DNA of 59,543 nt, counting the filler. It is 4 parts of 4 records of this genome, joined end to end, with 100 filler letters (N's around TTAATTAATTAA, not from the genome) between each part and the next. Parts side by side here need not be neighbours in the genome. Positions count along the whole stretch, not along the records: positions 27,211 to 51,897 come from SRR31156797_6616; 3 more parts are not named here. One strand, written 5' to 3'. This document shows, one piece after another, positions 1 to 59,543 of this stretch. Every line of letters starts with the position of its first letter. Positions within the stretch are counted from its first letter, which is position 1. The translations under genes and the position numbers were made by a program. The notes beneath the pieces are model-generated. The model searched no databases, was not told the origin of the DNA, and worked only from the letters and a program-made list of their open reading frames with translations.

Positions 1-8
1 AAAAGGTT

Positions 9-50
9 CTCTGGTCCCGCTGAAAGCGACTGCCGGTAGGCCCGCCAGAG
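9..50. repeat. Short multi-hairpin intergenic element (REP-like or terminator), possibly cut by the window start
   Basis: CTCTGG (9-14) pairs with CCAGAG (45-50) and encloses hairpins CGCT-GAA-AGCG and GCC-GGTA-GGC; lies just past the stop of the minus-strand methyltransferase gene. Confidence 0.3.
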
Positions 51-58
51 GCATTCAC

Positions 59-1234
59 TTATTTTTGTTTACGGGTTCCGGCGTAGAGTTCGTATTCGAG
101 CAACCGACATTCGATTTTGGCGTTCCAGAAAATCTTACGACTCTTGGTACGCAAACCGATGCGCTTGGCAAGACTAGAGTTGCCAGTAAAGACGAAACCG
201 GACTTGCCGCCGCAATGCTTCTTGAAGAAATCTCCAATACCTTTGTACACGGCTTCGAGCTGCTGAATATCACCAAGCCGCTGCCCATATTCCGGGTTGA
301 GCATGACGATACCGGGGCCTTCAGGAATTTCTGTTTCCGAATAATCACAGAGGGCGAATTCGATAAAATCACCGACTCCTGCGAGCCGGGCATTATCCTT
401 GGCGGCCTCGATCGCTTCGGGATCGTGATCGGTCGCTATAATTCGACCTTTAATTTCTGGATTTTCGGCATCTTCGGCCTGACCAAGCATGTCATCCCAA
501 AGTTCTTGATCAAATCCAAGAAGCTGCTTGAAAGCGAAATCATCCCGCAACAAACCGGGAGCACCATTCAGAGCCATAAGAGCGGCCTCAATGGCAAGGG
601 TGCCTGCGCCACACATGGGACCGATGAAATGTCCCCCCTGCTTGGCAAGCTCAGGCCACCCTGAAGACAGCACACAGGCCGCAGCCAGCGTTTCCTGCAT
701 GGGAGCCTTGTGAGGGCGTTTGCGGTACCCACGTCGGGGCAAAGGGTCGCCTGTGGTATCGAGATAAATAGTCGCCTGATTTTCACGCCAATGCAGAAAC
801 AGACAGACACCAGTTGTCTCAGGGCCTGAATCCGGACGAACATCAAACAGGTCCATGAAACGGTCAGCCACGGCATCCTTGACTCGCAAACCAGCGAACC
901 GGGAATCTGTGACCGTTGTGTCGCGAATGGACGCATCCACTCGAAAATATCCGTCTTTGGCAATGAACTCTTCCCATTGAAGAGAACGAATCTCGCGATA
1001 GAGTTCGTCAGTATCAAAAGCGCGGAATCGCTTGAGCTCAAGAAGTACACGATGACCGGTTCGAATCCAGAGATTCAGGTTCATGCAATCCTTAAGTGAA
1101 CCATAGGTCTGAACGCCTGCATCCATGACATACCTGCGAGAATACCCGAGTTGCTCAAGCTCGCGGTCAAGATACTCGGGAATACCCTTGGGGCACGTGA
1201 CAAGAATGGGGGCCTTTTGAGAAAAAATATCCAT
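59..1234 (-). CDS. THUMP-domain class I SAM-dependent RNA methyltransferase (RlmL/YpsC-like)
   Basis: N-terminal THUMP region, RGYR..APMQETLAAA, PMCGAGT SAM motif, NPEYG motif; start set at MDIFSQK after GAGG. Confidence 0.9.
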   Translation of the reverse strand: MDIFSQKAPILVTCPKGIPEYLDRELEQLGYSRRYVMDAGVQTYGSLKDCMNLNLWIRTGHRVLLELKRFRAFDTDELYREIRSLQWEEFIAKDGYFRVDASIRDTTVTDSRFAGLRVKDAVADRFMDLFDVRPDSGPETTGVCLFLHWRENQATIYLDTTGDPLPRRGYRKRPHKAPMQETLAAACVLSSGWPELAKQGGHFIGPMCGAGTLAIEAALMALNGAPGLLRDDFAFKQLLGFDQELWDDMLGQAEDAENPEIKGRIIATDHDPEAIEAAKDNARLAGVGDFIEFALCDYSETEIPEGPGIVMLNPEYGQRLGDIQQLEAVYKGIGDFFKKHCGGKSGFVFTGNSSLAKRIGLRTKSRKIFWNAKIECRLLEYELYAGTRKQK

Positions 1235-1245
1235 AAAAACCTCGA

Positions 1246-2526
1246 TTATAAGGGACGCATGTCCCACTCGACCACAGGATCATGATCGGCGTCGGGACTG
1301 GATGAAGATTCAGATACGGAAGTAGTTCTGACATTGGGCAAAGGTTCAGAACGGGACAAGGCCAGAAAAAAGGCCAAGCCCATGGCAACGCCCAACGCCG
1401 GATCAAACAATAAGGGAGCAACCATCCCCTGGGTAAACAGGACCACAAACAACCCGGCACCCAGCCGGGACATCCTGCGATACAGCAAAACAAACAATAC
1501 AACCAGACAAAGCCCCGGAAGTACCATGCCCCACCCCAAAACAAGCCGAAGCCAGAATGCGGACACCTGCGGTAGATGCGCTCCCATGAGAGCCAATGAT
1601 CCGGTTGCGGCTTCCCAAAGCCCGTTCATTCCGGGCGGAAAAGTCAAAGGTAAAGCCTTGGTCAATGGAAGACCGGTCAAAAGCAGCATGGGGTCACTGA
1701 CAAATAGGGACAAGGATTTGGCCCACAGCCAATAGTCCACATAACGAACGGCTTCGGATGAAGTCGTGGGCAAAAGAAAGGTCACACCGATCAGCAAGAA
1801 AAAAGCAAGCAAAACAACAGTACGAACGGTCTTCGTTCCACGGCCAAAACAGAGAAAAATCCAACCGGCAGCAAACAGACCGGTCCGAGACAGAGTGGCT
1901 GCGATACCAAGCAAAATCAAGAGCCGCCACGCCGACCTTCCCTGATCCGGTTCATATACGCCGCCGTCATTTTCTCCACACCGAAGACTGGCGCACAAGG
2001 AAAGCAGGAGGAGTCCGGCCAGAATGTCTATATTCCCAATCCAGCGAGTAATAGGTGCACTGTGATAAACAGACACCTCGATAGCCAGATCAATGAGACA
2101 CAATAGGCCAAGCAAACCGCCATACCGTTGAAAATCAGCTCGATCCGGCAGACCAAACGTAATAATCCACAAAAAACAGAAAACAAGCATAACCACTGGC
2201 GTCAACTCGATAACCACTGGCACAAGGTGTTCCAACTGATGCACGAAATTTGGACCGTTTTCGGCCATGATGACAACGAGAGTGATGAACATTCCCACTT
2301 CAAAAAAGAACCGCTTTTTAAGACGAGCACCAGACCGGCGAAACAACATGGCGTAAATCGCCCCGATTCCGGCGAGAAGCAACCATGGCAGGAATGGAGA
2401 AACAGGTCGCGCCGAGGGCATGAATACACTCAATACTGTCGCCAACGGCACAGCCACATATGCAACGGCAAGAGGAAATGATGCCAGCCTGGTTATGGCT
2501 CCGAGTACGGGTCGTTCCTGTTTCAT
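1246..2526 (-). CDS. Polytopic membrane protein, possibly O-antigen ligase/polymerase-like
   Basis: Many hydrophobic segments; TLSRTG motif and a periplasmic loop as in Wzy_C/WaaL-like proteins; function uncertain. Confidence 0.6.
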   Translation of the reverse strand: MKQERPVLGAITRLASFPLAVAYVAVPLATVLSVFMPSARPVSPFLPWLLLAGIGAIYAMLFRRSGARLKKRFFFEVGMFITLVVIMAENGPNFVHQLEHLVPVVIELTPVVMLVFCFLWIITFGLPDRADFQRYGGLLGLLCLIDLAIEVSVYHSAPITRWIGNIDILAGLLLLSLCASLRCGENDGGVYEPDQGRSAWRLLILLGIAATLSRTGLFAAGWIFLCFGRGTKTVRTVVLLAFFLLIGVTFLLPTTSSEAVRYVDYWLWAKSLSLFVSDPMLLLTGLPLTKALPLTFPPGMNGLWEAATGSLALMGAHLPQVSAFWLRLVLGWGMVLPGLCLVVLFVLLYRRMSRLGAGLFVVLFTQGMVAPLLFDPALGVAMGLAFFLALSRSEPLPNVRTTSVSESSSSPDADHDPVVEWDMRPL

Positions 2527-2814
2527 ACGCACCGTCAGTTACCTTGTTGGGTAGCGCAGGTAAAGGCGGATTACACACTCCAAAAGAGTCCCCCCAAAGC
2601 CCCACGAAAACGAAATTCTCAACCCACCGCCATCATTGAATATTTGTCGGAGAACCACAGGGGCAAATGTAACATATTGATATAAATAGTTAATTTTACA
2701 ACCACCTAAAGAAATTGAAAATATTGTCCGATACAAAAAAATCCTGTATGGTGGCATGGTGTTACCAAGCCTGGGGGGGCATGTGTGGACAACGATATTC
2801 CGATAGGAGTGTCC

Positions 2815-3357
2815 ATGAAAAAGGTTGCACTGATTAATTCCGGGAAACCGGTTTTCACTGCATTTTTCCTTACTCTGCTACTCGGAATTTTACCGGGATG
2901 CGCAGTAGTAGGTCCGTTGTTGAGTCTGGGCAGTTTTGCCGGACTCGCGCCACTTCAGTATATTTCGACAGCCTATACTGTCGGCGAATTCTCCTATGAG
3001 TACGCTGCCAATGACAAGGACCCCGGTGAAGTCATTGAGGGCAAGATCAACGCCATGGTTTCCGGCGAAGCATTTGAACTGCCCGAATATATGCAGGCCG
3101 ACCCCGCTGGTCCCGAAGCCCCTGTCATGGTTGCGGAAGCAAAGACTGACCACACACCATCCATGGCCGAGGAAGCCCGGCAGCAACGAATTGAAAATCT
3201 CATGGGCCGCCGTCAGGTACAATTTGAACGATTGGAACTGCGACGCATGGCCTTTCTCAAGGCACAATCCAACAATGAGTTAAGCCTTCGCCAGACAGCA
3301 ATGTCCGAAAAGACAAACCTGTTCCGAGGTGCCGTTGACGAGGTCTCATTGGACTAA
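2815..3357 (+). CDS. Hypothetical lipoprotein
   Basis: AGGAG RBS before ATG 2815; signal peptide ending ILPGC; followed by a terminator. Confidence 0.7.
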   Translation: MKKVALINSGKPVFTAFFLTLLLGILPGCAVVGPLLSLGSFAGLAPLQYISTAYTVGEFSYEYAANDKDPGEVIEGKINAMVSGEAFELPEYMQADPAGPEAPVMVAEAKTDHTPSMAEEARQQRIENLMGRRQVQFERLELRRMAFLKAQSNNELSLRQTAMSEKTNLFRGAVDEVSLD

Positions 3358-3382
3358 TTGCACCCGCTCTCCGCTGAATTTC

Positions 3383-3415
3383 AGGCACACGTCCCACCGG
3401 ATGTGTGCCTTTTTT
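3383..3415 (+). terminator. Rho-independent terminator
   Basis: Stem AGGCACACGTCC/GGATGTGTGCCT followed by a T-run. Confidence 0.8.
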
Positions 3416-3461
3416 CGTCTGGATAAATAAAACCAACATGCGTATATCCTTTTTCAACACT

Positions 3462-4346
3462 ATGAAAAAATCACTCACATATACATACGTTCTGCTCATT
3501 ACCAGCATGATGCTGTGGGGCGGCACTTGGGTGGCTGGCCGGGTTCTGGTTCAGTACATACACCCCATGTCCGCAGCTTTCCTACGCTTTACGTTCGCCT
3601 CAGCAACGCTCATCCTGATGTGCTGGAAAACGGAAGGACGCATTCCTCGACTCGCCCGCAACGAAATCATACCGGTCCTCGGCCTCGGTGCGACGGGCGT
3701 ATTCGCCTATAGCTACTTCTTTTTCACCGGACTACAGACGACTTCAGCCGGACGAGCCGCGCTCATAGTGGCCTGTATTCCGGTCTGCATCTCCGTACTC
3801 TCGGCCTTGTTCTACAAGGAAAGATTCGGCCCGATACGCATCGTTGGCGCACTGATTTCTCTCGTCGGGGTATCCGTGGTCATCGCCAACGGCAGTCCTC
3901 TCGCCCTTCTCTCCGAAGGAGTGAGCCGGGGAGACTTCCTGATTCTCGGCTGTGTGGCCAGTTGGACCGCCTATACGATGGGTGGACGATCAGTCACAAA
4001 AACTCTGTCTCCCCTCACTTCAGTGGCATGGTCCTGCATTTTCGGAACGATGCTACTCATCCCCGCAGCCTTCGCAAACGGCCTGATTTCGGATATCGGC
4101 AACGTCCCGCCCGTGGGATGGGTTTGTGTCGTCTTTCTCGGAGTTCTCGCGACAGGATTCGCTTATTGTTGGTACTATGAAGCCATTTCCATCATCGGTG
4201 CATCCAGATCAGGTATCTTCATCAACACGGTCCCTATATTCGCCGTAATCATGGGTTTTTTCCTGCTGGATGAACCTATCCATCTTTCTTTAGCCCTCGG
4301 TGGCTTCATGGTCATCACAGGCGTATACCTAACGAACAGACATTAA
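3462..4346 (+). CDS. DMT/EamA family transporter
   Basis: About 10 TM helices in two EamA repeats; LWGGTWVAGR start and PIFAVIMGFFLLDEPI end. Confidence 0.9.
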   Translation: MKKSLTYTYVLLITSMMLWGGTWVAGRVLVQYIHPMSAAFLRFTFASATLILMCWKTEGRIPRLARNEIIPVLGLGATGVFAYSYFFFTGLQTTSAGRAALIVACIPVCISVLSALFYKERFGPIRIVGALISLVGVSVVIANGSPLALLSEGVSRGDFLILGCVASWTAYTMGGRSVTKTLSPLTSVAWSCIFGTMLLIPAAFANGLISDIGNVPPVGWVCVVFLGVLATGFAYCWYYEAISIIGASRSGIFINTVPIFAVIMGFFLLDEPIHLSLALGGFMVITGVYLTNRH

Positions 4347-4404
4347 TCCTCTCATTGCCAATCCACAGAGCTTGGCGCACAATGGGTTCTCCAAGGAGGA
4401 CATC

Positions 4405-4614
4405 ATGGAAAAACGTTTGGAACGACTGGAAAGCCTTGTGGCTCTTCAGGACAGGACCATGGAAAAACTGAACGATCAGTTGTTTGAACAACAACAGCAG
4501 ATCACAGGTTTGGAACAATTGGTACGTCGGTTGGCGGGTAAAGTCCGCGAACTGGATGCAGACATGGAACAATCAGGCGGATTGGACGTTCCGCCGCCTC
4601 ACTATAACGGATAA
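4405..4614 (+). CDS. slyX: SlyX family protein
   Basis: RLERLESLVALQDRTMEKLN coiled coil and terminal PPPHY motif; AAGGAGG RBS. Confidence 0.9.
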   Translation: MEKRLERLESLVALQDRTMEKLNDQLFEQQQQITGLEQLVRRLAGKVRELDADMEQSGGLDVPPPHYNG

Positions 4615-4623
4615 AGGCGTCCC

Positions 4624-5136
4624 ATGACACACCCTACGGCACAGCAAATCATTGACCATCTCGGACTCATCCCGCACCCGGAAGAAGGCGGCTGGTTTCT
4701 CGAAACCCACCGTTCCAATGAATCTTTTGTGCAAGAGATTTTGCCCAAACGGTATTCCGGCAGTCGCTGCCACTCTACGGCCATTTACTATCTGCTGACC
4801 CCGGACACCTATTCTCACATGCACCGCCTCGTGACCGATGAAATATTTCATTTTTATGCAGGAGATCCGTGCGAGATGCTCCAGCTTCATCCAAATGGAA
4901 ATGGGGAAATCATTACTTTAGGAAACGACCTGCTGTCCGACCAAAAGCCACAGATAAGAGTTCCGAGTTCCTCGTGGCAGGGCATGCGCCTCCTCCCCGG
5001 TGGCACCTTCGCCCTCATGGGTTGCACTGTCGCTCCAGGCTTTGAATTCGCAGACTATTCACACGGCACACGACATGCTCTTATCGAAGAATTCCCTGAC
5101 TTCGAAGCGCAAATCACGCGATTGACAGCCAAATAA
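4624..5136 (+). CDS. Cupin_5 (DUF985) family protein
   Basis: LGLIPHPEEGGWF, STAIYYLL, HRLVTDEIFHFYAG, GCTVAPGFEFAD motifs. Confidence 0.9.
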   Translation: MTHPTAQQIIDHLGLIPHPEEGGWFLETHRSNESFVQEILPKRYSGSRCHSTAIYYLLTPDTYSHMHRLVTDEIFHFYAGDPCEMLQLHPNGNGEIITLGNDLLSDQKPQIRVPSSSWQGMRLLPGGTFALMGCTVAPGFEFADYSHGTRHALIEEFPDFEAQITRLTAK

Positions 5137-5170
5137 GAAGGGGCGTCTTCGTATGAAGACGCCCCCTTTC
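5137..5170. terminator. Hairpin between convergent genes, likely bidirectional terminator
   Basis: Perfect 11-bp stem GGGGCGTCTTC-GTAT-GAAGACGCCCC between the cupin gene and the tail operon. Confidence 0.8.
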
Positions 5171-5188
5171 ACAAATCGACACAAACGC

Positions 5189-5785
5189 TTATACCGACTC
5201 AACGTAACAGACTTCTATGGTCTGCACTTCCTCAGCAGTAACCGCCGCATCCAATCTGTCCTGATAGGCAAGCCGTTGGCCGACAATCGCCCCGGCAATC
5301 AATTCCCAAGCGGCACGGTTTTCAATTATATGCTCTGCCAATGTGGACACGTCCATGCCCCTATTCACGGCAATGATGTCCAAAAGCGGCACACTGGCCT
5401 CGGGGTCAGTACGATATGCAAGGGCTTCGGAATACTGTTGTCCCCAAGTCTGCCGCTCCATCAACCCATACTTGCCTTCAACCTCCATGATAAAGGAATC
5501 CGCAAGATTGGATATTTCCCGCTGTTTAGCTTTGCGGGCGGCATTCATTTTGGCAATTTCATCCACTGTGGCCGTGATGATGCTCTCCCGATAGACCAAA
5601 TCATCATTTTTGCACCACTCGGTTTCATAGGCTGTAAACGGCTCCCGATCGATGGGGACGGCTTCATTATATCCCAACTCATCCCACTGTTCTCGAGATA
5701 GATCAGAAAATTTTCGAATAAGACCGTTGTGTTCGACTTTGGCCGGGGGATTCTGTCGATAAGTACCATCGGAATATCTAAACAT
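5189..5785 (-). CDS. Phage tail-fibre assembly/chaperone-like protein
   Basis: ERQTWGQQYSEALAY..PLLDIIAVNRG pattern typical of proteins encoded after tail fibres; AAGGAG RBS before MFRYSDG. Confidence 0.7.
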   Translation of the reverse strand: MFRYSDGTYRQNPPAKVEHNGLIRKFSDLSREQWDELGYNEAVPIDREPFTAYETEWCKNDDLVYRESIITATVDEIAKMNAARKAKQREISNLADSFIMEVEGKYGLMERQTWGQQYSEALAYRTDPEASVPLLDIIAVNRGMDVSTLAEHIIENRAAWELIAGAIVGQRLAYQDRLDAAVTAEEVQTIEVCYVESV

Positions 5786-5795
5786 GATGTTCTCC

Positions 5796-8279
5796 TTAAA
5801 ATGCGTTGCTGTATTTTGTTGATTCAAGAATGGCGAGACCAACGACTGTACTGGCAGCACCATTGATCCACGCATCCGAACGAATGACCTTAAAGCCCTG
5901 CGATGTCGCAAGGACAACATTCCCTGTCCACTCGGCGCTATTATCCGAGGGGATAAGCCCCTCGTTGACCGGATTGGTCATTGACCTCCGGGTATCGAAG
6001 TTCTGCCAATCAGTAGATGAAGACGCTGTATTTTTGAGGAAGGGAACCGAAAGCAGCTTCCCGCCAAGGCTCACAAACGGACCGTCAGCAAGGCCATTGC
6101 CAACATACGAAAAGGCCTTGAACACGTCTGAATCAGTGAACAGGTACGCGACATATTGACCCGTCGGCGCGTCGTGCGAAAAGCCAAATGAGGTGGCTGT
6201 ATTACTCCACGACATAGAGCTTGCAGCGGTGGTATCAAATTTCAACCCAAAGGCTTGCCCGAGAGCAGTATGGTATATGCGCCAAGGATCTTCCCCGTCC
6301 CTCCGCTTGACCATTGCGAAGGTTACAGGTTTTCCAAATCGATGCTCCACGGTGGTTTCAACGCCTGAAACATGATCAAATGTCACAATCTCAAACCCAT
6401 GCGCACTTCCGGCCTTCAAACAAAGATCGATAAACCTGTCATCAAGTTTATTGCAATTATCATTCGGACCTAATGAATATCCATTGCTATCAAACGATTT
6501 GAGAGCAATGGCAGACGATCTTTCCCACACATCGTAGTTTGTATTCAACATCTTTGTCGCGCCACGCCTAGAGTCGTAAAGTGTCCACTTAAAAGAACAA
6601 TCCCTATTTTTTATATTTACAAAATCAGGACAAAAACCCAATGAGCCAATAGCTGTGGTCCCCACTTTTCCAGTAAAGAATTGAGCTTCGATAAGGTACA
6701 CCGTATCCACGCCCGCCCCCGGAATCAGCATCCGATGTTGCAGATATGCGACAGACCCTGCGTAATCTATGGTAGCGACTTTTTCGTCAGTAATGGTTAG
6801 GGTTCCAAGCGTTTCCCAATGTGTTCCATCATCCGACCCCTGGAATTGTATTTCACGAGAATGATGTTGATAGGTAATTCCATAATTGGAAGCCCCGTAC
6901 CACCGTGCGCGGGAAATTAATTTCGGCTCATCCCATATCTTTCCAATCATCGGAGATAAGCCAGCATTGGCCAACCTCTGAGAACCATTGGAACTGATGG
7001 ACAAAGTTATTCCATTAAATGCTTTGCTCAGATTACCGTCTGAATTGTATGTCCACGTACTTCCAATCGGTATGCCGGCAGCACCATCAACAAGATGTGC
7101 TCCTGCATCCTCGCCTTCTCCCACCCGACAGACGATATCTACAACGGTTGCAGAGACAAGAGGACAGGGAGTTGGGAGTTTACTGGAACAAAGCGGCAGA
7201 TATCCGGCGGGAAGCCAATCGGAGTCTTCGGAACCAAAAGAGACAACACTGCTCAGGGTATCTCCACGGTTGTACTTGCCAAATACCGGGACATAGTCCC
7301 CATCAGACACTGTGGCGACGGTCCCTACAGCAACTCCGTTGTTCCAAATTTCGACGAGAGAATCATCCCTCATGATCCTGAGTTCTCTCAAATCAGCATC
7401 ATACATGATGATTGCTAACGAAGGGAGCAAATTATTTTTAGCGACACTCCCGCCCCAGGAATCACCTGTTAGGCCAACCATGCTTTTGGATGCGCCCTTA
7501 ACCTTCATGATTCCGGAAAAAGCTTGAGTCCCTGACATCGCAGTCGTTTCAACTCTCCATGCCCAACGACCAGTCTTCGGCAAAACATATGTGCCTGTGG
7601 ACCACTCATCGCCTGCACCACCAGTGCATTTTCTGACACAATTTCCATGGGAATACTGAACCGTCCCGTTGTCCAACGAAGACAAAGGATTCAATACACA
7701 AAAGTTATTGGTGGGCGTATCCATGGTCTGCGTGGCATTATTAAAGGTCCAATCATTCCCATTGCCAGAACTGTCTTTTCCCAATCTGGAGGCATCCGAG
7801 AAATTCAGACAGGTATGTTTTATAATATATTCATCCAGCTTCTGACGCCGAACGACAAGACCGGAAACAATATCTGACACTTCCAGAAAATAAAAAGGAT
7901 TTGGCCATGTTGCATTATCATCAAAAACAATCAGGTCAGAATAATAGCCCTTGTCAGTTCCGGCAAACTCAGTCAGGACAGCCGACACGAAAGCGGCATG
8001 GGTTGAAGGGACAGCCCCGGAGAACTCTCCGATTTTCACTGTATTTTTGTAAACATTGACGCGAAGGTTCCCGACTTTCTGAATAGTGATCCAATAGTGA
8101 TTCGTCGGATCGCCAAGCGGTTTGACGGGATTAACGGCTGTCGGCTTGAATCCAAAATGGATTGTACAACCATACCCAACCGTGGCTGAAGAGGAGAACC
8201 CCGACTCACAAAGGACGGAATAGGCTATCTCAATCGGATAGACAGCCCTTCCACCACCTGTTTCCTTTGGTGTGAGCAT
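5796..8279 (-). CDS. Phage tail fibre / receptor-binding protein (SPRY/concanavalin-like and discoidin-like domains)
   Basis: GKDSSGNGNDWT..DTPTNNFCVLNPL, SPRY-like GRWAWRVE, F5/8-like FQGSDDGTHWETL, GFCPDFVNIKNRD and YVGNGLADGPFV motifs seen in phage fibres. Confidence 0.75.
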   Translation of the reverse strand: MLTPKETGGGRAVYPIEIAYSVLCESGFSSSATVGYGCTIHFGFKPTAVNPVKPLGDPTNHYWITIQKVGNLRVNVYKNTVKIGEFSGAVPSTHAAFVSAVLTEFAGTDKGYYSDLIVFDDNATWPNPFYFLEVSDIVSGLVVRRQKLDEYIIKHTCLNFSDASRLGKDSSGNGNDWTFNNATQTMDTPTNNFCVLNPLSSLDNGTVQYSHGNCVRKCTGGAGDEWSTGTYVLPKTGRWAWRVETTAMSGTQAFSGIMKVKGASKSMVGLTGDSWGGSVAKNNLLPSLAIIMYDADLRELRIMRDDSLVEIWNNGVAVGTVATVSDGDYVPVFGKYNRGDTLSSVVSFGSEDSDWLPAGYLPLCSSKLPTPCPLVSATVVDIVCRVGEGEDAGAHLVDGAAGIPIGSTWTYNSDGNLSKAFNGITLSISSNGSQRLANAGLSPMIGKIWDEPKLISRARWYGASNYGITYQHHSREIQFQGSDDGTHWETLGTLTITDEKVATIDYAGSVAYLQHRMLIPGAGVDTVYLIEAQFFTGKVGTTAIGSLGFCPDFVNIKNRDCSFKWTLYDSRRGATKMLNTNYDVWERSSAIALKSFDSNGYSLGPNDNCNKLDDRFIDLCLKAGSAHGFEIVTFDHVSGVETTVEHRFGKPVTFAMVKRRDGEDPWRIYHTALGQAFGLKFDTTAASSMSWSNTATSFGFSHDAPTGQYVAYLFTDSDVFKAFSYVGNGLADGPFVSLGGKLLSVPFLKNTASSSTDWQNFDTRRSMTNPVNEGLIPSDNSAEWTGNVVLATSQGFKVIRSDAWINGAASTVVGLAILESTKYSNAF

Positions 8280-8281
8280 GA

Positions 8282-9268
8282 CTAGACCTCCATATTCTGC
8301 ACAACAAGAATGGTCTTGCGTGCATTGAATTGCTCAACCACCACACGAATTTCCCCAGCCAATGGATTGGGACTCGCCAGCATTTCACTCATCTTGTAAG
8401 AAACTGCCAGATTCAATTCGTAGCCTGCGGGATATACGTGAAAGACATAGGTCCCATCATACGGCAGGGATACATCCGTAAAATGGCTTTCTTCCGTTAG
8501 GGTCCAGACAACATGATTGCGTTCCACCACCAGTTCGGACAAATCCGTACCGGTATGTACCTGGGCCTCATCTCCATAGACAGCCTTGAGCAAACTGCCG
8601 GAAAGAGTCCGAACGATGTTCCCTTCCGAATCAATGGTCTGAAGAACTTCCTCTCCGGTACTGCAACAGGACACAGCCATACCAGTCGCTCCAAAACCAA
8701 GGCCAATCAAGGCCTCCGTGGGATTCGTGGCCCCGGTTCCGCCCTGCGTCACAGAGATAGGAACAGCAACCTGACCAAAATCTATGATCTCCTTATTTTC
8801 CAAATTATCTTGAGCGGCATTCCAACCAAGGACGTTGTCTGCGGCTGGTTCCGGCAAAACCAAACCTTCTACGGCGGATGAAATGCGCAACGAGATCGTC
8901 CTATCGAGCCGTTCCGACAACGCCTGACAAATCATGGTCAGCTTATCCAGAGCCGCTTCATGAGATGCGGCAGGAAAAGCCCCGTTTTCAAGATAATCCG
9001 CCTCCTGGGTCAAAACAGGGCTGCGACGCACAAACAAAACTTCTTCCTTCTGCAAAGTGCGACTCATATGACATACACCGCAGGACTGTTCTCCGGCCCC
9101 AGTCAAAGTATAATCAGAACCCAGAACCTGAACGGTTTCGACTCCTTCAGCATCACTCACAAGGACTTCAACGTCTTCATCCCGCATAAACATAAACGGC
9201 AGTTCAAAAACACGAGTCGACCCATTTCCACTAAAATATTCTTTTGTCTTCAATGATGCGATAGTCAT
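8282..9268 (-). CDS. Phage tail fibre N-terminal anchor protein (T7 gp17 N-term-like)
   Basis: FSGNGSTRVFELPF..DYTLTGAG..RRSPVLTQEADY..FPAASHEAALDKLTMICQ plus VPISVTQGGTGAT fibre motif. Confidence 0.8.
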   Translation of the reverse strand: MTIASLKTKEYFSGNGSTRVFELPFMFMRDEDVEVLVSDAEGVETVQVLGSDYTLTGAGEQSCGVCHMSRTLQKEEVLFVRRSPVLTQEADYLENGAFPAASHEAALDKLTMICQALSERLDRTISLRISSAVEGLVLPEPAADNVLGWNAAQDNLENKEIIDFGQVAVPISVTQGGTGATNPTEALIGLGFGATGMAVSCCSTGEEVLQTIDSEGNIVRTLSGSLLKAVYGDEAQVHTGTDLSELVVERNHVVWTLTEESHFTDVSLPYDGTYVFHVYPAGYELNLAVSYKMSEMLASPNPLAGEIRVVVEQFNARKTILVVQNMEV

Positions 9269-9270
9269 GG

Positions 9271-9738
9271 CTATTTCCCTGTTCCGTAGATTTTCGATCC
9301 CATAGATAAAATGGAACGATTGGGTGACGCGCCACTATTGATACGCAACATATTCGCGCTATTTCTCCCACCCTGAAGATCGGATTCGGCATTTGCAGCT
9401 CCCTCGAACAACACGTCGTCTTCATCCTGCCTATCCTGAATGCGATCAGCATCCCGAACGAGTGCCTTGGAGCCAGACATGGCGAGATTTGACCCGCCCC
9501 ACCCGGCAGCACGTCTGGACCGGCCACGCTCCCTCTCGGATCGCAAGTTTTCAGCGTCACCTGCGGCATGCCGCTCTGTTTCCCAGGCCTTGCGTTTGGC
9601 ATCAACTTCCATGAGCTTGGCCTGCTCTTCAGTGGAATTATTACCCGAAGAAGGTTTCCCCACCATTTTCTGAAAATCCTGGACCAGTCCCAGTCCGTCT
9701 TGAACCATGTTTAAAGCCTGCGTCGAATTGGTTCCCAT
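9271..9738 (-). CDS. Putative internal virion (ejection) protein
   Basis: Small Gly/Ala-rich helical protein with RAAGWGGSNLAMSGS; lies between nozzle and fibre genes as in podoviral gene order. Confidence 0.5.
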   Translation of the reverse strand: MGTNSTQALNMVQDGLGLVQDFQKMVGKPSSGNNSTEEQAKLMEVDAKRKAWETERHAAGDAENLRSERERGRSRRAAGWGGSNLAMSGSKALVRDADRIQDRQDEDDVLFEGAANAESDLQGGRNSANMLRINSGASPNRSILSMGSKIYGTGK

Positions 9739-9773
9739 AATCTTATCCTTATATATTTCAGGGTTTATCCCGG

Positions 9774-11858
9774 TTATTCGTTGACCACCAGATATGGAAC
9801 GATGAGCAAAACCGACATGGGCAGAGGTTGATCCTGCACAATGGTAAGCACACCGTCCCGATTCCAGCCTTTGGGGAAATTTACGATCTTGTCGCCGGTA
9901 AATGCGTCAGGAGCATGCCCCATTGGCACGGCGGCTGTGCGGAAATAGACTGGTTCAAGATGGGACTCATCTGGACCGATCTTTCCACCGAGGGTGTTGT
10001 AAAACCGAGCCGCCACCTTGGTGATACGTTTCTTCTTGGTCTGGGCTGTGCCACGCTGACTCCCCGATTCAATACGCATCGGCTGAACTTTGGAGACAAA
10101 GGGCAGCCCCGCATGGACCTTGGAAGCCGGACGATCAAGCTGAATGAATCCATCTTCCGCCACAGTCCTATCGGCCAAGACAGCTCCGTCAGCGAGTACA
10201 GACACTGTTCGCCCTGCAAGATGTTCCAGTCCTCCCACAACGAGCACAGGCTCGCCCTCATAGGTCACACCACTATCCACAAAAAAACCGTTGGCAATCG
10301 ATCCGTCAAAATCCCCTTCAAGAATTTCAAGGAATCGTCGATCAACTCCTTGCACGACACGACGAACGACAACCCACAATTCATCCCGCTTGTCTCTGTC
10401 ACTGTAAATTGAAGTGACCCCTTCCACGACACCGTCGGTGAGTATCCGAGACCATGCTGCAACTTCCTGATCCGGCACATAGGTCATGGCAACCATGGCC
10501 CCGTCCTTGCGTACACCGTACACAATGGAATCCGGCTCTTGCACATAGGCCATCTGGGTCAAACCACTTTCAGTGATATGTTCGGACAAAATGGTCAGAT
10601 CCTTGGAAACATAGGCGTCGGATTCATATCGATAGGCCATCTCTCGAATCTTCTTGCCCGCCCGTTGAATATAGAGCGTGGCAAATCCGACAGACTCGGG
10701 TCGGGTGGGAGAAGCACCGCTTGTGCCTTCATGGTTGGCTTTGATATTTTCTGGAGTCACGGGTTCACTCATGCCACCGCCCAATGTCCACTCTCCACCC
10801 GCCGTGCCGACCCACAGAAGATTACGAGGGACAATGAACTCAATTCCATTCCCCTGATGACCGGCCAGAGTGACTTCAATGGCGTCGTCATCAAGCGGTT
10901 TTTCTCCAGCGGGGGCAGCAGTCCTGTCGCCTACTTCAAAACATTCCCAAAATTCGCTCTGAAGTTCTCCGGAAGCATCCCAAATGGACTCGATCTGATT
11001 ATTCGCCGGCACATCCTTGAAGGTGATGGTCACGTTCGAGCCGGTAGCCACATAATTTTTCGCGCCTTTGTATCTGTAATACCGAGTGGAGCCATCCCCG
11101 TGCTGTCCCTTGAGACCGTCTTTTGCTTCAAAACCGTCACCGTCGAGCAACTCAATGGTGTCGCCAGCTTTCCCATCACGAAAGCCATCACCATTGGCAT
11201 CCTTGATTTCACGGTCACGCCAGCCGTCGAATGGCACTTCACGAGTCTTCAGACGAAAATCCTTCATCTCTCCAACACGGGACATCCACAAGGTGTCAGG
11301 CTTGTCCGGTATCCCCGCTAAAACCAATCGTTGCTGATAAAAACCAACCACTGACGGATAATTATTCTCGGCCCAAGATTCTGGCTTGCCGGTAAAAACC
11401 ATTTCTTCAATGGTCCACGACTCAGCACTCTCACGCTTCACGGTGCGGGGCGGATGGTCAGAATGTACGACAATGAGCATATCACCGGACTGGGCATACC
11501 GGAGCTGGCTGAATTCCTGTGCCTTGTAGGGGATATCTCCCTCGAATTCGCTCTCTCTTGTCAGAGCTGAAAAGACACGCATACGGCCTTGACCGGACTC
11601 ATTTTCACCGAATTCCACAACAAAAGTTCGTGAACCATCCAGTTCAAAAGGTATCAGCAGTGCCGGCTTCTTCGAATTGATGGCTTCGGCCAAAAATCGA
11701 AAACCGGACCGCCGGGTCGTCCCACCGTGGGGATGTACTTGAAAATTCTCCAGAACTCGACATCCATTAAAATACTTGGAGATATCGGTTCTTCCGTCCA
11801 GACGGGGACTGATTTCACCTGCTGTAAAATTGGTTACTGAGGGTGTGCTTATACTCAT
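9774..11858 (-). CDS. Podovirus tail tubular protein B / nozzle (T7 gp12-like)
   Basis: TNFTAGEISPRLDGRTD..LENFQVHPHGGTTRRSG start, YPSVVGFYQQRL, DLTILSEHI, GLEHLAGRTVSVLADG, QDQPLPMSVL end; AAGGAG RBS. Confidence 0.85.
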   Translation of the reverse strand: MSISTPSVTNFTAGEISPRLDGRTDISKYFNGCRVLENFQVHPHGGTTRRSGFRFLAEAINSKKPALLIPFELDGSRTFVVEFGENESGQGRMRVFSALTRESEFEGDIPYKAQEFSQLRYAQSGDMLIVVHSDHPPRTVKRESAESWTIEEMVFTGKPESWAENNYPSVVGFYQQRLVLAGIPDKPDTLWMSRVGEMKDFRLKTREVPFDGWRDREIKDANGDGFRDGKAGDTIELLDGDGFEAKDGLKGQHGDGSTRYYRYKGAKNYVATGSNVTITFKDVPANNQIESIWDASGELQSEFWECFEVGDRTAAPAGEKPLDDDAIEVTLAGHQGNGIEFIVPRNLLWVGTAGGEWTLGGGMSEPVTPENIKANHEGTSGASPTRPESVGFATLYIQRAGKKIREMAYRYESDAYVSKDLTILSEHITESGLTQMAYVQEPDSIVYGVRKDGAMVAMTYVPDQEVAAWSRILTDGVVEGVTSIYSDRDKRDELWVVVRRVVQGVDRRFLEILEGDFDGSIANGFFVDSGVTYEGEPVLVVGGLEHLAGRTVSVLADGAVLADRTVAEDGFIQLDRPASKVHAGLPFVSKVQPMRIESGSQRGTAQTKKKRITKVAARFYNTLGGKIGPDESHLEPVYFRTAAVPMGHAPDAFTGDKIVNFPKGWNRDGVLTIVQDQPLPMSVLLIVPYLVVNE

Positions 11859-12195
11859 AACTCGCTCGGCTCCTTTTTATCGGGGGCTCGCCCCGGACAT
11901 GCGACAAAGCATAGCCCCGGTTTTCGCACCGGAGAACGATCCGGTATTCACAGGAGTCGAGAGGTATAAAAAAACAACTTGACGGGATTTTTGGGATGAC
12001 GATGAAGGGGATACTTCAATAGCAATGTTTAACCTTCATAATATCAGCATGTTACAAACATACTAAAATTCAGCACGACACTGAAAAAAAAGGAAATGTT
12101 AAAGAATGATATGCGAATGGATACCGAATGGCATACAAAAGCACTGAAAGGAGACCTTGACGATTGTCCATGACAACACAGATTCAAAAAAGCAT

Positions 12196-12235
12196 AAAAA
12201 AACCCTTATTTCAGTATATTAAACCGAAATAAGGG
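12196..12235 (-). terminator. Rho-independent terminator of the small Cys-rich gene
   Basis: CCCTTATTTC/GAAATAAGGG inverted repeat with A7 on the plus strand (U-run on minus). Confidence 0.7.
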
Positions 12236-12264
12236 CGTTATAGACGTTGTACAAATTCACGCGA

Positions 12265-12525
12265 TTAATTCACCGCTGCGGACACCGGTTCGTCACCGCC
12301 TCCCTTCTCACGATTCAAGCGGATAACCTGTGTGGTAAAGGTTGTTTCACCTGGCATACAGGCGGGACACCCTTCGGACAGGATCACGCACCGTTCGTCA
12401 AGAGTAGACACATCGATTCCGGCCAGCTTGAGCAGCCGGGTCGTCATGCCGGGCCGCCAAAGGACTGGTTGGCCGCATCGGTGGCACTCCACATACAGGG
12501 TTTCTGGATCAAATTTCTTTGTCAT
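12265..12525 (-). CDS. Small CxxC...CxxC (zinc-ribbon-like) hypothetical protein
   Basis: ECHRCG and GCPACM motifs; GAGGAGG upstream of MTKKFDP. Confidence 0.7.
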   Translation of the reverse strand: MTKKFDPETLYVECHRCGQPVLWRPGMTTRLLKLAGIDVSTLDERCVILSEGCPACMPGETTFTTQVIRLNREKGGGDEPVSAAVN

Positions 12526-12610
12526 ATGTAGAAAATAATCCTCCTCAGAGGGAATGGCAAGGGCGATGATATTATAATCATTCATATTTGACAGACCGGA
12601 AAACCTTACT

Positions 12611-12625
12611 TGGCATCAAACTTGA
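12611..12625 (+). promoter_or_regulatory. Possible sigma54 promoter (-24/-12)
   Basis: TGGCATCAAACTTGA has correct TGGC-N7-TTG spacing but A instead of C at -12; about 50 nt upstream of the flavoprotein gene. Confidence 0.35.
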
Positions 12626-12677
12626 TATATCCAATCGGTTGGCAATATATTCCACAAAACGCTTTCAAGGACACGTT

Positions 12678-13937
12678 GTGAAAACTCAATATCTGATTAT
12701 CGGAGCCGGACCTACCGGACTGGGCGCTGCTCATCGACTGAAAGAACTGGGCAAAGAGGACTTCCAGATTCTGGAACAGCACGACTATGCCGGTGGCTTG
12801 TCGGCCAGTTTCACGGATGACAAAGGATTCACCTGGGACATCGGTGGACACGTGGTCTTTTCCCACTATGAGTATTTCGACACACTCATGGACTCCCTGC
12901 TCGGCGACGATCGATTGGAGCATGAACGAGAATCCTGGGTCCGTTCCAACAACACATGGGTTCCATACCCGTTTCAGAACAACATTCGCCACTTGCCCAA
13001 AGAGGCACGGTGGGAATGCGTCAAGGGACTGTTACCGGGCAACAGGACCGAAGTCTCGCCCACAAATTTCGCACAGTGGATCGACTCCATTTTCGGGACG
13101 GGCATCGCAAAACATTTCATGACTCTATACAATTTTAAAGTATGGGCCACGCCACCTGAATTGATGCAGTTCAACTGGATCGGCGAACGCGTGTCTGTTG
13201 TTGATCTGAAAAAAGTGCTCAAAAACATCATCCTTGAACAGGACGATGTTGCATGGGGACCAAACAATACTTTCAAATTCCCGCTCAAGGGTGGCACGGG
13301 TGAAATATTCCGGCGTCTGGCTTCACGCATGGAAGACCGTATCCAATATGGCCAATCCGTGGTCGCTATTGATGCCAAAAGCAAAAAAGCCACGACCGCC
13401 GAAGGGCTTGAAATCGAATACGAGACCTTACTCAACACCGCCCCTCTCGACATGCTGGCAAGCCAATGGCTCACTGAAAAGAATAATACAGTGGTGAATG
13501 CCGCAGACAAGCTCACTCACAATTCCGTCTATGTGGCGGGCATAGGCATGGATATCAAAGATGACGCGGAACGTAATTCCCGGTGCTGGATGTACTATCC
13601 CGAGTCGGACTCTCCTTTTTACAGGGTCACGAATTTCCATAACTACTCACCCAACAACGTGGCCAAACCGGGACAGCAACTCGGATTCATGTGTGAATCA
13701 TCCTTCTCCGAACACAAGCCGGAAAAGCTCAACGAACTGATGGACCGCACCATAGAGGGTCTGGTAAACACTTCCATGATGGACGCGGCCAGGAAAGACG
13801 ACATCCTGACCACATGGGATATCGCCGTGGATTACGGATACCCCGTGCCCTGTCTGGAGCGCGACAAGGCTCTTGCCGTACTCCAACCGACGTTGGAAGC
13901 CATGCAAATCTATTCCCGAGGCCGTTTCGGCGGCTGG
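12678..13937 (+). CDS. FAD-dependent oxidoreductase, eukaryote-type UDP-galactopyranose mutase-like (3' truncated)
   Basis: IIGAGPTGLGAA, DIGGHVVFSHY, WVPYPFQNNI, YNFKVWA, WIGERV, WGPNNTFKFP, PFYRVT..NYSP, SRGRFGGW; GTG start. Confidence 0.8.
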
Positions 13938-14037
13938 NNNNNNNNNNNNNNNNNNNNNNNNNNNNNNNNNNNNNNNNNNNNTTAATTAATTAANNNNNNN
14001 NNNNNNNNNNNNNNNNNNNNNNNNNNNNNNNNNNNNN
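13938..14037. other. Artificial contig linker
   Basis: N44-TTAATTAATTAA-N44 (stops in all six frames); ORFs truncated and composition changes on both sides. Confidence 0.98.
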
Positions 14038-16410
14038 AGGGTAGTGGACAAAGGCTTTTTTTGAACCTTCAACTCCCATGCTTTCATACAAATCTTTGCT
14101 CATTTTATTCAAATCAACCAGGGGAATGTTTTCTTCCTTTGCTAGTTGACGCATGGCATCAGGATACTCTTCCAAGGTGTTTACAATCTTTCCATTTTCA
14201 TCAAACTTGCGGCGGTTGGTGGAGGTCACTAACACAGTTTGTGCTCCTTTTTCTTTAGCCGATTTAATAAAAAAGCGTAACTCATCCTGGTAAGTTGTAA
14301 AAGGTTCAACATGGCTGCTTCCCGGTTTTTGGTCGTTATGGGCAAATTCAATAAACAGGTAGTCGCCGGGTTTCATCACGCTCAATACTTTTTTTAATCG
14401 CTTTTCTCCACGAAATGCTTTTAATGTCTCACCCGATTCGGCATAATTGGCTACCACAATTTCGGAATTTAAAAAACGTGGAAACATTTGTCCCCACGAA
14501 GCCCATGGTTCATTTTCCTGGTCGGTTACGGTAGAGTTGCCGGCAAGAAATATAACCGGTACATCATTGGCTTCTTCAATGATTATTGAAGAAACACATG
14601 GACTGGGGCCATTAAACTCTAGTGTAAGTTTGTTGTCCCAGTTCAGGTAGCCCATTTCGCGCGGTTTTCGTCGAATCTCCTCGGTGTCATTTATGCGTGG
14701 TGTACGAACATCAACTACAAATGATTTGGAAACCGTTTCACCTTTTTTTGTTTCGATATTTTCGAGCATCAGACGGCGCGACTCGGCTTTAACCGTTGTT
14801 GCTGAAGTGCTATTGGGGTTGCCCAAAGTCAGTGTAACTTTATAGCGGCCTTCGGGTATATCAAGCTGAAAATAAAAAGGAGCATCAGAAGAAATCCAGT
14901 CGTTGGTTAATTCATCTTTTCCATTTTTTTTACCGGCTATCACTGTTTTCTCACTCAAAATACCAAAACCTTTTTCTTCAGAATATACCGATTCAGCACC
15001 TACTCTTGTAAACCCTTTTGCTGCTTTGCCCTTACCGAAATCAAAACTCCACTTTTTTAATCTTTCTTTTTTAGTGCAAAACTGCAAGGAGCTATCATTA
15101 ATCTTAATATCGTGGTTTTTTATCAGGGCAATCATTTCCGCTCCGGCCAAAATTACGGGGCCATAGCCGTGCGCAGCATACACATTTACCGGGCGGTAAT
15201 AATAAAAAGCCGGATCGAATCCCATGCCGGTTCCTACACAAGTTCCTTCAACCTGACCTTTCCCGTTTATCTTTGTTGTCACTGCCTTCCATGCCAGGCA
15301 AACCATTGGGCCGTATACTTTGGCATCAACATAACCACGGTTTATTGCTCGTGCAATTGAATAGCAATAAATGGCCGTTGCCGATGTTTCCAGGTAAGTA
15401 TCGTTGCGGTCGAGCAATTGGTGCCAAAAACCCGTGCCATTTTGGTATTTTGCCAGTCCATAAATGTGGCGCTGCAGGAGGTCAAGAACTTTGTCGCGTC
15501 CTTCATAATTTTCGGGTAAAACTTCAAGTAGTTCAACCAGGGTCATTACTGCCCAACCGTTGGCGCGTCCCCAATGAAACTGTGGGTGTTCTTCCATTTC
15601 CTGAATCCAGCCGTGCATGTACAGCCCTTTTTCGTAGTTGAACATTCTTTCGGAAAACTGCAAAACCTGTTTTACTGCATCGTCGAAGTACTTATTCTCG
15701 CCGCTGTAGCTTCCCATTTGGGCCAGTGCCGGAACGCTCATAAAAAGGTCATCGAGCCAAAGCGAATTGGGTTGAGGACGGTTTCGGGCCAAGGTATTGT
15801 CTTTTAACCTGAATTGTTTATTGCTGATGTAATCGATTTGCATGTTGATCGTTTTATCCAAACCATCAGCGTTACCGGTTTTTGTGGCTTTTATCATGGC
15901 TGCACAAATGGCACCACAATCGTCAAGCGCATGCGGATGAAGTGTGCGCTTTAGTGCGTGTCTTTTCTCCGAATTGTTCGATTCAAACTTTTCAAAAGCG
16001 GCCAGCGCCTTGCCCATAAAGTTTACCCTTTCGAAAGTATAATCGGCATATTTTGGATTTCCGGTTGTTTCGCTGGCTAAGAGCATTCCGGCGTAAGTTA
16101 CGCCCCATTCGTAGCTGTTTAAACGAAAATCACCCTGCGACAAAATGGTATTTTCATCTACTTTCGAAAAATCAGTTATTTCTTGTCCCGTAGACTTATC
16201 TTCCAGTTTTGCCGGTGTAACTGCATTTAAGTAATTGTAAACCTTGTCCAGCGTTTTTACAATCTCTTCAACTTCTGGTTTTCCGTAAGGTATTGGATAT
16301 TCAGGTTGAAGAAGATGAAGTGGGGTGGTGACATCGTTTACTTTTTGAGCATTAGAAACGATATTGATGCTAAGAATTAAGGCTAAAAATGTAATTCGAT
16401 AAAGTTTCAT
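14038..16410 (-). CDS. GH105 (GH88/105) unsaturated rhamnogalacturonyl hydrolase fused to a rhamnogalacturonan acetylesterase (SGNH, CE12-like); 3' truncated
   Basis: Signal peptide; SYEWGV, LWLDDLFM, WGRANGW, YLETSATA (GH105); then FDFG beta-domain, AGNSTV, SWGQM, FAHNDQK (SGNH). Confidence 0.85.
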
Positions 16411-16417
16411 ATTTGTA

Positions 16418-19303
16418 TTATTTTTGGTTTGGTTTTAGTTCGTCGGGGCCTGATTTAGTATAGAGATTTACGGTTTCCCGTTCTTTTTTCTCAAATAGTT
16501 CCTGAATCACGGCCATATCCACATTTACTTCCGGAGCAAATTGTTCTGAACTCATAAAATTCTGAATACTGAGATATAGCTGAGCTGCAGCTGTTCCTGC
16601 GTTGTTTTTACTTTTAAGGTCTAAAGACGAGACGATTAATTTCCCTTTGCCAACATTAACCTCGAATAATTGCGCCAATCTGCGGTTTAAAAACCAGGTG
16701 TCGATGGGTTGTACCAATGGTTGCAACTCGTTTGGGAAAGCGCTGATATTCATTACTTGCTGTTCGTTTAATAACTCCCACCATTGATAATTGCTATGAT
16801 ATTCAGTTGGGAAGTTCGTAAAAGCCGGATGGTTATTTTGTACCAGAATTCCAAGAGTATGTGGTGGACGCATTTTAAACCACGAAGTGTTCCAGAATAC
16901 CGGTGTAAAACGGGCTATGATGTCTTTGCCGTTTTCAACTCTACCCGAAGCATCCAGAAATACCTTTCCCCCGTTTTGTAAAACATTTTGTGCTTTTTTA
17001 TCCAGTTGGGTGGTATAATAAATATCTTTTTTTTCGGTAGCAGGAAGTTGCGATGGATATACCCAAAAATCCCAGCTGTTTTTAAAGGAATCAACAGCTA
17101 CACAGAGCTTGCACTTTGTAGCTTCTTTAATGTTTGAAAGATCGAAACTTATTTCGCCCAATTTAGTGTTGCTACCAATTGGTATTTGAGTCGTTTTTAA
17201 CGCTTCGCAGGCAAGTGTATCGCCCTTTTCGTTGCAAATAGCATAGTTGCACGATGCTTTTTCAATTGGTGCCGCTCCGAAATGTGCGACCTGTATTTTG
17301 GCCCCAAAAGCTTCGTTTGTAGAAAAAACAAATTTTTCCAGTTCCGCCAAAGGAACCGTGTGTGAGCAAAAGTTTTTGATCTCTTTTTTAGAGATATAGC
17401 CTTTTTCGTCCCAGAAAACATCGAGCAACCCAATTATGGCACTTCCCTGGCCTGGAAAATCGTTTAAGCCAAGCAACTGAAAACCATCTAACCCGGGGGT
17501 TCTTAAACTGGCTTCTATTTCGGCTTTATAACAAAGTGCCTGAAGTTTACCGGAGGCCATTAAAAAATCATCGGCCAACTGGCCCATTTTTTTATCCGAT
17601 AAGTCTTCCTGAAAAAGCTCAAAGTTCTTTGCTTTATAAACACCAGTATATTTTTCCATTTCCTTAAAATTGGGGAAAACACACCATTGTCCCATTTCGT
17701 GGGTAACATAGGGTCGCGGTTCATCTTTAACTTTCCCGTAAAAATTAAAAGTTGAATTGGGCTGCTTTTTATAAGGAAGTCCACGTGGACCGGAACGTAC
17801 CAAAAACTCGCTTTCAGGAATAATTGACCAGCTCATGCCAATGCTGGCACCGGTGTAAACTCTTCGTTTGTCTTTTGCCTTCCATTCACGTAATGATTTA
17901 TCCAGAAAACGAACATATCTTCCGCGGGGTTCGTTACCATAAGCCCACATTACAAAAGAAGGGTGGTTACCGTAAGCTTTTATAATCCGTTCTGTTTCGT
18001 CAAGTACGTACTGGTCAACGGGTCGGCCATCGCCCAGCGAACTACTATGGTTAGGCCAGGTAGCCGCTTCGGGTTGCAGGTAAAAGCCCAATTTATCAGC
18101 GGCAATAAATGCTGCTTCGGGCGGACAATGCGAATGAAAACGCATGTGGTTCAGTCCTGCCTCTTTACATATTTTTATGATTCGCTCCCACGAAGCTACA
18201 TCGGTTGGCGGGTATCCGGTAAGGGGCCACGTATTGCACTCCAACGTACCTCTTAAAAACACCGGCTTACCATTGATTTGAAAAGAACCTTTTGATACTG
18301 TAAAATCACGCATTCCAAAATCAATGGTGCGGGAGTCTGTTTCTTTGGTTGATGTTTTCAGGTTAACTTCCAGCTGGTAGAGGTTGGGCGAAAACTCATC
18401 CCAAAGTAAAATATCTTCGCCAAGGAAAATTGTTGTTTCCAGCGTATCGGTAGATGATTTTGTTTTAAGTTCCAGTGTTTTTGTGGCAACTTTATTTTTT
18501 GTTTGTTTGTTTTTAACAATAAATTTCAACTTACCACTGGCCTCCAATTCACCTAATTGTAGCAGTGCTGTTTTTATGAGAATCGATTTCTGCTTAACAT
18601 TTGGAAAAACCTGAATATCGTTGATGGAAAGCTTTGGTAATGCTTTAATGTACATTTCGCCCACAATACCATTCCAGTTTCCTTGTGTATGGTCGGTAAC
18701 ACTGTGCGAATCGGGGCCGATATTTACTTTATTCAAACGATTATCTACCCGAACCGTTATATAATGTTCTCCAGCTTTCAAATTATTGGGGAGCAAAAAT
18801 GAATGTCCAACTGAAAGACTATTTTGACTCCCCACATAGCGGTCATCAATCCAAACACCGGTTTGCCAGTGCGGACGTTCTAAATACAGTAGAAGGGTTT
18901 TTCCAACCCAGTTTTTAGGAAGGGTAAATTCTTTTCGGTACCAGGCTGCGCCTTTGTAGTAAAGGTTGGGAGTGAGCCAAAAAGGAAATTTTATATCTCC
19001 GGGTTTGCGGTATTTCTCCCAGGCAGGATTGAAGAAAAAAGAGCTGTCGTAAATGCTTCCGGTCCATTGGGTTTCAAGGGTAGGCACTTCACCTTTCCCA
19101 TTTTCCTTCATTGACCCGGGAAGAATTACAGTCTCTGTCAGTTGGTTATTATACCAAACCTGTTTTTGGCCGACATCTGTTATATCAGTCTGAAATTGCC
19201 ATTCTCCTTCAAGGTTTATTCTATCGAAATTCTTTTCCGTACATGCCCCTAAAATTATAACTAGTAATATTAGCCAGTAGTTTATTAAGGATAGGTTTTT
19301 CAT
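16418..19303 (-). CDS. Glycoside hydrolase family 2 lipoprotein
   Basis: Lipobox LGAC; LEGEWQF, FGMRDF, GLNHMRFHSHCPP, NHPSFVMWAYGNE, HEMGQW. Confidence 0.85.
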   Translation of the reverse strand: MKNLSLINYWLILLVIILGACTEKNFDRINLEGEWQFQTDITDVGQKQVWYNNQLTETVILPGSMKENGKGEVPTLETQWTGSIYDSSFFFNPAWEKYRKPGDIKFPFWLTPNLYYKGAAWYRKEFTLPKNWVGKTLLLYLERPHWQTGVWIDDRYVGSQNSLSVGHSFLLPNNLKAGEHYITVRVDNRLNKVNIGPDSHSVTDHTQGNWNGIVGEMYIKALPKLSINDIQVFPNVKQKSILIKTALLQLGELEASGKLKFIVKNKQTKNKVATKTLELKTKSSTDTLETTIFLGEDILLWDEFSPNLYQLEVNLKTSTKETDSRTIDFGMRDFTVSKGSFQINGKPVFLRGTLECNTWPLTGYPPTDVASWERIIKICKEAGLNHMRFHSHCPPEAAFIAADKLGFYLQPEAATWPNHSSSLGDGRPVDQYVLDETERIIKAYGNHPSFVMWAYGNEPRGRYVRFLDKSLREWKAKDKRRVYTGASIGMSWSIIPESEFLVRSGPRGLPYKKQPNSTFNFYGKVKDEPRPYVTHEMGQWCVFPNFKEMEKYTGVYKAKNFELFQEDLSDKKMGQLADDFLMASGKLQALCYKAEIEASLRTPGLDGFQLLGLNDFPGQGSAIIGLLDVFWDEKGYISKKEIKNFCSHTVPLAELEKFVFSTNEAFGAKIQVAHFGAAPIEKASCNYAICNEKGDTLACEALKTTQIPIGSNTKLGEISFDLSNIKEATKCKLCVAVDSFKNSWDFWVYPSQLPATEKKDIYYTTQLDKKAQNVLQNGGKVFLDASGRVENGKDIIARFTPVFWNTSWFKMRPPHTLGILVQNNHPAFTNFPTEYHSNYQWWELLNEQQVMNISAFPNELQPLVQPIDTWFLNRRLAQLFEVNVGKGKLIVSSLDLKSKNNAGTAAAQLYLSIQNFMSSEQFAPEVNVDMAVIQELFEKKERETVNLYTKSGPDELKPNQK

Positions 19304-19319
19304 TCGTTTAGGTATTGGT

Positions 19320-20819
19320 TTATTCTTTAGGCATTTCAATGTATCTGCTAAGGGGATTCGAACGACTGGCTTTTATCTGCCTGGCCAGAATGAATGCATT
19401 AAATGTTGCTCCTGTTGCATTGGTATGAGTATGGTCTCCCGGGAAAAAGGTTTTTACTTCTTTTATCCCCATTTCCTCATACTCTTTGGCAATGATGTTG
19501 TTTAAGTCAATAAAGAAACTTTCCTGTATTTCAGCAGCCTGCTTCGCCCAGCCACCATAGCTGTCATCAACACGTTCCACCTTCCCGTTTTCCCACCTGT
19601 TTCGTGGAATCATAGAAAGAACTATAACCGATACTCCTATGGTTTTTGCTTCCTGAATATAGGTTTGCATGTACCAGCCGTAAGTGTGTACCGTTTCTTC
19701 AACGGAGTCGTTGCGCACAACCAGTTGTGTTTCATTGCCCATTCCATGGAGAGATCCCCTGTATTTTGGTTTATCAATATTTCCTCCGTCATTGTGGCCG
19801 AACTGAATCAAAAGAAAATCGCCTGCTTTCATTTGTTGTTTTACTTCTTCCCATAGCCCTTCAAAAATGTAAGTTCGGCTGCTTCGTCCACCGCGGGCTT
19901 TATTAATAACTTCAATTCTGGTGGTGTCCATAAAAGCCCATAATTCGCGTCCCCAGCCAACAATGCTGTCGTTACCGTTGGCAACAGTTGAATCGCCAAT
20001 TATAAATACTTTCTTTTTCACCGGAAACTTAATGGTGGGACTTTCTAAAAGGTATTTGCTTAGTTTACATTCTTTTGATTCCTTTAAACCTTCAACAATT
20101 AAAGAAGCCGCAAGAACCGCTCCTTTAGCAGAAGTATGGGTATGATCCCAATCGAAGAAAAGTTGGTTTGTAACTTTATCTTCGCCCAGTTTTTCCATGG
20201 TTGAAGCCATCTTCTCATTTAAATCGATAAAACAAACGCCTTCTTCCATGGCCACTTCTTTTGCCCATTTGCCATAAGACTTGTTGTTTCGAGGAACGCT
20301 TTTACCTTCCCAGTCGTTACGAGGGATTGGCGACATTACTAACGGAATGGCTCCTTTAGCTTTTGCTTCGCGAATGTATTGCCGGATATACCAACCGTAC
20401 GAATGTACAATTTCATGCTTACCGGTTAGCATGTTGTCAATTTCTTCTGTTTCTTCACCTGTACCTTTTATGGTTCCTCTTGCGCGAATAGTATCGTTTA
20501 CCGGTCCGGCATCGTTGTGCCCAAACTGCATTAAAACATAATCTCCGGGTTGAAGTTTATCCAGTACCGGTTGCCATAAACCTTTGTCGCGGTATGTTCG
20601 GCTACTGGTACCTCCAAGTGCATGATTTTCGAGGTTTACTTTTGCCGTGTCGAAATATTGAATCAGCGGATCACCCCAACCCCATAAACCTTGTGCTCCA
20701 TCGCCTCTGCCGTTTTTTACGGTTGAGTCTCCAATGGTATAAATAGTTGGTTTTTGCTCATTATTTTTTGTACAGGCAATTACTGAAAATACGATAAAAA
20801 GGATAGATATAAAACGCAT
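19320..20819 (-). CDS. Tandem SGNH rhamnogalacturonan acetylesterase (two CE12-like domains), lipoprotein
   Basis: Lipobox VIAC; two copies each of IGDSTV, GGxSSRT, QFGHND and DHTHT. Confidence 0.85.
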   Translation of the reverse strand: MRFISILFIVFSVIACTKNNEQKPTIYTIGDSTVKNGRGDGAQGLWGWGDPLIQYFDTAKVNLENHALGGTSSRTYRDKGLWQPVLDKLQPGDYVLMQFGHNDAGPVNDTIRARGTIKGTGEETEEIDNMLTGKHEIVHSYGWYIRQYIREAKAKGAIPLVMSPIPRNDWEGKSVPRNNKSYGKWAKEVAMEEGVCFIDLNEKMASTMEKLGEDKVTNQLFFDWDHTHTSAKGAVLAASLIVEGLKESKECKLSKYLLESPTIKFPVKKKVFIIGDSTVANGNDSIVGWGRELWAFMDTTRIEVINKARGGRSSRTYIFEGLWEEVKQQMKAGDFLLIQFGHNDGGNIDKPKYRGSLHGMGNETQLVVRNDSVEETVHTYGWYMQTYIQEAKTIGVSVIVLSMIPRNRWENGKVERVDDSYGGWAKQAAEIQESFFIDLNNIIAKEYEEMGIKEVKTFFPGDHTHTNATGATFNAFILARQIKASRSNPLSRYIEMPKE

Positions 20820-20839
20820 GATTCTTTTTAGGTATGATT

Positions 20840-23800
20840 TTAGTTTCTTTTTAAAGTTGCAGCCATCAGGCCAATTACAATATCGTTGGTGTTGGTTTCT
20901 ATTTTTAAAGAAGCCAGTTCTTTCTCAGCATTTAAAGGAAGATCAAGTAACGAAGCGGCTCCTCCTTCAATCTTATTGGTCCCGTTTTTCTTTAATACAT
21001 CGTATGAATCCAGATGCCATTCACCGGTTTTTAAGTACAAGCGGGGAGGCTGTGGTGCATTTACTTTAAATGCGTAACCATCCTCGTAATAATCCTGCTC
21101 AATTGGCCACCAGTTGTCCGGGCTTTTTAATGGTAGAACAGCTTTGCTACCATCTTTGTAGGTAACTTTCACCCATCCATTGGTCATATTCATTTGCATG
21201 TGATGCATTGATCCTGTCATAAGCAGGTATAGATGAGAAGCCTTACCTGAAAGTGGAATTTCTGTAGCATCGGGGTAGTTATCCCATTTTGATGTAAAGA
21301 CGATGTTAGGTATCTCTTCACCAGGTGTTTGAAATGGAATTCCCTGTGGTGAAAGAATCTGATTATTATCGCCAGCTTTTGATCTTAAACCTGTATCTTC
21401 AATTTCTTCAGTTTCGCGATATGAACACCAGTCGCCAATCCCTTGCACGGGAATACTTAATGTGGGGTAGGGTGAACGAGGTGAAAAATATTGTTCTTCA
21501 AAAATATTGGTTACCCGATCATTAAACAGGCTGGAAATAATAACCTTTTCATATTTTGGATCCGCAGTTTCTGAAACATTCCAGTTTGTAATATTTAGAT
21601 TAAATGTCAGGTTGTCGTTTTTGATTTTTACCAAATTTGATCCAGGTTTTAAATCTTTCGAAGCGGTAATTATTTCTGATGTTGAACGAGTAGGAATATT
21701 TATGTTTTCCTGTTCTGAACCAACCGACCAGGTTCCGGTAAAAGCTTTTTCTGAATTATTGCGGATACGAAATACAAGTTTCTCTTTTTGTTGGTTTTTA
21801 TTGCATAACACTTCAATTGGTTGGCTTAGCTCGAACGACAAAGGTTGCCACCATTCCAGGTCGTTTTGTTTTAACTTGATGAAAACAGTTTTCCAGCCCT
21901 GCTCTCCAATCAGCTGAGCTGAAAATTTATGCTCTTCTTTTGAGGTTACTCTCAGAACCTTTTGCGGATCGTAAATCTCCAATAATGAAGAGCTGGAGAA
22001 TTTCAATTCCATTTTGTCACCTACAGCATAAATGTTTTTAGTTTCAATTTTTTCTATTGGTGAACCGGCCCATTCAATTTCTACGTCAAATTTTTTCCCA
22101 GGGCTAGTTTCTATCAGAATGGATGGATTACCAATGGTAAAATCATCGAACTTACAGTTATGTTCTTTACCGTTAATCCATACCTTATTAATTTGGTCAG
22201 AACGAGCTTTTAAGATCAGATTTAGTTTTACTTCCGAAGGGAAATGTGATTCAATCTGATACAGTTCTGTGTTGCTGTGTTTTTCGAATTGAATTGCAAT
22301 ATCTGGTGTTTTAATCGAAGCGTGCTCCCAATCTGCAGGCCAGCCCGGATTTACGGTAAGGGTTTTATTAATCATATCTGGTTGTATGCCAAATAAACCT
22401 TCCACAAAGGCACGCACGGCCATTGCAGTCGGATCTGCAAAATCACGGTACAGCTCACCACGAAAAGCATCGTGATATGAGAGTTGGCCAAAGTTACCCG
22501 GACTGCTTCCCAAAAACATATAATCGAGAAAAGTACTTTTGGTTAGATCAAAGGCTTTGTTTGGTCTTCCGCTTTGCCAATAGGCCAATGCCGTATGCAG
22601 TACTTCGGCCAGGGCCACGTTGTTTATTGACCAGGTGTAGGGCATCCAGTTGCTTGTTGCCAGTGTGTAATATTTGTTGGTTTCCAGCCCTTTCGCATTT
22701 ATTGGAATATGCGGGATGTTTTTATCGATGTATTGGGTTGCCTGGTATGCCTGAAAAGGATCAGCCAGTTTCTCGTCAACAGCATGATAAACCGTCCAAA
22801 CTGCAGCTGAAGGATGTACCAGTTGGTTCCCAAGCAAGTCCTTATATTCGGCAAACCACCCTTTTTCGGGTAACCACAAGGCATTATTAACTGCCTCTTT
22901 TATTTTTTTTGCTTCTACCAAATAAGGTTCAGGGTTTTTACCAATGAGGGGAGCAAGTTCGGCAGCCTCCAGGTTAGCCCGGTAGTTATAGGCTGATGAA
23001 TGAGTTACTCCACCACCACTATACTGTAGTGCATCGCTGGCCCAGATACTTGCGTAAGCATCGTATAGTCCGTCGTTGTTGGCATCAAAACAACGTTTTT
23101 CCCATGCTAGGTGACGCTCTAAAACAGGCCAGCTTTCACGAAGAAATTCAAGATCGCCCGTCCATCGGAAATGCGATAGTAACTGCGAGATAAATACCAG
23201 GTTCATGTCGTAATGATGCGGTTTATTCTCACCTCCCGGTCTTCGGCTAATGTATCCGTTGGTAAACAAAGCCGTACCCTTTTTTTCCTTTTGCCGTGCC
23301 AGATGTGTTTTTTCATCAGGAGTACTTGGCCCCGATGACGGTTCAGTATATTGAGATTTAAAATATCCTTTGAAATGTGTTTGAGCACGGTTGTGCCAAC
23401 CCAGCCAATCGGCGGCATAAGCTCCGCGCCAGCCATTTAAAGGCATACGCCATGCTATGGCTCCGTGCATAAACGATTGTCCATCCCAAACCGCATCGGC
23501 TGCTGTTGCCAGAGTTGCTCCAACAGCATTGATGTATTCATCGGGTGTTTCAATTCTAAACTGATCTGCGATCTTTTTCCGGGCCAATTCTGCTTCGTTA
23601 AACAGTTGGGGAAGCTCTGTATACACCGGTCTTTTTTTTGTGTCAGGATTCAGAAAAAGGAAATAATCTTCTTGTCCATTCATTGAAACAACACCTGTTA
23701 AAGCCGGAGTTTCACTTTTATCCGAGTTGTAAAACTGTAGCGGACTATCCTGTTTTGACGCATCGCTTTGTTTGATATCAGATTTTTGGGGAACCAAACC

Positions 23801-24532
23801 AAACAGTCGTGTCTTTTCTTTTAAGTGGGAAGAATGCAGTTCTTCGGGTGTTGGTTGGTAGTTGTTCTCATAAATTTCATTGTCGGATAAAGTCCTGCCC
23901 GAACCATAATAAAGGTTAAAACTGTTATCCTTAACAAAATATTCGCTGCTCGTGCAGTATTCGGGCTTTAAATAAAAGCTGGATTCAGGATCAGCTCCTA
24001 AATCGCCTTCACGCGAAAAGCGTTTGCCGCTGGCACCTCCAAATCCCCAGAATAATTTAATGTCTTTTGCAATATCCTCAGCTTGTAGTTTTAAAATGAA
24101 ACCATCGGCATCGGCTATTGCTAAAAGGTGCAGCTGAAGCTCTCCTTCTCCTAAAAACGGATCTTTTATTTGGTAGGTCATGCTGCCGGCTTCGTATCGG
24201 GCTGTAATGGTTTCAGCATCAATTAGCCATTTTGAGCTATCTGCTTTAATGAGTCCTAGTCGCAACGTACCGCCCATGCGAGGCATGTACATCGCAAATT
24301 CAGGCAGATCTCCGGCTTCAACGCGAAATCCGGTATTGGTGCCATATAAAGCCCGGTTAAAACGTTTGGTTCCGTTGTTAATTGTAAAGCCCTTACCGTC
24401 GGGGTAATACCGCAGTTCTCTTGATTGGTTATGCCAAAGTTTGGCTTGCTTTTTAACCGTTTGTTCTTGCTGACAAGAGCATAAAAAAGCAAAGGTCAGA
24501 AGAAATAAAATAGATGAGTTAATTTTTAACAC
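20840..24532 (-). CDS. DUF4450-like lipoprotein with putative six-hairpin glycosidase domain
   Basis: GTG start, lipobox LCSC; FNRALYG..FRVEAGDLPEF start; HGAIAWRMPLNGWRG, YDMNL, DANNDGLYD; lies among pectin enzymes. Confidence 0.7.
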   Translation of the reverse strand: MLKINSSILFLLTFAFLCSCQQEQTVKKQAKLWHNQSRELRYYPDGKGFTINNGTKRFNRALYGTNTGFRVEAGDLPEFAMYMPRMGGTLRLGLIKADSSKWLIDAETITARYEAGSMTYQIKDPFLGEGELQLHLLAIADADGFILKLQAEDIAKDIKLFWGFGGASGKRFSREGDLGADPESSFYLKPEYCTSSEYFVKDNSFNLYYGSGRTLSDNEIYENNYQPTPEELHSSHLKEKTRLFGLVPQKSDIKQSDASKQDSPLQFYNSDKSETPALTGVVSMNGQEDYFLFLNPDTKKRPVYTELPQLFNEAELARKKIADQFRIETPDEYINAVGATLATAADAVWDGQSFMHGAIAWRMPLNGWRGAYAADWLGWHNRAQTHFKGYFKSQYTEPSSGPSTPDEKTHLARQKEKKGTALFTNGYISRRPGGENKPHHYDMNLVFISQLLSHFRWTGDLEFLRESWPVLERHLAWEKRCFDANNDGLYDAYASIWASDALQYSGGGVTHSSAYNYRANLEAAELAPLIGKNPEPYLVEAKKIKEAVNNALWLPEKGWFAEYKDLLGNQLVHPSAAVWTVYHAVDEKLADPFQAYQATQYIDKNIPHIPINAKGLETNKYYTLATSNWMPYTWSINNVALAEVLHTALAYWQSGRPNKAFDLTKSTFLDYMFLGSSPGNFGQLSYHDAFRGELYRDFADPTAMAVRAFVEGLFGIQPDMINKTLTVNPGWPADWEHASIKTPDIAIQFEKHSNTELYQIESHFPSEVKLNLILKARSDQINKVWINGKEHNCKFDDFTIGNPSILIETSPGKKFDVEIEWAGSPIEKIETKNIYAVGDKMELKFSSSSLLEIYDPQKVLRVTSKEEHKFSAQLIGEQGWKTVFIKLKQNDLEWWQPLSFELSQPIEVLCNKNQQKEKLVFRIRNNSEKAFTGTWSVGSEQENINIPTRSTSEIITASKDLKPGSNLVKIKNDNLTFNLNITNWNVSETADPKYEKVIISSLFNDRVTNIFEEQYFSPRSPYPTLSIPVQGIGDWCSYRETEEIEDTGLRSKAGDNNQILSPQGIPFQTPGEEIPNIVFTSKWDNYPDATEIPLSGKASHLYLLMTGSMHHMQMNMTNGWVKVTYKDGSKAVLPLKSPDNWWPIEQDYYEDGYAFKVNAPQPPRLYLKTGEWHLDSYDVLKKNGTNKIEGGAASLLDLPLNAEKELASLKIETNTNDIVIGLMAATLKRN

Positions 24533-24539
24533 GATTGTT

Positions 24540-27110
24540 TTAGTTCAATAATCCAAAATAGAAATAAAGTGTTCTTTTTACAGGTTGGGGCATTACATTT
24601 AGTTCTCCTGCTGGTCCAAGTTTTGGGGTGTCGTTACTGATACCCATGGCCAGTTTTGTGCCAAGTGGAGGAATACCATCGAGGAACGAAACATTACCCA
24701 CGGGTAGGGCAGGATAGTTTTTAGGGCCTGAAATACCATAAAAATCAAACAAGCGCACAAATAGATCTTCTTCTTGCGCTACCATTGTAATTTTTCCATA
24801 AACGGTATTGAATTCCATCCAGGCCACATTGGCAAAATAGCCTTTAAACTGCGGGTGCTGCCAGTTATTATCGCCCGGCAAAACATTATTGTAAAGGCGT
24901 TGGAATACATCAAGTCTTCCACCTTGCAATCTGTTTTTCCATACGTGTGACGGACCTTCTCCCAACCATTTTGCACTTATTATATCTGATTCAGGAAAAG
25001 TAAAGCTGATACCGTTAAAATATTGCTCTCCATCCACCTGGTATTCATAATCCATTTGTAGCCAGCCGCTGTTATACATGGTCCAGGTTATCGATTTTAT
25101 ATCGCCGGAATACGCAAAAATTAGTTGCGAATGATCTTTTCCTTTTTCTTGCGACACACCAGTTAGTTGTGTTTCTCCGGAAACCAAAACCGGCCCTTTG
25201 GAGAGGGGAATGGGTAATCCAAAATCATTTTTTATGGCCGTAATTGTACCATCATTTTTGCTGAATTCAACTTTAATGCCTGACGCTTTTAACGAAATTG
25301 TTTCTTCGGATTCTGTTATTTCAACTTCCGAATTCAGGTTCTCGTCTCCCTTTTTAGCTTCAATAGGCAGGATGTTGTCTTCTTCAATTCCTTGAGCTTT
25401 AAGTTCTTTTAAACGCTCTGTTTCTTTTTTGCTCAGTGTTTTTTCAACCAGTTTTACAACCTGGTTGGTGTTTCCATCGGTTTTCCAACTCCAGGTGTAA
25501 ATTTCACTACCCGACGTATCAAATGCACTTAAATACAGCGCATCGTACTGTTTATAATTTGAAGGTAGCTCTAATTTTAGCACTCCTTTTTTTACCGGAG
25601 CAAGATCAGGACTTTTTAGTGTTCCACTTTTAAGAACCTTATGAAAAGCTCCACGTTGTTGAGGTAAACTGAAATTAACCAGTTTCCATTCAAAACGAAT
25701 ATTGCTGAGATTGGTAAAATGGTAGCGGTTCTCAACAGGTATTGTTCCGTCAAAGTCTTCCGGTAATTTATCGAGGTTAATTTTTACAGGGGAGTAAATT
25801 TCACGCATGGCATAAAAACTACCTTCTTTTTCACGGTGAGGTCCAACCAGTCCGTCGGGAGCATTAACCCGGTTGGCATCAATTACATTATCCATATCGG
25901 TACGCACCAAACCTTCGTCGGCCAGCACCCATGAAAAACCACCTGCCGAACGTTCGGAATTCCAAAAAAGTTCCCAGAAATCGGCGAGAGCAGTTGCTCC
26001 ACCACCGTCGTCTTGCGCATGTAAAAATTCGGTAGGCATATAAATTAATCCCGATTCCAGAATATTTTTAGAGCTGTAATAGTTTTCATAGTGATTGCAA
26101 TCAATACCATTGTAGTCATTTCCGGGCTTATGGTGCGCATGAATAACTGGTCGGTTCGATGGATCGTAAAAACCGTAATCATCATCCAGTTCTTTATTTG
26201 TTCCACCTTCGTTTCCATTACTCCATAAAATAATGGATGGATGGTTAACATCGCGGATCACCATTTCGCGTACCAGTTTACTTCCTGATTCGGTGTCGTA
26301 AGCATTTTGCCAACCAGCCAACTCGTTTAATACATACAAGCCAATTGAATCGCAATAGTGCAGAAAAGCTTTATCAGGAGGATAATGGGCACAACGAACA
26401 GCGTTCATGTTCATGTCTTTAATCAACCGTACATCATTCAGGTCGATTTTTGCATTTACACAGCGTCCTGTTTCGGGCCAGAAAACGTGACGGTTTACAC
26501 CTTTCATTTTAATTTTTGTCCCGTTCAGATAAATTCCATCGCCCTCGCGGATTTCAATGGTACGAAACCCAAATTTTTCAGTTAACTGGTAAATGGTTTC
26601 ATTTTTATCTTTTAAACTCACCTTAACCGAATAGAGGTTTGGTGTTTCTGCCGTCCAGGTCTGCGGATTTTCAACATTGCATGACAATACCACCATGGAG
26701 TCACCTTTAGAAACTTTGCTTTCAAAAGTTTCAACTTTATTTCCGTTGTTGTCAATAATTTCGGCAACAATTAGTTGTTTGCTATCAAGGTTTACAGGAA
26801 ACACTTCCATTGCGAAAGAGCCATCAGCTTGAGCGTTAACTGCTACCCTGTCGATATAAGTTTGTGGTACGGCCTCAAGGTAAACCGGTCGGAAAATGCC
26901 GCCAAATATCCAGTAGTCTGCATAACGTTCGGCACGGTTAACCGAATGGTTTGCCGACCATTTGTCAACGTTAACTTCCAACTCATTTTCACCTGACTTT
27001 AATTTATCGGTGATGTCGTATTTAAAGCGGTAAAACGATCCTTGGTGAATAGGTCCTGCTAACTGACCATTTATTTTTACTTCGGTATCGGTCATTGAAC
27101 CTTCAAAAAC
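24540..27110 (-). CDS. Glycoside hydrolase family 2, beta-galactosidase-like (5' truncated)
   Basis: GGIFRPVYL, FGFRTIE, KGVNRH, MNAVRCAHYP, NHPSIILWSNGNE; frame is open up to the linker. Confidence 0.88.
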   Translation of the reverse strand, partial: VFEGSMTDTEVKINGQLAGPIHQGSFYRFKYDITDKLKSGENELEVNVDKWSANHSVNRAERYADYWIFGGIFRPVYLEAVPQTYIDRVAVNAQADGSFAMEVFPVNLDSKQLIVAEIIDNNGNKVETFESKVSKGDSMVVLSCNVENPQTWTAETPNLYSVKVSLKDKNETIYQLTEKFGFRTIEIREGDGIYLNGTKIKMKGVNRHVFWPETGRCVNAKIDLNDVRLIKDMNMNAVRCAHYPPDKAFLHYCDSIGLYVLNELAGWQNAYDTESGSKLVREMVIRDVNHPSIILWSNGNEGGTNKELDDDYGFYDPSNRPVIHAHHKPGNDYNGIDCNHYENYYSSKNILESGLIYMPTEFLHAQDDGGGATALADFWELFWNSERSAGGFSWVLADEGLVRTDMDNVIDANRVNAPDGLVGPHREKEGSFYAMREIYSPVKINLDKLPEDFDGTIPVENRYHFTNLSNIRFEWKLVNFSLPQQRGAFHKVLKSGTLKSPDLAPVKKGVLKLELPSNYKQYDALYLSAFDTSGSEIYTWSWKTDGNTNQVVKLVEKTLSKKETERLKELKAQGIEEDNILPIEAKKGDENLNSEVEITESEETISLKASGIKVEFSKNDGTITAIKNDFGLPIPLSKGPVLVSGETQLTGVSQEKGKDHSQLIFAYSGDIKSITWTMYNSGWLQMDYEYQVDGEQYFNGISFTFPESDIISAKWLGEGPSHVWKNRLQGGRLDVFQRLYNNVLPGDNNWQHPQFKGYFANVAWMEFNTVYGKITMVAQEEDLFVRLFDFYGISGPKNYPALPVGNVSFLDGIPPLGTKLAMGISNDTPKLGPAGELNVMPQPVKRTLYFYFGLLN

Positions 27111-27210
27111 NNNNNNNNNNNNNNNNNNNNNNNNNNNNNNNNNNNNNNNNNNNNTTAATTAATTAANNNNNNNNNNNNNNNNNNNNNNNNNNNNNNNNNN
27201 NNNNNNNNNN
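27111..27210. other. Artificial contig linker
   Basis: N44-TTAATTAATTAA-N44. Confidence 0.98.
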
Positions 27211-30200
27211 TCCCCAGCCCCATATAGTTCCGTCAGATTTCAAGGCAGTCTTGAAATCTCCACTACCGGAAACCATAACCCATTTAGAGCTACTGCTCTC
27301 CTGAATAGGTGCATATTCTGCTGTACTTGTTGCGCCCTGAGCCAGCTGACCATAGTTATTAACTCCCCAGCTGTAAAGCTCGCCAAAAGAGTCTATGACA
27401 GTCGTTACGTTAGTACCTGCTTTAATATATTCAGGTATTGCTGCTGGCACATTAAAAGTAAATGTTTTACTTGCTGAAGCATCTCCTTTTGTAAAAGTAC
27501 CTGTCAAAACAACCGTCTGCGCACCGGCAGAAACTGTCGGTCTTGAAACATTACCGCTGCTGTCAATATACGCACTATTACTGCTTGCCCAAGTTATCGC
27601 CGAACCAAACTCAGAAGATATAGGGAGCTCAAGATCGAATATCACATTATTCTGATAAACGTTATTACCTATCAGATTATTTATTGACATAGCAGAGATA
27701 TCACTGGCAACAGCAACTTCGTCTGCGGTTGCAGAAACCGCTTTAACTGTCAGGTAAAACAGAACTGTTTCGCTGGCTTGTCCGTATGTCACAGTAGCAG
27801 TAAGCACCAAGTTTACATCGCCTGTTAAATACGAAGGTTTCGTCACAACACCCGTATCAGAGACCACACTTGTGTTACTGCTCGACCATGATATTGCAGA
27901 GCCGTATGCTGATGATGACGGCAGATAAAGATCAGAATATATATATTCAGATAAAAAGTTTGCCCCTTTAATAACATTAAATGTGAGACTAGATGCATCT
28001 GCCATCGCAATATCAGCATCAGTGAAATTACCAGCTTTTACAGTGACATAAAATTCTTTACTGTATTTAGCATTATTATATGAGAACACACCTCTGATTG
28101 TTATCACAGTATCATATAACGGCAGGCTGTATAACATACCGTAGTCAGATATGATTCCGCTATCAGAAGTGAACCAGCTAACCATCACACCGTTCTCTTC
28201 ATATGGAAGTATTAAATCTGAAGTTATGTTATCTGAGGATGTATTTGAGCCTTTGATATCATCAAATGTAACCTGATCAGCCGCAGCCTTAGCCACTGCA
28301 AGATCCGCCTCAACAACTGATCTTTCTAATACAAGATCAGTCATATATTTCCTAAACTGTTCATCGTAGTAAACAAGATAAGCTTCACATCTCTCTACAT
28401 ATTCAGGATAAGCAACATAAGGATCTATCGTCACATCAGGTGAGCCTACATGGAACGACTCCTCGTTAGCCTCATACCAATTACCGTTGTAAAGCTCACA
28501 TTCAAGCCCAGCAGAGCCGTAAGTAAAGTTATCTATGCCCGCCGCAGTTGTCGTAAGCTCTATCGGAAGATCGTCTAAAACTTTCTCAAGATCAAACTCA
28601 GGAACCGTCGTAGTAGACACGAAAAGGTGTGAGTGATTTGCAAGCTTTTCAGTAGTATGGATAGGAGTAAATATCCTCACCACCTGAGTGCCGAACTCAA
28701 CTCCGGAGATGCATGCCGTAATATTGTATTCTAAGAATCCGTTACGAAAGTATGACCTATTCGCCTTCGCCACCTGAGCATCGCTCATATAAACCTTGGT
28801 GGATGAATTGTCTATTTCATCATCCGGATCGTTAATGTAGAAATCAGTATCTTTCCCGAGGATATCAAGACCATTATCAGGCAGCCCCGGACCTTCGACA
28901 ATTATCTGATCAACACCGTGACCGTAATAATCTTTAAATCTGAACTGGACACCTGATTTATATTCTACGCCTGACTTTGTCACCTTCTGAGCAGAGAAAT
29001 TTCTAACAAACTGGTAAATCTTCCTTCCGTTGCTGGTGATATACCACTTGCCGTCATCCTTCTTTTTAAGCCAGATTTTTTTCGGAACACGCTTACCGCT
29101 TTTGTAATTCTCTATAAAATAAAGGATTACCTTATCAACTGCTATCCTTTTAGCAATGGCGAAATCCTGAATGGATGAAAAATCCTCCGTTTTAGGAAAT
29201 GAACCATTCGCCGAGAGATATGATAAAGATTTACCGTTAAGCCATCCGTCGTCACTATCGTAATAGTCAGCGAAGTCAGTACGCGATCTTTCGAAGTAAA
29301 AGTCGTTTATAAAAGCTTTGAGTTCGTCAAACATAGCAGGACCACCGCTCACATATGCAGCGACTTCTGTAGCTACTGAGCCGGGAATAGCAAGCCCGCT
29401 AAGAGAATTAACATTTCCGGAGATAACCGACTGATTGGTGTTTCTATTCAGAATATTTATACCACCGTCATTATCAACACGTATGTCAAGGTTATCGAGG
29501 ATACCGTCAACACCTGTACCGTCAGCATCGTAAGAGCCATTTATCGGATCAAAATCTGTTATGCCCATAGCCGAAAAAAGCGTGCCGAACATCGAGCGCA
29601 TAGTTCCTATCGCACTGCTCAGATTACCCCTTGTAAGCTTGTCCGAAGCGGATGATGGATCTTCATATAATGAAGCGAGGTCACCGCCGCCTATAGCTAA
29701 AGATAGTGCAAGGTTTGTATAAGGATTAAGGTTTACAACTGTATCGTCACCGGATGAAGCGGAGTAAACTTCAACATCACTATCACCGACTGTCCCTTCC
29801 GCCATCAGGAGATACGGCGGAACCAAATCACTTACATCAAAAGAGAAATGACCGCTATCACTAAGTGTGACCGATTTTACTGTACCTTCGCTGTCTTTGA
29901 TATACGCCTTACCGGCAACAGGAAGACCTGATGCGGCAATACCTGTAATAAAAACTGGTTCATCACTTTCGCTCGTACAGACCAGTTCAACATCAGTTGT
30001 AGTGTCTTTTGTAATAAAGGCGCTGTCTGAGCCGTAGCAGAGAGCAACTGAGTCAAGGTCTAGCGCTGATATTTCAAATAGGTAAGTCTTATCTGCGTCG
30101 AGAGTAAGAGATATCGATTGAGAATTTTCAACCTGCTCTGATATCTCCTGCTCGATAGTTATAAATTCTGTAGCAGAAACTTTAAGAGAGATGTTTTCAA

Positions 30201-30366
30201 TAAATTTACCATTAAAAGGTATTCGACGCCCCTCATCGAAAGCGTCAGAGTTTATGTTTAGTTTTACGCTAACCCGATCGGCTGAACCGGCACTGCCGCC
30301 GCCTCCACCGCAGGAAACGAGTATGAAAGATAAAATAATTAGTATAATAAGTGTAATTTTGCGCAT
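27211..30366 (-). CDS. Large surface lipoprotein with three Ig-like repeats and RCC1-like repeats (3' truncated)
   Basis: Lipobox LVSC then GGGGGS; three repeats of the type DLxLP..GSAISWSSSN..G.V..P; GELYSWGVNNYGQL and ALKSDGTIWGWG (RCC1/BLIP-II); GGGGAG RBS. Confidence 0.75.
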
Positions 30367-30485
30367 AATTCTCCCCAGAATCATATTTCAGAAATGATTA
30401 TATCACGAATTAATAATATTTCGTAATTGATTGTAGGGATTATTCACTAATTTCTACATAGGTTATAAGCTCTTCTTAAGAAGAA

Positions 30486-30568
30486 AGGTTCTGACCAGAT
30501 GCAACAGCTGACCCAGTACATTCTAGAGGATGAATCAGGTTAAAGCCGATACAATATAATCAGAACCT
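30486..30568 (-). ncRNA. Candidate structured RNA (rod-like hairpin with CUUUAAC bulge)
   Basis: On minus strand AGGUUCUGAUUA/UGGUCAGAACCU, UGUAUCGG/CUGUUGCA and CUGAUUCA/UGGGUCAG pair with several G-U wobbles; followed by UUCUUCUU. Confidence 0.45.
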
Positions 30569-30632
30569 AAACTTAAAACACGAATCTCATTCTTAATGCG
30601 GATGTTTTTAAGGCGAAGAGATAGCAATCCAC

Positions 30633-30974
30633 CTAGATAGTAAGCAGGTGTTCCTCATTTTTGATGATCTCAGTCAGAGGAGCGCCCCACCTGATAAGCT
30701 CTATTCCAAGCTTTTCAACATCATCTTTCACACCAAGGGCTTCAGCGCAAGTAACACACGCACTAACCCGAACACCATTATCCTGAGCCTCTTTCACCAG
30801 CTCCTGAATCCTCTTGTTACCAGCAGTGAGCCTAGTCGTTTCACCCCAGATAATAAGAGTTACATCGTCAAAACTGTTATTCTTTCTCGTGTATCTTAAA
30901 TAGAGAAAGACCATATGCTCTGCTGTGACAGGGTTAGCATTTGTCCAAAGTATCGTTAATTTATTCTTTTTCAT
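30633..30974 (-). CDS. DsrE/DsrF-like family protein
   Basis: LTILWTN, VTLIIWG, SACVTCAEALG. Confidence 0.8.
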   Translation of the reverse strand: MKKNKLTILWTNANPVTAEHMVFLYLRYTRKNNSFDDVTLIIWGETTRLTAGNKRIQELVKEAQDNGVRVSACVTCAEALGVKDDVEKLGIELIRWGAPLTEIIKNEEHLLTI

Positions 30975-30986
30975 TTTAGTACCTCA

Positions 30987-31646
30987 CTATTGTACTTTAG
31001 TCTTAAGTAACTTAAGCTCTTGGATTATGTCTGACGGTTCAGCCCTGAATGTGTAGTCTGTCTTTACGAACGCATATGTCACATATCCGTCTGTATCTAT
31101 GATAAATGTTGATGCAAGCGGCACATCATACTGACCTTCGCCGTTATGAGCCTCCATATCTATCCCAAAGCTCTCATATATCGGGATAAGCTCCTCTGAA
31201 ACAGTAAACATTATACCTATCTCTTCTGCATACTTCGATTCAATATCTGTGAGCACTTCGAACTGAAGACCGTGCTTTTCAGATGTTGAAATTGACGAAT
31301 CCGGAAGCTCCGGCGTAATAGCTATGAGTGTCGCCCCTTCAGCTTTGATCTCATCCATAACCTGCTGATAAGCATTAAGCTGTAGATTGCAATAAGGGCA
31401 CCAGCCACCACGGTAGAAAGTAACAACAACAGGACCATCCTCTCTAATCTCTGAAAGCCTTCTGATCATTCCGTTATGATTAGGAAGTGCAAAATCAGTT
31501 AGCTTTTCGCCTACTTTCGGAGCACGATCTACGATACCGGTTTCAGCAAGCCTAGCGAAATCATCAAAAATCACCTTTTTAAAGCTCTCAGGCATCTTTG
31601 AAAGATTGGCTTCTTTAAGTGCAGTTAAGTGTTCTGCTAATGACAT
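30987..31646 (-). CDS. Peroxiredoxin-like AhpC/TSA family protein
   Basis: FYRGGWCPYCNLQL, AITPELPD; AAGGAG RBS. Confidence 0.88.
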   Translation of the reverse strand: MSLAEHLTALKEANLSKMPESFKKVIFDDFARLAETGIVDRAPKVGEKLTDFALPNHNGMIRRLSEIREDGPVVVTFYRGGWCPYCNLQLNAYQQVMDEIKAEGATLIAITPELPDSSISTSEKHGLQFEVLTDIESKYAEEIGIMFTVSEELIPIYESFGIDMEAHNGEGQYDVPLASTFIIDTDGYVTYAFVKTDYTFRAEPSDIIQELKLLKTKVQ

Positions 31647-31690
31647 AATAGTCTCCTTTTCTCATTTAGATTTCGTTTTCATACATTTCC

Positions 31691-31706
31691 TTGAATGATC
31701 ACTCAA
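31691..31706. promoter_or_regulatory. Putative TetR operator 1
   Basis: TTGAATGATCACTCAA imperfect palindrome in the divergent intergenic region. Confidence 0.65.
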
Positions 31707-31740
31707 TGTAGCGCCTCATCTGCGCCTTGTCAAGAAAAAA

Positions 31741-31758
31741 CTTGAATGATTGCTCAAG
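31741..31758. promoter_or_regulatory. Putative TetR operator 2
   Basis: CTTGAATGATTGCTCAAG, same TTGAATGATnnCTCAA core as operator 1. Confidence 0.65.
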
Positions 31759-31805
31759 TTGATTTATTTTGATATTCAGCTAGTATGTTCAAAGGAGCCG
31801 CAGTA

Positions 31806-32384
31806 ATGACAAAAGCCCAGTTCGATAGAGACGAAATCATTGATAAAGCAGTGCAGCTTTTCTGGAGAAAAGGATTCAGCGCTTCGTCTATGCAGGATGT
31901 GGTGAAAACTACTGGTCTGAAACCCGGCTCCATATATCTCGCCTTCGGCAATAAAGAGGGGCTTTTTCGTGAGGCTCTTGAAAGATATGCAAAAATTGGT
32001 GCGGACAAAATCCGCAAAACAATAGAAGAAGCTCCGAGCATCGGCTTAGGCATCTGCCAGCATCTTGAAAATTTTGTTTTAGACTCAACAGAAGAGGATT
32101 TCTGTAGCTGCTTTCTGGTGAAAACGAGGCTGGAGCTAGCCAGAGATGGGAACGAGCTACACAGATATGCATCCGCTATGCTCGACAGTGTGGAGCTGAT
32201 CTTTAAAGAATATCTTATGCAGGAGTACGACGAGGATACCAGCAGAAAGAGAGCAGCAAGCATTATGATGCATATATTCGGGCTGAGGGTATACGGTTAT
32301 CAGGCGGATTCCGCTGAGAAAATGCGGGAGGGGCTCAGGCAGGGACTTTCCTGGCTACCATGGGATACTTTCGATAAGGCGTAG
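31806..32384 (+). CDS. TetR/AcrR family transcriptional regulator
   Basis: FDRDEIIDKAVQLFWRKGF..GLKPGSIYLAFGNKEGLF HTH; AAGGAG RBS before ATG 31806. Confidence 0.92.
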   Translation: MTKAQFDRDEIIDKAVQLFWRKGFSASSMQDVVKTTGLKPGSIYLAFGNKEGLFREALERYAKIGADKIRKTIEEAPSIGLGICQHLENFVLDSTEEDFCSCFLVKTRLELARDGNELHRYASAMLDSVELIFKEYLMQEYDEDTSRKRAASIMMHIFGLRVYGYQADSAEKMREGLRQGLSWLPWDTFDKA

Positions 32385-32413
32385 CACTTCTTTTGTATCC
32401 TACTATAATGCTT

Positions 32414-33166
32414 TTACTCGCTGTATCTGCTCAGCATAAATGAACCAGCTAAAAATGACACACCCGTTAATCCACATAAAATAGCGAGAGAGACCGCAAC
32501 ATCGCCGCTTAAAGATTCTGCCCTCATTACAATATTCGTATGGCTCAGCGGAAAGAGATACACAGCCTTTCTTAGAAATTCCGGAAGATAATCTATAGGG
32601 TAAAATGTCCCTGAAAAGAACGACATAGGCATAATCACAAAATTTGTTATGACTGCATTTGACTCGATATCCTTTATCACTATCCCCGCCACAACAGCCA
32701 CAGAAGAGAAGAATGCAACATTCAGCACCAAAGCGGTGAGCGACAGCATACCGAATGGAAAAACTTTGAAAACCGCCACACCAGCAGCAGCTATAAAGAA
32801 CGAAGCGATAAAGCCACGCACAACCCCGGACGCTATCAGACCTGTCATCACAGAGAATGGCGAAACAGGTGCTGTCATCAATGTTTGAAAACTGCCTGAA
32901 TAAAGCCTGCCCAGACTGACTGAGGATGCTATTAGGTTATAAGAATTTGTCATAGAGCTCATGCAGACTATCCCCTGTATGAGAAAAACACCGTAGCCCG
33001 CACCGCCAATATTGATCCTTGAACCGAGCCCAAGACCGAAAGCTAGCAGATATATAACAGGTGACGAAATACTGTAAAAGACATAGCCAAACCGGAAAAT
33101 CTTACTTTTCAGCAACATCATCTCACGGAAAAACACGGCATATGAACCTGATATATAATCTGTCAT
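32414..33166 (-). CDS. ABC-2 type exporter permease (NodJ/YadH-like)
   Basis: Six TM pattern, PVIYLLAFGLGLG, PMSFFSGTFYPI; start overlaps the ATPase stop. Confidence 0.88.
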   Translation of the reverse strand: MTDYISGSYAVFFREMMLLKSKIFRFGYVFYSISSPVIYLLAFGLGLGSRINIGGAGYGVFLIQGIVCMSSMTNSYNLIASSVSLGRLYSGSFQTLMTAPVSPFSVMTGLIASGVVRGFIASFFIAAAGVAVFKVFPFGMLSLTALVLNVAFFSSVAVVAGIVIKDIESNAVITNFVIMPMSFFSGTFYPIDYLPEFLRKAVYLFPLSHTNIVMRAESLSGDVAVSLAILCGLTGVSFLAGSFMLSRYSE

Positions 33167-33996
33167 CCCGCCTCTCCGCACTTAATAACAACATCCTCAA
33201 GCTTACTCCGGCGAACCTTAAATGACGTCAGATTTTCTCTGGCAGTATATTCGTGAAGCTCTCTCTCTGTTGGAAAAAGTCTGGTCGTCACTCTGCTGTC
33301 ATCGTAGGTATCAAGAGCGAAAGCACCAGCACTCTCAACAAGGTCTTCCGGAGTACCTTTGCTGACGATTTTCCCTCTGTTCATTATAGCTATTGTATCG
33401 CAGAGACTTTCTGCTTCCTCAGTATAGTGAGTGGTCATGAGCAGTGACTTGCCAGAATTTCTGATAGATTTTATGATCTGCCATATCTCCCTTCGGACTG
33501 AGGGGTCAAGCCCCACAGTAGGCTCATCCATAAATATAAGCTCAGCATCAGCTAACATCGCTCTCGCTATCATCACACGTCTCTTCTGCCCACCGGAGAG
33601 AGTCTGCACTTTTTCCTCAGCCTTCTCAGCGAGATTATACCCGTAGATAATATCTTTGATTCTTTCACGGGGGTTTTTCAGCTTCCTCAATTTTGCATAT
33701 ATCAGAAGGTTATCGTAAACAGATATCTCCCCATCAAGATTAATATCCTGCGGAACAGTAGACATATAACCTTTTGCAATCTTCCTGTTATTAAATATAT
33801 CCGTGTCCATGATGCTCGCATCGCCGCTGTCCGGTCTGGTCAGTGTCGTCAGCATCTTTATCGTAGTGGTTTTACCCGCACCATTTTCACCAAGCAGACC
33901 GAATATCTCTCCCTGCTTAATGTCAAAACTAACATCCTCAACCACACTCTTCCCCTTATAGCTTTTACAGATGGAATTCACTCTCAAAAGACTCAT
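33163..33996 (-). CDS. ABC-2 type exporter ATP-binding protein
   Basis: GENGAGKTT, LSGGQKRR, MDEPTVGLDP, TTHY. Confidence 0.92.
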   Translation of the reverse strand: MSLLRVNSICKSYKGKSVVEDVSFDIKQGEIFGLLGENGAGKTTTIKMLTTLTRPDSGDASIMDTDIFNNRKIAKGYMSTVPQDINLDGEISVYDNLLIYAKLRKLKNPRERIKDIIYGYNLAEKAEEKVQTLSGGQKRRVMIARAMLADAELIFMDEPTVGLDPSVRREIWQIIKSIRNSGKSLLMTTHYTEEAESLCDTIAIMNRGKIVSKGTPEDLVESAGAFALDTYDDSRVTTRLFPTERELHEYTARENLTSFKVRRSKLEDVVIKCGEAG

Positions 33997-34769
33997 GCAA
34001 CCCCCACAGGGACTGCAATAATATTATTTTCCACAGAGACAACCTTCGATCTGACTTTGAAGATTTCGCTGATATTTCCCTCTGACAAAATCTCAGCGGG
34101 GCTTCCGTCACAGCAGATTTCACCATCTTTAAAGGCTACTATCCTGTCGCTGAATCTCGCCGCAAGATTCAGATCGTGCAGAACCATAATAACTGTCAGA
34201 CCGCACTCCTCATTCAGCTTCATCAGAAGCTCCAGAACCTCAAACTGGTGGTGGATATCAAGGTAAGTAGTCGGCTCATCAAGCAGAAGTATCTCAGGCT
34301 TCTGAGCGAGCGACATAGCTATCCAAGCCCTCTGTCTCTCACCGCCAGACAATTGTCCCAACCTGCTAAACCTTTTATCTTTCAGCCCTGTAGCCTCTAT
34401 TGCCCAGTCGATAGTATCTCTGTCTGAGCTGTCCATCCTGCTGAGCATCTTCTTATGTGGGTTTCTGCCGTAAGCGACCAGACAGTGTACCGGAACATCA
34501 GCCGGAGCGGATGGAGCCTGTGGCAATATGCCAACCATTCTGGCTATCTCACAGTCCGAAAGCTCTGATGAAATTTGCCCGTCTATAAATACATTGCCGG
34601 AAAAAGGTTTGATAATACGCCCCATAGCTTTAAGCATCGTCGATTTGCCCGACCCGTTCGGACCGATGATAGAGGTGATTTTCGATTTTTCAAAACCGAC
34701 CGAAACATCTTTTAACACTTTCTTTTTACCGTAGCCCGCAAATAGCTTTTCGCATGTAAAATAATTCAT
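33993..34769 (-). CDS. Iron-chelate/haem ABC importer ATP-binding protein (FecE/HmuV-like)
   Basis: GPNGSGKST, LSGGERQRAWIA, LDEPTTYLD, HDLNLA. Confidence 0.92.
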   Translation of the reverse strand: MNYFTCEKLFAGYGKKKVLKDVSVGFEKSKITSIIGPNGSGKSTMLKAMGRIIKPFSGNVFIDGQISSELSDCEIARMVGILPQAPSAPADVPVHCLVAYGRNPHKKMLSRMDSSDRDTIDWAIEATGLKDKRFSRLGQLSGGERQRAWIAMSLAQKPEILLLDEPTTYLDIHHQFEVLELLMKLNEECGLTVIMVLHDLNLAARFSDRIVAFKDGEICCDGSPAEILSEGNISEIFKVRSKVVSVENNIIAVPVGVA

Positions 34770-35764
34770 CTGTTTACACCTCTTTTTAAAAGCGTAAGAA
34801 AAAACGGAGCACCGACAAATGCCATTATAACTCCCACAGGAAGCTCGTAGGGAGTAAAAATGAGTCTTGCAGCAGTATCAGCACATATTACTGTCAATGC
34901 TCCGAAAACTGCGCTGAAAGGTATAAGGAATTTATTATCAGAACCTATCAGCAGTCTTGTTATATGAGGGATTATCAAACCTACAAATCCGAGCATCCCA
35001 ACAACGCTCACAGCAGATGCAGCGAGAAGTGCGGCAAGGATTGTCAGGATAAATTTAGTCTTTTCCACATTTACACCGAGACCTCGCGCAACATCATCTC
35101 CAAGCGCAAGAATATTTAAATATCTTGAGCTGATAATTGCTCCGGTAAGTCCCACAACAGAGTAAGGAAGAATCATATTCAGATGTGTCCAGCTTCTGCC
35201 GCTCAGAGCTCCAGCCATCCAGTTTACAGTACCCTGAACCCTGTCACTGTAAAGCACTGAAAGACTTGTCATAAATGCCCCGAGGAAGGCAGACAATGCA
35301 ACACCGGCAAGAATGAGCCTTAGCGGGTGTGCACCGCCGTCGTAGGCGAGCACATAAATCAGAAGAGCAGTAGCTATAGCCCCTAAGAAGGCGGCAGGGG
35401 GCACAAGGTGAGTTAATGCTGGAAACAAAATCATAATCACCATTGCGGCCAGCCCTGCACCAGCAGAGATTCCTATGATACCCGGGTCTGCAAGAGGGTT
35501 TTTCAGAATGGACTGGAGGATAGCACCAGAGAGTGCCAGATTAATCCCAACCAATCCGCCTACAAGGATTCTCGGCAGACGTATATTCATCACTACATGA
35601 TATAGCCCGCCTGTCTCCTCCCCTGCAAAAACCCGGTAAAATTCATCCATGCTGATATTAACAGAGCCGTTAAGCACACTGTAAGTAAAACCTGCCGCCA
35701 AAAGTGTGAGTCCAGACAGAGCAGCTAAAAGAATCTTCTTGTCATCTGATTTCATAAGGTTCAT
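34766..35764 (-). CDS. FecCD/HmuU family ABC importer permease
   Basis: IRLPRI, NPLADPGIIGISAGA, FVGLIIPHI, ELPVG. Confidence 0.92.
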   Translation of the reverse strand: MNLMKSDDKKILLAALSGLTLLAAGFTYSVLNGSVNISMDEFYRVFAGEETGGLYHVVMNIRLPRILVGGLVGINLALSGAILQSILKNPLADPGIIGISAGAGLAAMVIMILFPALTHLVPPAAFLGAIATALLIYVLAYDGGAHPLRLILAGVALSAFLGAFMTSLSVLYSDRVQGTVNWMAGALSGRSWTHLNMILPYSVVGLTGAIISSRYLNILALGDDVARGLGVNVEKTKFILTILAALLAASAVSVVGMLGFVGLIIPHITRLLIGSDNKFLIPFSAVFGALTVICADTAARLIFTPYELPVGVIMAFVGAPFFLTLLKRGVNR

Positions 35765-36675
35765 TAATTAGTTTCCGGATAAATTATCTTATGGAGCTCA
35801 GTAACTGCATCTGCCAGCCTCACGGTGGGGTTGATACCATATGTAGCAAAAGGGAGCATAATGGTGCGTCCCTCTTTTACAGCCCGGAGCGACTTCCACG
35901 CCGGGTGTTTTAGTAAACTTTTATCAGCCGCCGGAGAGACTATATCCCTATGGGTAATCACAAAAATATAATCAGGATCCTTCATGGTCACATACTCAAG
36001 GCTTACAGGGATAAAACCTCTGGAAATTCCTCTTTTTTTCCCCTTTTTACCTGTGGCTATATTGTCTCCGCCAGCCAAATAAGTTATCTGACCGATAACA
36101 CTTTCAGGCAGAGCCATGCTGAAGCTCTCCGGCGAACCGTAGACCACCAGCACTTTTTTTCTGGACGTCTTTAAGACCTTGTCCTCTATCTTTTCAAGCT
36201 GTTCTATAATCTCTTTCCAAACCTTATCTGCTCTATCCTCATGACCGGTTATCCTGCCGAAAACATTAAGAATCTCCGCTGTCTCCGCCATATTTCCGGC
36301 GCTGAACATAGCGGTCTTTATACCGGAGGATTCCAGCGAATCCCTCAGAGCAATATGGAAAGGGAAATTCATCCCTATAACCAGATCAGGTCCCATGGCA
36401 ACAATCCTCTCTACATCCGGATTACTCACCTTGCCGACACTTTGGATATCGCCAAGCTTCTCCATTATGTACTTAGGCATGGTCGAGCTTTCAGCATAGG
36501 CGTAAGGTTGCCCGCCTACAGCGTAAAACAGCTCCAGATTAGAGCTATTCAGCACTATCACCTTCTCAGGAACCTTCTCAAGAGTTACAGCTTTATTTGT
36601 GTGATCGATAAAATTTATCTGAGCAAAAGCGCTGAATGGTATAAGCATAAGCGCTGTCATAATTAGCTTTTTCAT
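35764..36675 (-). CDS. Periplasmic iron-chelate/haem binding protein
   Basis: Signal peptide AFA-Q; PEKVIVL, PDVERIVAMGPDLVI, WKSLRAVKEGR. Confidence 0.88.
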   Translation of the reverse strand: MKKLIMTALMLIPFSAFAQINFIDHTNKAVTLEKVPEKVIVLNSSNLELFYAVGGQPYAYAESSTMPKYIMEKLGDIQSVGKVSNPDVERIVAMGPDLVIGMNFPFHIALRDSLESSGIKTAMFSAGNMAETAEILNVFGRITGHEDRADKVWKEIIEQLEKIEDKVLKTSRKKVLVVYGSPESFSMALPESVIGQITYLAGGDNIATGKKGKKRGISRGFIPVSLEYVTMKDPDYIFVITHRDIVSPAADKSLLKHPAWKSLRAVKEGRTIMLPFATYGINPTVRLADAVTELHKIIYPETN

Positions 36676-37160
36676 TGCATAAACCTCTTTTTAAGGTTCA
36701 GATATTTCTCTTTCTGATCCTGTTTAATCTGTCTGTCTTCACCTCTGCCGAGATAAAATTTTATAGCTGCGTCACCGTTTTTATCGTAAATCTGTATGGA
36801 AAGTGATTCCATCCCCATAAAAGGACGATCTACGAAGAATATACTCTCGAAATTGCCGGACATAAGATGCCCGCCGACGCAGTTTCCATGTTCGTGCAGG
36901 TTATAAAAACCTTTGGCGAAACCGCCTTTAGGAACTGAGCTTTTAACTTCAAATATGACACTGCCGTTTGTCACTATTATTGTCATATCTCCCCATCCGT
37001 TCATCTCATCCATAATCTGCTCAAAATTATCCGCAGATATCTCGAAAGCCTGATCCGGTATAGCATTCAGAACAGTCTTTTCTGAAACACCTAAATCTCT
37101 CGCTGCCATAACTGTGGCGGCTTTGGTGTTTTGATTCATGTATTCTGTAACTTTATCCAT
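36672..37160 (-). CDS. hutX: Haem utilisation carrier protein HutX/ChuX
   Basis: ARDLGVSE, GFYNL, GHL, FVDRPFMG, KFYLGR; directly after hutW. Confidence 0.85.
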   Translation of the reverse strand: MDKVTEYMNQNTKAATVMAARDLGVSEKTVLNAIPDQAFEISADNFEQIMDEMNGWGDMTIIVTNGSVIFEVKSSVPKGGFAKGFYNLHEHGNCVGGHLMSGNFESIFFVDRPFMGMESLSIQIYDKNGDAAIKFYLGRGEDRQIKQDQKEKYLNLKKRFMQ

Positions 37161-37174
37161 AATAATCTCCTTAA

Positions 37175-38569
37175 TCAGTTTTGAGCTGCAATCATCGCAG
37201 ACTCAGGTAAATAATCACTGTCCTCTGCAATGGCAAGCACATCTACTAACGCCTGCGCCATATTCACATACCAGAACTGCCCCTCCGGAGTCAGCTTCAT
37301 AATATTGTAATCGAACGTAACCATACCTCTCTCTTTCCATGAGTTCAGAAGAGGCTCAAAGAGTGAATGCAGGTCTGTCCCCGCTTCTTTGTTGATAATG
37401 TCAAACCGGAGGAAACCGCTATCTATCTGGCTTGTAATGAGGTTTAACAATCTGCTGTTATGAGGTGACATGCTCATGCCCATTATCGGCTTAACACCTC
37501 CCTGCACCATTTTCAGATAAGGTTCCATTGCTACGTGTGTGAAGTATCCGTACCCCTGTGTTCTCCCTCCTGCACCCACACCGAATGCGTGCATCATATG
37601 TCCCTCTTTAGAGAGCCTGTTATAAAGGCTTCTATCTCTGGTTCCTTTTATCCAGTGAGCCACACTCGGCTGTAGATACCCTAAGTTATTCATAAGTTTG
37701 TATGATTTAATGTGATATATAGCCTGCTGTGAGGTGGTCGCAGGCGGAGGCATCTTTCCTGCTTTTATCTTTTCGTCCATCTTCCCCTTATCAAAGACAT
37801 TAAGCTGATAGAGAGCCATACCGTCCACACCAAGCCTGTCAGCGTGGAGTATATCTTCTATAAAATCATTCTCAGACTGGAAAGGGAGCCCGTACATAAG
37901 GTCTATTGAAACTGCGGCGCTGTTATAGCTTTTCAGCTCTTCGATTTTACCCGATACAGTATCTCCGTCATCCACCCTGCCTATAGACCTTCTCGCATTT
38001 GTGTCAAAGGACTGTACTCCGAGAGAAAATCTGTTGACGCCATTTTCGAGACAGGTCTCAATCTTTTCAGTATCAAACTGGTATGTCCTCGTCTCAAATG
38101 TGACTTCACAGTCGTTTGCGAGAGGTAGATTTTCCATGATCACTTGTAAAATTCTCTCTATCTGTGATCTGTTCAGAGCGCCGGGAGTTCCGCCTCCGAT
38201 ATATACAGCGTTAATCTCACCACTGGATATAAGCGGCAGCTTCCCCCCCTGTTGGATCTCTGATACCAAGGCAGAGGTAAAGTCTTCCATCATATTTTCT
38301 TTTGCAAAATTTTTAAAAAAACCGCAATATGCGCACCTTGTCTGACAGAAAGGGACATTTATATACACAAGTTTTTTACCTGAAGGATTCATCGAAGTTT
38401 CTTTCATCCATACACGCATATTGTCAGACGGTTCAACCACTTTCCCTTTACCGCCGGCGTGCACAACTCTCTTCTTGTCGTAACCTTTTGTCAGTGAATC
38501 TTCTTTTTCATTACCAAAAATGAGTTTGCGCTTCTCATCATCCAGAAGCTCATACCAATTTAAATTCAT
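37175..38569 (-). CDS. hutW: Anaerobic haem-degrading radical SAM methyltransferase HutW/ChuW
   Basis: YINVPFCQTRCAYCGF, YIGGGTP, LPLANDCEVTFE, NRFSLGVQSF, HW..RDRSLYN; followed by hutX. Confidence 0.85.
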   Translation of the reverse strand: MNLNWYELLDDEKRKLIFGNEKEDSLTKGYDKKRVVHAGGKGKVVEPSDNMRVWMKETSMNPSGKKLVYINVPFCQTRCAYCGFFKNFAKENMMEDFTSALVSEIQQGGKLPLISSGEINAVYIGGGTPGALNRSQIERILQVIMENLPLANDCEVTFETRTYQFDTEKIETCLENGVNRFSLGVQSFDTNARRSIGRVDDGDTVSGKIEELKSYNSAAVSIDLMYGLPFQSENDFIEDILHADRLGVDGMALYQLNVFDKGKMDEKIKAGKMPPPATTSQQAIYHIKSYKLMNNLGYLQPSVAHWIKGTRDRSLYNRLSKEGHMMHAFGVGAGGRTQGYGYFTHVAMEPYLKMVQGGVKPIMGMSMSPHNSRLLNLITSQIDSGFLRFDIINKEAGTDLHSLFEPLLNSWKERGMVTFDYNIMKLTPEGQFWYVNMAQALVDVLAIAEDSDYLPESAMIAAQN

Positions 38570-38745
38570 GATTTAACCTCCGCCAGGCGTCTTTCGATGA
38601 CCTCACCAATATCATCAGCAAAGACCTGTACATAGCTGCATTTAGGACACTTGACCTCAACAGCCTCAACATACCCCTTCATAAGAAGTCTTCCGCATCT
38701 GCGGCACCTTATTTCACGACAGCTGCTATTTTTACCGAAACTCAT
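38566..38745 (-). CDS. Com-family (phage Mu Com-like) zinc-finger protein, copy 2; not in ORF track
   Basis: Hand translation, 59 aa: MSFGKNSSCREIRCRRCGRLLMKGYVEAVEVKCPKCSYVQVFADDIGEVIERRLAEVKS; AGGAG RBS; stop overlaps hutW start (ATGA). Confidence 0.8.
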   Translation of the reverse strand: MSFGKNSSCREIRCRRCGRLLMKGYVEAVEVKCPKCSYVQVFADDIGEVIERRLAEVKS

Positions 38746-38755
38746 TTTATATCTC

Positions 38756-39469
38756 CTAGTCGAGCCTGTATCTCACAGGTATAACGAATCTGATCTCTTC
38801 ACCGGACTTGTTTTCAACCGGAAAAACAGACGCCACCAGCTCTTTAGCATTCTTATCAAGGAGCCTGTGTCCGCTCGATTTTTCCAGTTTAAAGTCCAGA
38901 ATCCCGCCATCCACACCTATCAGAACATTTATTTTAACAACCCCCTGCTGACCTTTCTTTCTAGCCAGATAAGGGTAACTTTTATTCAATTCAATCCGCC
39001 TCAAAACAGAATCCATATACGCTTTATAATCAAAAAGCGGCTTCGGCTCCTGTTCGGCAGGCTTATGTATCTGCACAATCTCCTGCTCAGGTTCGCTCTT
39101 TATCTCAACCACAGGCTGGACAACCACTTGCTCAGGTTCTTTCTGCACCACTTGCTTCTGCGCTGGCGCTCTCTTAACTCTCTTTATCTTCTTTTCAGGT
39201 TTTTCAATTTTCTTCTTAACTTTCGTTTTCTTTACTACTTTTTTCTGTTCCCTCTTTACCTGCTCTGGCTCAGTCTTTTTTATCAGAGGCACAGGCTTAG
39301 GCTGAGGTTTTTCAATCTTAAACGTCTTAAGGCTTATCTTCAGCCTCTTCTGCTTAGCTTCCTTCTGTATCTCATCTTTAACAGGCAGCTCCAAAGCTGA
39401 TATGGCGAAATGAAGCAGAACAGAAAGAATTAAACTGACTAAATAAGCCGATAATCTTCTATTTCTCAT
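38756..39469 (-). CDS. tonB: Energy transducer TonB
   Basis: N-terminal TM with SVLLH, Lys/Pro/Glu-rich linker, YPYLARKKGQQGVV..SSGHRLLD C-domain. Confidence 0.88.
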   Translation of the reverse strand: MRNRRLSAYLVSLILSVLLHFAISALELPVKDEIQKEAKQKRLKISLKTFKIEKPQPKPVPLIKKTEPEQVKREQKKVVKKTKVKKKIEKPEKKIKRVKRAPAQKQVVQKEPEQVVVQPVVEIKSEPEQEIVQIHKPAEQEPKPLFDYKAYMDSVLRRIELNKSYPYLARKKGQQGVVKINVLIGVDGGILDFKLEKSSGHRLLDKNAKELVASVFPVENKSGEEIRFVIPVRYRLD

Positions 39470-39860
39470 CTTCAGTAAGGAAAGAGACAGACTCCGCCCC
39501 CGCTTCTTTCGCAACCCCCATAACAGCCACTATCCTGTCAAAGCTAACACCTTTATCTGATGCTATTGAAACGTCTTTATCATTTTTGGATATAAGAGCA
39601 TTCTCTATAAGCTCTTTCAGGCGTGCCATACTGACCATATCCTCGTTATAATAAAGCTCGCCATTATCCTTAACCGATATCACAAAAACATCTGGCTTAA
39701 CCATCTCTCTAGTTGTACTCCCTGGCAGGTCTGTCGCCACAGCAGGAATCCTGAACACTGATGTCAGCAGGAAGAAGATGAGCAGAAGAAAAACCATATC
39801 GATCATAGGTGTCATGTCGGGGGATTTCGCCTTCTCAGTTATGAGGTCAAACTCTATCAT
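39459..39860 (-). CDS. exbD: ExbD/TolR
   Basis: DMTPMIDMVFLLLIFFLLT motif. Confidence 0.92.
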   Translation of the reverse strand: MIEFDLITEKAKSPDMTPMIDMVFLLLIFFLLTSVFRIPAVATDLPGSTTREMVKPDVFVISVKDNGELYYNEDMVSMARLKELIENALISKNDKDVSIASDKGVSFDRIVAVMGVAKEAGAESVSFLTEDEK

Positions 39861-40468
39861 CCGCACACTCCAAAAAGCCTGACGATCTCCTCACCTTTTA
39901 TCTTAAGGTTGATCGCCTTCTGGTTTAGTTGTTTCTCAAAAAAATGGTAAATTATTAGCGCAGGTATACCTACAAAAAGACCTGCAACAGTCGTCAGAAG
40001 TGATTCCCATATCCCGCCGGCGAGAAGTGATGCGTCAACAGCACCTTTGTTCGATGCAACAGCGTGAAAGGATGAAACCATGCCGACCACTGTCCCGCAA
40101 AGCCCAAGCATAGGCGCTATCCGCCCTATAAGCTCCATAATGTGCAGATTTCTGCCGAACTTCTGAAGCTCTTCGATACCCTTATTAGAAACTATATGCT
40201 CGAGGTCGTGCCGTGAGCATTTCATATTATCCAAAACTTCCAGAAAAACAATTTCAAGGGGTCCGTTACAGCTCTTCAGGATCGCACGGGCTTCATCAAC
40301 CTGCCCTCTCTCAACCATAGATTTCGCATCGAGATACTTCCGCATGTCGCTCCGGTTTCTAATGAAAAACCATAACCTTTCAAAAAAGATCATAAAAAGA
40401 AGTATCGAACATAACATAAGCGGATACATAAGCAATCCGCCCTTGCTCATCAGAAAAGCTACTGTCAT
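39857..40468 (-). CDS. exbB: ExbB/MotA/TolQ
   Basis: IAPMLGLCGTVVGM, GGIWESLLTTVAGL. Confidence 0.92.
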   Translation of the reverse strand: MTVAFLMSKGGLLMYPLMLCSILLFMIFFERLWFFIRNRSDMRKYLDAKSMVERGQVDEARAILKSCNGPLEIVFLEVLDNMKCSRHDLEHIVSNKGIEELQKFGRNLHIMELIGRIAPMLGLCGTVVGMVSSFHAVASNKGAVDASLLAGGIWESLLTTVAGLFVGIPALIIYHFFEKQLNQKAINLKIKGEEIVRLFGVCG

Positions 40469-40471
40469 AAC

Positions 40472-41017
40472 CTACCTCTCGCCAAGCAGAAGGCTCTCTG
40501 CAAATGCCCAGCATTCAGCTTTATTCATCAGTGTTCTGGGGTGCTTTTTTTCAGACACCTGTTTCTCATTCAGCCCTATCATTTTATAAAATTTATCAAG
40601 CCCGGCCTTATCCTCTTCGCTCATCTGCGAATAGATCATCTCGCCGTGAAGCATAGCTCCTGCGATACACCATTTGCCAAGCCTCTCAGCATATTTTTCG
40701 AGGTTCAAAAGACCACCGTAAGCTCTGCCGTTCACCATAACCGGCTCTGTCTTCATCACTACCCCAAAAAGCCCTGTCTTAACTTTTCTGAGGCTCTCGA
40801 TATTTCGGTCTATGTATTCCTCAAGCTCCGGCAGAAAACTGTGATTATATATACCTGAGCCGAGGAGTACTAAATCGTACTCCCCCGTGCTCAAGGCTGT
40901 ATCAGCTCTTTCAAGTGTTACTTCTATATCTTTTTCTGCTCGCAGCCTTTCTGCTATCCAGCCCGCTATCTCCGCTGTGGAGCCGTAGCGGCTGGCGTAA
41001 ACTATCCTTACATTCAT
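40472..41017 (-). CDS. Flavodoxin-domain protein (HemG/Flavodoxin_5-like)
   Basis: IVYASRYGSTAEIA FMN-binding loop, YDLVLLGSGIY; start set at MNVRIVY right after the receptor stop. Confidence 0.8.
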   Translation of the reverse strand: MNVRIVYASRYGSTAEIAGWIAERLRAEKDIEVTLERADTALSTGEYDLVLLGSGIYNHSFLPELEEYIDRNIESLRKVKTGLFGVVMKTEPVMVNGRAYGGLLNLEKYAERLGKWCIAGAMLHGEMIYSQMSEEDKAGLDKFYKMIGLNEKQVSEKKHPRTLMNKAECWAFAESLLLGER

Positions 41018-41018
41018 C

Positions 41019-43049
41019 TTAAAAATCCACTGTCGCCTTAAGGATGAAATGTCTGCCAGGCTCTTCAAGGGGCGAGAGTGCTACGAAATACTCTTTATTT
41101 GTTATGTTTAACGCCTCAGCAGTAATGATTACTCTCCTGCCGTCTTTCAGGTTGTAGCCGTAGTTAAGATTAAGATTATATGTTGTGTAACCATCGGTTC
41201 TATCCACTAAACCACCTGAGGCCTCATCCTCTGCATCTGAAGCATATCTCAGATAGATATCAGATGAGAAAAACGACTTTTTGAAAGATTTGTCATACTG
41301 AACACCCAGTCTGCCGAACTTCTCAGGCATACCGTTTTTAGTGGTGGAAAAGCCATCAGTTTCATATTTTCTGCGCATATATGTACCGTTTATATAAGGT
41401 CTGAAGTCAGCAATCCTATACCCTGCTGCAAGCTCTAAACCTGTCGTATTAGCTTTATCAACGTTTCTATAAAATCTTGCATCAGCCCCGTTAATCGTTG
41501 TTGCGATAGTGGTTATATAGTCCTTGGCTTTGTTATGAAAAATGGCAGCATCAACATCCAGAGCCTTATTATCAAACCTTACACCAATCTCATAGTTATC
41601 AGATGATTCAGGATCAAGATCAGGATTAGAGTAGGTAGGAATAGTACTTCCGTGGGTTGTACCCATGTAAAGCTGCTGAAGGTTTGGAGTTCTATAGCCT
41701 CTGGAATATAGAGCACGTAGCGCTGTGTTTTTAACACCGGTATAAACAAGGGAAACACTCCCCACTACACTCTTAGTATCCGAACTCCCTTTCTCGTATG
41801 AAGGGTTGTCAGTGCTTGTAAGCTCTGTGTCAGTTATCGTATATCTAAGACCGCCTGACAGAATAAAATTATCGCCAAGCATCTGCTCATCGTGAACGAA
41901 GAAAGCTTTACTGACCTGCTCCGCTTCACTATCATAATAGTCAAAAGCACTTGCACCAAAACCTTTTTTAGTATCGTCAACTTCAAGATCGTCTTTCATA
42001 TATTCAAAACCAGCAATCAGAAGGTTTGTATCGTGCAGATCAAAATCCATCTGAAGGTTGGCACCAGTGCTCATAAGGTCATTTTCAGTGGTGGAAAGAG
42101 ATTCCATAGACATAACCATAGGTCCCATCTGCTGGGTCATAAACATGTTATTAACAAACTTCTTATATGTAGACTGACGATAAGCATCGATACGGACTTT
42201 GCTCAGCTTACCAGTAAGCTCTTTCAGCTCGACATACGCTGCTGTCTTCTGACGATCCCAGTCAGGGAGATCCATCTCCATAGCAAACGATTCGCTGTCC
42301 TCATAGCCTGTTCTGACCTCATTGTCTGATCTATAGTCAGTATGCTCCACACCGAAAGAGTATTTATCGCTCTCATATCCGGTGAGCAATCTGATATTCA
42401 GGTTATCATATTCAGTGTGATCAATCTCATCACCGTCAGTATCTATCCTGTTACCATGATTAGAGCGGGTTCCCTCACCTCTGTAGTAAAAGCCTTTGTA
42501 TGAACCGTAGAGAGCAATCGAGGTGTCAAACCCTTCTGTTCCAGAGTTATAAGTCGTTGTCACCGTACCCTGAATAGGCTTATCGCCACCCTTCTTAGTG
42601 ATAACATTTATAGCACCGCCGATGGCTTCTGAGCCGTAAAGAACAGATGCAGGTCCTTTAATAACCTCGATCCTTTCAATAGAATTTGTATCTATCAGAA
42701 GAGGAGCACCATCCATAGACTTCTGCTCGGAAAGCTTAACCCCGTCTATCATAACTAAAGATCTGGAACCGCTCTCGCCACGGAGATTAAGCCTGTAGAC
42801 CCCGGCAGCACCAGTAGATGTAACCTGAACACCGGGAACATCACGCAGAATATCTGCGATATTTGATGCACCCTGCCTTGTAATCTCCTCACCTGTCATA
42901 ACAGACAGAGTCATAGGAACTTCTTTCGCCACCTTCTCAGTTCTGGTAGCCGTTACCAATACTTCATCACTTTGAAGCTGTTTATCCTGTGCAAAAGCGC
43001 TCATAGCCATAAAGCACACGGATAAAACAACAAGAATGATTCTTGTCAT
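41019..43049 (-). CDS. TonB-dependent outer-membrane receptor, probably for haem
   Basis: Signal peptide, EVLVTATR TonB box, IERIEVIKGPASVLYGSEAIGG plug, YRTP..NPDL, terminal F; AGGAG RBS; hut gene context. Confidence 0.9.
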   Translation of the reverse strand: MTRIILVVLSVCFMAMSAFAQDKQLQSDEVLVTATRTEKVAKEVPMTLSVMTGEEITRQGASNIADILRDVPGVQVTSTGAAGVYRLNLRGESGSRSLVMIDGVKLSEQKSMDGAPLLIDTNSIERIEVIKGPASVLYGSEAIGGAINVITKKGGDKPIQGTVTTTYNSGTEGFDTSIALYGSYKGFYYRGEGTRSNHGNRIDTDGDEIDHTEYDNLNIRLLTGYESDKYSFGVEHTDYRSDNEVRTGYEDSESFAMEMDLPDWDRQKTAAYVELKELTGKLSKVRIDAYRQSTYKKFVNNMFMTQQMGPMVMSMESLSTTENDLMSTGANLQMDFDLHDTNLLIAGFEYMKDDLEVDDTKKGFGASAFDYYDSEAEQVSKAFFVHDEQMLGDNFILSGGLRYTITDTELTSTDNPSYEKGSSDTKSVVGSVSLVYTGVKNTALRALYSRGYRTPNLQQLYMGTTHGSTIPTYSNPDLDPESSDNYEIGVRFDNKALDVDAAIFHNKAKDYITTIATTINGADARFYRNVDKANTTGLELAAGYRIADFRPYINGTYMRRKYETDGFSTTKNGMPEKFGRLGVQYDKSFKKSFFSSDIYLRYASDAEDEASGGLVDRTDGYTTYNLNLNYGYNLKDGRRVIITAEALNITNKEYFVALSPLEEPGRHFILKATVDF

Positions 43050-43146
43050 AGATTTCTCCTTATTAGGTTTTGTTGGAATTCGTGATTCTCTTATTGGTTT
43101 AAACGGTGCTTGAAGCACTCAGAATTATTTTGTTTCGGTTTTTTGC

Positions 43147-43290
43147 TTATCGCCGCAGCATGAGATAAAACTGCACGTATCCGCATTTAGGACATTTGAC
43201 TTCAACAGCTTTTACATAACCCTTCATGAGCAGCCTGTTACAGCGTATGCATCTGATCTCAGATTTACAGCAGTATTCCTTCAAGGTCAT
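43147..43290 (-). CDS. Com-family (phage Mu Com-like) zinc-finger protein, copy 1; not in ORF track
   Basis: Hand translation, 47 aa: MTLKEYCCKSEIRCIRCNRLLMKGYVKAVEVKCPKCGYVQFYLMLRR; first ORF after the Fur box. Confidence 0.75.
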   Translation of the reverse strand: MTLKEYCCKSEIRCIRCNRLLMKGYVKAVEVKCPKCGYVQFYLMLRR

Positions 43291-43321
43291 TTCGATCTCG
43301 CTAATGAATTTTATTAAAGTT

Positions 43322-43340
43322 GATATTGATTATCATTATC
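43322..43340 (-). promoter_or_regulatory. Fur box in the haem operon promoter
   Basis: Minus strand GATAATGATAATCAATATC, 18/19 match to GATAATGATAATCATTATC; TTGACA (-35) on minus at 43350-43355. Confidence 0.88.
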
Positions 43341-43361
43341 CCTTCATTATGTCAAGACTAA

Positions 43362-43375
43362 AATTGTATACAATT
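43362..43375. promoter_or_regulatory. Perfect palindrome, possible GntR-type operator
   Basis: AATTGTATACAATT just upstream of the -35 element. Confidence 0.35.
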
Positions 43376-43499
43376 GCTTCACACCTATTTTCTCAGCATT
43401 ATCCGCAGTTGTTTAAGTATTATATCAGAAGCAACGCCAGTCACTTGCCAACAAATCACCAGCCCGATTAACCTAAGTTTTACTTATTAACTGATACAG

Positions 43500-43519
43500 A
43501 AATCAAACACGTTTGATTT
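43500..43519. promoter_or_regulatory. Inverted repeat, possible operator
   Basis: AAATCAAAC-AC-GTTTGATTT. Confidence 0.35.
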
Positions 43520-43973
43520 TTAAAACAATTTACACTTTTTTACATCATTTTCATAAGTTTACTATTTATTCAAAATATAGCCATTATAGAACCTGTTAAA
43601 AGGCACATCTAAAAGTTGCTAATTATTAACAACTAATAAAACATACAAGAATACATATAATTGTATTTAGTTCAACCCCTACACTACCATTTTGAACAAT
43701 CGCTATAAATATAGCTATATCATTGTTATATTATGCTTTTTCGAGATATTCTTATGGAAAAGCTGTAAAACTATATTATCATTATAATTAATAACTAAAG
43801 TAAGACTTATTATGTTTTCAAATAATACGTCTTAAGTTTAACTATAAGTAATTCGGCAGACAGTTCTCTAATTGAATCTAAGTTTAACTTATGATTCATC
43901 ACTACAGACTTTCCTGCCTGATGACATATGTATAATTAATTGATTGGTTACATCACATTTATTTGGAGGTCAC

Positions 43974-46487
43974 ATGTCTAATCTGAGTCGTAGAAATTTC
44001 CTAAAATTATCGGCTTTGACTGTCGGAAGCAGTTTATGTTCCTTTAAACCAGCATCGGCAGACGTCACCAGAGTTGACTTTGGTGTTGAAAAAAAAATCC
44101 CTGTCCTTTGCAGAATGTGCGCTCAGTTTTGCCCTATGGTCGCACATGTTCGTGACGGCAGAGTTATCCGAGTAGAGTCCAACAAAAACTCTAAATATTC
44201 AGGTATCTGCGCCAGAGGAAGGGCGGCTACAGGGGCTCTCTATAACCCTGACCGCATCAGCGCTCCGCTTGTCAGAGTTGGCAAAAGGGGCGAAGGTAAA
44301 TTCCGCAGAGCAACGTGGGATGAAGCTATCTCAATCGTAGCTGAAAAGATGAAGGCTCTTAAAGATGCTGATGAACAGCACCTTCTCGCTTTCCTCCCAA
44401 GATTTAACAGCGCCGGCGGACTTGATAAGCACTTTTACAAAGTGTACGGCACGCCTAATATTGTAGGCTATGGTGATACCTGTTTCGGAAACAGCCTCAG
44501 CGTAAGCCTGGGCTCAGTTCTCGGCGGCAAGCTCTCAGGCGGAGTTCCGAGCCAGGGAACTGCTACACTAACTCCGGACTACGAACAAGCTGAGTATGGC
44601 ATCCTAATCGGACGTAACCCTGGAGGCGGTCTTGTAACCTTCCCTTGGGGCGTAATGTTCGGGCGAGGCAAAGGCAATAATCTTAAAGTAACGGTTGTAG
44701 ACCCGAGAAAACCCTCTGAGGCTGGTGAAAGCGATTCAGACTGGCTCCCTATCAGACCGGGAACAGACTCTGCTTTCCTCGCTGCAATAATCAGTGAGGT
44801 GCTTAACAAAAAATACTACGATGAGAAATACCTCAGAAAGTATACCAATATAGATATGATCGTAGATGCTGAAACAGGCTTACCTCTCGGCGAGCAGAAA
44901 GAGAAAGTTTTAGACTATCTCGTTTTTGAAGCGGGCGAGTTCAAAGCTAAATCAGAATCTGCTCACCCTGAGATACACGGTGTTTTTGAGTATGAGGGGC
45001 GAAAGGTAAAAACTGCTCTTCAGGCTATGACTGACGCATCAAAAGAGTTCACCCCTGCGTGGGCTTCGAAAGTTTGCGACATGCCAGCTGACAAAATCGA
45101 AAGCGTAGCTCAAAGACTCAATCAGGCTAAGCCTAAAGTTTTTGTCGAGAGAGGCTACAGGTCGGAAAGATACGCCAGCTCACTCAGGGCTAAGGTGAAC
45201 ATCTCCATACTCAATGTTCTTCTCGGTGCCATAGGTACTGAGGGCGGCATGATCATCCAGCGTAAAGTGGCACTAGGCAAACCTTTCAAATCACCTAAAG
45301 GCAAGATGCCTAACATTATAAAGACACTTATGAAAGAGGAAAATGACCTCAAATTCTCAAACACAGGTCACTTCCGCCGTACATATTTCAGATCTATCCT
45401 TGAGGAGAATCCATACCTCTCAAAGATGGCAATAATAGACGGTCAGAATGTTATCGGCGGTTCCGCTGCCGGCGACTATGTGGCAAAAGCTCTTGAAAAG
45501 CTCGAAACAGTTGTAGCCATAGCTCCGTTCATGAACGAGACAACTATGTATGCAGATGTTATCTTTCCGAGCACACTTTTTATGGAGAGAGACGAACCCC
45601 TCAGACCTAAGTGGAAAGCACCTTTCCCTGTGATTGGTGTTAACCGTAAAGCTGTTGAGCCGCTCTTCGGCATAATGGACACTTACAAGCTTTACTTAGA
45701 GCTTGCTAAGAGACTTTTCACAGCAGAGGAATTCGAACAGCACTTCGGCGCATTCTCCAGAAAAGGCATGAGATATATCTGGGAGAAAGAGTACGCAGGA
45801 ATAAGCAAAATATCTGATTCAGAGAAAGCTAGCATACCGCCACTCGACGTACTGCTTGAGCAGGGGCTCTGGTCAACAGATAAACCGAAGTACAAAACTA
45901 AATCAAAAGGTACGCCTACAGGCTTCATTGAGCCTTACAGCACATACCTTGCAAAAAGTTATCAGGAGCTCAAAGAGGCTGGGTTTAAAAATGCAGAACA
46001 CGCAAACCCTCTCCCTATACATAATGCTCCTTTCTGGATGGAACAGAAACCTGTGCTTGATAAAGACGAGTTTGTTCCTATCACCGGCTTTTCGCCTCTG
46101 AACTCTTTTACAGGAGCTCAGACGAAAAACAACCCTCTGATCAAAACTTTCGCCGATACCCTCGAGCTTAACTCAGTATATATCAATGCGGATAAGGGCA
46201 CGAATGCAGGGCTTAAGGACGGAGACAAAATCGAGATATTTAACATCGAAAAACCTGATCTTATCTCTGAGGCAACAGTAAGGTTATCTGAGCTTGTTCA
46301 GCCTGACACACTCTTCACATATTTCGGTATGGGTGCAGGTTATTTCAAAGGTCACGCCGCAGGTATGAAGTATGCCTATAAGGACGGATTCAACCCTAAC
46401 CACGTCTCAAACTTTAAGTTTAACCCTCTCACAGGAGGACAGCCGTCTCAGGACATGATCGTTAAAGTCAGGAGGGTAGCGAAATGA
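43974..46487 (+). CDS. Tat-exported molybdopterin oxidoreductase catalytic subunit (PsrA/PhsA-like)
   Basis: SRRNFLK Tat motif, CRMCAQFC..C FS0 cluster, YNPDRISAPL, GDTC putative Mo-ligating Cys, VVDPR, ADVIFPS..ER; GGAGG RBS. Confidence 0.85.
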   Translation: MSNLSRRNFLKLSALTVGSSLCSFKPASADVTRVDFGVEKKIPVLCRMCAQFCPMVAHVRDGRVIRVESNKNSKYSGICARGRAATGALYNPDRISAPLVRVGKRGEGKFRRATWDEAISIVAEKMKALKDADEQHLLAFLPRFNSAGGLDKHFYKVYGTPNIVGYGDTCFGNSLSVSLGSVLGGKLSGGVPSQGTATLTPDYEQAEYGILIGRNPGGGLVTFPWGVMFGRGKGNNLKVTVVDPRKPSEAGESDSDWLPIRPGTDSAFLAAIISEVLNKKYYDEKYLRKYTNIDMIVDAETGLPLGEQKEKVLDYLVFEAGEFKAKSESAHPEIHGVFEYEGRKVKTALQAMTDASKEFTPAWASKVCDMPADKIESVAQRLNQAKPKVFVERGYRSERYASSLRAKVNISILNVLLGAIGTEGGMIIQRKVALGKPFKSPKGKMPNIIKTLMKEENDLKFSNTGHFRRTYFRSILEENPYLSKMAIIDGQNVIGGSAAGDYVAKALEKLETVVAIAPFMNETTMYADVIFPSTLFMERDEPLRPKWKAPFPVIGVNRKAVEPLFGIMDTYKLYLELAKRLFTAEEFEQHFGAFSRKGMRYIWEKEYAGISKISDSEKASIPPLDVLLEQGLWSTDKPKYKTKSKGTPTGFIEPYSTYLAKSYQELKEAGFKNAEHANPLPIHNAPFWMEQKPVLDKDEFVPITGFSPLNSFTGAQTKNNPLIKTFADTLELNSVYINADKGTNAGLKDGDKIEIFNIEKPDLISEATVRLSELVQPDTLFTYFGMGAGYFKGHAAGMKYAYKDGFNPNHVSNFKFNPLTGGQPSQDMIVKVRRVAK

Positions 46488-47296
46488 AAAAGCAGCTAAT
46501 GGTTTATGACACTAAGAAGTGCATACGATGTTTTTCGTGCATGGTGAACTGCTCTGTGGAAAACCGGGCACGCCTGCAAAGGGATAAAAACATAAATGTT
46601 GAAAAGTCGAGCAATCGGGAGATGTTGCACAAGAATTACATCACTCCTGTGGAAAAAGAGGTCGGAAAATATCCGGACGCCAAGCGCATTACGGCTTTCC
46701 ACCACTGCAACCACTGTGTAAATCACCCTTGCCTTAACATCTGCCCGTCAAACGCAATAGGCACAAGGAAGAACGGCTCTGTAGTTATTAACGAAGAGCT
46801 CTGTGTAGGGTGCCGCTCATGTCAGGATGCGTGTCCATACGATGTGCCGGCATACAGCAGTAAAGATAACAAATGCTATAAGTGTATCATGTGCTACGAC
46901 AGGGTCGAAAATGGGCTCAAGCAGGCATGTGTGGAAGGCTGTCCCACTGAAGCTATGATCTCAGGTGACTATGACGAGGTTATGGCTGAGGCTAAAAAGA
47001 GAGCCGCTCACTACAGCAAGCTAACCGGCGAACAGTATACCGTTTACGGAGCTGACAAGGTCAATTCTTACGTTGGCGCTCTATCATGGATGACTATTGC
47101 GCCTGTTAAGGATGCTGAGCTTTACGGTCTTGTAAAAGACCCATTCAAAGCTGCTATCAGCGTAAGAGAGATAGCTAAATCCGGCGGCGCATTTATCAGT
47201 GCTGCGGCAGTGGTCGGTACATTCGGACATTTTATGTACTGGCTTGGTAAACGTAAAAGTAAAATTGCTGAGAGCAAGGAGGCCGGAGATGAGTAA
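46484..47296 (+). CDS. 4Fe-4S electron-transfer subunit with C-terminal TM anchor (FdnH/PhsB-like)
   Basis: CIRCFSCMVNC, CNHCVNHPCLNIC, CVGCRSCQDAC, CIMC..ACVEGC; hydrophobic C-terminal helix. Confidence 0.88.
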   Translation: MKKQLMVYDTKKCIRCFSCMVNCSVENRARLQRDKNINVEKSSNREMLHKNYITPVEKEVGKYPDAKRITAFHHCNHCVNHPCLNICPSNAIGTRKNGSVVINEELCVGCRSCQDACPYDVPAYSSKDNKCYKCIMCYDRVENGLKQACVEGCPTEAMISGDYDEVMAEAKKRAAHYSKLTGEQYTVYGADKVNSYVGALSWMTIAPVKDAELYGLVKDPFKAAISVREIAKSGGAFISAAAVVGTFGHFMYWLGKRKSKIAESKEAGDE

Positions 47297-47972
47297 AAAG
47301 ATAGAAGTTTTCAGCCACATACAGATTTGGTACCACAAGCATATCATACACTTCATGATATTCTTTATACTCACAGGACTGCCCGTACTGTCTGCTGATT
47401 TCAAATGGCTGGCATATTTTTACGGACTGCCTTTCAGCATCTTTTCCGATGCTGCGGGTGTAGCAGAGGTCACGGCGGTAGGTATTCAGGTAGCTAGAGT
47501 TATCCACAGAGGCGTTGCGCTTATGTTCATTCTGGTGACAATACCTTTTGCTATTGTCATGCTTAAAGATATAGCCAACTGGCAGATATGGCCTGAGAGA
47601 AACGGCGGCGGACTTGGCGAAGGGGTAAAGCAGCTCAACAACGCATATGTTAAATTTGAGCCTGCAAAGATAGGGAAATACAACCTCGGTCAGAAGCTGC
47701 TCGCATGGTTCCTGATTATAAGTATGATCCTCATGACATACAGCGGTTTTGTACTGATGATGAGAGATTCATTCTCTGCTCAGATGGCAACCCTCATGCG
47801 TGGTGTTCATGCGGTCACTTTTATACTGGTGGCTGTGGCTCTCATAGTACACCTCTACTTCGCAGTTTTCCCTCCTAACAGAAAGGGCTTCAAAGCTATG
47901 TTCGGAGATGGAGAGATGGACGAGGAGTACGTGGAGAAGAAACACCCGCTCTGGTATGATAAGATAAAATAA
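47289..47972 (+). CDS. Cytochrome b membrane subunit (FdnI/PhsC-like)
   Basis: Four TM helices with His ligands, GKYNLGQK, AMFGDG..KHPLWY end. Confidence 0.85.
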   Translation: MSKKIEVFSHIQIWYHKHIIHFMIFFILTGLPVLSADFKWLAYFYGLPFSIFSDAAGVAEVTAVGIQVARVIHRGVALMFILVTIPFAIVMLKDIANWQIWPERNGGGLGEGVKQLNNAYVKFEPAKIGKYNLGQKLLAWFLIISMILMTYSGFVLMMRDSFSAQMATLMRGVHAVTFILVAVALIVHLYFAVFPPNRKGFKAMFGDGEMDEEYVEKKHPLWYDKIK

Positions 47973-47978
47973 TTATTC

Positions 47979-48008
47979 AAAAGAGGTGCCTCAGTGTGCC
48001 TCTTTTTT
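47979..48008 (+). terminator. Terminator of the molybdoenzyme operon
   Basis: AAAAGAGGTGC..GTGCCTCTTTT stem followed by a T-run. Confidence 0.6.
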
Positions 48009-48069
48009 CTGGCACAACGTAAAAAAGCCAGACTTTGAAAGCCCGGCTTAATTGAATCTTATATAAATT

Positions 48070-48093
48070 GGGGAGCAAAATATGCTCCCCTTT
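48070..48093 (-). terminator. Hairpin after the cytochrome/TolB gene
   Basis: GGGGAGCA-AAATA-TGCTCCCC. Confidence 0.55.
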
Positions 48094-48100
48094 ATCTAGT

Positions 48101-51100
48101 TTAATCTACATCTATTACCCATAGGTCCTGATTGCCGCCTCTGTTAGATTCAAAGAGGATCTTAGTTCCATCAGGAGACCAGATAGGCCATGTGTCATAT
48201 CCGTTTCTTGTGAGCTGCTGAAGGTCTGTGCCGTCAGCGTCTACAAGCCAGAGTGTCGCCCTATAGTTTTTATCCCACGCCCAGAAGACAAGCTTACTGC
48301 TGTCAGGAGAGAACTGTGCCCCTCTGTCGCCAAGAGTATAGTCTTCTGAAAGGATAATGTCTCCGCTCCCTGCTACACCGTCAGTAACAGTGTAATCGGA
48401 AACCATAACCTTATAGGTAACCCTGTCTTTACCTGATGCATCTGACACAACTTCCGCTGTGTATGCTATCTTACTGTCGTCCGGCGCCCAGTCACTAGCC
48501 TGAATAGCCTGAGGTCCGTTCCACGTCTGAACAGTAGGGCTGTTAAAGCCGCTCTCGAATGTCATAAACTGTTCAACCGTAAGCGAATATTCGCCACCTG
48601 GAGCAACCTTATACGCCATAACAGAACCGTCAGAGTTCCAGTACGGGTTTGATTCCATAGCATCACCTGTTGTAAGGCGGTACTGGGTAGCACCATCAGC
48701 AGTCATAACCCACACATCCCAGTTATCAGAAGTCTCTGCGCTGTAAGCTATATAGTTTCCATCCGGTCTGTATACAGGTCTGTTTAAATCCTCAGCGGAT
48801 GTCAGAAGGGTTGTTATTGTATAACTGCCGCCGCTAGGTGTGGCTGTCTGTATGTATGATGTTGTGCTGTCATCATGCGCCCAGAAGACAATTGTCTGGG
48901 AGTTTGGATGCCACTCAGGCCATCCGTGAATAAGCGCATCAGTTGTCACCTGAGTTTTACCTGTTCCGTCAGCATTCATAACCCAAATCTGGTAATGACC
49001 AGTTACATTACTAGCCCACGCAATCTTAGTTCCGTCTGGTGACCACCTTGCGTTGGTATCCATAGCCGCATCACTTGTAAGGGCTGTGATTGTTATATCT
49101 TCAGTAAATGTATTATCAGATGTTGTCAAAGTAAGCTCAACATCCACCTGCGGATATGCAGTAGGAACCGGAGCCTCCATTCTATGACACTTATAACAAC
49201 CTTCCCCTGTTTCATTAGCAACAAGAAATCTTGTCGGAAGTGTCAGCCTTTCAGGGAAAGTATAATGAATATTCTCCTCACCCGTAGCATATGTGCTCTT
49301 ACTGATTTTCCCTTCCCAGTCTACACCGTATTTCTTACCGTCAGGACCGGACATACCGGAACCTTTAATTTCCGCAATAAGCTCTTCGGGTATATCATCT
49401 AAATCTGCACTTCTATTAGAGAGAGAATATGATGAGCGTACATCCAGAGTATTAAGCTCAGCAGTTACACCTGTCTCAATGTCTTTCTCTTCAACCTTCT
49501 TATGAACTGTGTCTTCGACGGATGTTACATTCGCATCACGTCCGTAAATAAAGCCCTGATCTTCAACTATTGTTTTGTAAGCCTTATTAAGTTTAAGAGC
49601 TCTCTCTGATGAAGGGTAAAGGAGTAAGGATACGTCATCATGAAGAGCCTCTATCATATCGTCTTTGATTGTGCCGTCCTCGTTAAAGAACTTAGCGATA
49701 ACCTCATCATTAGCTCTGAACTCATCACCGCCACGGTTATACATAAGATAGAGTGAATACTCATACTGTACGCCAGCCGTATTATATTCAGCCTTCTGCT
49801 CTGGTGTGCCTTTAAGGTCTTTCTGTGACCAGTGATACCAGCCTTTCTGGTAAGCATCTGAGTCATATTTTCTAGGCATAGCGTATGAGCTGTCTGTAGG
49901 TGCGCCGATATTACTGTGGCAGCCTATACAGAATACTGTTTCTTCGAATGTCTGAGGTCTGAGGTCACCGTCGTCATCTTCGATAAATCCCTGATAAGCC
50001 CAGCCGAAACCGTTGCTGATTCCGTTTTCAACATCGCCGTAGTATTCACCGAGACGGTCAGGAAAATCGTTTGTCTCCTTCATCTCCTCATGGGCGGCTT
50101 CTTCAAGCTCGCCGTAATTCATATAACCTTTCTTCTTAGCATACCTGAGCTCTTTCATCCTTGCTGAGAGAGCGATACTGTCGTCTGTAATATCTATATA
50201 TCTTACAGAGTGAAGAAACTCTGTCCCTGTAGGGTAAAGTCCGGCAGCGGGTGCGCTGATTGTTCCGGCATCCTGAGCGACCTTAGCAGCACCTACGAAT
50301 GACATGTGAATGCCGCTCTTTGGAGCCCACTCATATTTAATCTCTGTGGCTGTTGCTATATTGCCGTCCTTATCAAGGTCAACCCCGAAAAGGCTTTCAT
50401 CTACGGAATCAATGCCGACATCAGCTCTTTTGATCATAGCCTCAATCACAGCTAGGTTTATCTTGTAAGTAGTTATGTCGAAATTTCCGCTTGTATCGTT
50501 TCTGAACATCTCATCAAGCCTGATGAGTACGTCATCAGTAGAGCCGTTTGTAGGCCAGAATGTACCGAGGAATGGAGCGTAAGCTATCGCTCTCCACCCT
50601 GTATAAGCACCGGAAGGATTTTTGTCGAAGCCCTCCGTATCGAAAGAGAAATAACAGTCAGGGATATATCCATCCCACTCACTGTCCTTGTCGTAGTCCC
50701 ACCCGTCAGGCACATCAGCCAGCTTCTCTGCGAGAATGATATTCCCTTCTGAGTCGAAATAGTTACTTGTTCTGACATATGTGAGGATATCCTCATCTGA
50801 TATTGCGCCAACTCTTGCTGAGCGGTCTACAAAAAGGTTAGTCCAGTGGTTAGTGTTATGGTATTCGGCAAAGGCGTATTCAAGCTGAATATCGCCATCA
50901 TTAGTATAATTAGGAGCTACAGAGTCTGTGTGACAGCTGTAACAGGGGTTATAAACTTCACTGCCGTCAGCAGATTTGGTTTTTGTATAGCATTGTGATG
51001 GGAGGTAAGCACCATCATTCACAGTAGTTTTTGAAGTTAAATCAGTATCAGTAATAGGACCGGTTGAGCTATCTGATGATCCGCCGCCGCAAGCTACTAT

Positions 51101-51151
51101 CATAGTTGCCACACCAACTATAATTAAACATACAATCATTAATTTTTTCAT
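48101..51151 (-). CDS. Lipoprotein with three CxxCH haem-binding motifs and C-terminal TolB-like (PD40) beta-propeller
   Basis: Lipobox IVAC; CYSCH, CIGCH, CYKCH; repeated WSPDG.KI..S....IW.M.ADG. Confidence 0.8.
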   Translation of the reverse strand: MKKLMIVCLIIVGVATMIVACGGGSSDSSTGPITDTDLTSKTTVNDGAYLPSQCYTKTKSADGSEVYNPCYSCHTDSVAPNYTNDGDIQLEYAFAEYHNTNHWTNLFVDRSARVGAISDEDILTYVRTSNYFDSEGNIILAEKLADVPDGWDYDKDSEWDGYIPDCYFSFDTEGFDKNPSGAYTGWRAIAYAPFLGTFWPTNGSTDDVLIRLDEMFRNDTSGNFDITTYKINLAVIEAMIKRADVGIDSVDESLFGVDLDKDGNIATATEIKYEWAPKSGIHMSFVGAAKVAQDAGTISAPAAGLYPTGTEFLHSVRYIDITDDSIALSARMKELRYAKKKGYMNYGELEEAAHEEMKETNDFPDRLGEYYGDVENGISNGFGWAYQGFIEDDDGDLRPQTFEETVFCIGCHSNIGAPTDSSYAMPRKYDSDAYQKGWYHWSQKDLKGTPEQKAEYNTAGVQYEYSLYLMYNRGGDEFRANDEVIAKFFNEDGTIKDDMIEALHDDVSLLLYPSSERALKLNKAYKTIVEDQGFIYGRDANVTSVEDTVHKKVEEKDIETGVTAELNTLDVRSSYSLSNRSADLDDIPEELIAEIKGSGMSGPDGKKYGVDWEGKISKSTYATGEENIHYTFPERLTLPTRFLVANETGEGCYKCHRMEAPVPTAYPQVDVELTLTTSDNTFTEDITITALTSDAAMDTNARWSPDGTKIAWASNVTGHYQIWVMNADGTGKTQVTTDALIHGWPEWHPNSQTIVFWAHDDSTTSYIQTATPSGGSYTITTLLTSAEDLNRPVYRPDGNYIAYSAETSDNWDVWVMTADGATQYRLTTGDAMESNPYWNSDGSVMAYKVAPGGEYSLTVEQFMTFESGFNSPTVQTWNGPQAIQASDWAPDDSKIAYTAEVVSDASGKDRVTYKVMVSDYTVTDGVAGSGDIILSEDYTLGDRGAQFSPDSSKLVFWAWDKNYRATLWLVDADGTDLQQLTRNGYDTWPIWSPDGTKILFESNRGGNQDLWVIDVD

Positions 51152-51184
51152 TGCTTAACGCTCACTTTTTGGGATTAAAATGTG

Positions 51185-51220
51185 AAAAAGACATGAGCCT
51201 CCGGAAAGGCCCATGTCTCT
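51185..51220 (-). terminator. Terminator-like hairpin between phoX and the cytochrome gene
   Basis: Minus strand AGACATGGGCCT-TTCCGG-AGGCTCATGTCT followed by TTTT. Confidence 0.6.
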
Positions 51221-51248
51221 AATTATTACTTCTATACAAGTTAAGGGA

Positions 51249-51897
51249 TTAGTTCATTGCTGGAAATGGTCCAACATAACCTGTGTACGCTTTAGTTTCA
51301 TCAGAACCTGGTGTTGTCTGATCAGAATCTGACTCACCGTAAGGGTGCTGAATAACAGACATAAGATACGCCCATCCGTTTATGTTTGGATAGAAGTATG
51401 GAGATGTTGTTTCAGAACCGTAAGGTGTTGTTTGAATTCTTGTAAGCTCTTTAGACTCAACATTGTAAGACCAGATAACGTCGTTCTGGTGTCCGCTACC
51501 TGTATCCTCACCGATGATAAGTGTTTTATAGCCAGGTATGAATGTAACGTTATCAGGGTTAGCTAGGCTTTCGAGTGAACACTTGTTCTTCTCAAATGCT
51601 CCGCCTTCTGCGTAAGCGTTAGAGTCGTCAGCAGCACCGTAATCTGCTGTCACAGGGATACCTGAAACAGCGGCTGTCATATCCTCAGCTACATAATCTT
51701 CATCAAGGCTAAGAGCGTAAACAGCACCACATCTGTTCATAGGAAGTGTGATATCATTGTATCCACCGCCATCATAGCTTGTGCTTGCGGAACCGTTCTT
51801 CATGTTGTCTTCCATACCTCTAGCTACTTCAGATATAGCGAGGTACATTGTCATTGTGTCAGGATCGAGTGTGATACCTTCCATCTTTCTGAACTCT
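51249..51897 (-). CDS. phoX: PhoX-family alkaline phosphatase, C-terminal part (5' truncated)
   Basis: RKMEG, ANPDNV, IGED, GSETTSPYF, SVIQHP motifs of PhoX/DUF839. Confidence 0.8.
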
Positions 51898-51997
51898 NNN
51901 NNNNNNNNNNNNNNNNNNNNNNNNNNNNNNNNNNNNNNNNNTTAATTAATTAANNNNNNNNNNNNNNNNNNNNNNNNNNNNNNNNNNNNNNNNNNNN
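51898..51997. other. Artificial contig linker
   Basis: N44-TTAATTAATTAA-N44. Confidence 0.98.
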
Positions 51998-52241
51998 AAT
52001 GATGAAAGAAGGGGCCGAAAAATATCCACATGTGAAAATGATTTTTGGAAGGCACCTTGGGTGCGACCCCGGGTTTGCGGAAATCCTTTACCGGCGAATT
52101 CAAGAATCCCTGGATTTGCCGGATGTCAGATGCATGGAACTGGCGTCCAGAGAAAGCTTCCCCGTACCGGCCGGCCAGGGTGAGTTTGTTGAGATGCCTC
52201 CGGAGGAAGCCAGAAGGTACAGGAATGAATATGGGGAATGA
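51998..52241 (+). CDS. cbiX: CbiX/SirB-like chelatase, C-terminal part (5' truncated)
   Basis: KYPHVKMIFGRHLGCDPGFAEILYRRI resembles the end of a CbiX domain. Confidence 0.6.
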
Positions 52242-52325
52242 CAATGTCCAAAGCTGCCGGCCCTCTTCCTTGTGTTGTCAATAGGGATAGTGGTTGCAGG
52301 AAAAATGTGTTTCGTTTTGAGCTCT

Positions 52326-52344
52326 ATGTGTTATAGTGACACAT
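52326..52344. promoter_or_regulatory. Putative sigma54 enhancer (TGT-N11-ACA)
   Basis: ATGTGT-TATAGTG-ACACAT palindrome about 135 nt upstream of the -24 element. Confidence 0.45.
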
Positions 52345-52479
52345 GCTTTTTGAGATAATCCCATTTAATGACGGTTGCCGTTCCGCCGTGGATTTGATGG
52401 CAATATTGATTAAGTATTTGATATGAAGTCTCTAATTGCTTTCTGTAGTATTTGCTCAGTTAAGGTTCGGGAAGACAAT

Positions 52480-52495
52480 TGGCGTGAAATTTGCT
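52480..52495 (+). promoter_or_regulatory. Sigma54 promoter
   Basis: TGGCGTGAAATTTGCT fits TGGC-N7-TTGCW; about 50 nt upstream of the PEP-CTERM gene. Confidence 0.7.
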
Positions 52496-52543
52496 GGGCC
52501 ATTATGGCTTAACGCTGTCGGAAGACCAAAACGGAGAGTGAAT

Positions 52544-53278
52544 ATGAAAAAATGTAAATTGACATTTTTGGCGGTCGTGTTCACATTATGCATGTTTGGT
52601 ATGATATCCATTGGTGAAGCCACCTATTTAGAGTTGGTCAATCTTGGAGATACAACCATTGAAAACGTTGCGATTGGAAACACCGGAACGAACCGGGAGG
52701 ATCTGGAATACTGGTTCGGTGTGAACGATATTATCAATCCCGATGGAACCCCCATTGATCCGGTAAACGACCAGCTTCAGGATGAGCTGTTTTACACGTC
52801 GGACGGTGGTGAACTGGAAGTGGAATTTTTAGGGATCGGCCATGCCGGCTTTCATTCTCCTTTTGGGGTTTTCACATACCAAGGAGATCCGAGCGCCGGT
52901 TATGACAGTGCATTAATGAGCTATTTCAGTCCACTTTTTGTTCAAAATGAAGTTGCCTCAAATACGTCCTATAATTTTACGGTGGATGCCGGGACCTATT
53001 TCGGCTTCTATCTTGATTCCAATAACAGGGGAATAAACCTTTCCACCTACACTGCCAGCAATTCTGACGGTGTTGATCATGCGCTTATTTTTAAAACCAA
53101 TAAAGGGTATACGATCGCTTTTGAGGATATCCCCGGTGGTGGAGATTCCGACTACGAAGACCTGGTTGTCAATCTCAAAGGCGGTAGCAGTGCCGCGGTG
53201 CCGGAGCCTGCTACCATAATTCTATTGGCCTCCGGGCTTCTCGGTCTGGCCGGTTTTCGCAAAAGGTTCAAGCGATAA
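52544..53278 (+). CDS. PEP-CTERM exosortase-target protein with DUF4114-like domain
   Basis: Signal peptide; AFEDIPGGGDSDYEDLVV; VPEPATIILLASGLLGLAGFRKRFKR tail. Confidence 0.9.
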   Translation: MKKCKLTFLAVVFTLCMFGMISIGEATYLELVNLGDTTIENVAIGNTGTNREDLEYWFGVNDIINPDGTPIDPVNDQLQDELFYTSDGGELEVEFLGIGHAGFHSPFGVFTYQGDPSAGYDSALMSYFSPLFVQNEVASNTSYNFTVDAGTYFGFYLDSNNRGINLSTYTASNSDGVDHALIFKTNKGYTIAFEDIPGGGDSDYEDLVVNLKGGSSAAVPEPATIILLASGLLGLAGFRKRFKR

Positions 53279-53295
53279 AGAAGTCAAACGTTCTT

Positions 53296-53883
53296 ATGGA
53301 TTCTAATAATCATCTGCGTGTTGTGCTGCTTCGCCATGGTGAAACGGAGGGTAATGCCAGGGGCATCGTTCAAGGCCAGTCCGATACGCCTTTAACGGAA
53401 AAGGGAATTGTATCCACTTTGAGAAAGGCGGAAAAAATCCAGGATCTGGCATTTGATGCTGTTTACTGTAGCGACCTTAACAGAACGGTTGAAACGCTTA
53501 AACTGATACGGGGGGGGGTTGAGGGGTTGCCTGATCCTCTCTTTACGCGGGATCTCCGGGAAATTGATTTCGGTGACCTCACGGGGCGATTGAAGAAAGA
53601 GATTATGCCCACCATTTTAGAGCACAAAGAAGCGCCTGATATTCCCTATCCCAACGGTGAATCCGGCGGAGAGTTTATTGCTCGGGTAAAAGGTTTTTTT
53701 GCAATGCTCATGGCTTATCATGCCGGCGGGCAGGTTCTTATGGTCACCCATTTCGGCGTCATGGAAACGGCGGCCCGCCAGTTTACCGGGCCGCCGTCAT
53801 ACGGAACCATCCAAATGGGTCCTGATGATGTGTGGCGCATGACCTTTGCGCACGATTGGTCGGCAACAAGGGAAGTGCTTTGA
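53296..53883 (+). CDS. Histidine phosphatase family protein (CobC/GpmB-like)
   Basis: LLRHGET, SDLNRT, LREIDFG, GES, VTHFG. Confidence 0.88.
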   Translation: MDSNNHLRVVLLRHGETEGNARGIVQGQSDTPLTEKGIVSTLRKAEKIQDLAFDAVYCSDLNRTVETLKLIRGGVEGLPDPLFTRDLREIDFGDLTGRLKKEIMPTILEHKEAPDIPYPNGESGGEFIARVKGFFAMLMAYHAGGQVLMVTHFGVMETAARQFTGPPSYGTIQMGPDDVWRMTFAHDWSATREVL

Positions 53884-53929
53884 AACGAAGGGCGGATAAT
53901 CATTGGCCCGTACGGTTTTTTAATGGGGA

Positions 53930-54475
53930 TCAAACCTGCTCGGTCTTTCCGGCCAGTCGGATTCCCATTTCCAGCGCCTCTTGATTCATTGTGATGAAAT
54001 CCGGGGGTATTTTTTCTTTCAATACCGCTAGAATCGAACCCTGCTGAACCAGACCGGTCAATTCAATTAGTGCCCCAAGCATGCAGATATTGAAGACGAT
54101 GGGTTTGCCGATTTTTTCCATTACGGTCTGATACATGGCAAGCTCTACCTGCCTGGCATCCACTTTATGGTCAATTTCCACATATTTCTTGTCGGTGAGC
54201 ATGAGACCGCCGGGTCTCACGATGCCGGCGTTTTTGTTATAGGCTGCCTGGGTCAGACAGATGAGAATATGGGGATTGATGACCTTGGGATGGCGGATCG
54301 GTGTTTCTGAAATAATAATATCGGCGCGGGTGGTGCCGCCCCGAGCCTCCGGGCCGTAACTTTGCGTCTGTACCGCGTTTAAATTGTCATACAAGACGGC
54401 CGCTTCAGCAAGGATAATGGCCGCCGTGATGACCCCTTGACCGCCGAAACCGCTGAACACGATGCGTTTATCCAT
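53930..54475 (-). CDS. korC: 2-oxoacid:ferredoxin oxidoreductase gamma subunit
   Basis: SGFGGQGVI, QSYGPEARGG, NICMLGA. Confidence 0.9.
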   Translation of the reverse strand: MDKRIVFSGFGGQGVITAAIILAEAAVLYDNLNAVQTQSYGPEARGGTTRADIIISETPIRHPKVINPHILICLTQAAYNKNAGIVRPGGLMLTDKKYVEIDHKVDARQVELAMYQTVMEKIGKPIVFNICMLGALIELTGLVQQGSILAVLKEKIPPDFITMNQEALEMGIRLAGKTEQV

Positions 54476-55310
54476 GATTGCCTCCTTTGCGGTTGCCGGT
54501 ATCTTTTTTCGCCGTTTCCTGAAGCCGTGCGGTCAGGGCCTGGTAGGTTTCCACGTATTCGGGTTGGTTTTCCTGTACAAAAATGCCCCGTTCCATCAGT
54601 TCAGGGGCGGCTTTCGCTTTTTTTGACCCTAGTTTGACGGTTTTTTCTTGAAAGGATTTCATGATTTCCACCGCCCCGCCCAGTTTGTTTTTCCGGCCGT
54701 AGTAAGTGGGGCATTGACTCATGATTTCCACCACTGAAAAGCCCTTGTGCAGTATGGCCCCCTTGATGATGTCGATCATTTCCCGGACGTGATAGGTGGT
54801 TGTTCTGGCTACAAAAGTGGCGCCCGCTCCCCTGGCCAGAGCCACAACGTCAAAGGGCTTGGAATCGGTTCCATAAACGGCGGTGGTGGCCTTTTTCCCC
54901 GTTGGTGTGAGGGGGGAATACTGACCCCCCGTCATTCCGTAGATGCTGTTGTTCATGATGATGGCCGTCAGATCCACGTTCCGCCTGGCCGCATGGATCA
55001 GGTGATTGCCACCGATGGAGAGCGCGTCCCCGTCCCCCATGGGAACGATCACATTCAGTTGGGGCTGACCCATTTTAACCCCCATGGCGAATGCCAGGGC
55101 CCGGCCATGAATGGTGTGCATGGTATGAAAATCGAGATACCCCGGCATCCGTGATGAGCATCCGATTCCGGAAACCACCACAATATCATTTTTTTTCAAA
55201 TTTAATTGATCAATGGCCCGTAGCATATTGCCCATGATAATTCCGTGTCCACAGCCGGCGCACCAGATGTGCGGCAGAAAGCGTTGCCGAATATAGTCTT
55301 TGACCGCCAT
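54468..55310 (-). CDS. korB: 2-oxoacid:ferredoxin oxidoreductase beta subunit
   Basis: WCAGCG, SGIGCS, GDGD..IGGNH TPP motif, YGMTGGQYSP. Confidence 0.92.
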   Translation of the reverse strand: MAVKDYIRQRFLPHIWCAGCGHGIIMGNMLRAIDQLNLKKNDIVVVSGIGCSSRMPGYLDFHTMHTIHGRALAFAMGVKMGQPQLNVIVPMGDGDALSIGGNHLIHAARRNVDLTAIIMNNSIYGMTGGQYSPLTPTGKKATTAVYGTDSKPFDVVALARGAGATFVARTTTYHVREMIDIIKGAILHKGFSVVEIMSQCPTYYGRKNKLGGAVEIMKSFQEKTVKLGSKKAKAAPELMERGIFVQENQPEYVETYQALTARLQETAKKDTGNRKGGNHG

Positions 55311-55311
55311 T

Positions 55312-56460
55312 CTATACTCCTTTTCCCCGAATCATGTTCAGAACGTTCAGAATGTCCGCCGGTGAAATGGATGCACCGTCAAACCGGTTGGCAAGGTATA
55401 CCCGTTCCGGTCGTATGACGGCCTTTCGTACCTCCTGGCAGACTTGCCCCATGTTCATTTCAACCACCAGTACATGACTCCTTCCTTTGCACATGCGGCG
55501 TATCAGCTGCCTGGGAAAGGGCCAAAGGGTCTGCAGTTCCAGTAATCCGACTTTCAGGCCCCGCTGCCTGCGCTGTTCCACCATGTGCAGGGCGGTTCTG
55601 GCAGCGCTGCCGAAGGAAATGAGTAATATCTCGGCGTCTTCGGTATAATGTTCTTTGTATCGGGCCAGCAGGTCGGCCTTGTTTTCAAGTTTGTCCACCA
55701 GGTGATGCAGAAGGTCGTAGGCTACCTTGGGGTCGTTGGACGGAAAGCCCCACATGTCGTGAACCAGCCCCGTGACATTATATCGGTGGACGCCGCCGAA
55801 ATCGCTCATGGGGAGTCTGCCGTCTTCACGGGTCAGGTAGGGATGAAAATTGGTCCCTTCGGGTACGGATGTGCGAAGCCGCTCCACCACGTTGATTTCA
55901 CCGGGTTCGGGGATCTCGACCTTTTCACGCATGTGCGCCACCACTTCGTCAAAGAGGAGGATGACCGGCGTGCGATAGGTTTCAGCCAGATTGAAGGCTT
56001 CCACGGTCATCAGGAAAACATCCTGAAGGTTGCTTGCGGTAAGGGTTATGATGGAATGATCCCCGTGGGTCCCCCATCTTGCCTGCATGACGTCTCCCTG
56101 GGCAACGCCCGTGGGCAACCCCGTACTGGGTCCCCCTCTCTGTACGTTGACCACCACGGACGGCACTTCGGCCATGACCGCATACCCGATGGCTTCCTGT
56201 TTGAGGGAAAAACCGGGGCCGCTGGTGGCTGTCATGACCTTGAGACCGGTAAGGGATGCACCGATGATGGCGCACATGGAAGATATTTCATCCTCCATCT
56301 GAAGAAATTTTTGGCCCAGTTTCGGCAGTTTTTCAGAGAGAATTTCGGCGATTTCCGTTGAAGGGGTGATGGGATAACCCGCAAAAAACTGTAACCCCGC
56401 ATAAAGCGCCCCCTGGGCAATGGCTTCGTTGCCTTGAATAAATATTGTACCGGATTTCAC
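55312..56460 (-). CDS. korA: 2-oxoacid:ferredoxin oxidoreductase alpha subunit
   Basis: GNEAIA, GYPITPSTE, QMEDE, TATSGPGFSL, QRGGPSTG; GTG start. Confidence 0.92.
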   Translation of the reverse strand: MKSGTIFIQGNEAIAQGALYAGLQFFAGYPITPSTEIAEILSEKLPKLGQKFLQMEDEISSMCAIIGASLTGLKVMTATSGPGFSLKQEAIGYAVMAEVPSVVVNVQRGGPSTGLPTGVAQGDVMQARWGTHGDHSIITLTASNLQDVFLMTVEAFNLAETYRTPVILLFDEVVAHMREKVEIPEPGEINVVERLRTSVPEGTNFHPYLTREDGRLPMSDFGGVHRYNVTGLVHDMWGFPSNDPKVAYDLLHHLVDKLENKADLLARYKEHYTEDAEILLISFGSAARTALHMVEQRRQRGLKVGLLELQTLWPFPRQLIRRMCKGRSHVLVVEMNMGQVCQEVRKAVIRPERVYLANRFDGASISPADILNVLNMIRGKGV

Positions 56461-56660
56461 GATATATTCTCCTCCAGCTCAATGGCCATGTCGGGGCACC
56501 TCAGTTCACAAAGTCCGCAATTGATACATTTTTCAAGATGGGTCCAGCGGGCCTTGTCCCGGTCATCCAGAACCAGAACCTCCTTGGGGCAGAAGGCCAC
56601 GCAGATGCCGCATCCCTTGCACCAATCCCTGTTGATGACGACTCTTTTTTTTGGTTTCAT
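56457..56660 (-). CDS. korD: 2x[4Fe-4S] ferredoxin, delta subunit
   Basis: CKGCGICVAFCP and CINCGLCELRCP. Confidence 0.9.
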   Translation of the reverse strand: MKPKKRVVINRDWCKGCGICVAFCPKEVLVLDDRDKARWTHLEKCINCGLCELRCPDMAIELEENIS

Positions 56661-56829
56661 GTTGGGTCTCTCTGAATTTTCATACGCTTTGGCAATATTG
56701 ATATTGTTGAAACAGCTTTGTCAATTTTAAAACGGGCCTATGATAGGGGTTAGCCATGAATAATGCAACACTGGAAGCGCTGATATCCCCTGTGGTTTAC
56801 ACAAACCCTTCTTCCGTTTCAGGTCTTTT

Positions 56830-57026
56830 CTGGAAAGGGGTTGAAGGCGCTGGTTCCGGCCGAGAACCGGTTCTCCGGCCAGGGTCATGAGGGAATCCAG
56901 CAACCCCACATTCACCCGCAGACTGTTTTCGGGAACGGATGTATGGGCTTCAGCCGGCGTTGACACGGCTATGGTTTCAGGTTTTGCAAGGTTTTGTTCC
57001 AGGGTTTCGTCATCACCTGCGTTCAT
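56830..57026 (-). pseudogene. cheA remnant (dimerisation-domain fragment)
   Basis: ENSLRVNVGLLDSLMTLAGEPVLGRNQ matches the CheA H-kinase_dim start (RVxVxxLDxLMxLxGELVxxRNQ); no other CheA domain; boundaries approximate. Confidence 0.55.
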
Positions 57027-57271
57027 TAGGGGTGCTCCACAAAAAAGACGATGAATGGACTGGCATGGTTTTCATTAAAAGAGTCCATTTACCATTAATA
57101 GTATTCATTTTCAACAATAATATTCATTGGTTTGCTTGTTATACCCTTATTTGTAAAGGTCTTGACAGGGATGGGGAGTTTGGCTATTGATTCAAATATG
57201 GGCGTAAGATGATGTCGGCCCGCGAAGGGGGTTTACCGTCAACCATTAACTATCTGTTCGGGGGAATTGTG

Positions 57272-57673
57272 ATGAAGGAGATCAATGAGCTGGATCTGCC
57301 CCATGACCTGCGTTACACCGAAGATCATGAATGGGCACGGGTGAAAGGTGAAAATGTGATCATCGGCGTCAGCGATTACGCACAGGATCAGTTGGGCGAC
57401 ATTGTTTTTGTGGAGATGCCTGAGCCGGGGGACCCATTCAAAAAGGGGGATGAGTTCGGCACCGTGGAATCGGTCAAGGCCGTTGCGGAGCTTTACATGC
57501 CCCTTGACGGGGAGGTCCTTCAGGTGAACCGGGCCCTTGAAGATGCGCCCGAATTGTTGAACCGGAGTCCTTATGCCGATGGATGGATCATGGAGGTCAA
57601 ACCGGATGATACGTCACAGCTTGAGGCTCTTTTGGACAGGGGCGCCTATGTTAAATTCCTGGAAGGGGCGTAA
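57272..57673 (+). CDS. gcvH: Glycine cleavage system H protein
   Basis: YTEDHEW, GVSDYAQDQLGDIVFVE, VESVKA lipoyl Lys, PYADGW. Confidence 0.95.
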   Translation: MKEINELDLPHDLRYTEDHEWARVKGENVIIGVSDYAQDQLGDIVFVEMPEPGDPFKKGDEFGTVESVKAVAELYMPLDGEVLQVNRALEDAPELLNRSPYADGWIMEVKPDDTSQLEALLDRGAYVKFLEGA

Positions 57674-57676
57674 CCC

Positions 57677-59014
57677 ATGCGCTATCTACCCCATACACCG
57701 GAGGATATGGCGGCCATGCTTCAAGTGGTGGGGGTTGAAAGCATGGCGGAACTTTTTTCCACTGTTCCGGATGAATGTGCCCGTCGGGATACCCCGGACC
57801 TTCCGGGACCGATGACGGAATGGGAGCTGGATGCCCATATGGCGGCCCTTTCGGAGAAGGGTGCGCCCAATCCCCGGGGCGGTCCCATTGCGTTTCTCGG
57901 AGCGGGCCGTTATGACCATTTTATCCCTGAATCCATAAATTACCTTCTGGGGCGATCTGAGTTCACCACCGCCTATACCCCCTATCAGCCGGAAATGAGC
58001 CAGGGGACCCTCCAGGCCGTTTATGAGTACCAGACCCTGACCGCGCGGCTCCTGGGTCTGGAGGTGGCCAATGCGTCTCTTTACGACGGGGCCTCGGCCC
58101 TGGCGGAAGCCCTGCTCATGGCCATGCGTATTACCCGCAAAAAAAAGGTGGCCTTATCCAGACTGATTCATCCCCATTACCGGCAGGTGGTTCAAACATA
58201 CATGGATCCGGCGGGGGTGGAAATTGTTGAACTGCCCGGCCTTGAAAGCGGCAGAACGGATATATCCGGGTTGCAAGGTGTGGAAGATCTGGCGGCCATG
58301 GCCGTGCAGTCGCCCAATTTCTGGGGATGCATTGAGGATCTGGGGGCAATGGGGGAAATGTGCCGGGAAAAGGATGTCCTTTTTATCACGGCATTCACGG
58401 AACCTTTGGCCTACGGTCTCCTTAAAAACCCTGGGCTTCAAGGTGCCCATATTGCGTGCGGAGAAGGTCAGAGCCTGGGCATTCCCCGGTGGTTCGGGGG
58501 ACCGGGACTGGGAATGTTCGCCTGTAAAAATAAATATATGCGCAATATGCCCGGGCGCCTGGTGGGACAGACCCAAGACAAGCAGGGGCGGCGGGGCTTT
58601 GTTCTGACCCTGGCCACCCGGGAACAGCACATCCGCCGTGAGAAAGCCACCAGCAACATCTGCACCAACAGCAGCCTCTGTGCCCTCACGGCGGCCATGT
58701 ATATGGCATCGGTGGGGGGGACGGGCATCAGGGAACTGGCCAGACTCAATTACGACAAGGCCGGTTATCTGAAACAGGCGCTACGCCGGGCGGGATTTCC
58801 AATCCCTTTTGCGTCTCCCGGTTTCAATGAGTTCGTGGTTGAATTCCCGCCCGATTTTGAAGTCACCTACAAAAGGCTCCTCAAAAAGAATATGGTGGCG
58901 GGGTTGCCCCTCTCCCCCTGGTATCCCGAACTGCGGCATCATTATCTTATCTGTGTCACGGAGACCAAAAGCAGAGCGCATATGGATGCCTTTGTAAAGG
59001 AGGTTGCATCATGA
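57677..59014 (+). CDS. gcvPA: Glycine dehydrogenase subunit 1
   Basis: MRYLPHT, TAYTPYQPEMSQG, NASLYDG, TREQHIRREKATSNICTN. Confidence 0.95.
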   Translation: MRYLPHTPEDMAAMLQVVGVESMAELFSTVPDECARRDTPDLPGPMTEWELDAHMAALSEKGAPNPRGGPIAFLGAGRYDHFIPESINYLLGRSEFTTAYTPYQPEMSQGTLQAVYEYQTLTARLLGLEVANASLYDGASALAEALLMAMRITRKKKVALSRLIHPHYRQVVQTYMDPAGVEIVELPGLESGRTDISGLQGVEDLAAMAVQSPNFWGCIEDLGAMGEMCREKDVLFITAFTEPLAYGLLKNPGLQGAHIACGEGQSLGIPRWFGGPGLGMFACKNKYMRNMPGRLVGQTQDKQGRRGFVLTLATREQHIRREKATSNICTNSSLCALTAAMYMASVGGTGIRELARLNYDKAGYLKQALRRAGFPIPFASPGFNEFVVEFPPDFEVTYKRLLKKNMVAGLPLSPWYPELRHHYLICVTETKSRAHMDAFVKEVAS

Positions 59015-59543
59015 ACAAACCCCTTGCCCCCACCGGCCTGAACCTGGATGAACCTCTGCTCTGGGAAATGGGAAGCCCTGGTCGGACCGGTTTTTCCATG
59101 CCGCGGCGGGATGTTGAGCCTTTTCCCCTGGACCATGACCTTGCGGGGGAAGGTCCCGATTTTCCCGATTTGAATGAGATGGGGGTGGTCAGGCATTACA
59201 CCCGGCTCAGCCAGTGGAATTTCGGTGTGGACACGGGAATGTACCCCTTAGGCTCCTGCACCATGAAGTATAACCCCAAGATCAATGAAAAATGCAGTCA
59301 GCTGGAGGGTTTTACAGGATTGCACCCCATGCTCCCGGCGGGCATGATCCAGGGAGCACTGCGGCTGATGGTTGAGCTGGAGCGTTTTTTGGCGGAGATT
59401 ACCGGAATGGACGGGGTCAGTTTGCAGCCGGCGGCCGGGGCCCAGGGTGAACTGGCCGGCATGTTGCTGATCCATGCTTATCTCAAAAGCCGCAATGTGA
59501 CGCGGAACAAGATCATCATTCCGGATACGGCCCACGGCACCAA
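59011..59543 (+). CDS. gcvPB: Glycine dehydrogenase subunit 2 (3' truncated; not in ORF track)
   Basis: ATG 59011 after AGGAGG; VRHYTRLSQWNFGVDTGMYPLGSCTMKYNPK, LQPAAGAQGE, PDTAHGT. Confidence 0.93.
   Translation, partial: MNKPLAPTGLNLDEPLLWEMGSPGRTGFSMPRRDVEPFPLDHDLAGEGPDFPDLNEMGVVRHYTRLSQWNFGVDTGMYPLGSCTMKYNPKINEKCSQLEGFTGLHPMLPAGMIQGALRLMVELERFLAEITGMDGVSLQPAAGAQGELAGMLLIHAYLKSRNVTRNKIIIPDTAHGT

Follow-up and report, generated by a model that had tools for sequence, protein, structure and literature searches.

A podovirus-type tail operon of Desulfovibrionaceae as the probable tail module of a dispersed, domesticated phage-like particle system

Five podovirus-type tail genes lying between ordinary chromosomal genes raise the question of what such an operon does in a bacterial genome, and whether the other parts of a particle are encoded elsewhere. 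The window, the whole stretch of DNA analysed here (59,543 nucleotides, filler included), is made up of four contigs joined by N44-TTAATTAATTAA-N44 linkers at positions 13938-14037, 27111-27210 and 51898-51997. Positions 1-13937 are the only relevant part and the only one that matches G234, a complete genome of the same species, in which they correspond to G234:C1:3039739-3053673 with 97-98% DNA identity; contig 3 (tested as positions 30987-47000) has no DNA match in G234. The latter genome, found via a search of the genus, was used as a same-species stand-in for the strain of the window, and the evidence on head genes was read there.

The initial annotation had proposed that the operon encodes the tail of a podovirus-like particle domesticated in the chromosome, with head genes located elsewhere, and the flanks, presence, dN/dS values, homologues and unlinked head genes described below all agree with this. 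That the operon belongs, as the tail module, to a domesticated and co-regulated particle system encoded at several loci is assigned a probability of roughly 80%. A phage-like particle is apparently produced by the cell for its own benefit, and the best reading of the sequence data is a podovirus-derived particle that would be host-controlled and similar to gene transfer agents (GTAs).

Composition of the tail operon

Annotation of the window revealed five tightly spaced, uninterrupted ORFs on the minus strand, all of which proved to be real and intact, as first described (Table 1). The nozzle protein matches phrog_376 ('tail protein', E = 1.1e-169), and its best phage matches, 30-45% identical, are annotated as tail tubular protein B, which corroborates the original assignment; identity is 36% over 100% of the length with 'tail tubular B' of Pelagibacter phage HTVC203P and 30% with bbp13 of BPP-1. 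The fibre anchor and the receptor-binding fibre also kept their names. Residues 1-125 of gene 3 match the N-termini of 16 PHROG families of tail proteins, fibres and spikes, the best being phrog_1640 (4.2e-24), and the protein is 47-57% identical across nine related loci and 78% identical in G177. Gene 4 matches the tail fibre family phrog_24898 (1.3e-29), Pfam family DUF7483 (1e-39) and phrog_19943 (3e-49), with partial matches only, at 27-63%, in orthologous loci.

Table 1. Features of the tail operon and its promoter in the window, and particle loci in the genome G234
Feature	Position	Strand	Description
Gene 1, nozzle (tail tubular protein B)	9774..11858	-	694 aa; first gene of the tail operon
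Gene 2, small charged protein, role unassigned	9271..9738	-	155 aa; always between nozzle and fibre anchor
Gene 3, fibre anchor	8282..9268	-	328 aa; N-terminal domain of the fibre/spike-docking kind on podovirus tails
Gene 4, receptor-binding fibre	5796..8279	-	827 aa; most variable gene of the operon
Gene 5, putative fibre assembly factor	5189..5785	-	198 aa; ATG at 5785 after AAGGAG
Terminator-like hairpin	5138..5170	.	between the convergent cupin gene and gene 5
Distal promoter box GTCAAGTTGTTTTTTTATAC	11964..11983	-	presumed activator site; only match in the window
Proximal element GAAAACCGGGGC-TATGCT	11908..11925	-	-10-like TAnnnT, no -35
G234 locus 1			nozzle, gene 2, fibre anchor, fibre, gene 5
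G234 locus 2			tubular A (adaptor)
G234 locus 3			membrane protein, 75-aa coiled-coil protein; large terminase beyond an oppositely oriented TPR gene
G234 locus 4			small protein, portal, Bbp19-like protein, scaffold, 307-aa Lys-rich protein
G234 locus 5			major capsid protein (MCP), 82-aa protein

The names of the two remaining genes have no backing other than their position. Gene 2, which occupies the same place in the operon in the window and at 12 loci, 13 sources in all, had been called internal virion-like. This assignment found no support: the gene has no Pfam or PHROG family match and hhalign comparisons with gp48 and gp49 of HTVC203P and bbp12 of BPP-1 gave probabilities of at most 2%. 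Gene 5, formerly a 'fibre chaperone', belongs to phrog_2618 (1.5e-29), a family of unknown function; its ORF was listed as 5189-5920, while the true start is the ATG at 5785, which follows AAGGAG. The N-terminal ~80 residues of this protein are conserved across loci and the remainder is variable.

The host terminator reported on one side of the operon is a G+C-rich hairpin, GGGGCGTCTTC-GTAT-GAAGACGCCCC followed by CTTTC, with T's after it (5140-5165). Searches with Pfam, PHROG and further methods found no integrase, portal, capsid or terminase gene in the window, as noted before; because the window consists of joined contigs, the absence of visible head genes applies to 13.9 kb only. Contig 1 contains none of the features of a contiguous prophage (integrase, replication and lysogeny genes, att sites), and no tRNA gene is present in the whole window. 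The tubular A gene expected to adjoin the nozzle is not in the window, and an unlinked copy occurs, for example, 20 kb off in G234. Between nozzle and fibre there are no large ORFs for internal core or ejection proteins, unlike in HTVC203P and BPP-1.

Head loci, distribution and selection

The G234 genome contains intact genes for tubular A, large terminase (TerL), portal and scaffold, and MCP at four loci apart from the tail operon; the unlinked portal, capsid, terminase and tubular A genes have the same distribution as the nozzle, so that in this species the predicted head genes do lie elsewhere. Open frames are kept there for tubular A, TerL, portal, Bbp19-like protein, scaffold, MCP and each of the small partners. 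The five loci are spread over about 447 kb in G234, and over more than 300 kb in G177 and G001. Immediate neighbours at the tubular A and portal loci of G001 and G002 are housekeeping genes, e.g. those for RsmB, an HD-domain protein, Dus, ZIP, GGDEF and MBOAT proteins. A capsid of this type would be expected to hold a few tens of kb, judging from the related phages, whose genomes measure 34-43 kb. Since the genes are dispersed over 447 kb, beyond the capacity of the particle, they could not propagate as a phage, and, as in GTAs, the particle is unable to carry its own genes.

A terminase is present in all genomes tested. TerL type A, 64-84% identical, was found in 12 of the 29 sample genomes (query genome G001 not counted), and its candidacy as the universal type was dropped, since it was not found in G039, G040, G088, G186 and G022; a second terminase type occurs there, 2-20 kb from the portal gene in the first four genomes and on a separate contig in G022. 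The intact TerL has no small terminase gene beside it, and neither small terminase, endolysin nor large ejection or core protein was identified among the genes examined at the loci. The membrane protein is possibly holin-like, on the basis of a weak match to phrog_2524 (1e-7) and the reading of its sequence.

Within the genus, nozzle orthologues occur in 41 of 42 species, so that a patchy, strain-specific presence, which would have spoken against domestication, is not seen. The MCP is likewise present in 41 of the 42 species (40 full-length and open), and a single genome, G229, has neither. In a sample of 201 genomes of the family, one set of 29 genomes combines nozzle, tubular A, capsid and portal: all 29 with a nozzle of at least 50% identity also have portal (at least 57%), MCP (at least 59%) and tubular A (at least 55%), these cut-offs for orthologues being chosen after inspection of bimodal tables. 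The genomes outside this set have copies at 30-53% identity only. Nor are the closest homologues found inside prophages, as linked prophage copies are only 31-39% identical.

The flanks are conserved as proposed, with the CxxC gene upstream and the cupin, slyX and EamA genes downstream at all nine related loci as far as the contigs reach. Comparison with G177 gave dN/dS values of 0.041, 0.127, 0.097 and 0.101 for genes 1, 2, 3 and 5 (dS 1.2-1.6), well below 1 as predicted and comparable to the 0.055, 0.065 and 0.113 of the host neighbours cupin, slyX and CxxC (dS 0.85-1.8). For CxxC, a single-copy host gene, the 19 best matches among the 201 genomes are all in element-bearing genomes; 'clade' here rests on such a ranking of one host gene. 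Pairwise identities of element and host proteins are correlated with Pearson r of 0.83-0.93, dominated by one close pair, and Spearman coefficients of 0.29-0.71, and count as weak evidence. Presence, flanks, dN/dS and host-gene ranking together indicate vertical inheritance of these chromosome-resident phage structural genes.

Shared promoter and RHS cassettes

The region between the nozzle gene and the next gene upstream (11859-12264), initially taken for an ordinary intergenic region, contains a conserved dedicated promoter at 11908-11983. Its proximal element is separated by 55 nt from the nozzle ATG and by 70 nt from the GTCAA of the distal box further upstream. The common layout, in which a GTCAA box precedes GAAAACCGGGG-TAnnnT by 70 or 80 nt, recurs at every particle locus except that of the terminase, as TerL lacks the shared promoter. 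The distal box was found upstream of tubular A, portal, capsid, membrane-protein and RHS loci in G234, G177, G001, G211 and G219, with 7-9 matches per genome against 0-1 for a reversed-pattern control. Across nine genomes and the window the two-element layout was present at 29 of 30 upstream regions, with a spacing of 70-71 or 79-80 nt in 28; G040 gave 85 nt, presumably from a wrong GTCAA. This geometry is held at every locus across 42% to 68% G+C. The exact distal box was rejected as a genus-wide marker, because only 15 of the 42 genomes have five or more matches. Other members of the genus carry a variant of it, CCCTGTCAACAGGG-like, and with variant boxes in use the zero matches in G229 say little.

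Since the same promoter stands before all loci but the terminase, these loci are probably turned on jointly by a single dedicated activator or sigma-like factor. No small terminase, endolysin or regulator was identified among the genes found at these promoters or behind them. The CxxC gene was considered as the regulator and rejected, being a host gene of 108 of the 201 family genomes, many of them without the element. In G001 a kinase gene has this promoter as well, and in G211 a copy with one mismatch precedes glycosyltransferase genes, so that the regulon is wider than the particle.

Extra copies of the particle promoter precede genes of short RHS/YD proteins that end in DPxGL followed by a variable tip; orphan core-end fragments and small ORFs come after these genes. 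Among 12 RHS genes checked in five further genomes, nine have the geometry of 79-81 nt, while three in G196 have both boxes at a longer spacing; the RHS case in G039 is weaker. The proteins are 417-749 aa long and match about the last third of the YD shell model (Pfam positions ~600-866 of 909). In one RHS type, the N-terminal ~80 residues share 42-45% identity (E 1e-16 to 1e-17) with the N-terminal part of p307, the 307-aa protein that is encoded after the scaffold in G234 and after the MCP in G002; the commoner type is without this domain. RHS homologues occur in 24 of the 29 element genomes, the other five having none, and in 42 of the 172 others. The RHS genes were also considered as descendants of phage ejection proteins, and this was rejected, as no similarity was found in the loci of HTVC203P and BPP-1 or in the G001 prophage. 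The type VI sheath gene TssC (PF05943) was found in none of the 42 genus genomes, with a positive E. coli control, and no PAAR family is among the Pfam matches of the RHS proteins.

Nature of the particle and comparison with known systems

The best explanation of these data is that the particle would work like a gene transfer agent. Its genes would stem from a phage related to the BPP-1 and HTVC010P types and would now be fixed, scattered host genes. Heads would assemble from portal, scaffold and capsid protein and be filled by the terminase, the lack of an identified small terminase next to it being compatible with unspecific packaging; adaptor, nozzle and fibres would then complete the short tail. 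Released particles, possibly set free via the membrane-protein pair, would bind neighbouring cells through the fast-evolving fibre. Host DNA as the payload has somewhat less than an even chance, RHS toxins, alone or besides other cargo, are a possible and clearly less probable payload, and the remainder falls to another payload or none.

The RHS cassettes suggest a doubtful but substantive alternative, a protein-injecting 'headed bacteriocin', in which the podovirus-derived particle is a delivery vehicle for polymorphic RHS toxins, its fibre aimed at competitors, and takes the place of type VI secretion. The toxins and their cognate immunity genes would be expressed from the particle's promoter; the toxins would ride in or on the particle, the N-terminal domain common to one RHS type and the head-operon protein p307 serving as the ticket into it, the immunity genes would protect kin, and DNA would only pressurise the head. 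The particle promoter and its geometry at most of the RHS genes, the enrichment of RHS homologues in element genomes, the lack of TssC in the genus, the large ejection proteins missing from the tail locus and the fastest diversification being that of the fibre gene are consistent with this. On the other hand, co-regulation is not the same as physical association, and the regulon also takes in kinase and glycosyltransferase genes; RHS genes are common without the element and missing from several genomes with it. Coverage of the last third of the YD model only means that the proteins may not close a shell, the commoner type lacks the p307-like domain, the phage relatives and the G001 prophage have no RHS similarity, and the high conservation of the terminase fits a need for DNA. 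The RHS proteins resemble type VI-delivered Rhs/YD toxins in their YD repeats, DPxGL core end, variable tips, orphan fragments and small downstream ORFs, and differ from them in their short length, the lack of a PAAR match and of a sheath gene, and the particle promoter.

Other explanations dispense with a complete particle. Damaged genes occur: in G177, the second-closest genome, the MCP is truncated after about residue 212, the scaffold has an in-frame stop and p307 is missing, while the nozzle is split in G211, the portal has a TAG in G186 and is in two pieces in G029, and the MCP is partial in G102. Together with the lack of an identified lysis enzyme or small terminase, this could be expected of an old defective prophage, broken up by rearrangements and kept by chance or for single-gene benefits, with no particle made. 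Such an origin is nonetheless very improbable, given the retention of nozzle and MCP in nearly all species of the genus, the joint occurrence of four structural genes in all 29 genomes across genera, dN/dS values like those of host genes, element protein identities at least as high as those of host neighbours, and the promoter geometry kept over the whole range of G+C content. As G177 retains an intact tail operon, tubular A, portal and TerL, and its tail genes are under purifying selection in comparison with the window, the tail operon could also act headless, as a podovirus-type tailocin or adhesin to which head genes are irrelevant. This is highly unlikely too: G177 alone of 41 has a truncated MCP, and the break is recent, because the remaining part is 93-95% identical to that of G001, while head and tail genes share one promoter and always co-occur in the family sample. 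We know of no way in which nozzle and fibres without a DNA-filled head act on a cell. Related contiguous phage-type clusters in the family (G092:C7, G165:C127/C54, and linked copies in G001, G003 and G005) would provide a target for an anti-phage device, in which host-made structural proteins interfere with related podophages or serve as decoys; interference needs no full set of terminase, portal, scaffold, capsid, adaptor, nozzle and fibre, and this is the least probable explanation of all.

For the GTA-like particle preferred here, the nearest counterparts are RcGTA of Rhodobacter capsulatus, the Caulobacter GTA and BaGTA of Bartonella. These three derive from long-tailed phages, as do, to our knowledge, all genetically defined GTAs, most of which are from Alphaproteobacteria. 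The present system is similar to them in having phage structural genes that are fixed in the chromosome, vertically inherited, distributed over several loci and probably under common control; vertical inheritance and ectopic loci are described for RcGTA (PMC6854486, PMC11841831). It differs from them in its source, a short-tailed BPP-1/HTVC010P-like phage, in its host, a member of Desulfovibrionaceae, and in having no main cluster, the capsid, adaptor and nozzle genes all being separate. According to PMC6854486, GTA small terminases are encoded directly upstream of TerL. No small terminase was found here, and the regulon includes RHS toxin cassettes, unlike in GTAs.

A GTA-like particle of Desulfovibrio desulfuricans, Dd1, that goes back to Rapp and Wall in 1987, is reportedly short-tailed. 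Its host is of the same family and a different genus. Non-alphaproteobacterial GTAs such as Dd1 have received cursory characterisation only, as stated in PMC11841831. A gene prediction for Dd1 in Table 1 of PMC6854486 has Ddes_0720, the small terminase, directly adjoining its large counterpart, which implies a compact cluster, unlike the dispersed system described here. The accessible part of the literature on GTAs in Pseudodesulfovibrio and Desulfovibrionaceae contains no description of this system, the RHS link being outside that search.

BPP-1-like and HTVC010P-like podophages have homologous nozzle, tubular A (phrog_394), portal (PF12236), terminase, Bbp19-like (PF25181, 1e-18), scaffold (phrog_3742) and capsid (PF19821) genes. 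The nearest phages, 30-45% identical, have the gene order TerL-portal-scaffold-MCP-tubA-nozzle, in one contiguous module with large internal virion, replication and lysis genes, while the genes of the present system are scattered among housekeeping genes and lack any identified large internal proteins. Tailocins, such as R- and F-type pyocins, likewise consist of domesticated tail genes with fast-evolving receptor-binding fibres. They have no head genes and are of long-tail origin. The tailocin pattern of lost head genes is not observed in G234, with its intact MCP, portal, scaffold and TerL, and the head genes here are conserved and probably co-regulated.

For a short-tailed particle, a complete gene set is thus resolved into its individual loci in a genus for which several complete genomes exist, and a recognisable promoter marks the whole regulon. 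Possible DNA exchange among sulfate reducers by way of such particles, and the identity of the factor that reads the promoter, thereby become directly testable. The RHS cassettes in the regulon of a genus in which no type VI sheath gene was found represent a possible new route of toxin delivery. The arrangement of the particle genes ranges from near-contiguous in G039, through the ancestral order with interposed host genes in G037, to fully dispersed in G001, G177 and G234, and a contiguous phage-type copy exists in G092:C7; these stages allow one to study how a phage genome dissolves into the chromosome yet stays functional.

Tail operon and composition of the window

The operon of contig 1 is the tail module of a dispersed podovirus-derived gene set. 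As proposed by the initial annotation, its five minus-strand ORFs are uninterrupted, with gaps of 2-35 bases, and are bounded on one side by a terminator hairpin that separates gene 5 from the convergent cupin gene. The nozzle assignment of gene 1 was confirmed by its profile match (see table); its best phage relatives are annotated as tail tubular B (36% full-length identity in Pelagibacter phage HTVC203P, 30% in BPP-1), and identity is below 60% in all 230 matching phage records. Gene 3, described as a fibre anchor, indeed begins with the docking domain seen at the N-terminus of podovirus fibres and spikes (matches to 16 PHROG families, best 4e-24), and gene 4 is a fibre (phrog_24898, 1e-29; DUF7483, 1e-39). 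The description of gene 2 as an internal virion-like protein found no support, with no family match in Pfam and PHROG-type profile searches. The sole family matched by gene 5 is one of unknown function; a start at 5920 was rejected in favour of 5785, which is preceded by AAGGAG.

A scan of species-representative genomes revealed nine related loci in Pseudodesulfovibrio and allied Desulfovibrionaceae, with nozzles 65-73% identical. Wherever the contig suffices, the order is CxxC gene, nozzle, gene 2, anchor, variable fibre, gene 5, cupin, slyX and EamA. The expected conservation of the flanks was thus observed, for the CxxC gene in 8 of 9 loci and for cupin in 7 of 9, the missing cases being contig ends.

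The window consists of four contigs joined by linkers N44-TTAATTAATTAA-N44 (13938-14037, 27111-27210 and 51898-51997), so that ORFs spanning them, such as the amine oxidase gene end at 13985 and the GH88 gene end at 13990, are end artefacts. Only positions 1-13937 belong with the operon; the reported absence of head genes therefore holds for 13.9 kb of contig 1 and no wider. The G+C content of contigs 2-4 is 38-48%, rising to 53% at the far end, and their genes include those for glycoside hydrolases and haem uptake. For contig 3 (30987-47000 compared) no DNA match was found in G234, a genome of the same species as contig 1, so that contig 3 probably comes from a different organism that shares the bin or assembly. 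Contigs 2 and 3 (14038-51897, 38-48% G+C) encode GH88, GH2, GDSL esterases, DUF4450, a haem-uptake ABC system, TonB/ExbBD and a molybdopterin oxidoreductase, and contig 4 (51998-59543, G+C up to 53%) a PEP-CTERM protein, 2-oxoacid:ferredoxin oxidoreductase and glycine cleavage genes.

Particle genes at other loci and their inheritance

The unlinked head genes predicted by the initial annotation were all found: tubular A (phrog_394), portal (PF12236), capsid (PF19821) and large terminase (TerL) are present in 5 of 5 related genomes, each unlinked or loosely linked to the nozzle, and the terminases are 79-81% identical to one another. In the same-species genome G234, whose nozzle is 100% identical to that of the window in the genus search and whose segment C1:3039739-3053673 corresponds to window 1-13937 at 97-98% DNA identity, every particle part is an open frame. 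Its five loci extend across about 447 kb of a 3.70 Mb chromosome, which supports the proposed tail locus of a domesticated podovirus-like particle with head genes elsewhere. Housekeeping genes surround the tubular A and portal loci. In G001 the lone tubular A gene has an HD-domain gene on one side and rsmB on the other; in G002 its neighbours are dus and the gene for a ZIP transporter. The portal locus (small gene, portal, scaffold) is flanked by a GGDEF gene on one side and by MBOAT/NAD(P)HX-dehydratase genes on the other.

Positions of operon, promoter and particle loci, with dN/dS calculated against the second-closest genome, G177 (77-79% DNA identity to the window)
Feature	Position	Remark	dN/dS	dS
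Gene 1, nozzle	window 9774-11858	minus strand; phrog_376, E 1.1e-169	0.041	1.45
Gene 2			0.127	within 1.2-1.6
Anchor			0.097	within 1.2-1.6
Gene 5			0.101	within 1.2-1.6
Cupin (host)			0.055	1.78
slyX (host)			0.065	0.85
CxxC (host)			0.113	0.86
Distal promoter box	window 11964-11983
Proximal element	window 11908-11925	55 nt before nozzle ATG
Tail operon	G234:C1 3044929-3051595
Tubular A	G234:C1 3071762-3072334
TerL	G234:C1 3092113-3093396
Oppositely oriented TPR lipoprotein gene, 75-aa coiled-coil gene, membrane-protein gene	G234:C1	just upstream of TerL
Pre-portal gene, portal, Bbp19-like gene (PF25181, 1e-18), scaffold	G234:C1 3314044-3317161
307-aa Lys-rich protein gene (p307)	G234:C1	directly 3' of scaffold
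Major capsid protein (MCP) and 82-aa gene	G234:C1 3491197-3492296

The TPR lipoprotein gene (G234:C1:3093449-3094360; L073:3449-4360) separates the 75-aa gene from TerL and is encoded on the other strand; its orthologues (43-53% identity) adjoin TerL in every genome examined (G177, G001, G196, G124 and G002).

Three of the five genomes also contain a linked prophage of the ordinary kind, whose copies match much more weakly. One such podovirus-type module, G001:C1:2130550-2140582 (L030/L031), has anchor, nozzle, tubular A, MCP, portal and TerL within 10 kb, its copies being merely 31-50% identical to the scattered set; similar modules occur in G003:C43 and G005:C49.

The set is complete, vertically inherited, dispersed and under purifying selection. 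Presence is not patchy or strain-specific, since MCP orthologues (73-100% identity; 40 full-length and open) and nozzle orthologues (53-100%) each occur in 41 of 42 species genomes of the genus, G229 lacking both. Across 201 evenly sampled genomes of the family, graded nozzle matches (E ≤1e-10) were found in 125; identity reaches at least 50% in 29, all of which also have portal (at least 57%), MCP (at least 59%) and tubular A (at least 55%), the same distribution that had been anticipated. The other matches are 30-53% copies, mostly within contiguous phage-type clusters. When the 201 genomes were ranked by relatedness to the window using the single-copy host CxxC gene, the best 19 matches were all element-bearing, which makes the bearers one coherent group of related genomes. 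Type A terminase (64-84% identity) is present in 12 of the 29 genomes, not counting the query genome G001; all five type-A-less genomes tested have another type of terminase, 2-20 kb from portal in G039, G040, G088 and G186 and on another contig in G022.

The dN/dS of tail genes 1, 2, 3 and 5 (0.041-0.127) is well below 1, as the initial annotation had expected. Element proteins are conserved as much as host neighbours or more (MCP 81-99%, TerL 79-94%, portal 73-94% and nozzle 64-89% identity, versus 67-75% for EamA and 65-83% for cupin). Different stages of dispersal are represented. G092:C7 is a contiguous phage-type relative (40-63% identity); in G039 portal, scaffold, MCP, the 82-aa gene, nozzle and anchor are still contiguous, and tubular A lies inverted on the far side of portal; G037 preserves the order seen in phages (TerL, portal, scaffold, MCP, tubular A, nozzle, anchor), interrupted by host genes that include cupin; in G196 and G124 three or four loci fall inside 20-40 kb; and the loci of G001, G177 and G234 are fully scattered. 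Damaged genes are scattered, lineage-specific losses in an otherwise intact set: in G177 MCP ends after about residue 212, followed by unrelated DNA, the scaffold has an in-frame stop and a search for p307 found none; the nozzle is split in G211, the portal carries a TAG in G186 and is in two pieces in G029, and MCP is partial in G102.

A dedicated promoter at every locus except terminase

One architecture precedes the nozzle, tubular A, pre-portal, MCP and membrane-protein genes. It comprises a distal box, (C)CTGTCAAG..., replaced in other subclades by the palindrome CCCTGTCAACAGGG, a middle element, ACATTC..ACATT, and a proximal element, GAAAACCGGGG(C/T)-TAnnnT, without a -35. The region upstream of the window nozzle, previously called ordinary, holds both the distal box and the proximal element. 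A script recovered the layout in all but one of 30 upstream regions (nine genomes and the window, 42-68% G+C), the exception having escaped the search pattern. In 28 regions GTCAA and TAnnnT are 79-80 or 70-71 nt apart, two classes differing by one helical turn; for the 85 nt of G040 the GTCAA used is taken to be the wrong one. TerL lacks the shared promoter, having just a short conserved region in common with the oppositely oriented TPR gene.

Genome-wide, the 20-nt box with at most one mismatch has 7-9 matches in each of five genomes, versus 0-1 for the reversed control. The same one-mismatch sequence, GTCAAGAAGATTTTGTGTGC, recurs at G234:C1:2908758, G177:C1:3097277, G211:C1:2175425 and G219:C115:51795; since it apparently lies at the start of a coding sequence and has no proximal element, it probably matches by chance and is unlikely to be a promoter.

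RHS cassettes and the role of the particle

The remaining box matches precede short RHS/YD proteins of 417-749 aa (TEN_YD-shell, 1e-15 to 1e-20) whose canonical ...DPxGL end is capped by unrelated C-terminal tips. Downstream come orphan core-end fragments and small ORFs, a layout typical of polymorphic toxin/immunity arrays. There are two promoter-driven RHS loci in G234, one of them 3 kb upstream of the portal operon, and at least four in G001. The 79-81 nt geometry was found at RHS homologues in G124 (2/2), G002 (5/5), G037 (1/1) and, less clearly, G039 (1/1); the three homologues in G196 have both boxes with longer spacing. In one RHS type the N-terminal domain of about 80 residues is 42-45% identical to the p307 N-terminus. 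A type VI sheath gene was found in 0 of 42 genus genomes, the control being positive.

A GTA-like role is the most economical reading: particles would be made and released, a single factor would read the shared promoter, and the terminase would package DNA unspecifically. Toxin delivery by the particle is a serious alternative because the RHS cassettes are co-regulated with the particle genes. Against a tight link between the two, RHS homologues occur in 42 of 172 element-free genomes, versus 24 of 29 element genomes, and further promoter copies stand before a kinase gene in G001 and, in a one-mismatch form, before glycosyltransferase genes in G211. As regards precedents for the GTA-like role, Desulfovibrio GTAs have so far been characterised merely cursorily according to PMC11841831, and for Dd1 of D. 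desulfuricans Table 1 of PMC6854486 gives a predicted small terminase adjoining the large one. A literature search pairing Pseudodesulfovibrio with 'gene transfer agent' found no paper joining them.

Behind the one-mismatch G211 box (C1:2954620; L085:1620-5552) lie a deacetylase/GT4 fusion gene and a gene for a GT2 glycosyltransferase, and surface-polysaccharide modification may be under the same control. A full promoter copy at G001:C1:3923014 (L083:8014-8732) lies upstream of a gene for a 193-aa Cys-rich protein without a family match, whose third-position G+C of 0.54 is unusually low for a genome of 65% G+C. The leader of one promoter copy contains two conserved hairpins in G234 (C1 ~3453600-3453790; L077), G177 (L084:1760-1930), G211 (L086:9100-9265) and G001 (L079:1160-1340). 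The second, GGGGCGGGCATTGGGTCCGCCCC followed by T's, resembles an intrinsic terminator ahead of the RHS gene (the kinase gene in G001), and the leader is possibly an attenuator or antitermination switch.

Follow-up and report, generated by a model that had tools for sequence, protein, structure and literature searches.

A complete phage-type Com cassette, made up of a small zinc-ribbon gene and a putative RNA target, appears to be built into a haem-uptake and HutW operon that is predicted to be Fur-repressed, in the 59,543-nucleotide stretch of DNA analysed here (the window). The operon runs from a Fur box through comB, a haem receptor, a flavodoxin, exbBD-tonB and a second com gene, comA, to hutW-hutX and an ABC importer (Table 1). 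The RNA found after comB also follows phage com genes, which suggests that haem import has co-opted a phage translation switch, and the domesticated cassette probably adds post-transcriptional control beneath Fur. To our knowledge, work on Com has dealt almost solely with its activation of a single phage gene, mom, and our literature search found no published account of this Com/RNA cassette in haem uptake.

Table 1 Features of the com-bearing haem operon, in order of transcription (window coordinates)
Feature	Position	Strand	Basis or remark
-35-like hexamer TTGACA, operon promoter	43350-43355	minus	read from sequence
Fur-box-like operator	43322-43340	minus	overlaps promoter -10
comB	43147-43290	minus	first in the operon; 47-aa Com-family zinc ribbon with CxxC-N15-CxxC spacing
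RNA hairpin H1	43105-43120	minus	GAG, 5-bp stem, 3-nt loop, CC; 26 nt past comB stop
RNA hairpin H2	43075-43090	minus	GAGAAUC-AC-GAAUUCC; 14 nt upstream of receptor AGGAG
TonB-dependent haem-type outer-membrane receptor	41019-43049	minus	Plug and barrel; ATG 43049, Shine-Dalgarno 43056-43060
Flavodoxin_5-type protein	40472-41017	minus	Pfam match; start uncertain
exbB	39857-40468	minus	ExbB domain match
exbD	39459-39866	minus	ExbD domain match
tonB	38756-39514	minus	TonB_C match
comA	38566-38745	minus	59 aa, Com-family zinc ribbon and 17-residue tail
hutW, anaerobic haem-degrading radical SAM methyltransferase	37175-38569	minus	TIGR04107, 483 bits
hutX, periplasmic binding protein, permease, ATPase, then ABC-2 ATPase and permease pair	32414-37160	minus	

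Judged by its domain matches, the locus probably couples Fur-boxed, TonB-dependent haem uptake to anaerobic haem degradation of the HutW/ChuW type. HutW exceeds the TIGR04107 cut-off of 400, HutX reaches 164.7 bits with TIGR04108, whose cut-off is 110, Peripla_BP_2 was found among the importer proteins, and the hutX-ABC-ABC-2 gene order is repeated in L045, L046 and L048. The receptor scores 266.8 bits against the TonB-hemin subfamily, under its cut-off of 316.85, and is 54–66% identical to the com-following receptors of relatives; a flavodoxin adjoining hutW is likewise conserved in relatives. Downstream of the TTGACA hexamer by 17 nt, the -10 region lies within the Fur-box-like site, which agrees at 18 of 19 positions (one mismatch) with the 19-nt E. 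coli Fur consensus and is a predicted binding site for Fur. This site (43322-43340) is the sole match with four or fewer mismatches in the 59.5-kb window, and comB is the first ORF downstream of it, as had been proposed. Equivalent Fur boxes stand in front of the orthologous operons in L001-L004, L047 and L049.

The original prediction had placed the two com ORFs correctly, on the minus strand, but had given the identity of their 30-residue core as 25 of 30 where we count 26 (26 of 32 in a BLASTP alignment). The profile search that it had suggested puts both proteins in the Com family: ComA and ComB score 26.6 and 30.8 bits against PF10122 (Zn_ribbon_Com), above the Pfam gathering cut-off of 22.9 bits, both match PHROG 13819 "gpCom" and PHROG 6417 "translational regulator" (E about 5e-6), and Com families are their best profile matches. 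Like Mu Com, they have two CxxC knuckles at the N-terminus followed by a short tail, and the core IRCxxCxxLLxK...E(I/V)(K/R)CP(K/R)C is common to all three in the alignment, with an identity to Mu Com of only 24–35%. An AF2 model of ComB is a β-ribbon of four short strands (mean pLDDT 79); a BFVD fold search with it returned no match at E ≤ 0.001, only generic zinc ribbons, and a PDB sequence search returned no Com structure at E ≤ 1. Several Com copies carry extra cysteines near the N-terminus.

The pattern of substitution indicates that comA and comB are real genes under purifying selection, since differences among eight core sequences fall at codon positions 1, 2 and 3 in the numbers 158, 85 and 420, and synonymous divergence (dS) is saturated. 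Between comA and comB themselves, 25 of 90 nucleotides but just 4 of 30 residues differ.

A survey of the kind that the original prediction had suggested, here of Deferribacterota, found PF10122 in 13 of 68 genomes; of the 15 com genes in these, 14 belong to TonB, haem or HutW loci. Six precede a receptor and two precede HutW; four copies stand at the end of a haem operon, ahead of a radical SAM gene; one is ahead of a DUF3450-MotA/ExbB-ExbB-ExbD set and one follows exbBD-tonB-ABC2. A Desulfobotulus com precedes a receptor and PepSY_TM. The position of com inside haem operons is kept in at least six genomes. Eleven of the 22 HutW-bearing Deferribacterota genomes have no com, and the haem operon therefore works without it. 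Com-like ORFs before amino-acid ABC operons (L008, L011, L014, L015, L016 and L018) were set aside as a different double zinc ribbon that matches the VEVKCPKC knuckle only, and L013, L017 and L019 were dropped as chance matches or other zinc ribbons; a metagenome scan yielded eight loci, none informative.

If comA and comB were relics of a Mu-like prophage that has decayed, contributing nothing to the host operon, the occurrence of the same cassette in prophages and viral contigs (below) would be natural. We find this scarcely credible: no phage family scored above cut-off among the 27 larger ORFs of the window, which bears out the reported absence of phage genes nearby, the genes are under strong purifying selection with dS saturated, and relatives retain both the upstream Fur boxes and the position of com, although their receptors have diverged to the 54–66% identity given above.

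Between the comB stop and the receptor ATG lie 97 nt, a gap with no terminator-like site, and within it a 46-nt tandem-hairpin RNA at 43075-43120. The two hairpins, H1 and H2, are conserved with compensatory changes after com in 12 host loci. Across eight host copies, 95% of cells are paired (at most 52.5% in slid-alignment controls), compensatory changes occur in 4 of 10 pairs and G-U pairs are present; RNAalifold recovers the same two hairpins. The window element scores 60.6 bits against R1, an RNA model built from host copies alone. The H2 consensus reads GAGNNUC-N2-3-GAANNCC; its motif occurs once in the window and never in shuffles, is also found after com in L001-L004, and in four of four genomes there is exactly one motif and one com, adjacent to each other. 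A covariance-model search of positions 32000-44500 against 4227 Rfam families gave no match at E ≤ 1.

Among the 68 Deferribacterota genomes, R1 matches at E ≤ 0.001 occur in four, every one of them com-bearing, and six of the seven matches adjoin com. The seventh (L057) lies in the promoter-proximal leader of an operon encoding a lipoprotein and a TonB receptor, with Fur-like boxes; the 1073-aa lipoprotein of the window is unrelated to the one behind this orphan element. R1 has no match at the four loci with com before a radical SAM gene, nor at L039. At the former, a conserved CCCC/GGGG hairpin lies over the downstream Shine-Dalgarno, as in Mu, in an alignment of four close sequences only. 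Of six R1 matches in 151 Desulfobacterota genomes, four (E 2.6e-4 to 9.4e-4) lack a neighbouring com and were put down to chance.

The same RNA accompanies com in phages. R1 matches, at 30 bits, directly after the com ORF of a Mu-like prophage (L072) that carries Phage_Mu_Gp27, terminase and portal genes. At 81 com loci on viral contigs (IMG/VR), all 22 R1 matches are on the com strand and downstream of com, 18 of them beginning within 40 nt of its stop; 59 of the 81 loci have no match, and a scan with a narrow alignment recovered one locus. The viral copies are 98.1% paired and 7 of 10 pairs covary, in an alignment fitted to the model. With ComB as the query, tblastn returned no match at E ≤ 0.01 from 50,697 phage records. 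The Com core of these Mu-like prophages and uncultivated phages is, by eye in the alignment, much closer to that of the window than Mu Com's is, and they have the same tandem hairpins at or just past the com stop. In the window, by contrast, H1 begins 26 nt past the comB stop and the C-NN-GA loop of H2 is wider; the phage cassette also differs in preceding late genes (major head protein, endolysin, HNH endonuclease, head-tail adaptor).

Covariation and linkage to phage com make the tandem hairpin at 43075-43120 a candidate Com operator. The element is partly palindromic, and one Com-like protein (P0004) bears the automatic name "Com family DNA-binding transcriptional regulator", as would suit DNA-binding transcription regulators acting on a DNA operator. 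Such a role is highly improbable: G-U pairs and compensatory changes preserve RNA helices rather than half-site identity, the element always lies on the transcribed strand, after com and within the transcription unit, and Mu Com binds RNA (PMC6483171). The four-cysteine proteins could instead be rubredoxin-like metal or redox proteins that serve HutW or carry metal, with no binding to RNA, as might be suggested by the placement of com directly ahead of radical SAM genes in six relatives and the window and by the extra N-terminal cysteines of several copies. That too is very unlikely, for com stands ahead of the receptor and not of hutW in six genomes, the covarying RNA that accompanies com in hosts and phages would be left unexplained, and the best profile matches point to Com.

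The published Com target is a short hairpin whose loop contains GA and whose motif, GAG(N)2CC, is bipartite (PMC6483171). The likeness of H2 to this SELEX motif was noticed post hoc, and 2 of 10 specified positions differ. Within the 2.2-kb Mu com-mom region the best R1 match is weak (8.9 bits, E 0.24) and places H1 over the established Com hairpin that immediately precedes the start of mom. The window resembles Mu in having a small protein with an N-terminal CCCC zinc ribbon, whose gene shares a transcript with the next gene and lies immediately ahead of it or overlaps it, and a short GAG...CC hairpin by the downstream start. It differs in that com lies in a host chromosome without a prophage, transcription is predicted to answer to a Fur box, the putative target is a pair of hairpins, and the downstream genes encode a haem receptor and HutW, whereas Mu's encodes a DNA-modification enzyme.

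A further difference concerns the receptor start. RNAalifold on seven loci gave no conserved pairs over the receptor Shine-Dalgarno or start codon, and single-sequence folds there are no better than shuffles (z -0.96 and -0.47), so that no inhibitory structure of the Mu kind is evident. The linker before the receptor is A-rich and looks accessible, with a strong AGGAG.

We propose that when Fur leaves the box overlapping the -10, a transcript would begin about 30 nt ahead of comB, and ComB would be the first protein made from it. ComB would then bind the tandem GAG-stem-loop-CC hairpins, which end 14 nt before the receptor Shine-Dalgarno, and alter the translation efficiency of the receptor cistron. 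By analogy with Mu Com and mom, this would turn receptor translation on and thereby place a delay or a threshold under the control of transcription. The same pairing of Com and RNA might have another outcome, namely repression of the receptor as negative feedback, or altered stability or processing of the mRNA between comB and the receptor. A Com site just upstream of a seemingly open Shine-Dalgarno, with no conserved inhibitory structure to be opened, would suit such an outcome, as would the variable distance from element to next start across host loci (about 25 nt to more than 100 nt). We nevertheless consider it unlikely: the CCCC/GGGG hairpin does cover the Shine-Dalgarno in the com-radical SAM loci (four close sequences), and the only family member studied is an activator (PMC6483171). 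The Com protein may also act in trans. One relative carries its extra element in the 5' leader ahead of a distinct operon for a lipoprotein and a receptor.

The second gene, comA, is preceded by an AGGAG and starts 10 nt past the tonB stop. At its other end it overlaps the start of hutW, as first described: its TGA and the hutW ATG share ATGA at 38566-38569. An R1 scan of the window found no element near comA, the next-best match (13.7 bits) being antisense inside another gene. The original prediction of a host-domesticated Com system under Fur is supported as regards the Com family, the non-prophage, Fur-boxed haem operon and the RNA by the receptor. Its assignment of one Com to each sub-module, if taken to mean a target for each, is not supported: comA has no element, relatives have a single com, and half of the HutW-bearing genomes have none. 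Seleniivibrio woodruffii, which is in culture, is among those with a single com. ComA is probably an ancient duplicate, inserted after tonB, that lost its element and became translationally coupled to hutW; most likely it supplies more of the same RNA-binding protein. A protein 79% identical to ComA has the same tail (P0003). By eye, this tail resembles the flavodoxin C-termini that overlap hutW in relatives, and we conjecture that it stems from a com-flavodoxin fusion.

An H2-like AATC-N2-3-GAATT at the comA-hutW junction (38563-38573), with the hutW AUG in its loop, was set aside as a weak lead. The pattern was defined after both of its sites in the window had been seen; each of the two follows a com gene, and 2.48 occurrences are expected by chance. 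The stem at the junction is all A-U, the MFE fold leaves the site open, and the hutW genes of relatives have no hairpin of this type.

Two-tier iron regulation is known from Fur and the small RNA RyhB. The window would share with that system a Fur-repressed promoter and a second layer on the mRNA, but here the second layer would be a cis-encoded protein of phage origin that heads the operon and acts on a hairpin operator. The MS2 and PP7 coat proteins are also small and recognise a short hairpin in the vicinity of a ribosome-binding site; they differ in being repressors with unrelated folds and no zinc ribbon.

Metal sensing by Com, which had been raised as a possibility, is unsupported. In a bolder and distinctly unlikely reading, Com would be a portable phage late-gene switch repeatedly captured for iron and haem, with a four-cysteine site that reports metal or haem. 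The receptor would then be made only after both Fur release and correct metallation of Com. The extra N-terminal cysteines of several Com copies would be drawn into that reading.

Being shorter than 60 codons, these com genes are easily overlooked in annotation or mislabelled as DNA-binding regulators. The family travels with a recognisable, covarying RNA across many phages, one that is absent from Rfam and would allow the Com operator to be defined in general terms. The small Com-RNA pair is easily tested and might serve elsewhere as a part for controlling translation. If the proposed scheme is right, the operon would show clearly how a post-transcriptional regulator of phages has been domesticated to acquire a nutrient.

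The two small proteins of the haem operon, ComB and ComA, are recognizable members of the Com family. Each has two CxxC knuckles and passes the Pfam gathering score of 22.9 for PF10122 (Zn_ribbon_Com), with 30.8 bits for ComB and 26.6 bits for ComA, and both match the PHROGs gpCom and translational regulator entries (E about 5e-6); against NCBIfam, every model stayed below its cut-off. BLASTP aligns the two with 26 of 32 identities. The likeness over a 30-residue core described in the original prediction stands, with the count of identical residues corrected from 25 to 26. Aligned with Com of phage Mu, taken from the Mu genome record, they are 24–35% identical, and the core IRCxxCxxLLxK...E(I/V)(K/R)CP(K/R)C is common to all three proteins. 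AlphaFold2 models ComB as a four-stranded ribbon (mean pLDDT 79), for which a fold search returned generic zinc ribbons only, none at E ≤ 0.001; a search of PDB sequences at E ≤ 1 found no Com structure.

Features of the haem operon and of related loci (L numbers, retrieved loci in other genomes, with their own coordinates)
Feature	Position	Strand	Remark
TTGACA hexamer	43350–43355	minus	
Fur-box-like 19-mer	43322–43340	minus	overlaps −10 region
comB	43147–43290	minus	47-aa ComB
Hairpin H1	43105–43120	minus	
Hairpin H2	43075–43090	minus	
TonB-dependent receptor	41019–43049	minus	next gene after comB
Flavodoxin_5 protein	40472–41017	minus	after receptor
exbB, exbD, tonB		minus	between Flavodoxin_5 gene and comA
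comA	38566–38745	minus	59-aa ComA
hutX, periplasmic binding protein, permease, ATPase		minus	after hutW
ABC-2 ATPase and permease pair	32414–33996	minus	directly after haem ABC importer
CCCC...GGGG hairpin, L045	8175–8267		
CCCC...GGGG hairpin, L046	8011–8103		
CCCC...GGGG hairpin, L048	8406–8498		
CCCC...GGGG hairpin, L044	6228–6312		

The gene order confirms that comB is the first gene past the Fur box and that comA overlaps the start of hutW: the comA AGGAG overlaps the tonB stop codon, and the hutW ATG overlaps the comA TGA. The Fur-box-like 19-mer has one mismatch to the 19-nt E. coli consensus and is the sole site with at most four mismatches in the 59.5 kb. HutW and HutX both score above their equivalog cut-offs. 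The noted absence of phage genes nearby also held, as none of the 27 larger ORFs in the window matches a phage family above cut-off; the flanking DNA carries glycoside hydrolase genes to one side of the operon and a molybdopterin oxidoreductase gene to the other.

The placement of the ABC-2 pair, which could export a haem breakdown product, is conserved in L045, L046 and L048, and in L040 the pair lies beside tonB. Among the haem loci compared, the Flavodoxin_5 protein always adjoins hutW; a study of a flavodoxin-superfamily protein from a Fusobacterium haem operon reports haem trafficking and anaerobilin reduction (PMC10404700). A 1073-aa lipoprotein ORF (27163–30384, minus strand) finishes in a string of X residues, and therefore in the N run of the window (about 27163–27210), which was read as a scaffold gap. 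Left of it lie GH2, GH88, GDSL lipase and DUF4450 genes, unlike the iron and respiration genes to its right.

Relatives of the window Com proteins numbered five in a word-based search and 642 when a profile was run against 1.84 billion representatives (E ≤ 0.001), and species-representative genomes returned 19 loci, around which 67 of 127 selected ORFs were scanned for domains. Four of the 19, from Seleniivibrio and other Deferribacteraceae, are arranged as exbB-exbD-tonB-com-receptor-flavodoxin-hutW-hutX-binding protein-permease; receptors following com in relatives are 54–66% identical to that of the window. Among 68 Deferribacterota genomes, PF10122 occurs in 13, with 15 genes in total, 14 of which reside in TonB, haem or HutW loci. 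Six precede a receptor; four close a haem operon, behind the ABC-2 pair and ahead of the gene for a 450-aa radical SAM protein; two precede HutW (TIGR04107, 566 and 559 bits), with a receptor next; one precedes DUF3450-MotA/ExbB-ExbB-ExbD, one follows exbBD-tonB-ABC2, and one, not evidently iron-related, is near nrdDG and a P-type ATPase. HutW is above cut-off in 22 of the 68 genomes, 11 with com and 11 without, and com is found in 2 of the 46 genomes without HutW; these genomes are related, and the counts do not represent independent events. A Desulfobotulus com has a receptor and a PepSY_TM protein downstream. Fur-like boxes stand ahead of exbB and/or tonB in L001–L004 and L047 and directly ahead of com in L049; none with at most four mismatches was found in the Desulfobotulus locus or in those of genomes G006 and G007.

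In G006 (L040), a 99-aa ORF of unknown family (6955–7254, minus strand) comes next after the first com and its RNA element, with nrdD and nrdG about 1 kb beyond; the com gene of G005 is likewise near nrdDG. The small protein in L008, L011, L014, L015, L016 and L018 (at about 5.6–6.2 kb in each) was rejected as a Com, being a double zinc ribbon with two KCPxCG knuckles, only the first of them Com-like, and an LLDEGKSY-like end. It is encoded directly before an SBP_bac_3-permease-ATPase amino-acid ABC operon in Deferribacterales, Calditerrivibrio, Deferribacter and Hippea. A Com-like subfamily, FRCKFCHRLLAKV...VEVKCPKCK with a C-terminal extension of roughly 30 residues, occurs in Margulisiibacteriota and unclassified MAGs (L005, L006, L007, L009 and L010). 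In L005 (6010–6460) its gene is tandemly duplicated next to enolase, behind an Opp-type ABC operon, and none of the five loci has the RNA element described below.

Alignment of the com-receptor spacers revealed one invariant block, GAGAATC-N2-3-GAATTCC. It has a single site in the window, at H2, and 0 matches in 100 shuffles. In L001–L004 it occurs once per locus, each time past com, and the corresponding whole genomes contain one site and one PF10122 gene each, adjoining; the reversed pattern is absent from these genomes. More distant host loci show a pair of hairpins, of which the block forms the second; both are composed of GAG, a 4–5-bp stem, a loop and CC. The structure alignment comprises 8 of the 12 host copies, L001–L003 and L049 being excluded for their different, longer first hairpin. 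In it, 95% of 80 cells pair, compared with at most 52.5% when partners were slid, with compensatory changes in 4 of 10 pairs and two G-U pairs, and RNAalifold, unprompted, gives the same helices. No Rfam family matched the com-haem region at E ≤ 1.

A covariance model built from these eight copies, R1, scores 60.6 bits at 43071–43122, the runner-up in the window being 13.7 bits, antisense within another gene; R1 finds no element at comA. Across the 68 Deferribacterota genomes (E ≤ 0.001) it returns seven sites in four genomes, every one com-bearing, and six of the sites adjoin com. L001-type loci score only 11–17 bits, and com-radical SAM loci do not score. The seventh site is an orphan copy with no com nearby (L057 5926–5975; G027:C1:1006925–1006974, plus strand; 33 bits), lying between a promoter-like site and the Shine-Dalgarno sequence of a 1072-aa lipoprotein gene. 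An 845-aa Plug-domain receptor gene follows, with Fur-like boxes upstream and a divergent AraC regulator. Because this orphan leads a lipoprotein-receptor operon without com, it suggests action in trans, as a candidate target of the single Com of G027.

The element also accompanies com in phages. In 151 sampled Desulfobacterota genomes, R1 found six sites at E ≤ 0.001, the best two following com ORFs; the other four do not and were set aside as chance. One of the best two belongs to a Mu-like prophage, in which com and the element are followed by Peptidase_M15_4 and then by Phage_Mu_Gp27, a terminase and a gene matching a portal family weakly. A broader Com alignment (47 of 150 listed representatives) yielded 195 viral-contig loci; 80 were kept and, with one earlier locus, scanned with R1 (466 kb, both strands, E ≤ 1). 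All 22 matches lie on the com strand, downstream of com, starting within 10 nt of its stop codon in 15 cases, at 30–37 nt in three, 168 nt in three and 498 nt in one; the remaining 59 of 81 loci gave none. The viral copies pair in 98.1% of cells (slid, at most 53.4%), with 7 of 10 pairs covarying; the alignment was fitted to R1, which biases these figures towards the structure. Genes downstream encode a major head protein, an endolysin, an HNH endonuclease, a head-tail adaptor and unknowns.

PMC6483171 describes the target of a Mu-like Com as a short hairpin whose loop presents an accessible GA, and the bipartite motif as two GAG(N)2CC units 2–3 nt apart; it also gives the native mom site. H2 in the window, GAGNNUC-N2-GAANNCC with a C-NN-GA loop, resembles this motif partially, differing at 2 of 10 specified positions, a likeness spotted post hoc. 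Within the 2.2 kb around Mu com and mom, R1 scores best where H1 aligns with this native hairpin, immediately ahead of the mom start, at only 8.9 bits (E 0.24).

Eight 30-codon com cores, from the two window genes and from six relatives, show 158, 85 and 420 differences at codon positions 1, 2 and 3; of 90 nucleotides, 25 are changed between comA and comB, against only four residues, with synonymous sites saturated. This third-position excess and saturation argue that both are real genes, each under purifying selection, and that the duplication is old. P0003, a 58-aa protein from another assembly, is 79% identical to ComA, tail included. The 17-residue tail (38566–38625) resembles, by eye, the flavodoxin C-termini of L001–L004, L047 and L049, and the ATGA overlap with hutW involves the flavodoxin gene in relatives and comA in the window. 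Given these resemblances, we conjecture that comA may be a com core joined to a flavodoxin 3' end through duplication followed by deletion.

RNAalifold found no conserved pair over the receptor ribosome-binding site in seven loci, in an alignment that places H2 poorly, and, folded singly, the comB-receptor and comA-hutW regions are no more stable than shuffles. As neither folds nor alignments show a masking structure, we infer the direction of control solely by analogy with Mu. At com-radical SAM loci, a conserved CCCC...GGGG hairpin (four close sequences), whose 3' arm is part of the downstream Shine-Dalgarno sequence, resembles a Mu-style inhibitory structure. An A-U hairpin that would place the hutW AUG within a C-AU-GA loop at the comA-hutW junction was noticed post hoc and is a weak lead.

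Taken together, Com-type post-transcriptional control through the tandem-hairpin element, beneath Fur, is probable; if it operates, activation would have roughly double the likelihood of another outcome. Full-text searching, judged from abstracts, found no paper in which Com-family proteins are connected with operons for iron or haem. The arrangement is best read as a Com gene with its operator, domesticated in the host and placed under Fur control.
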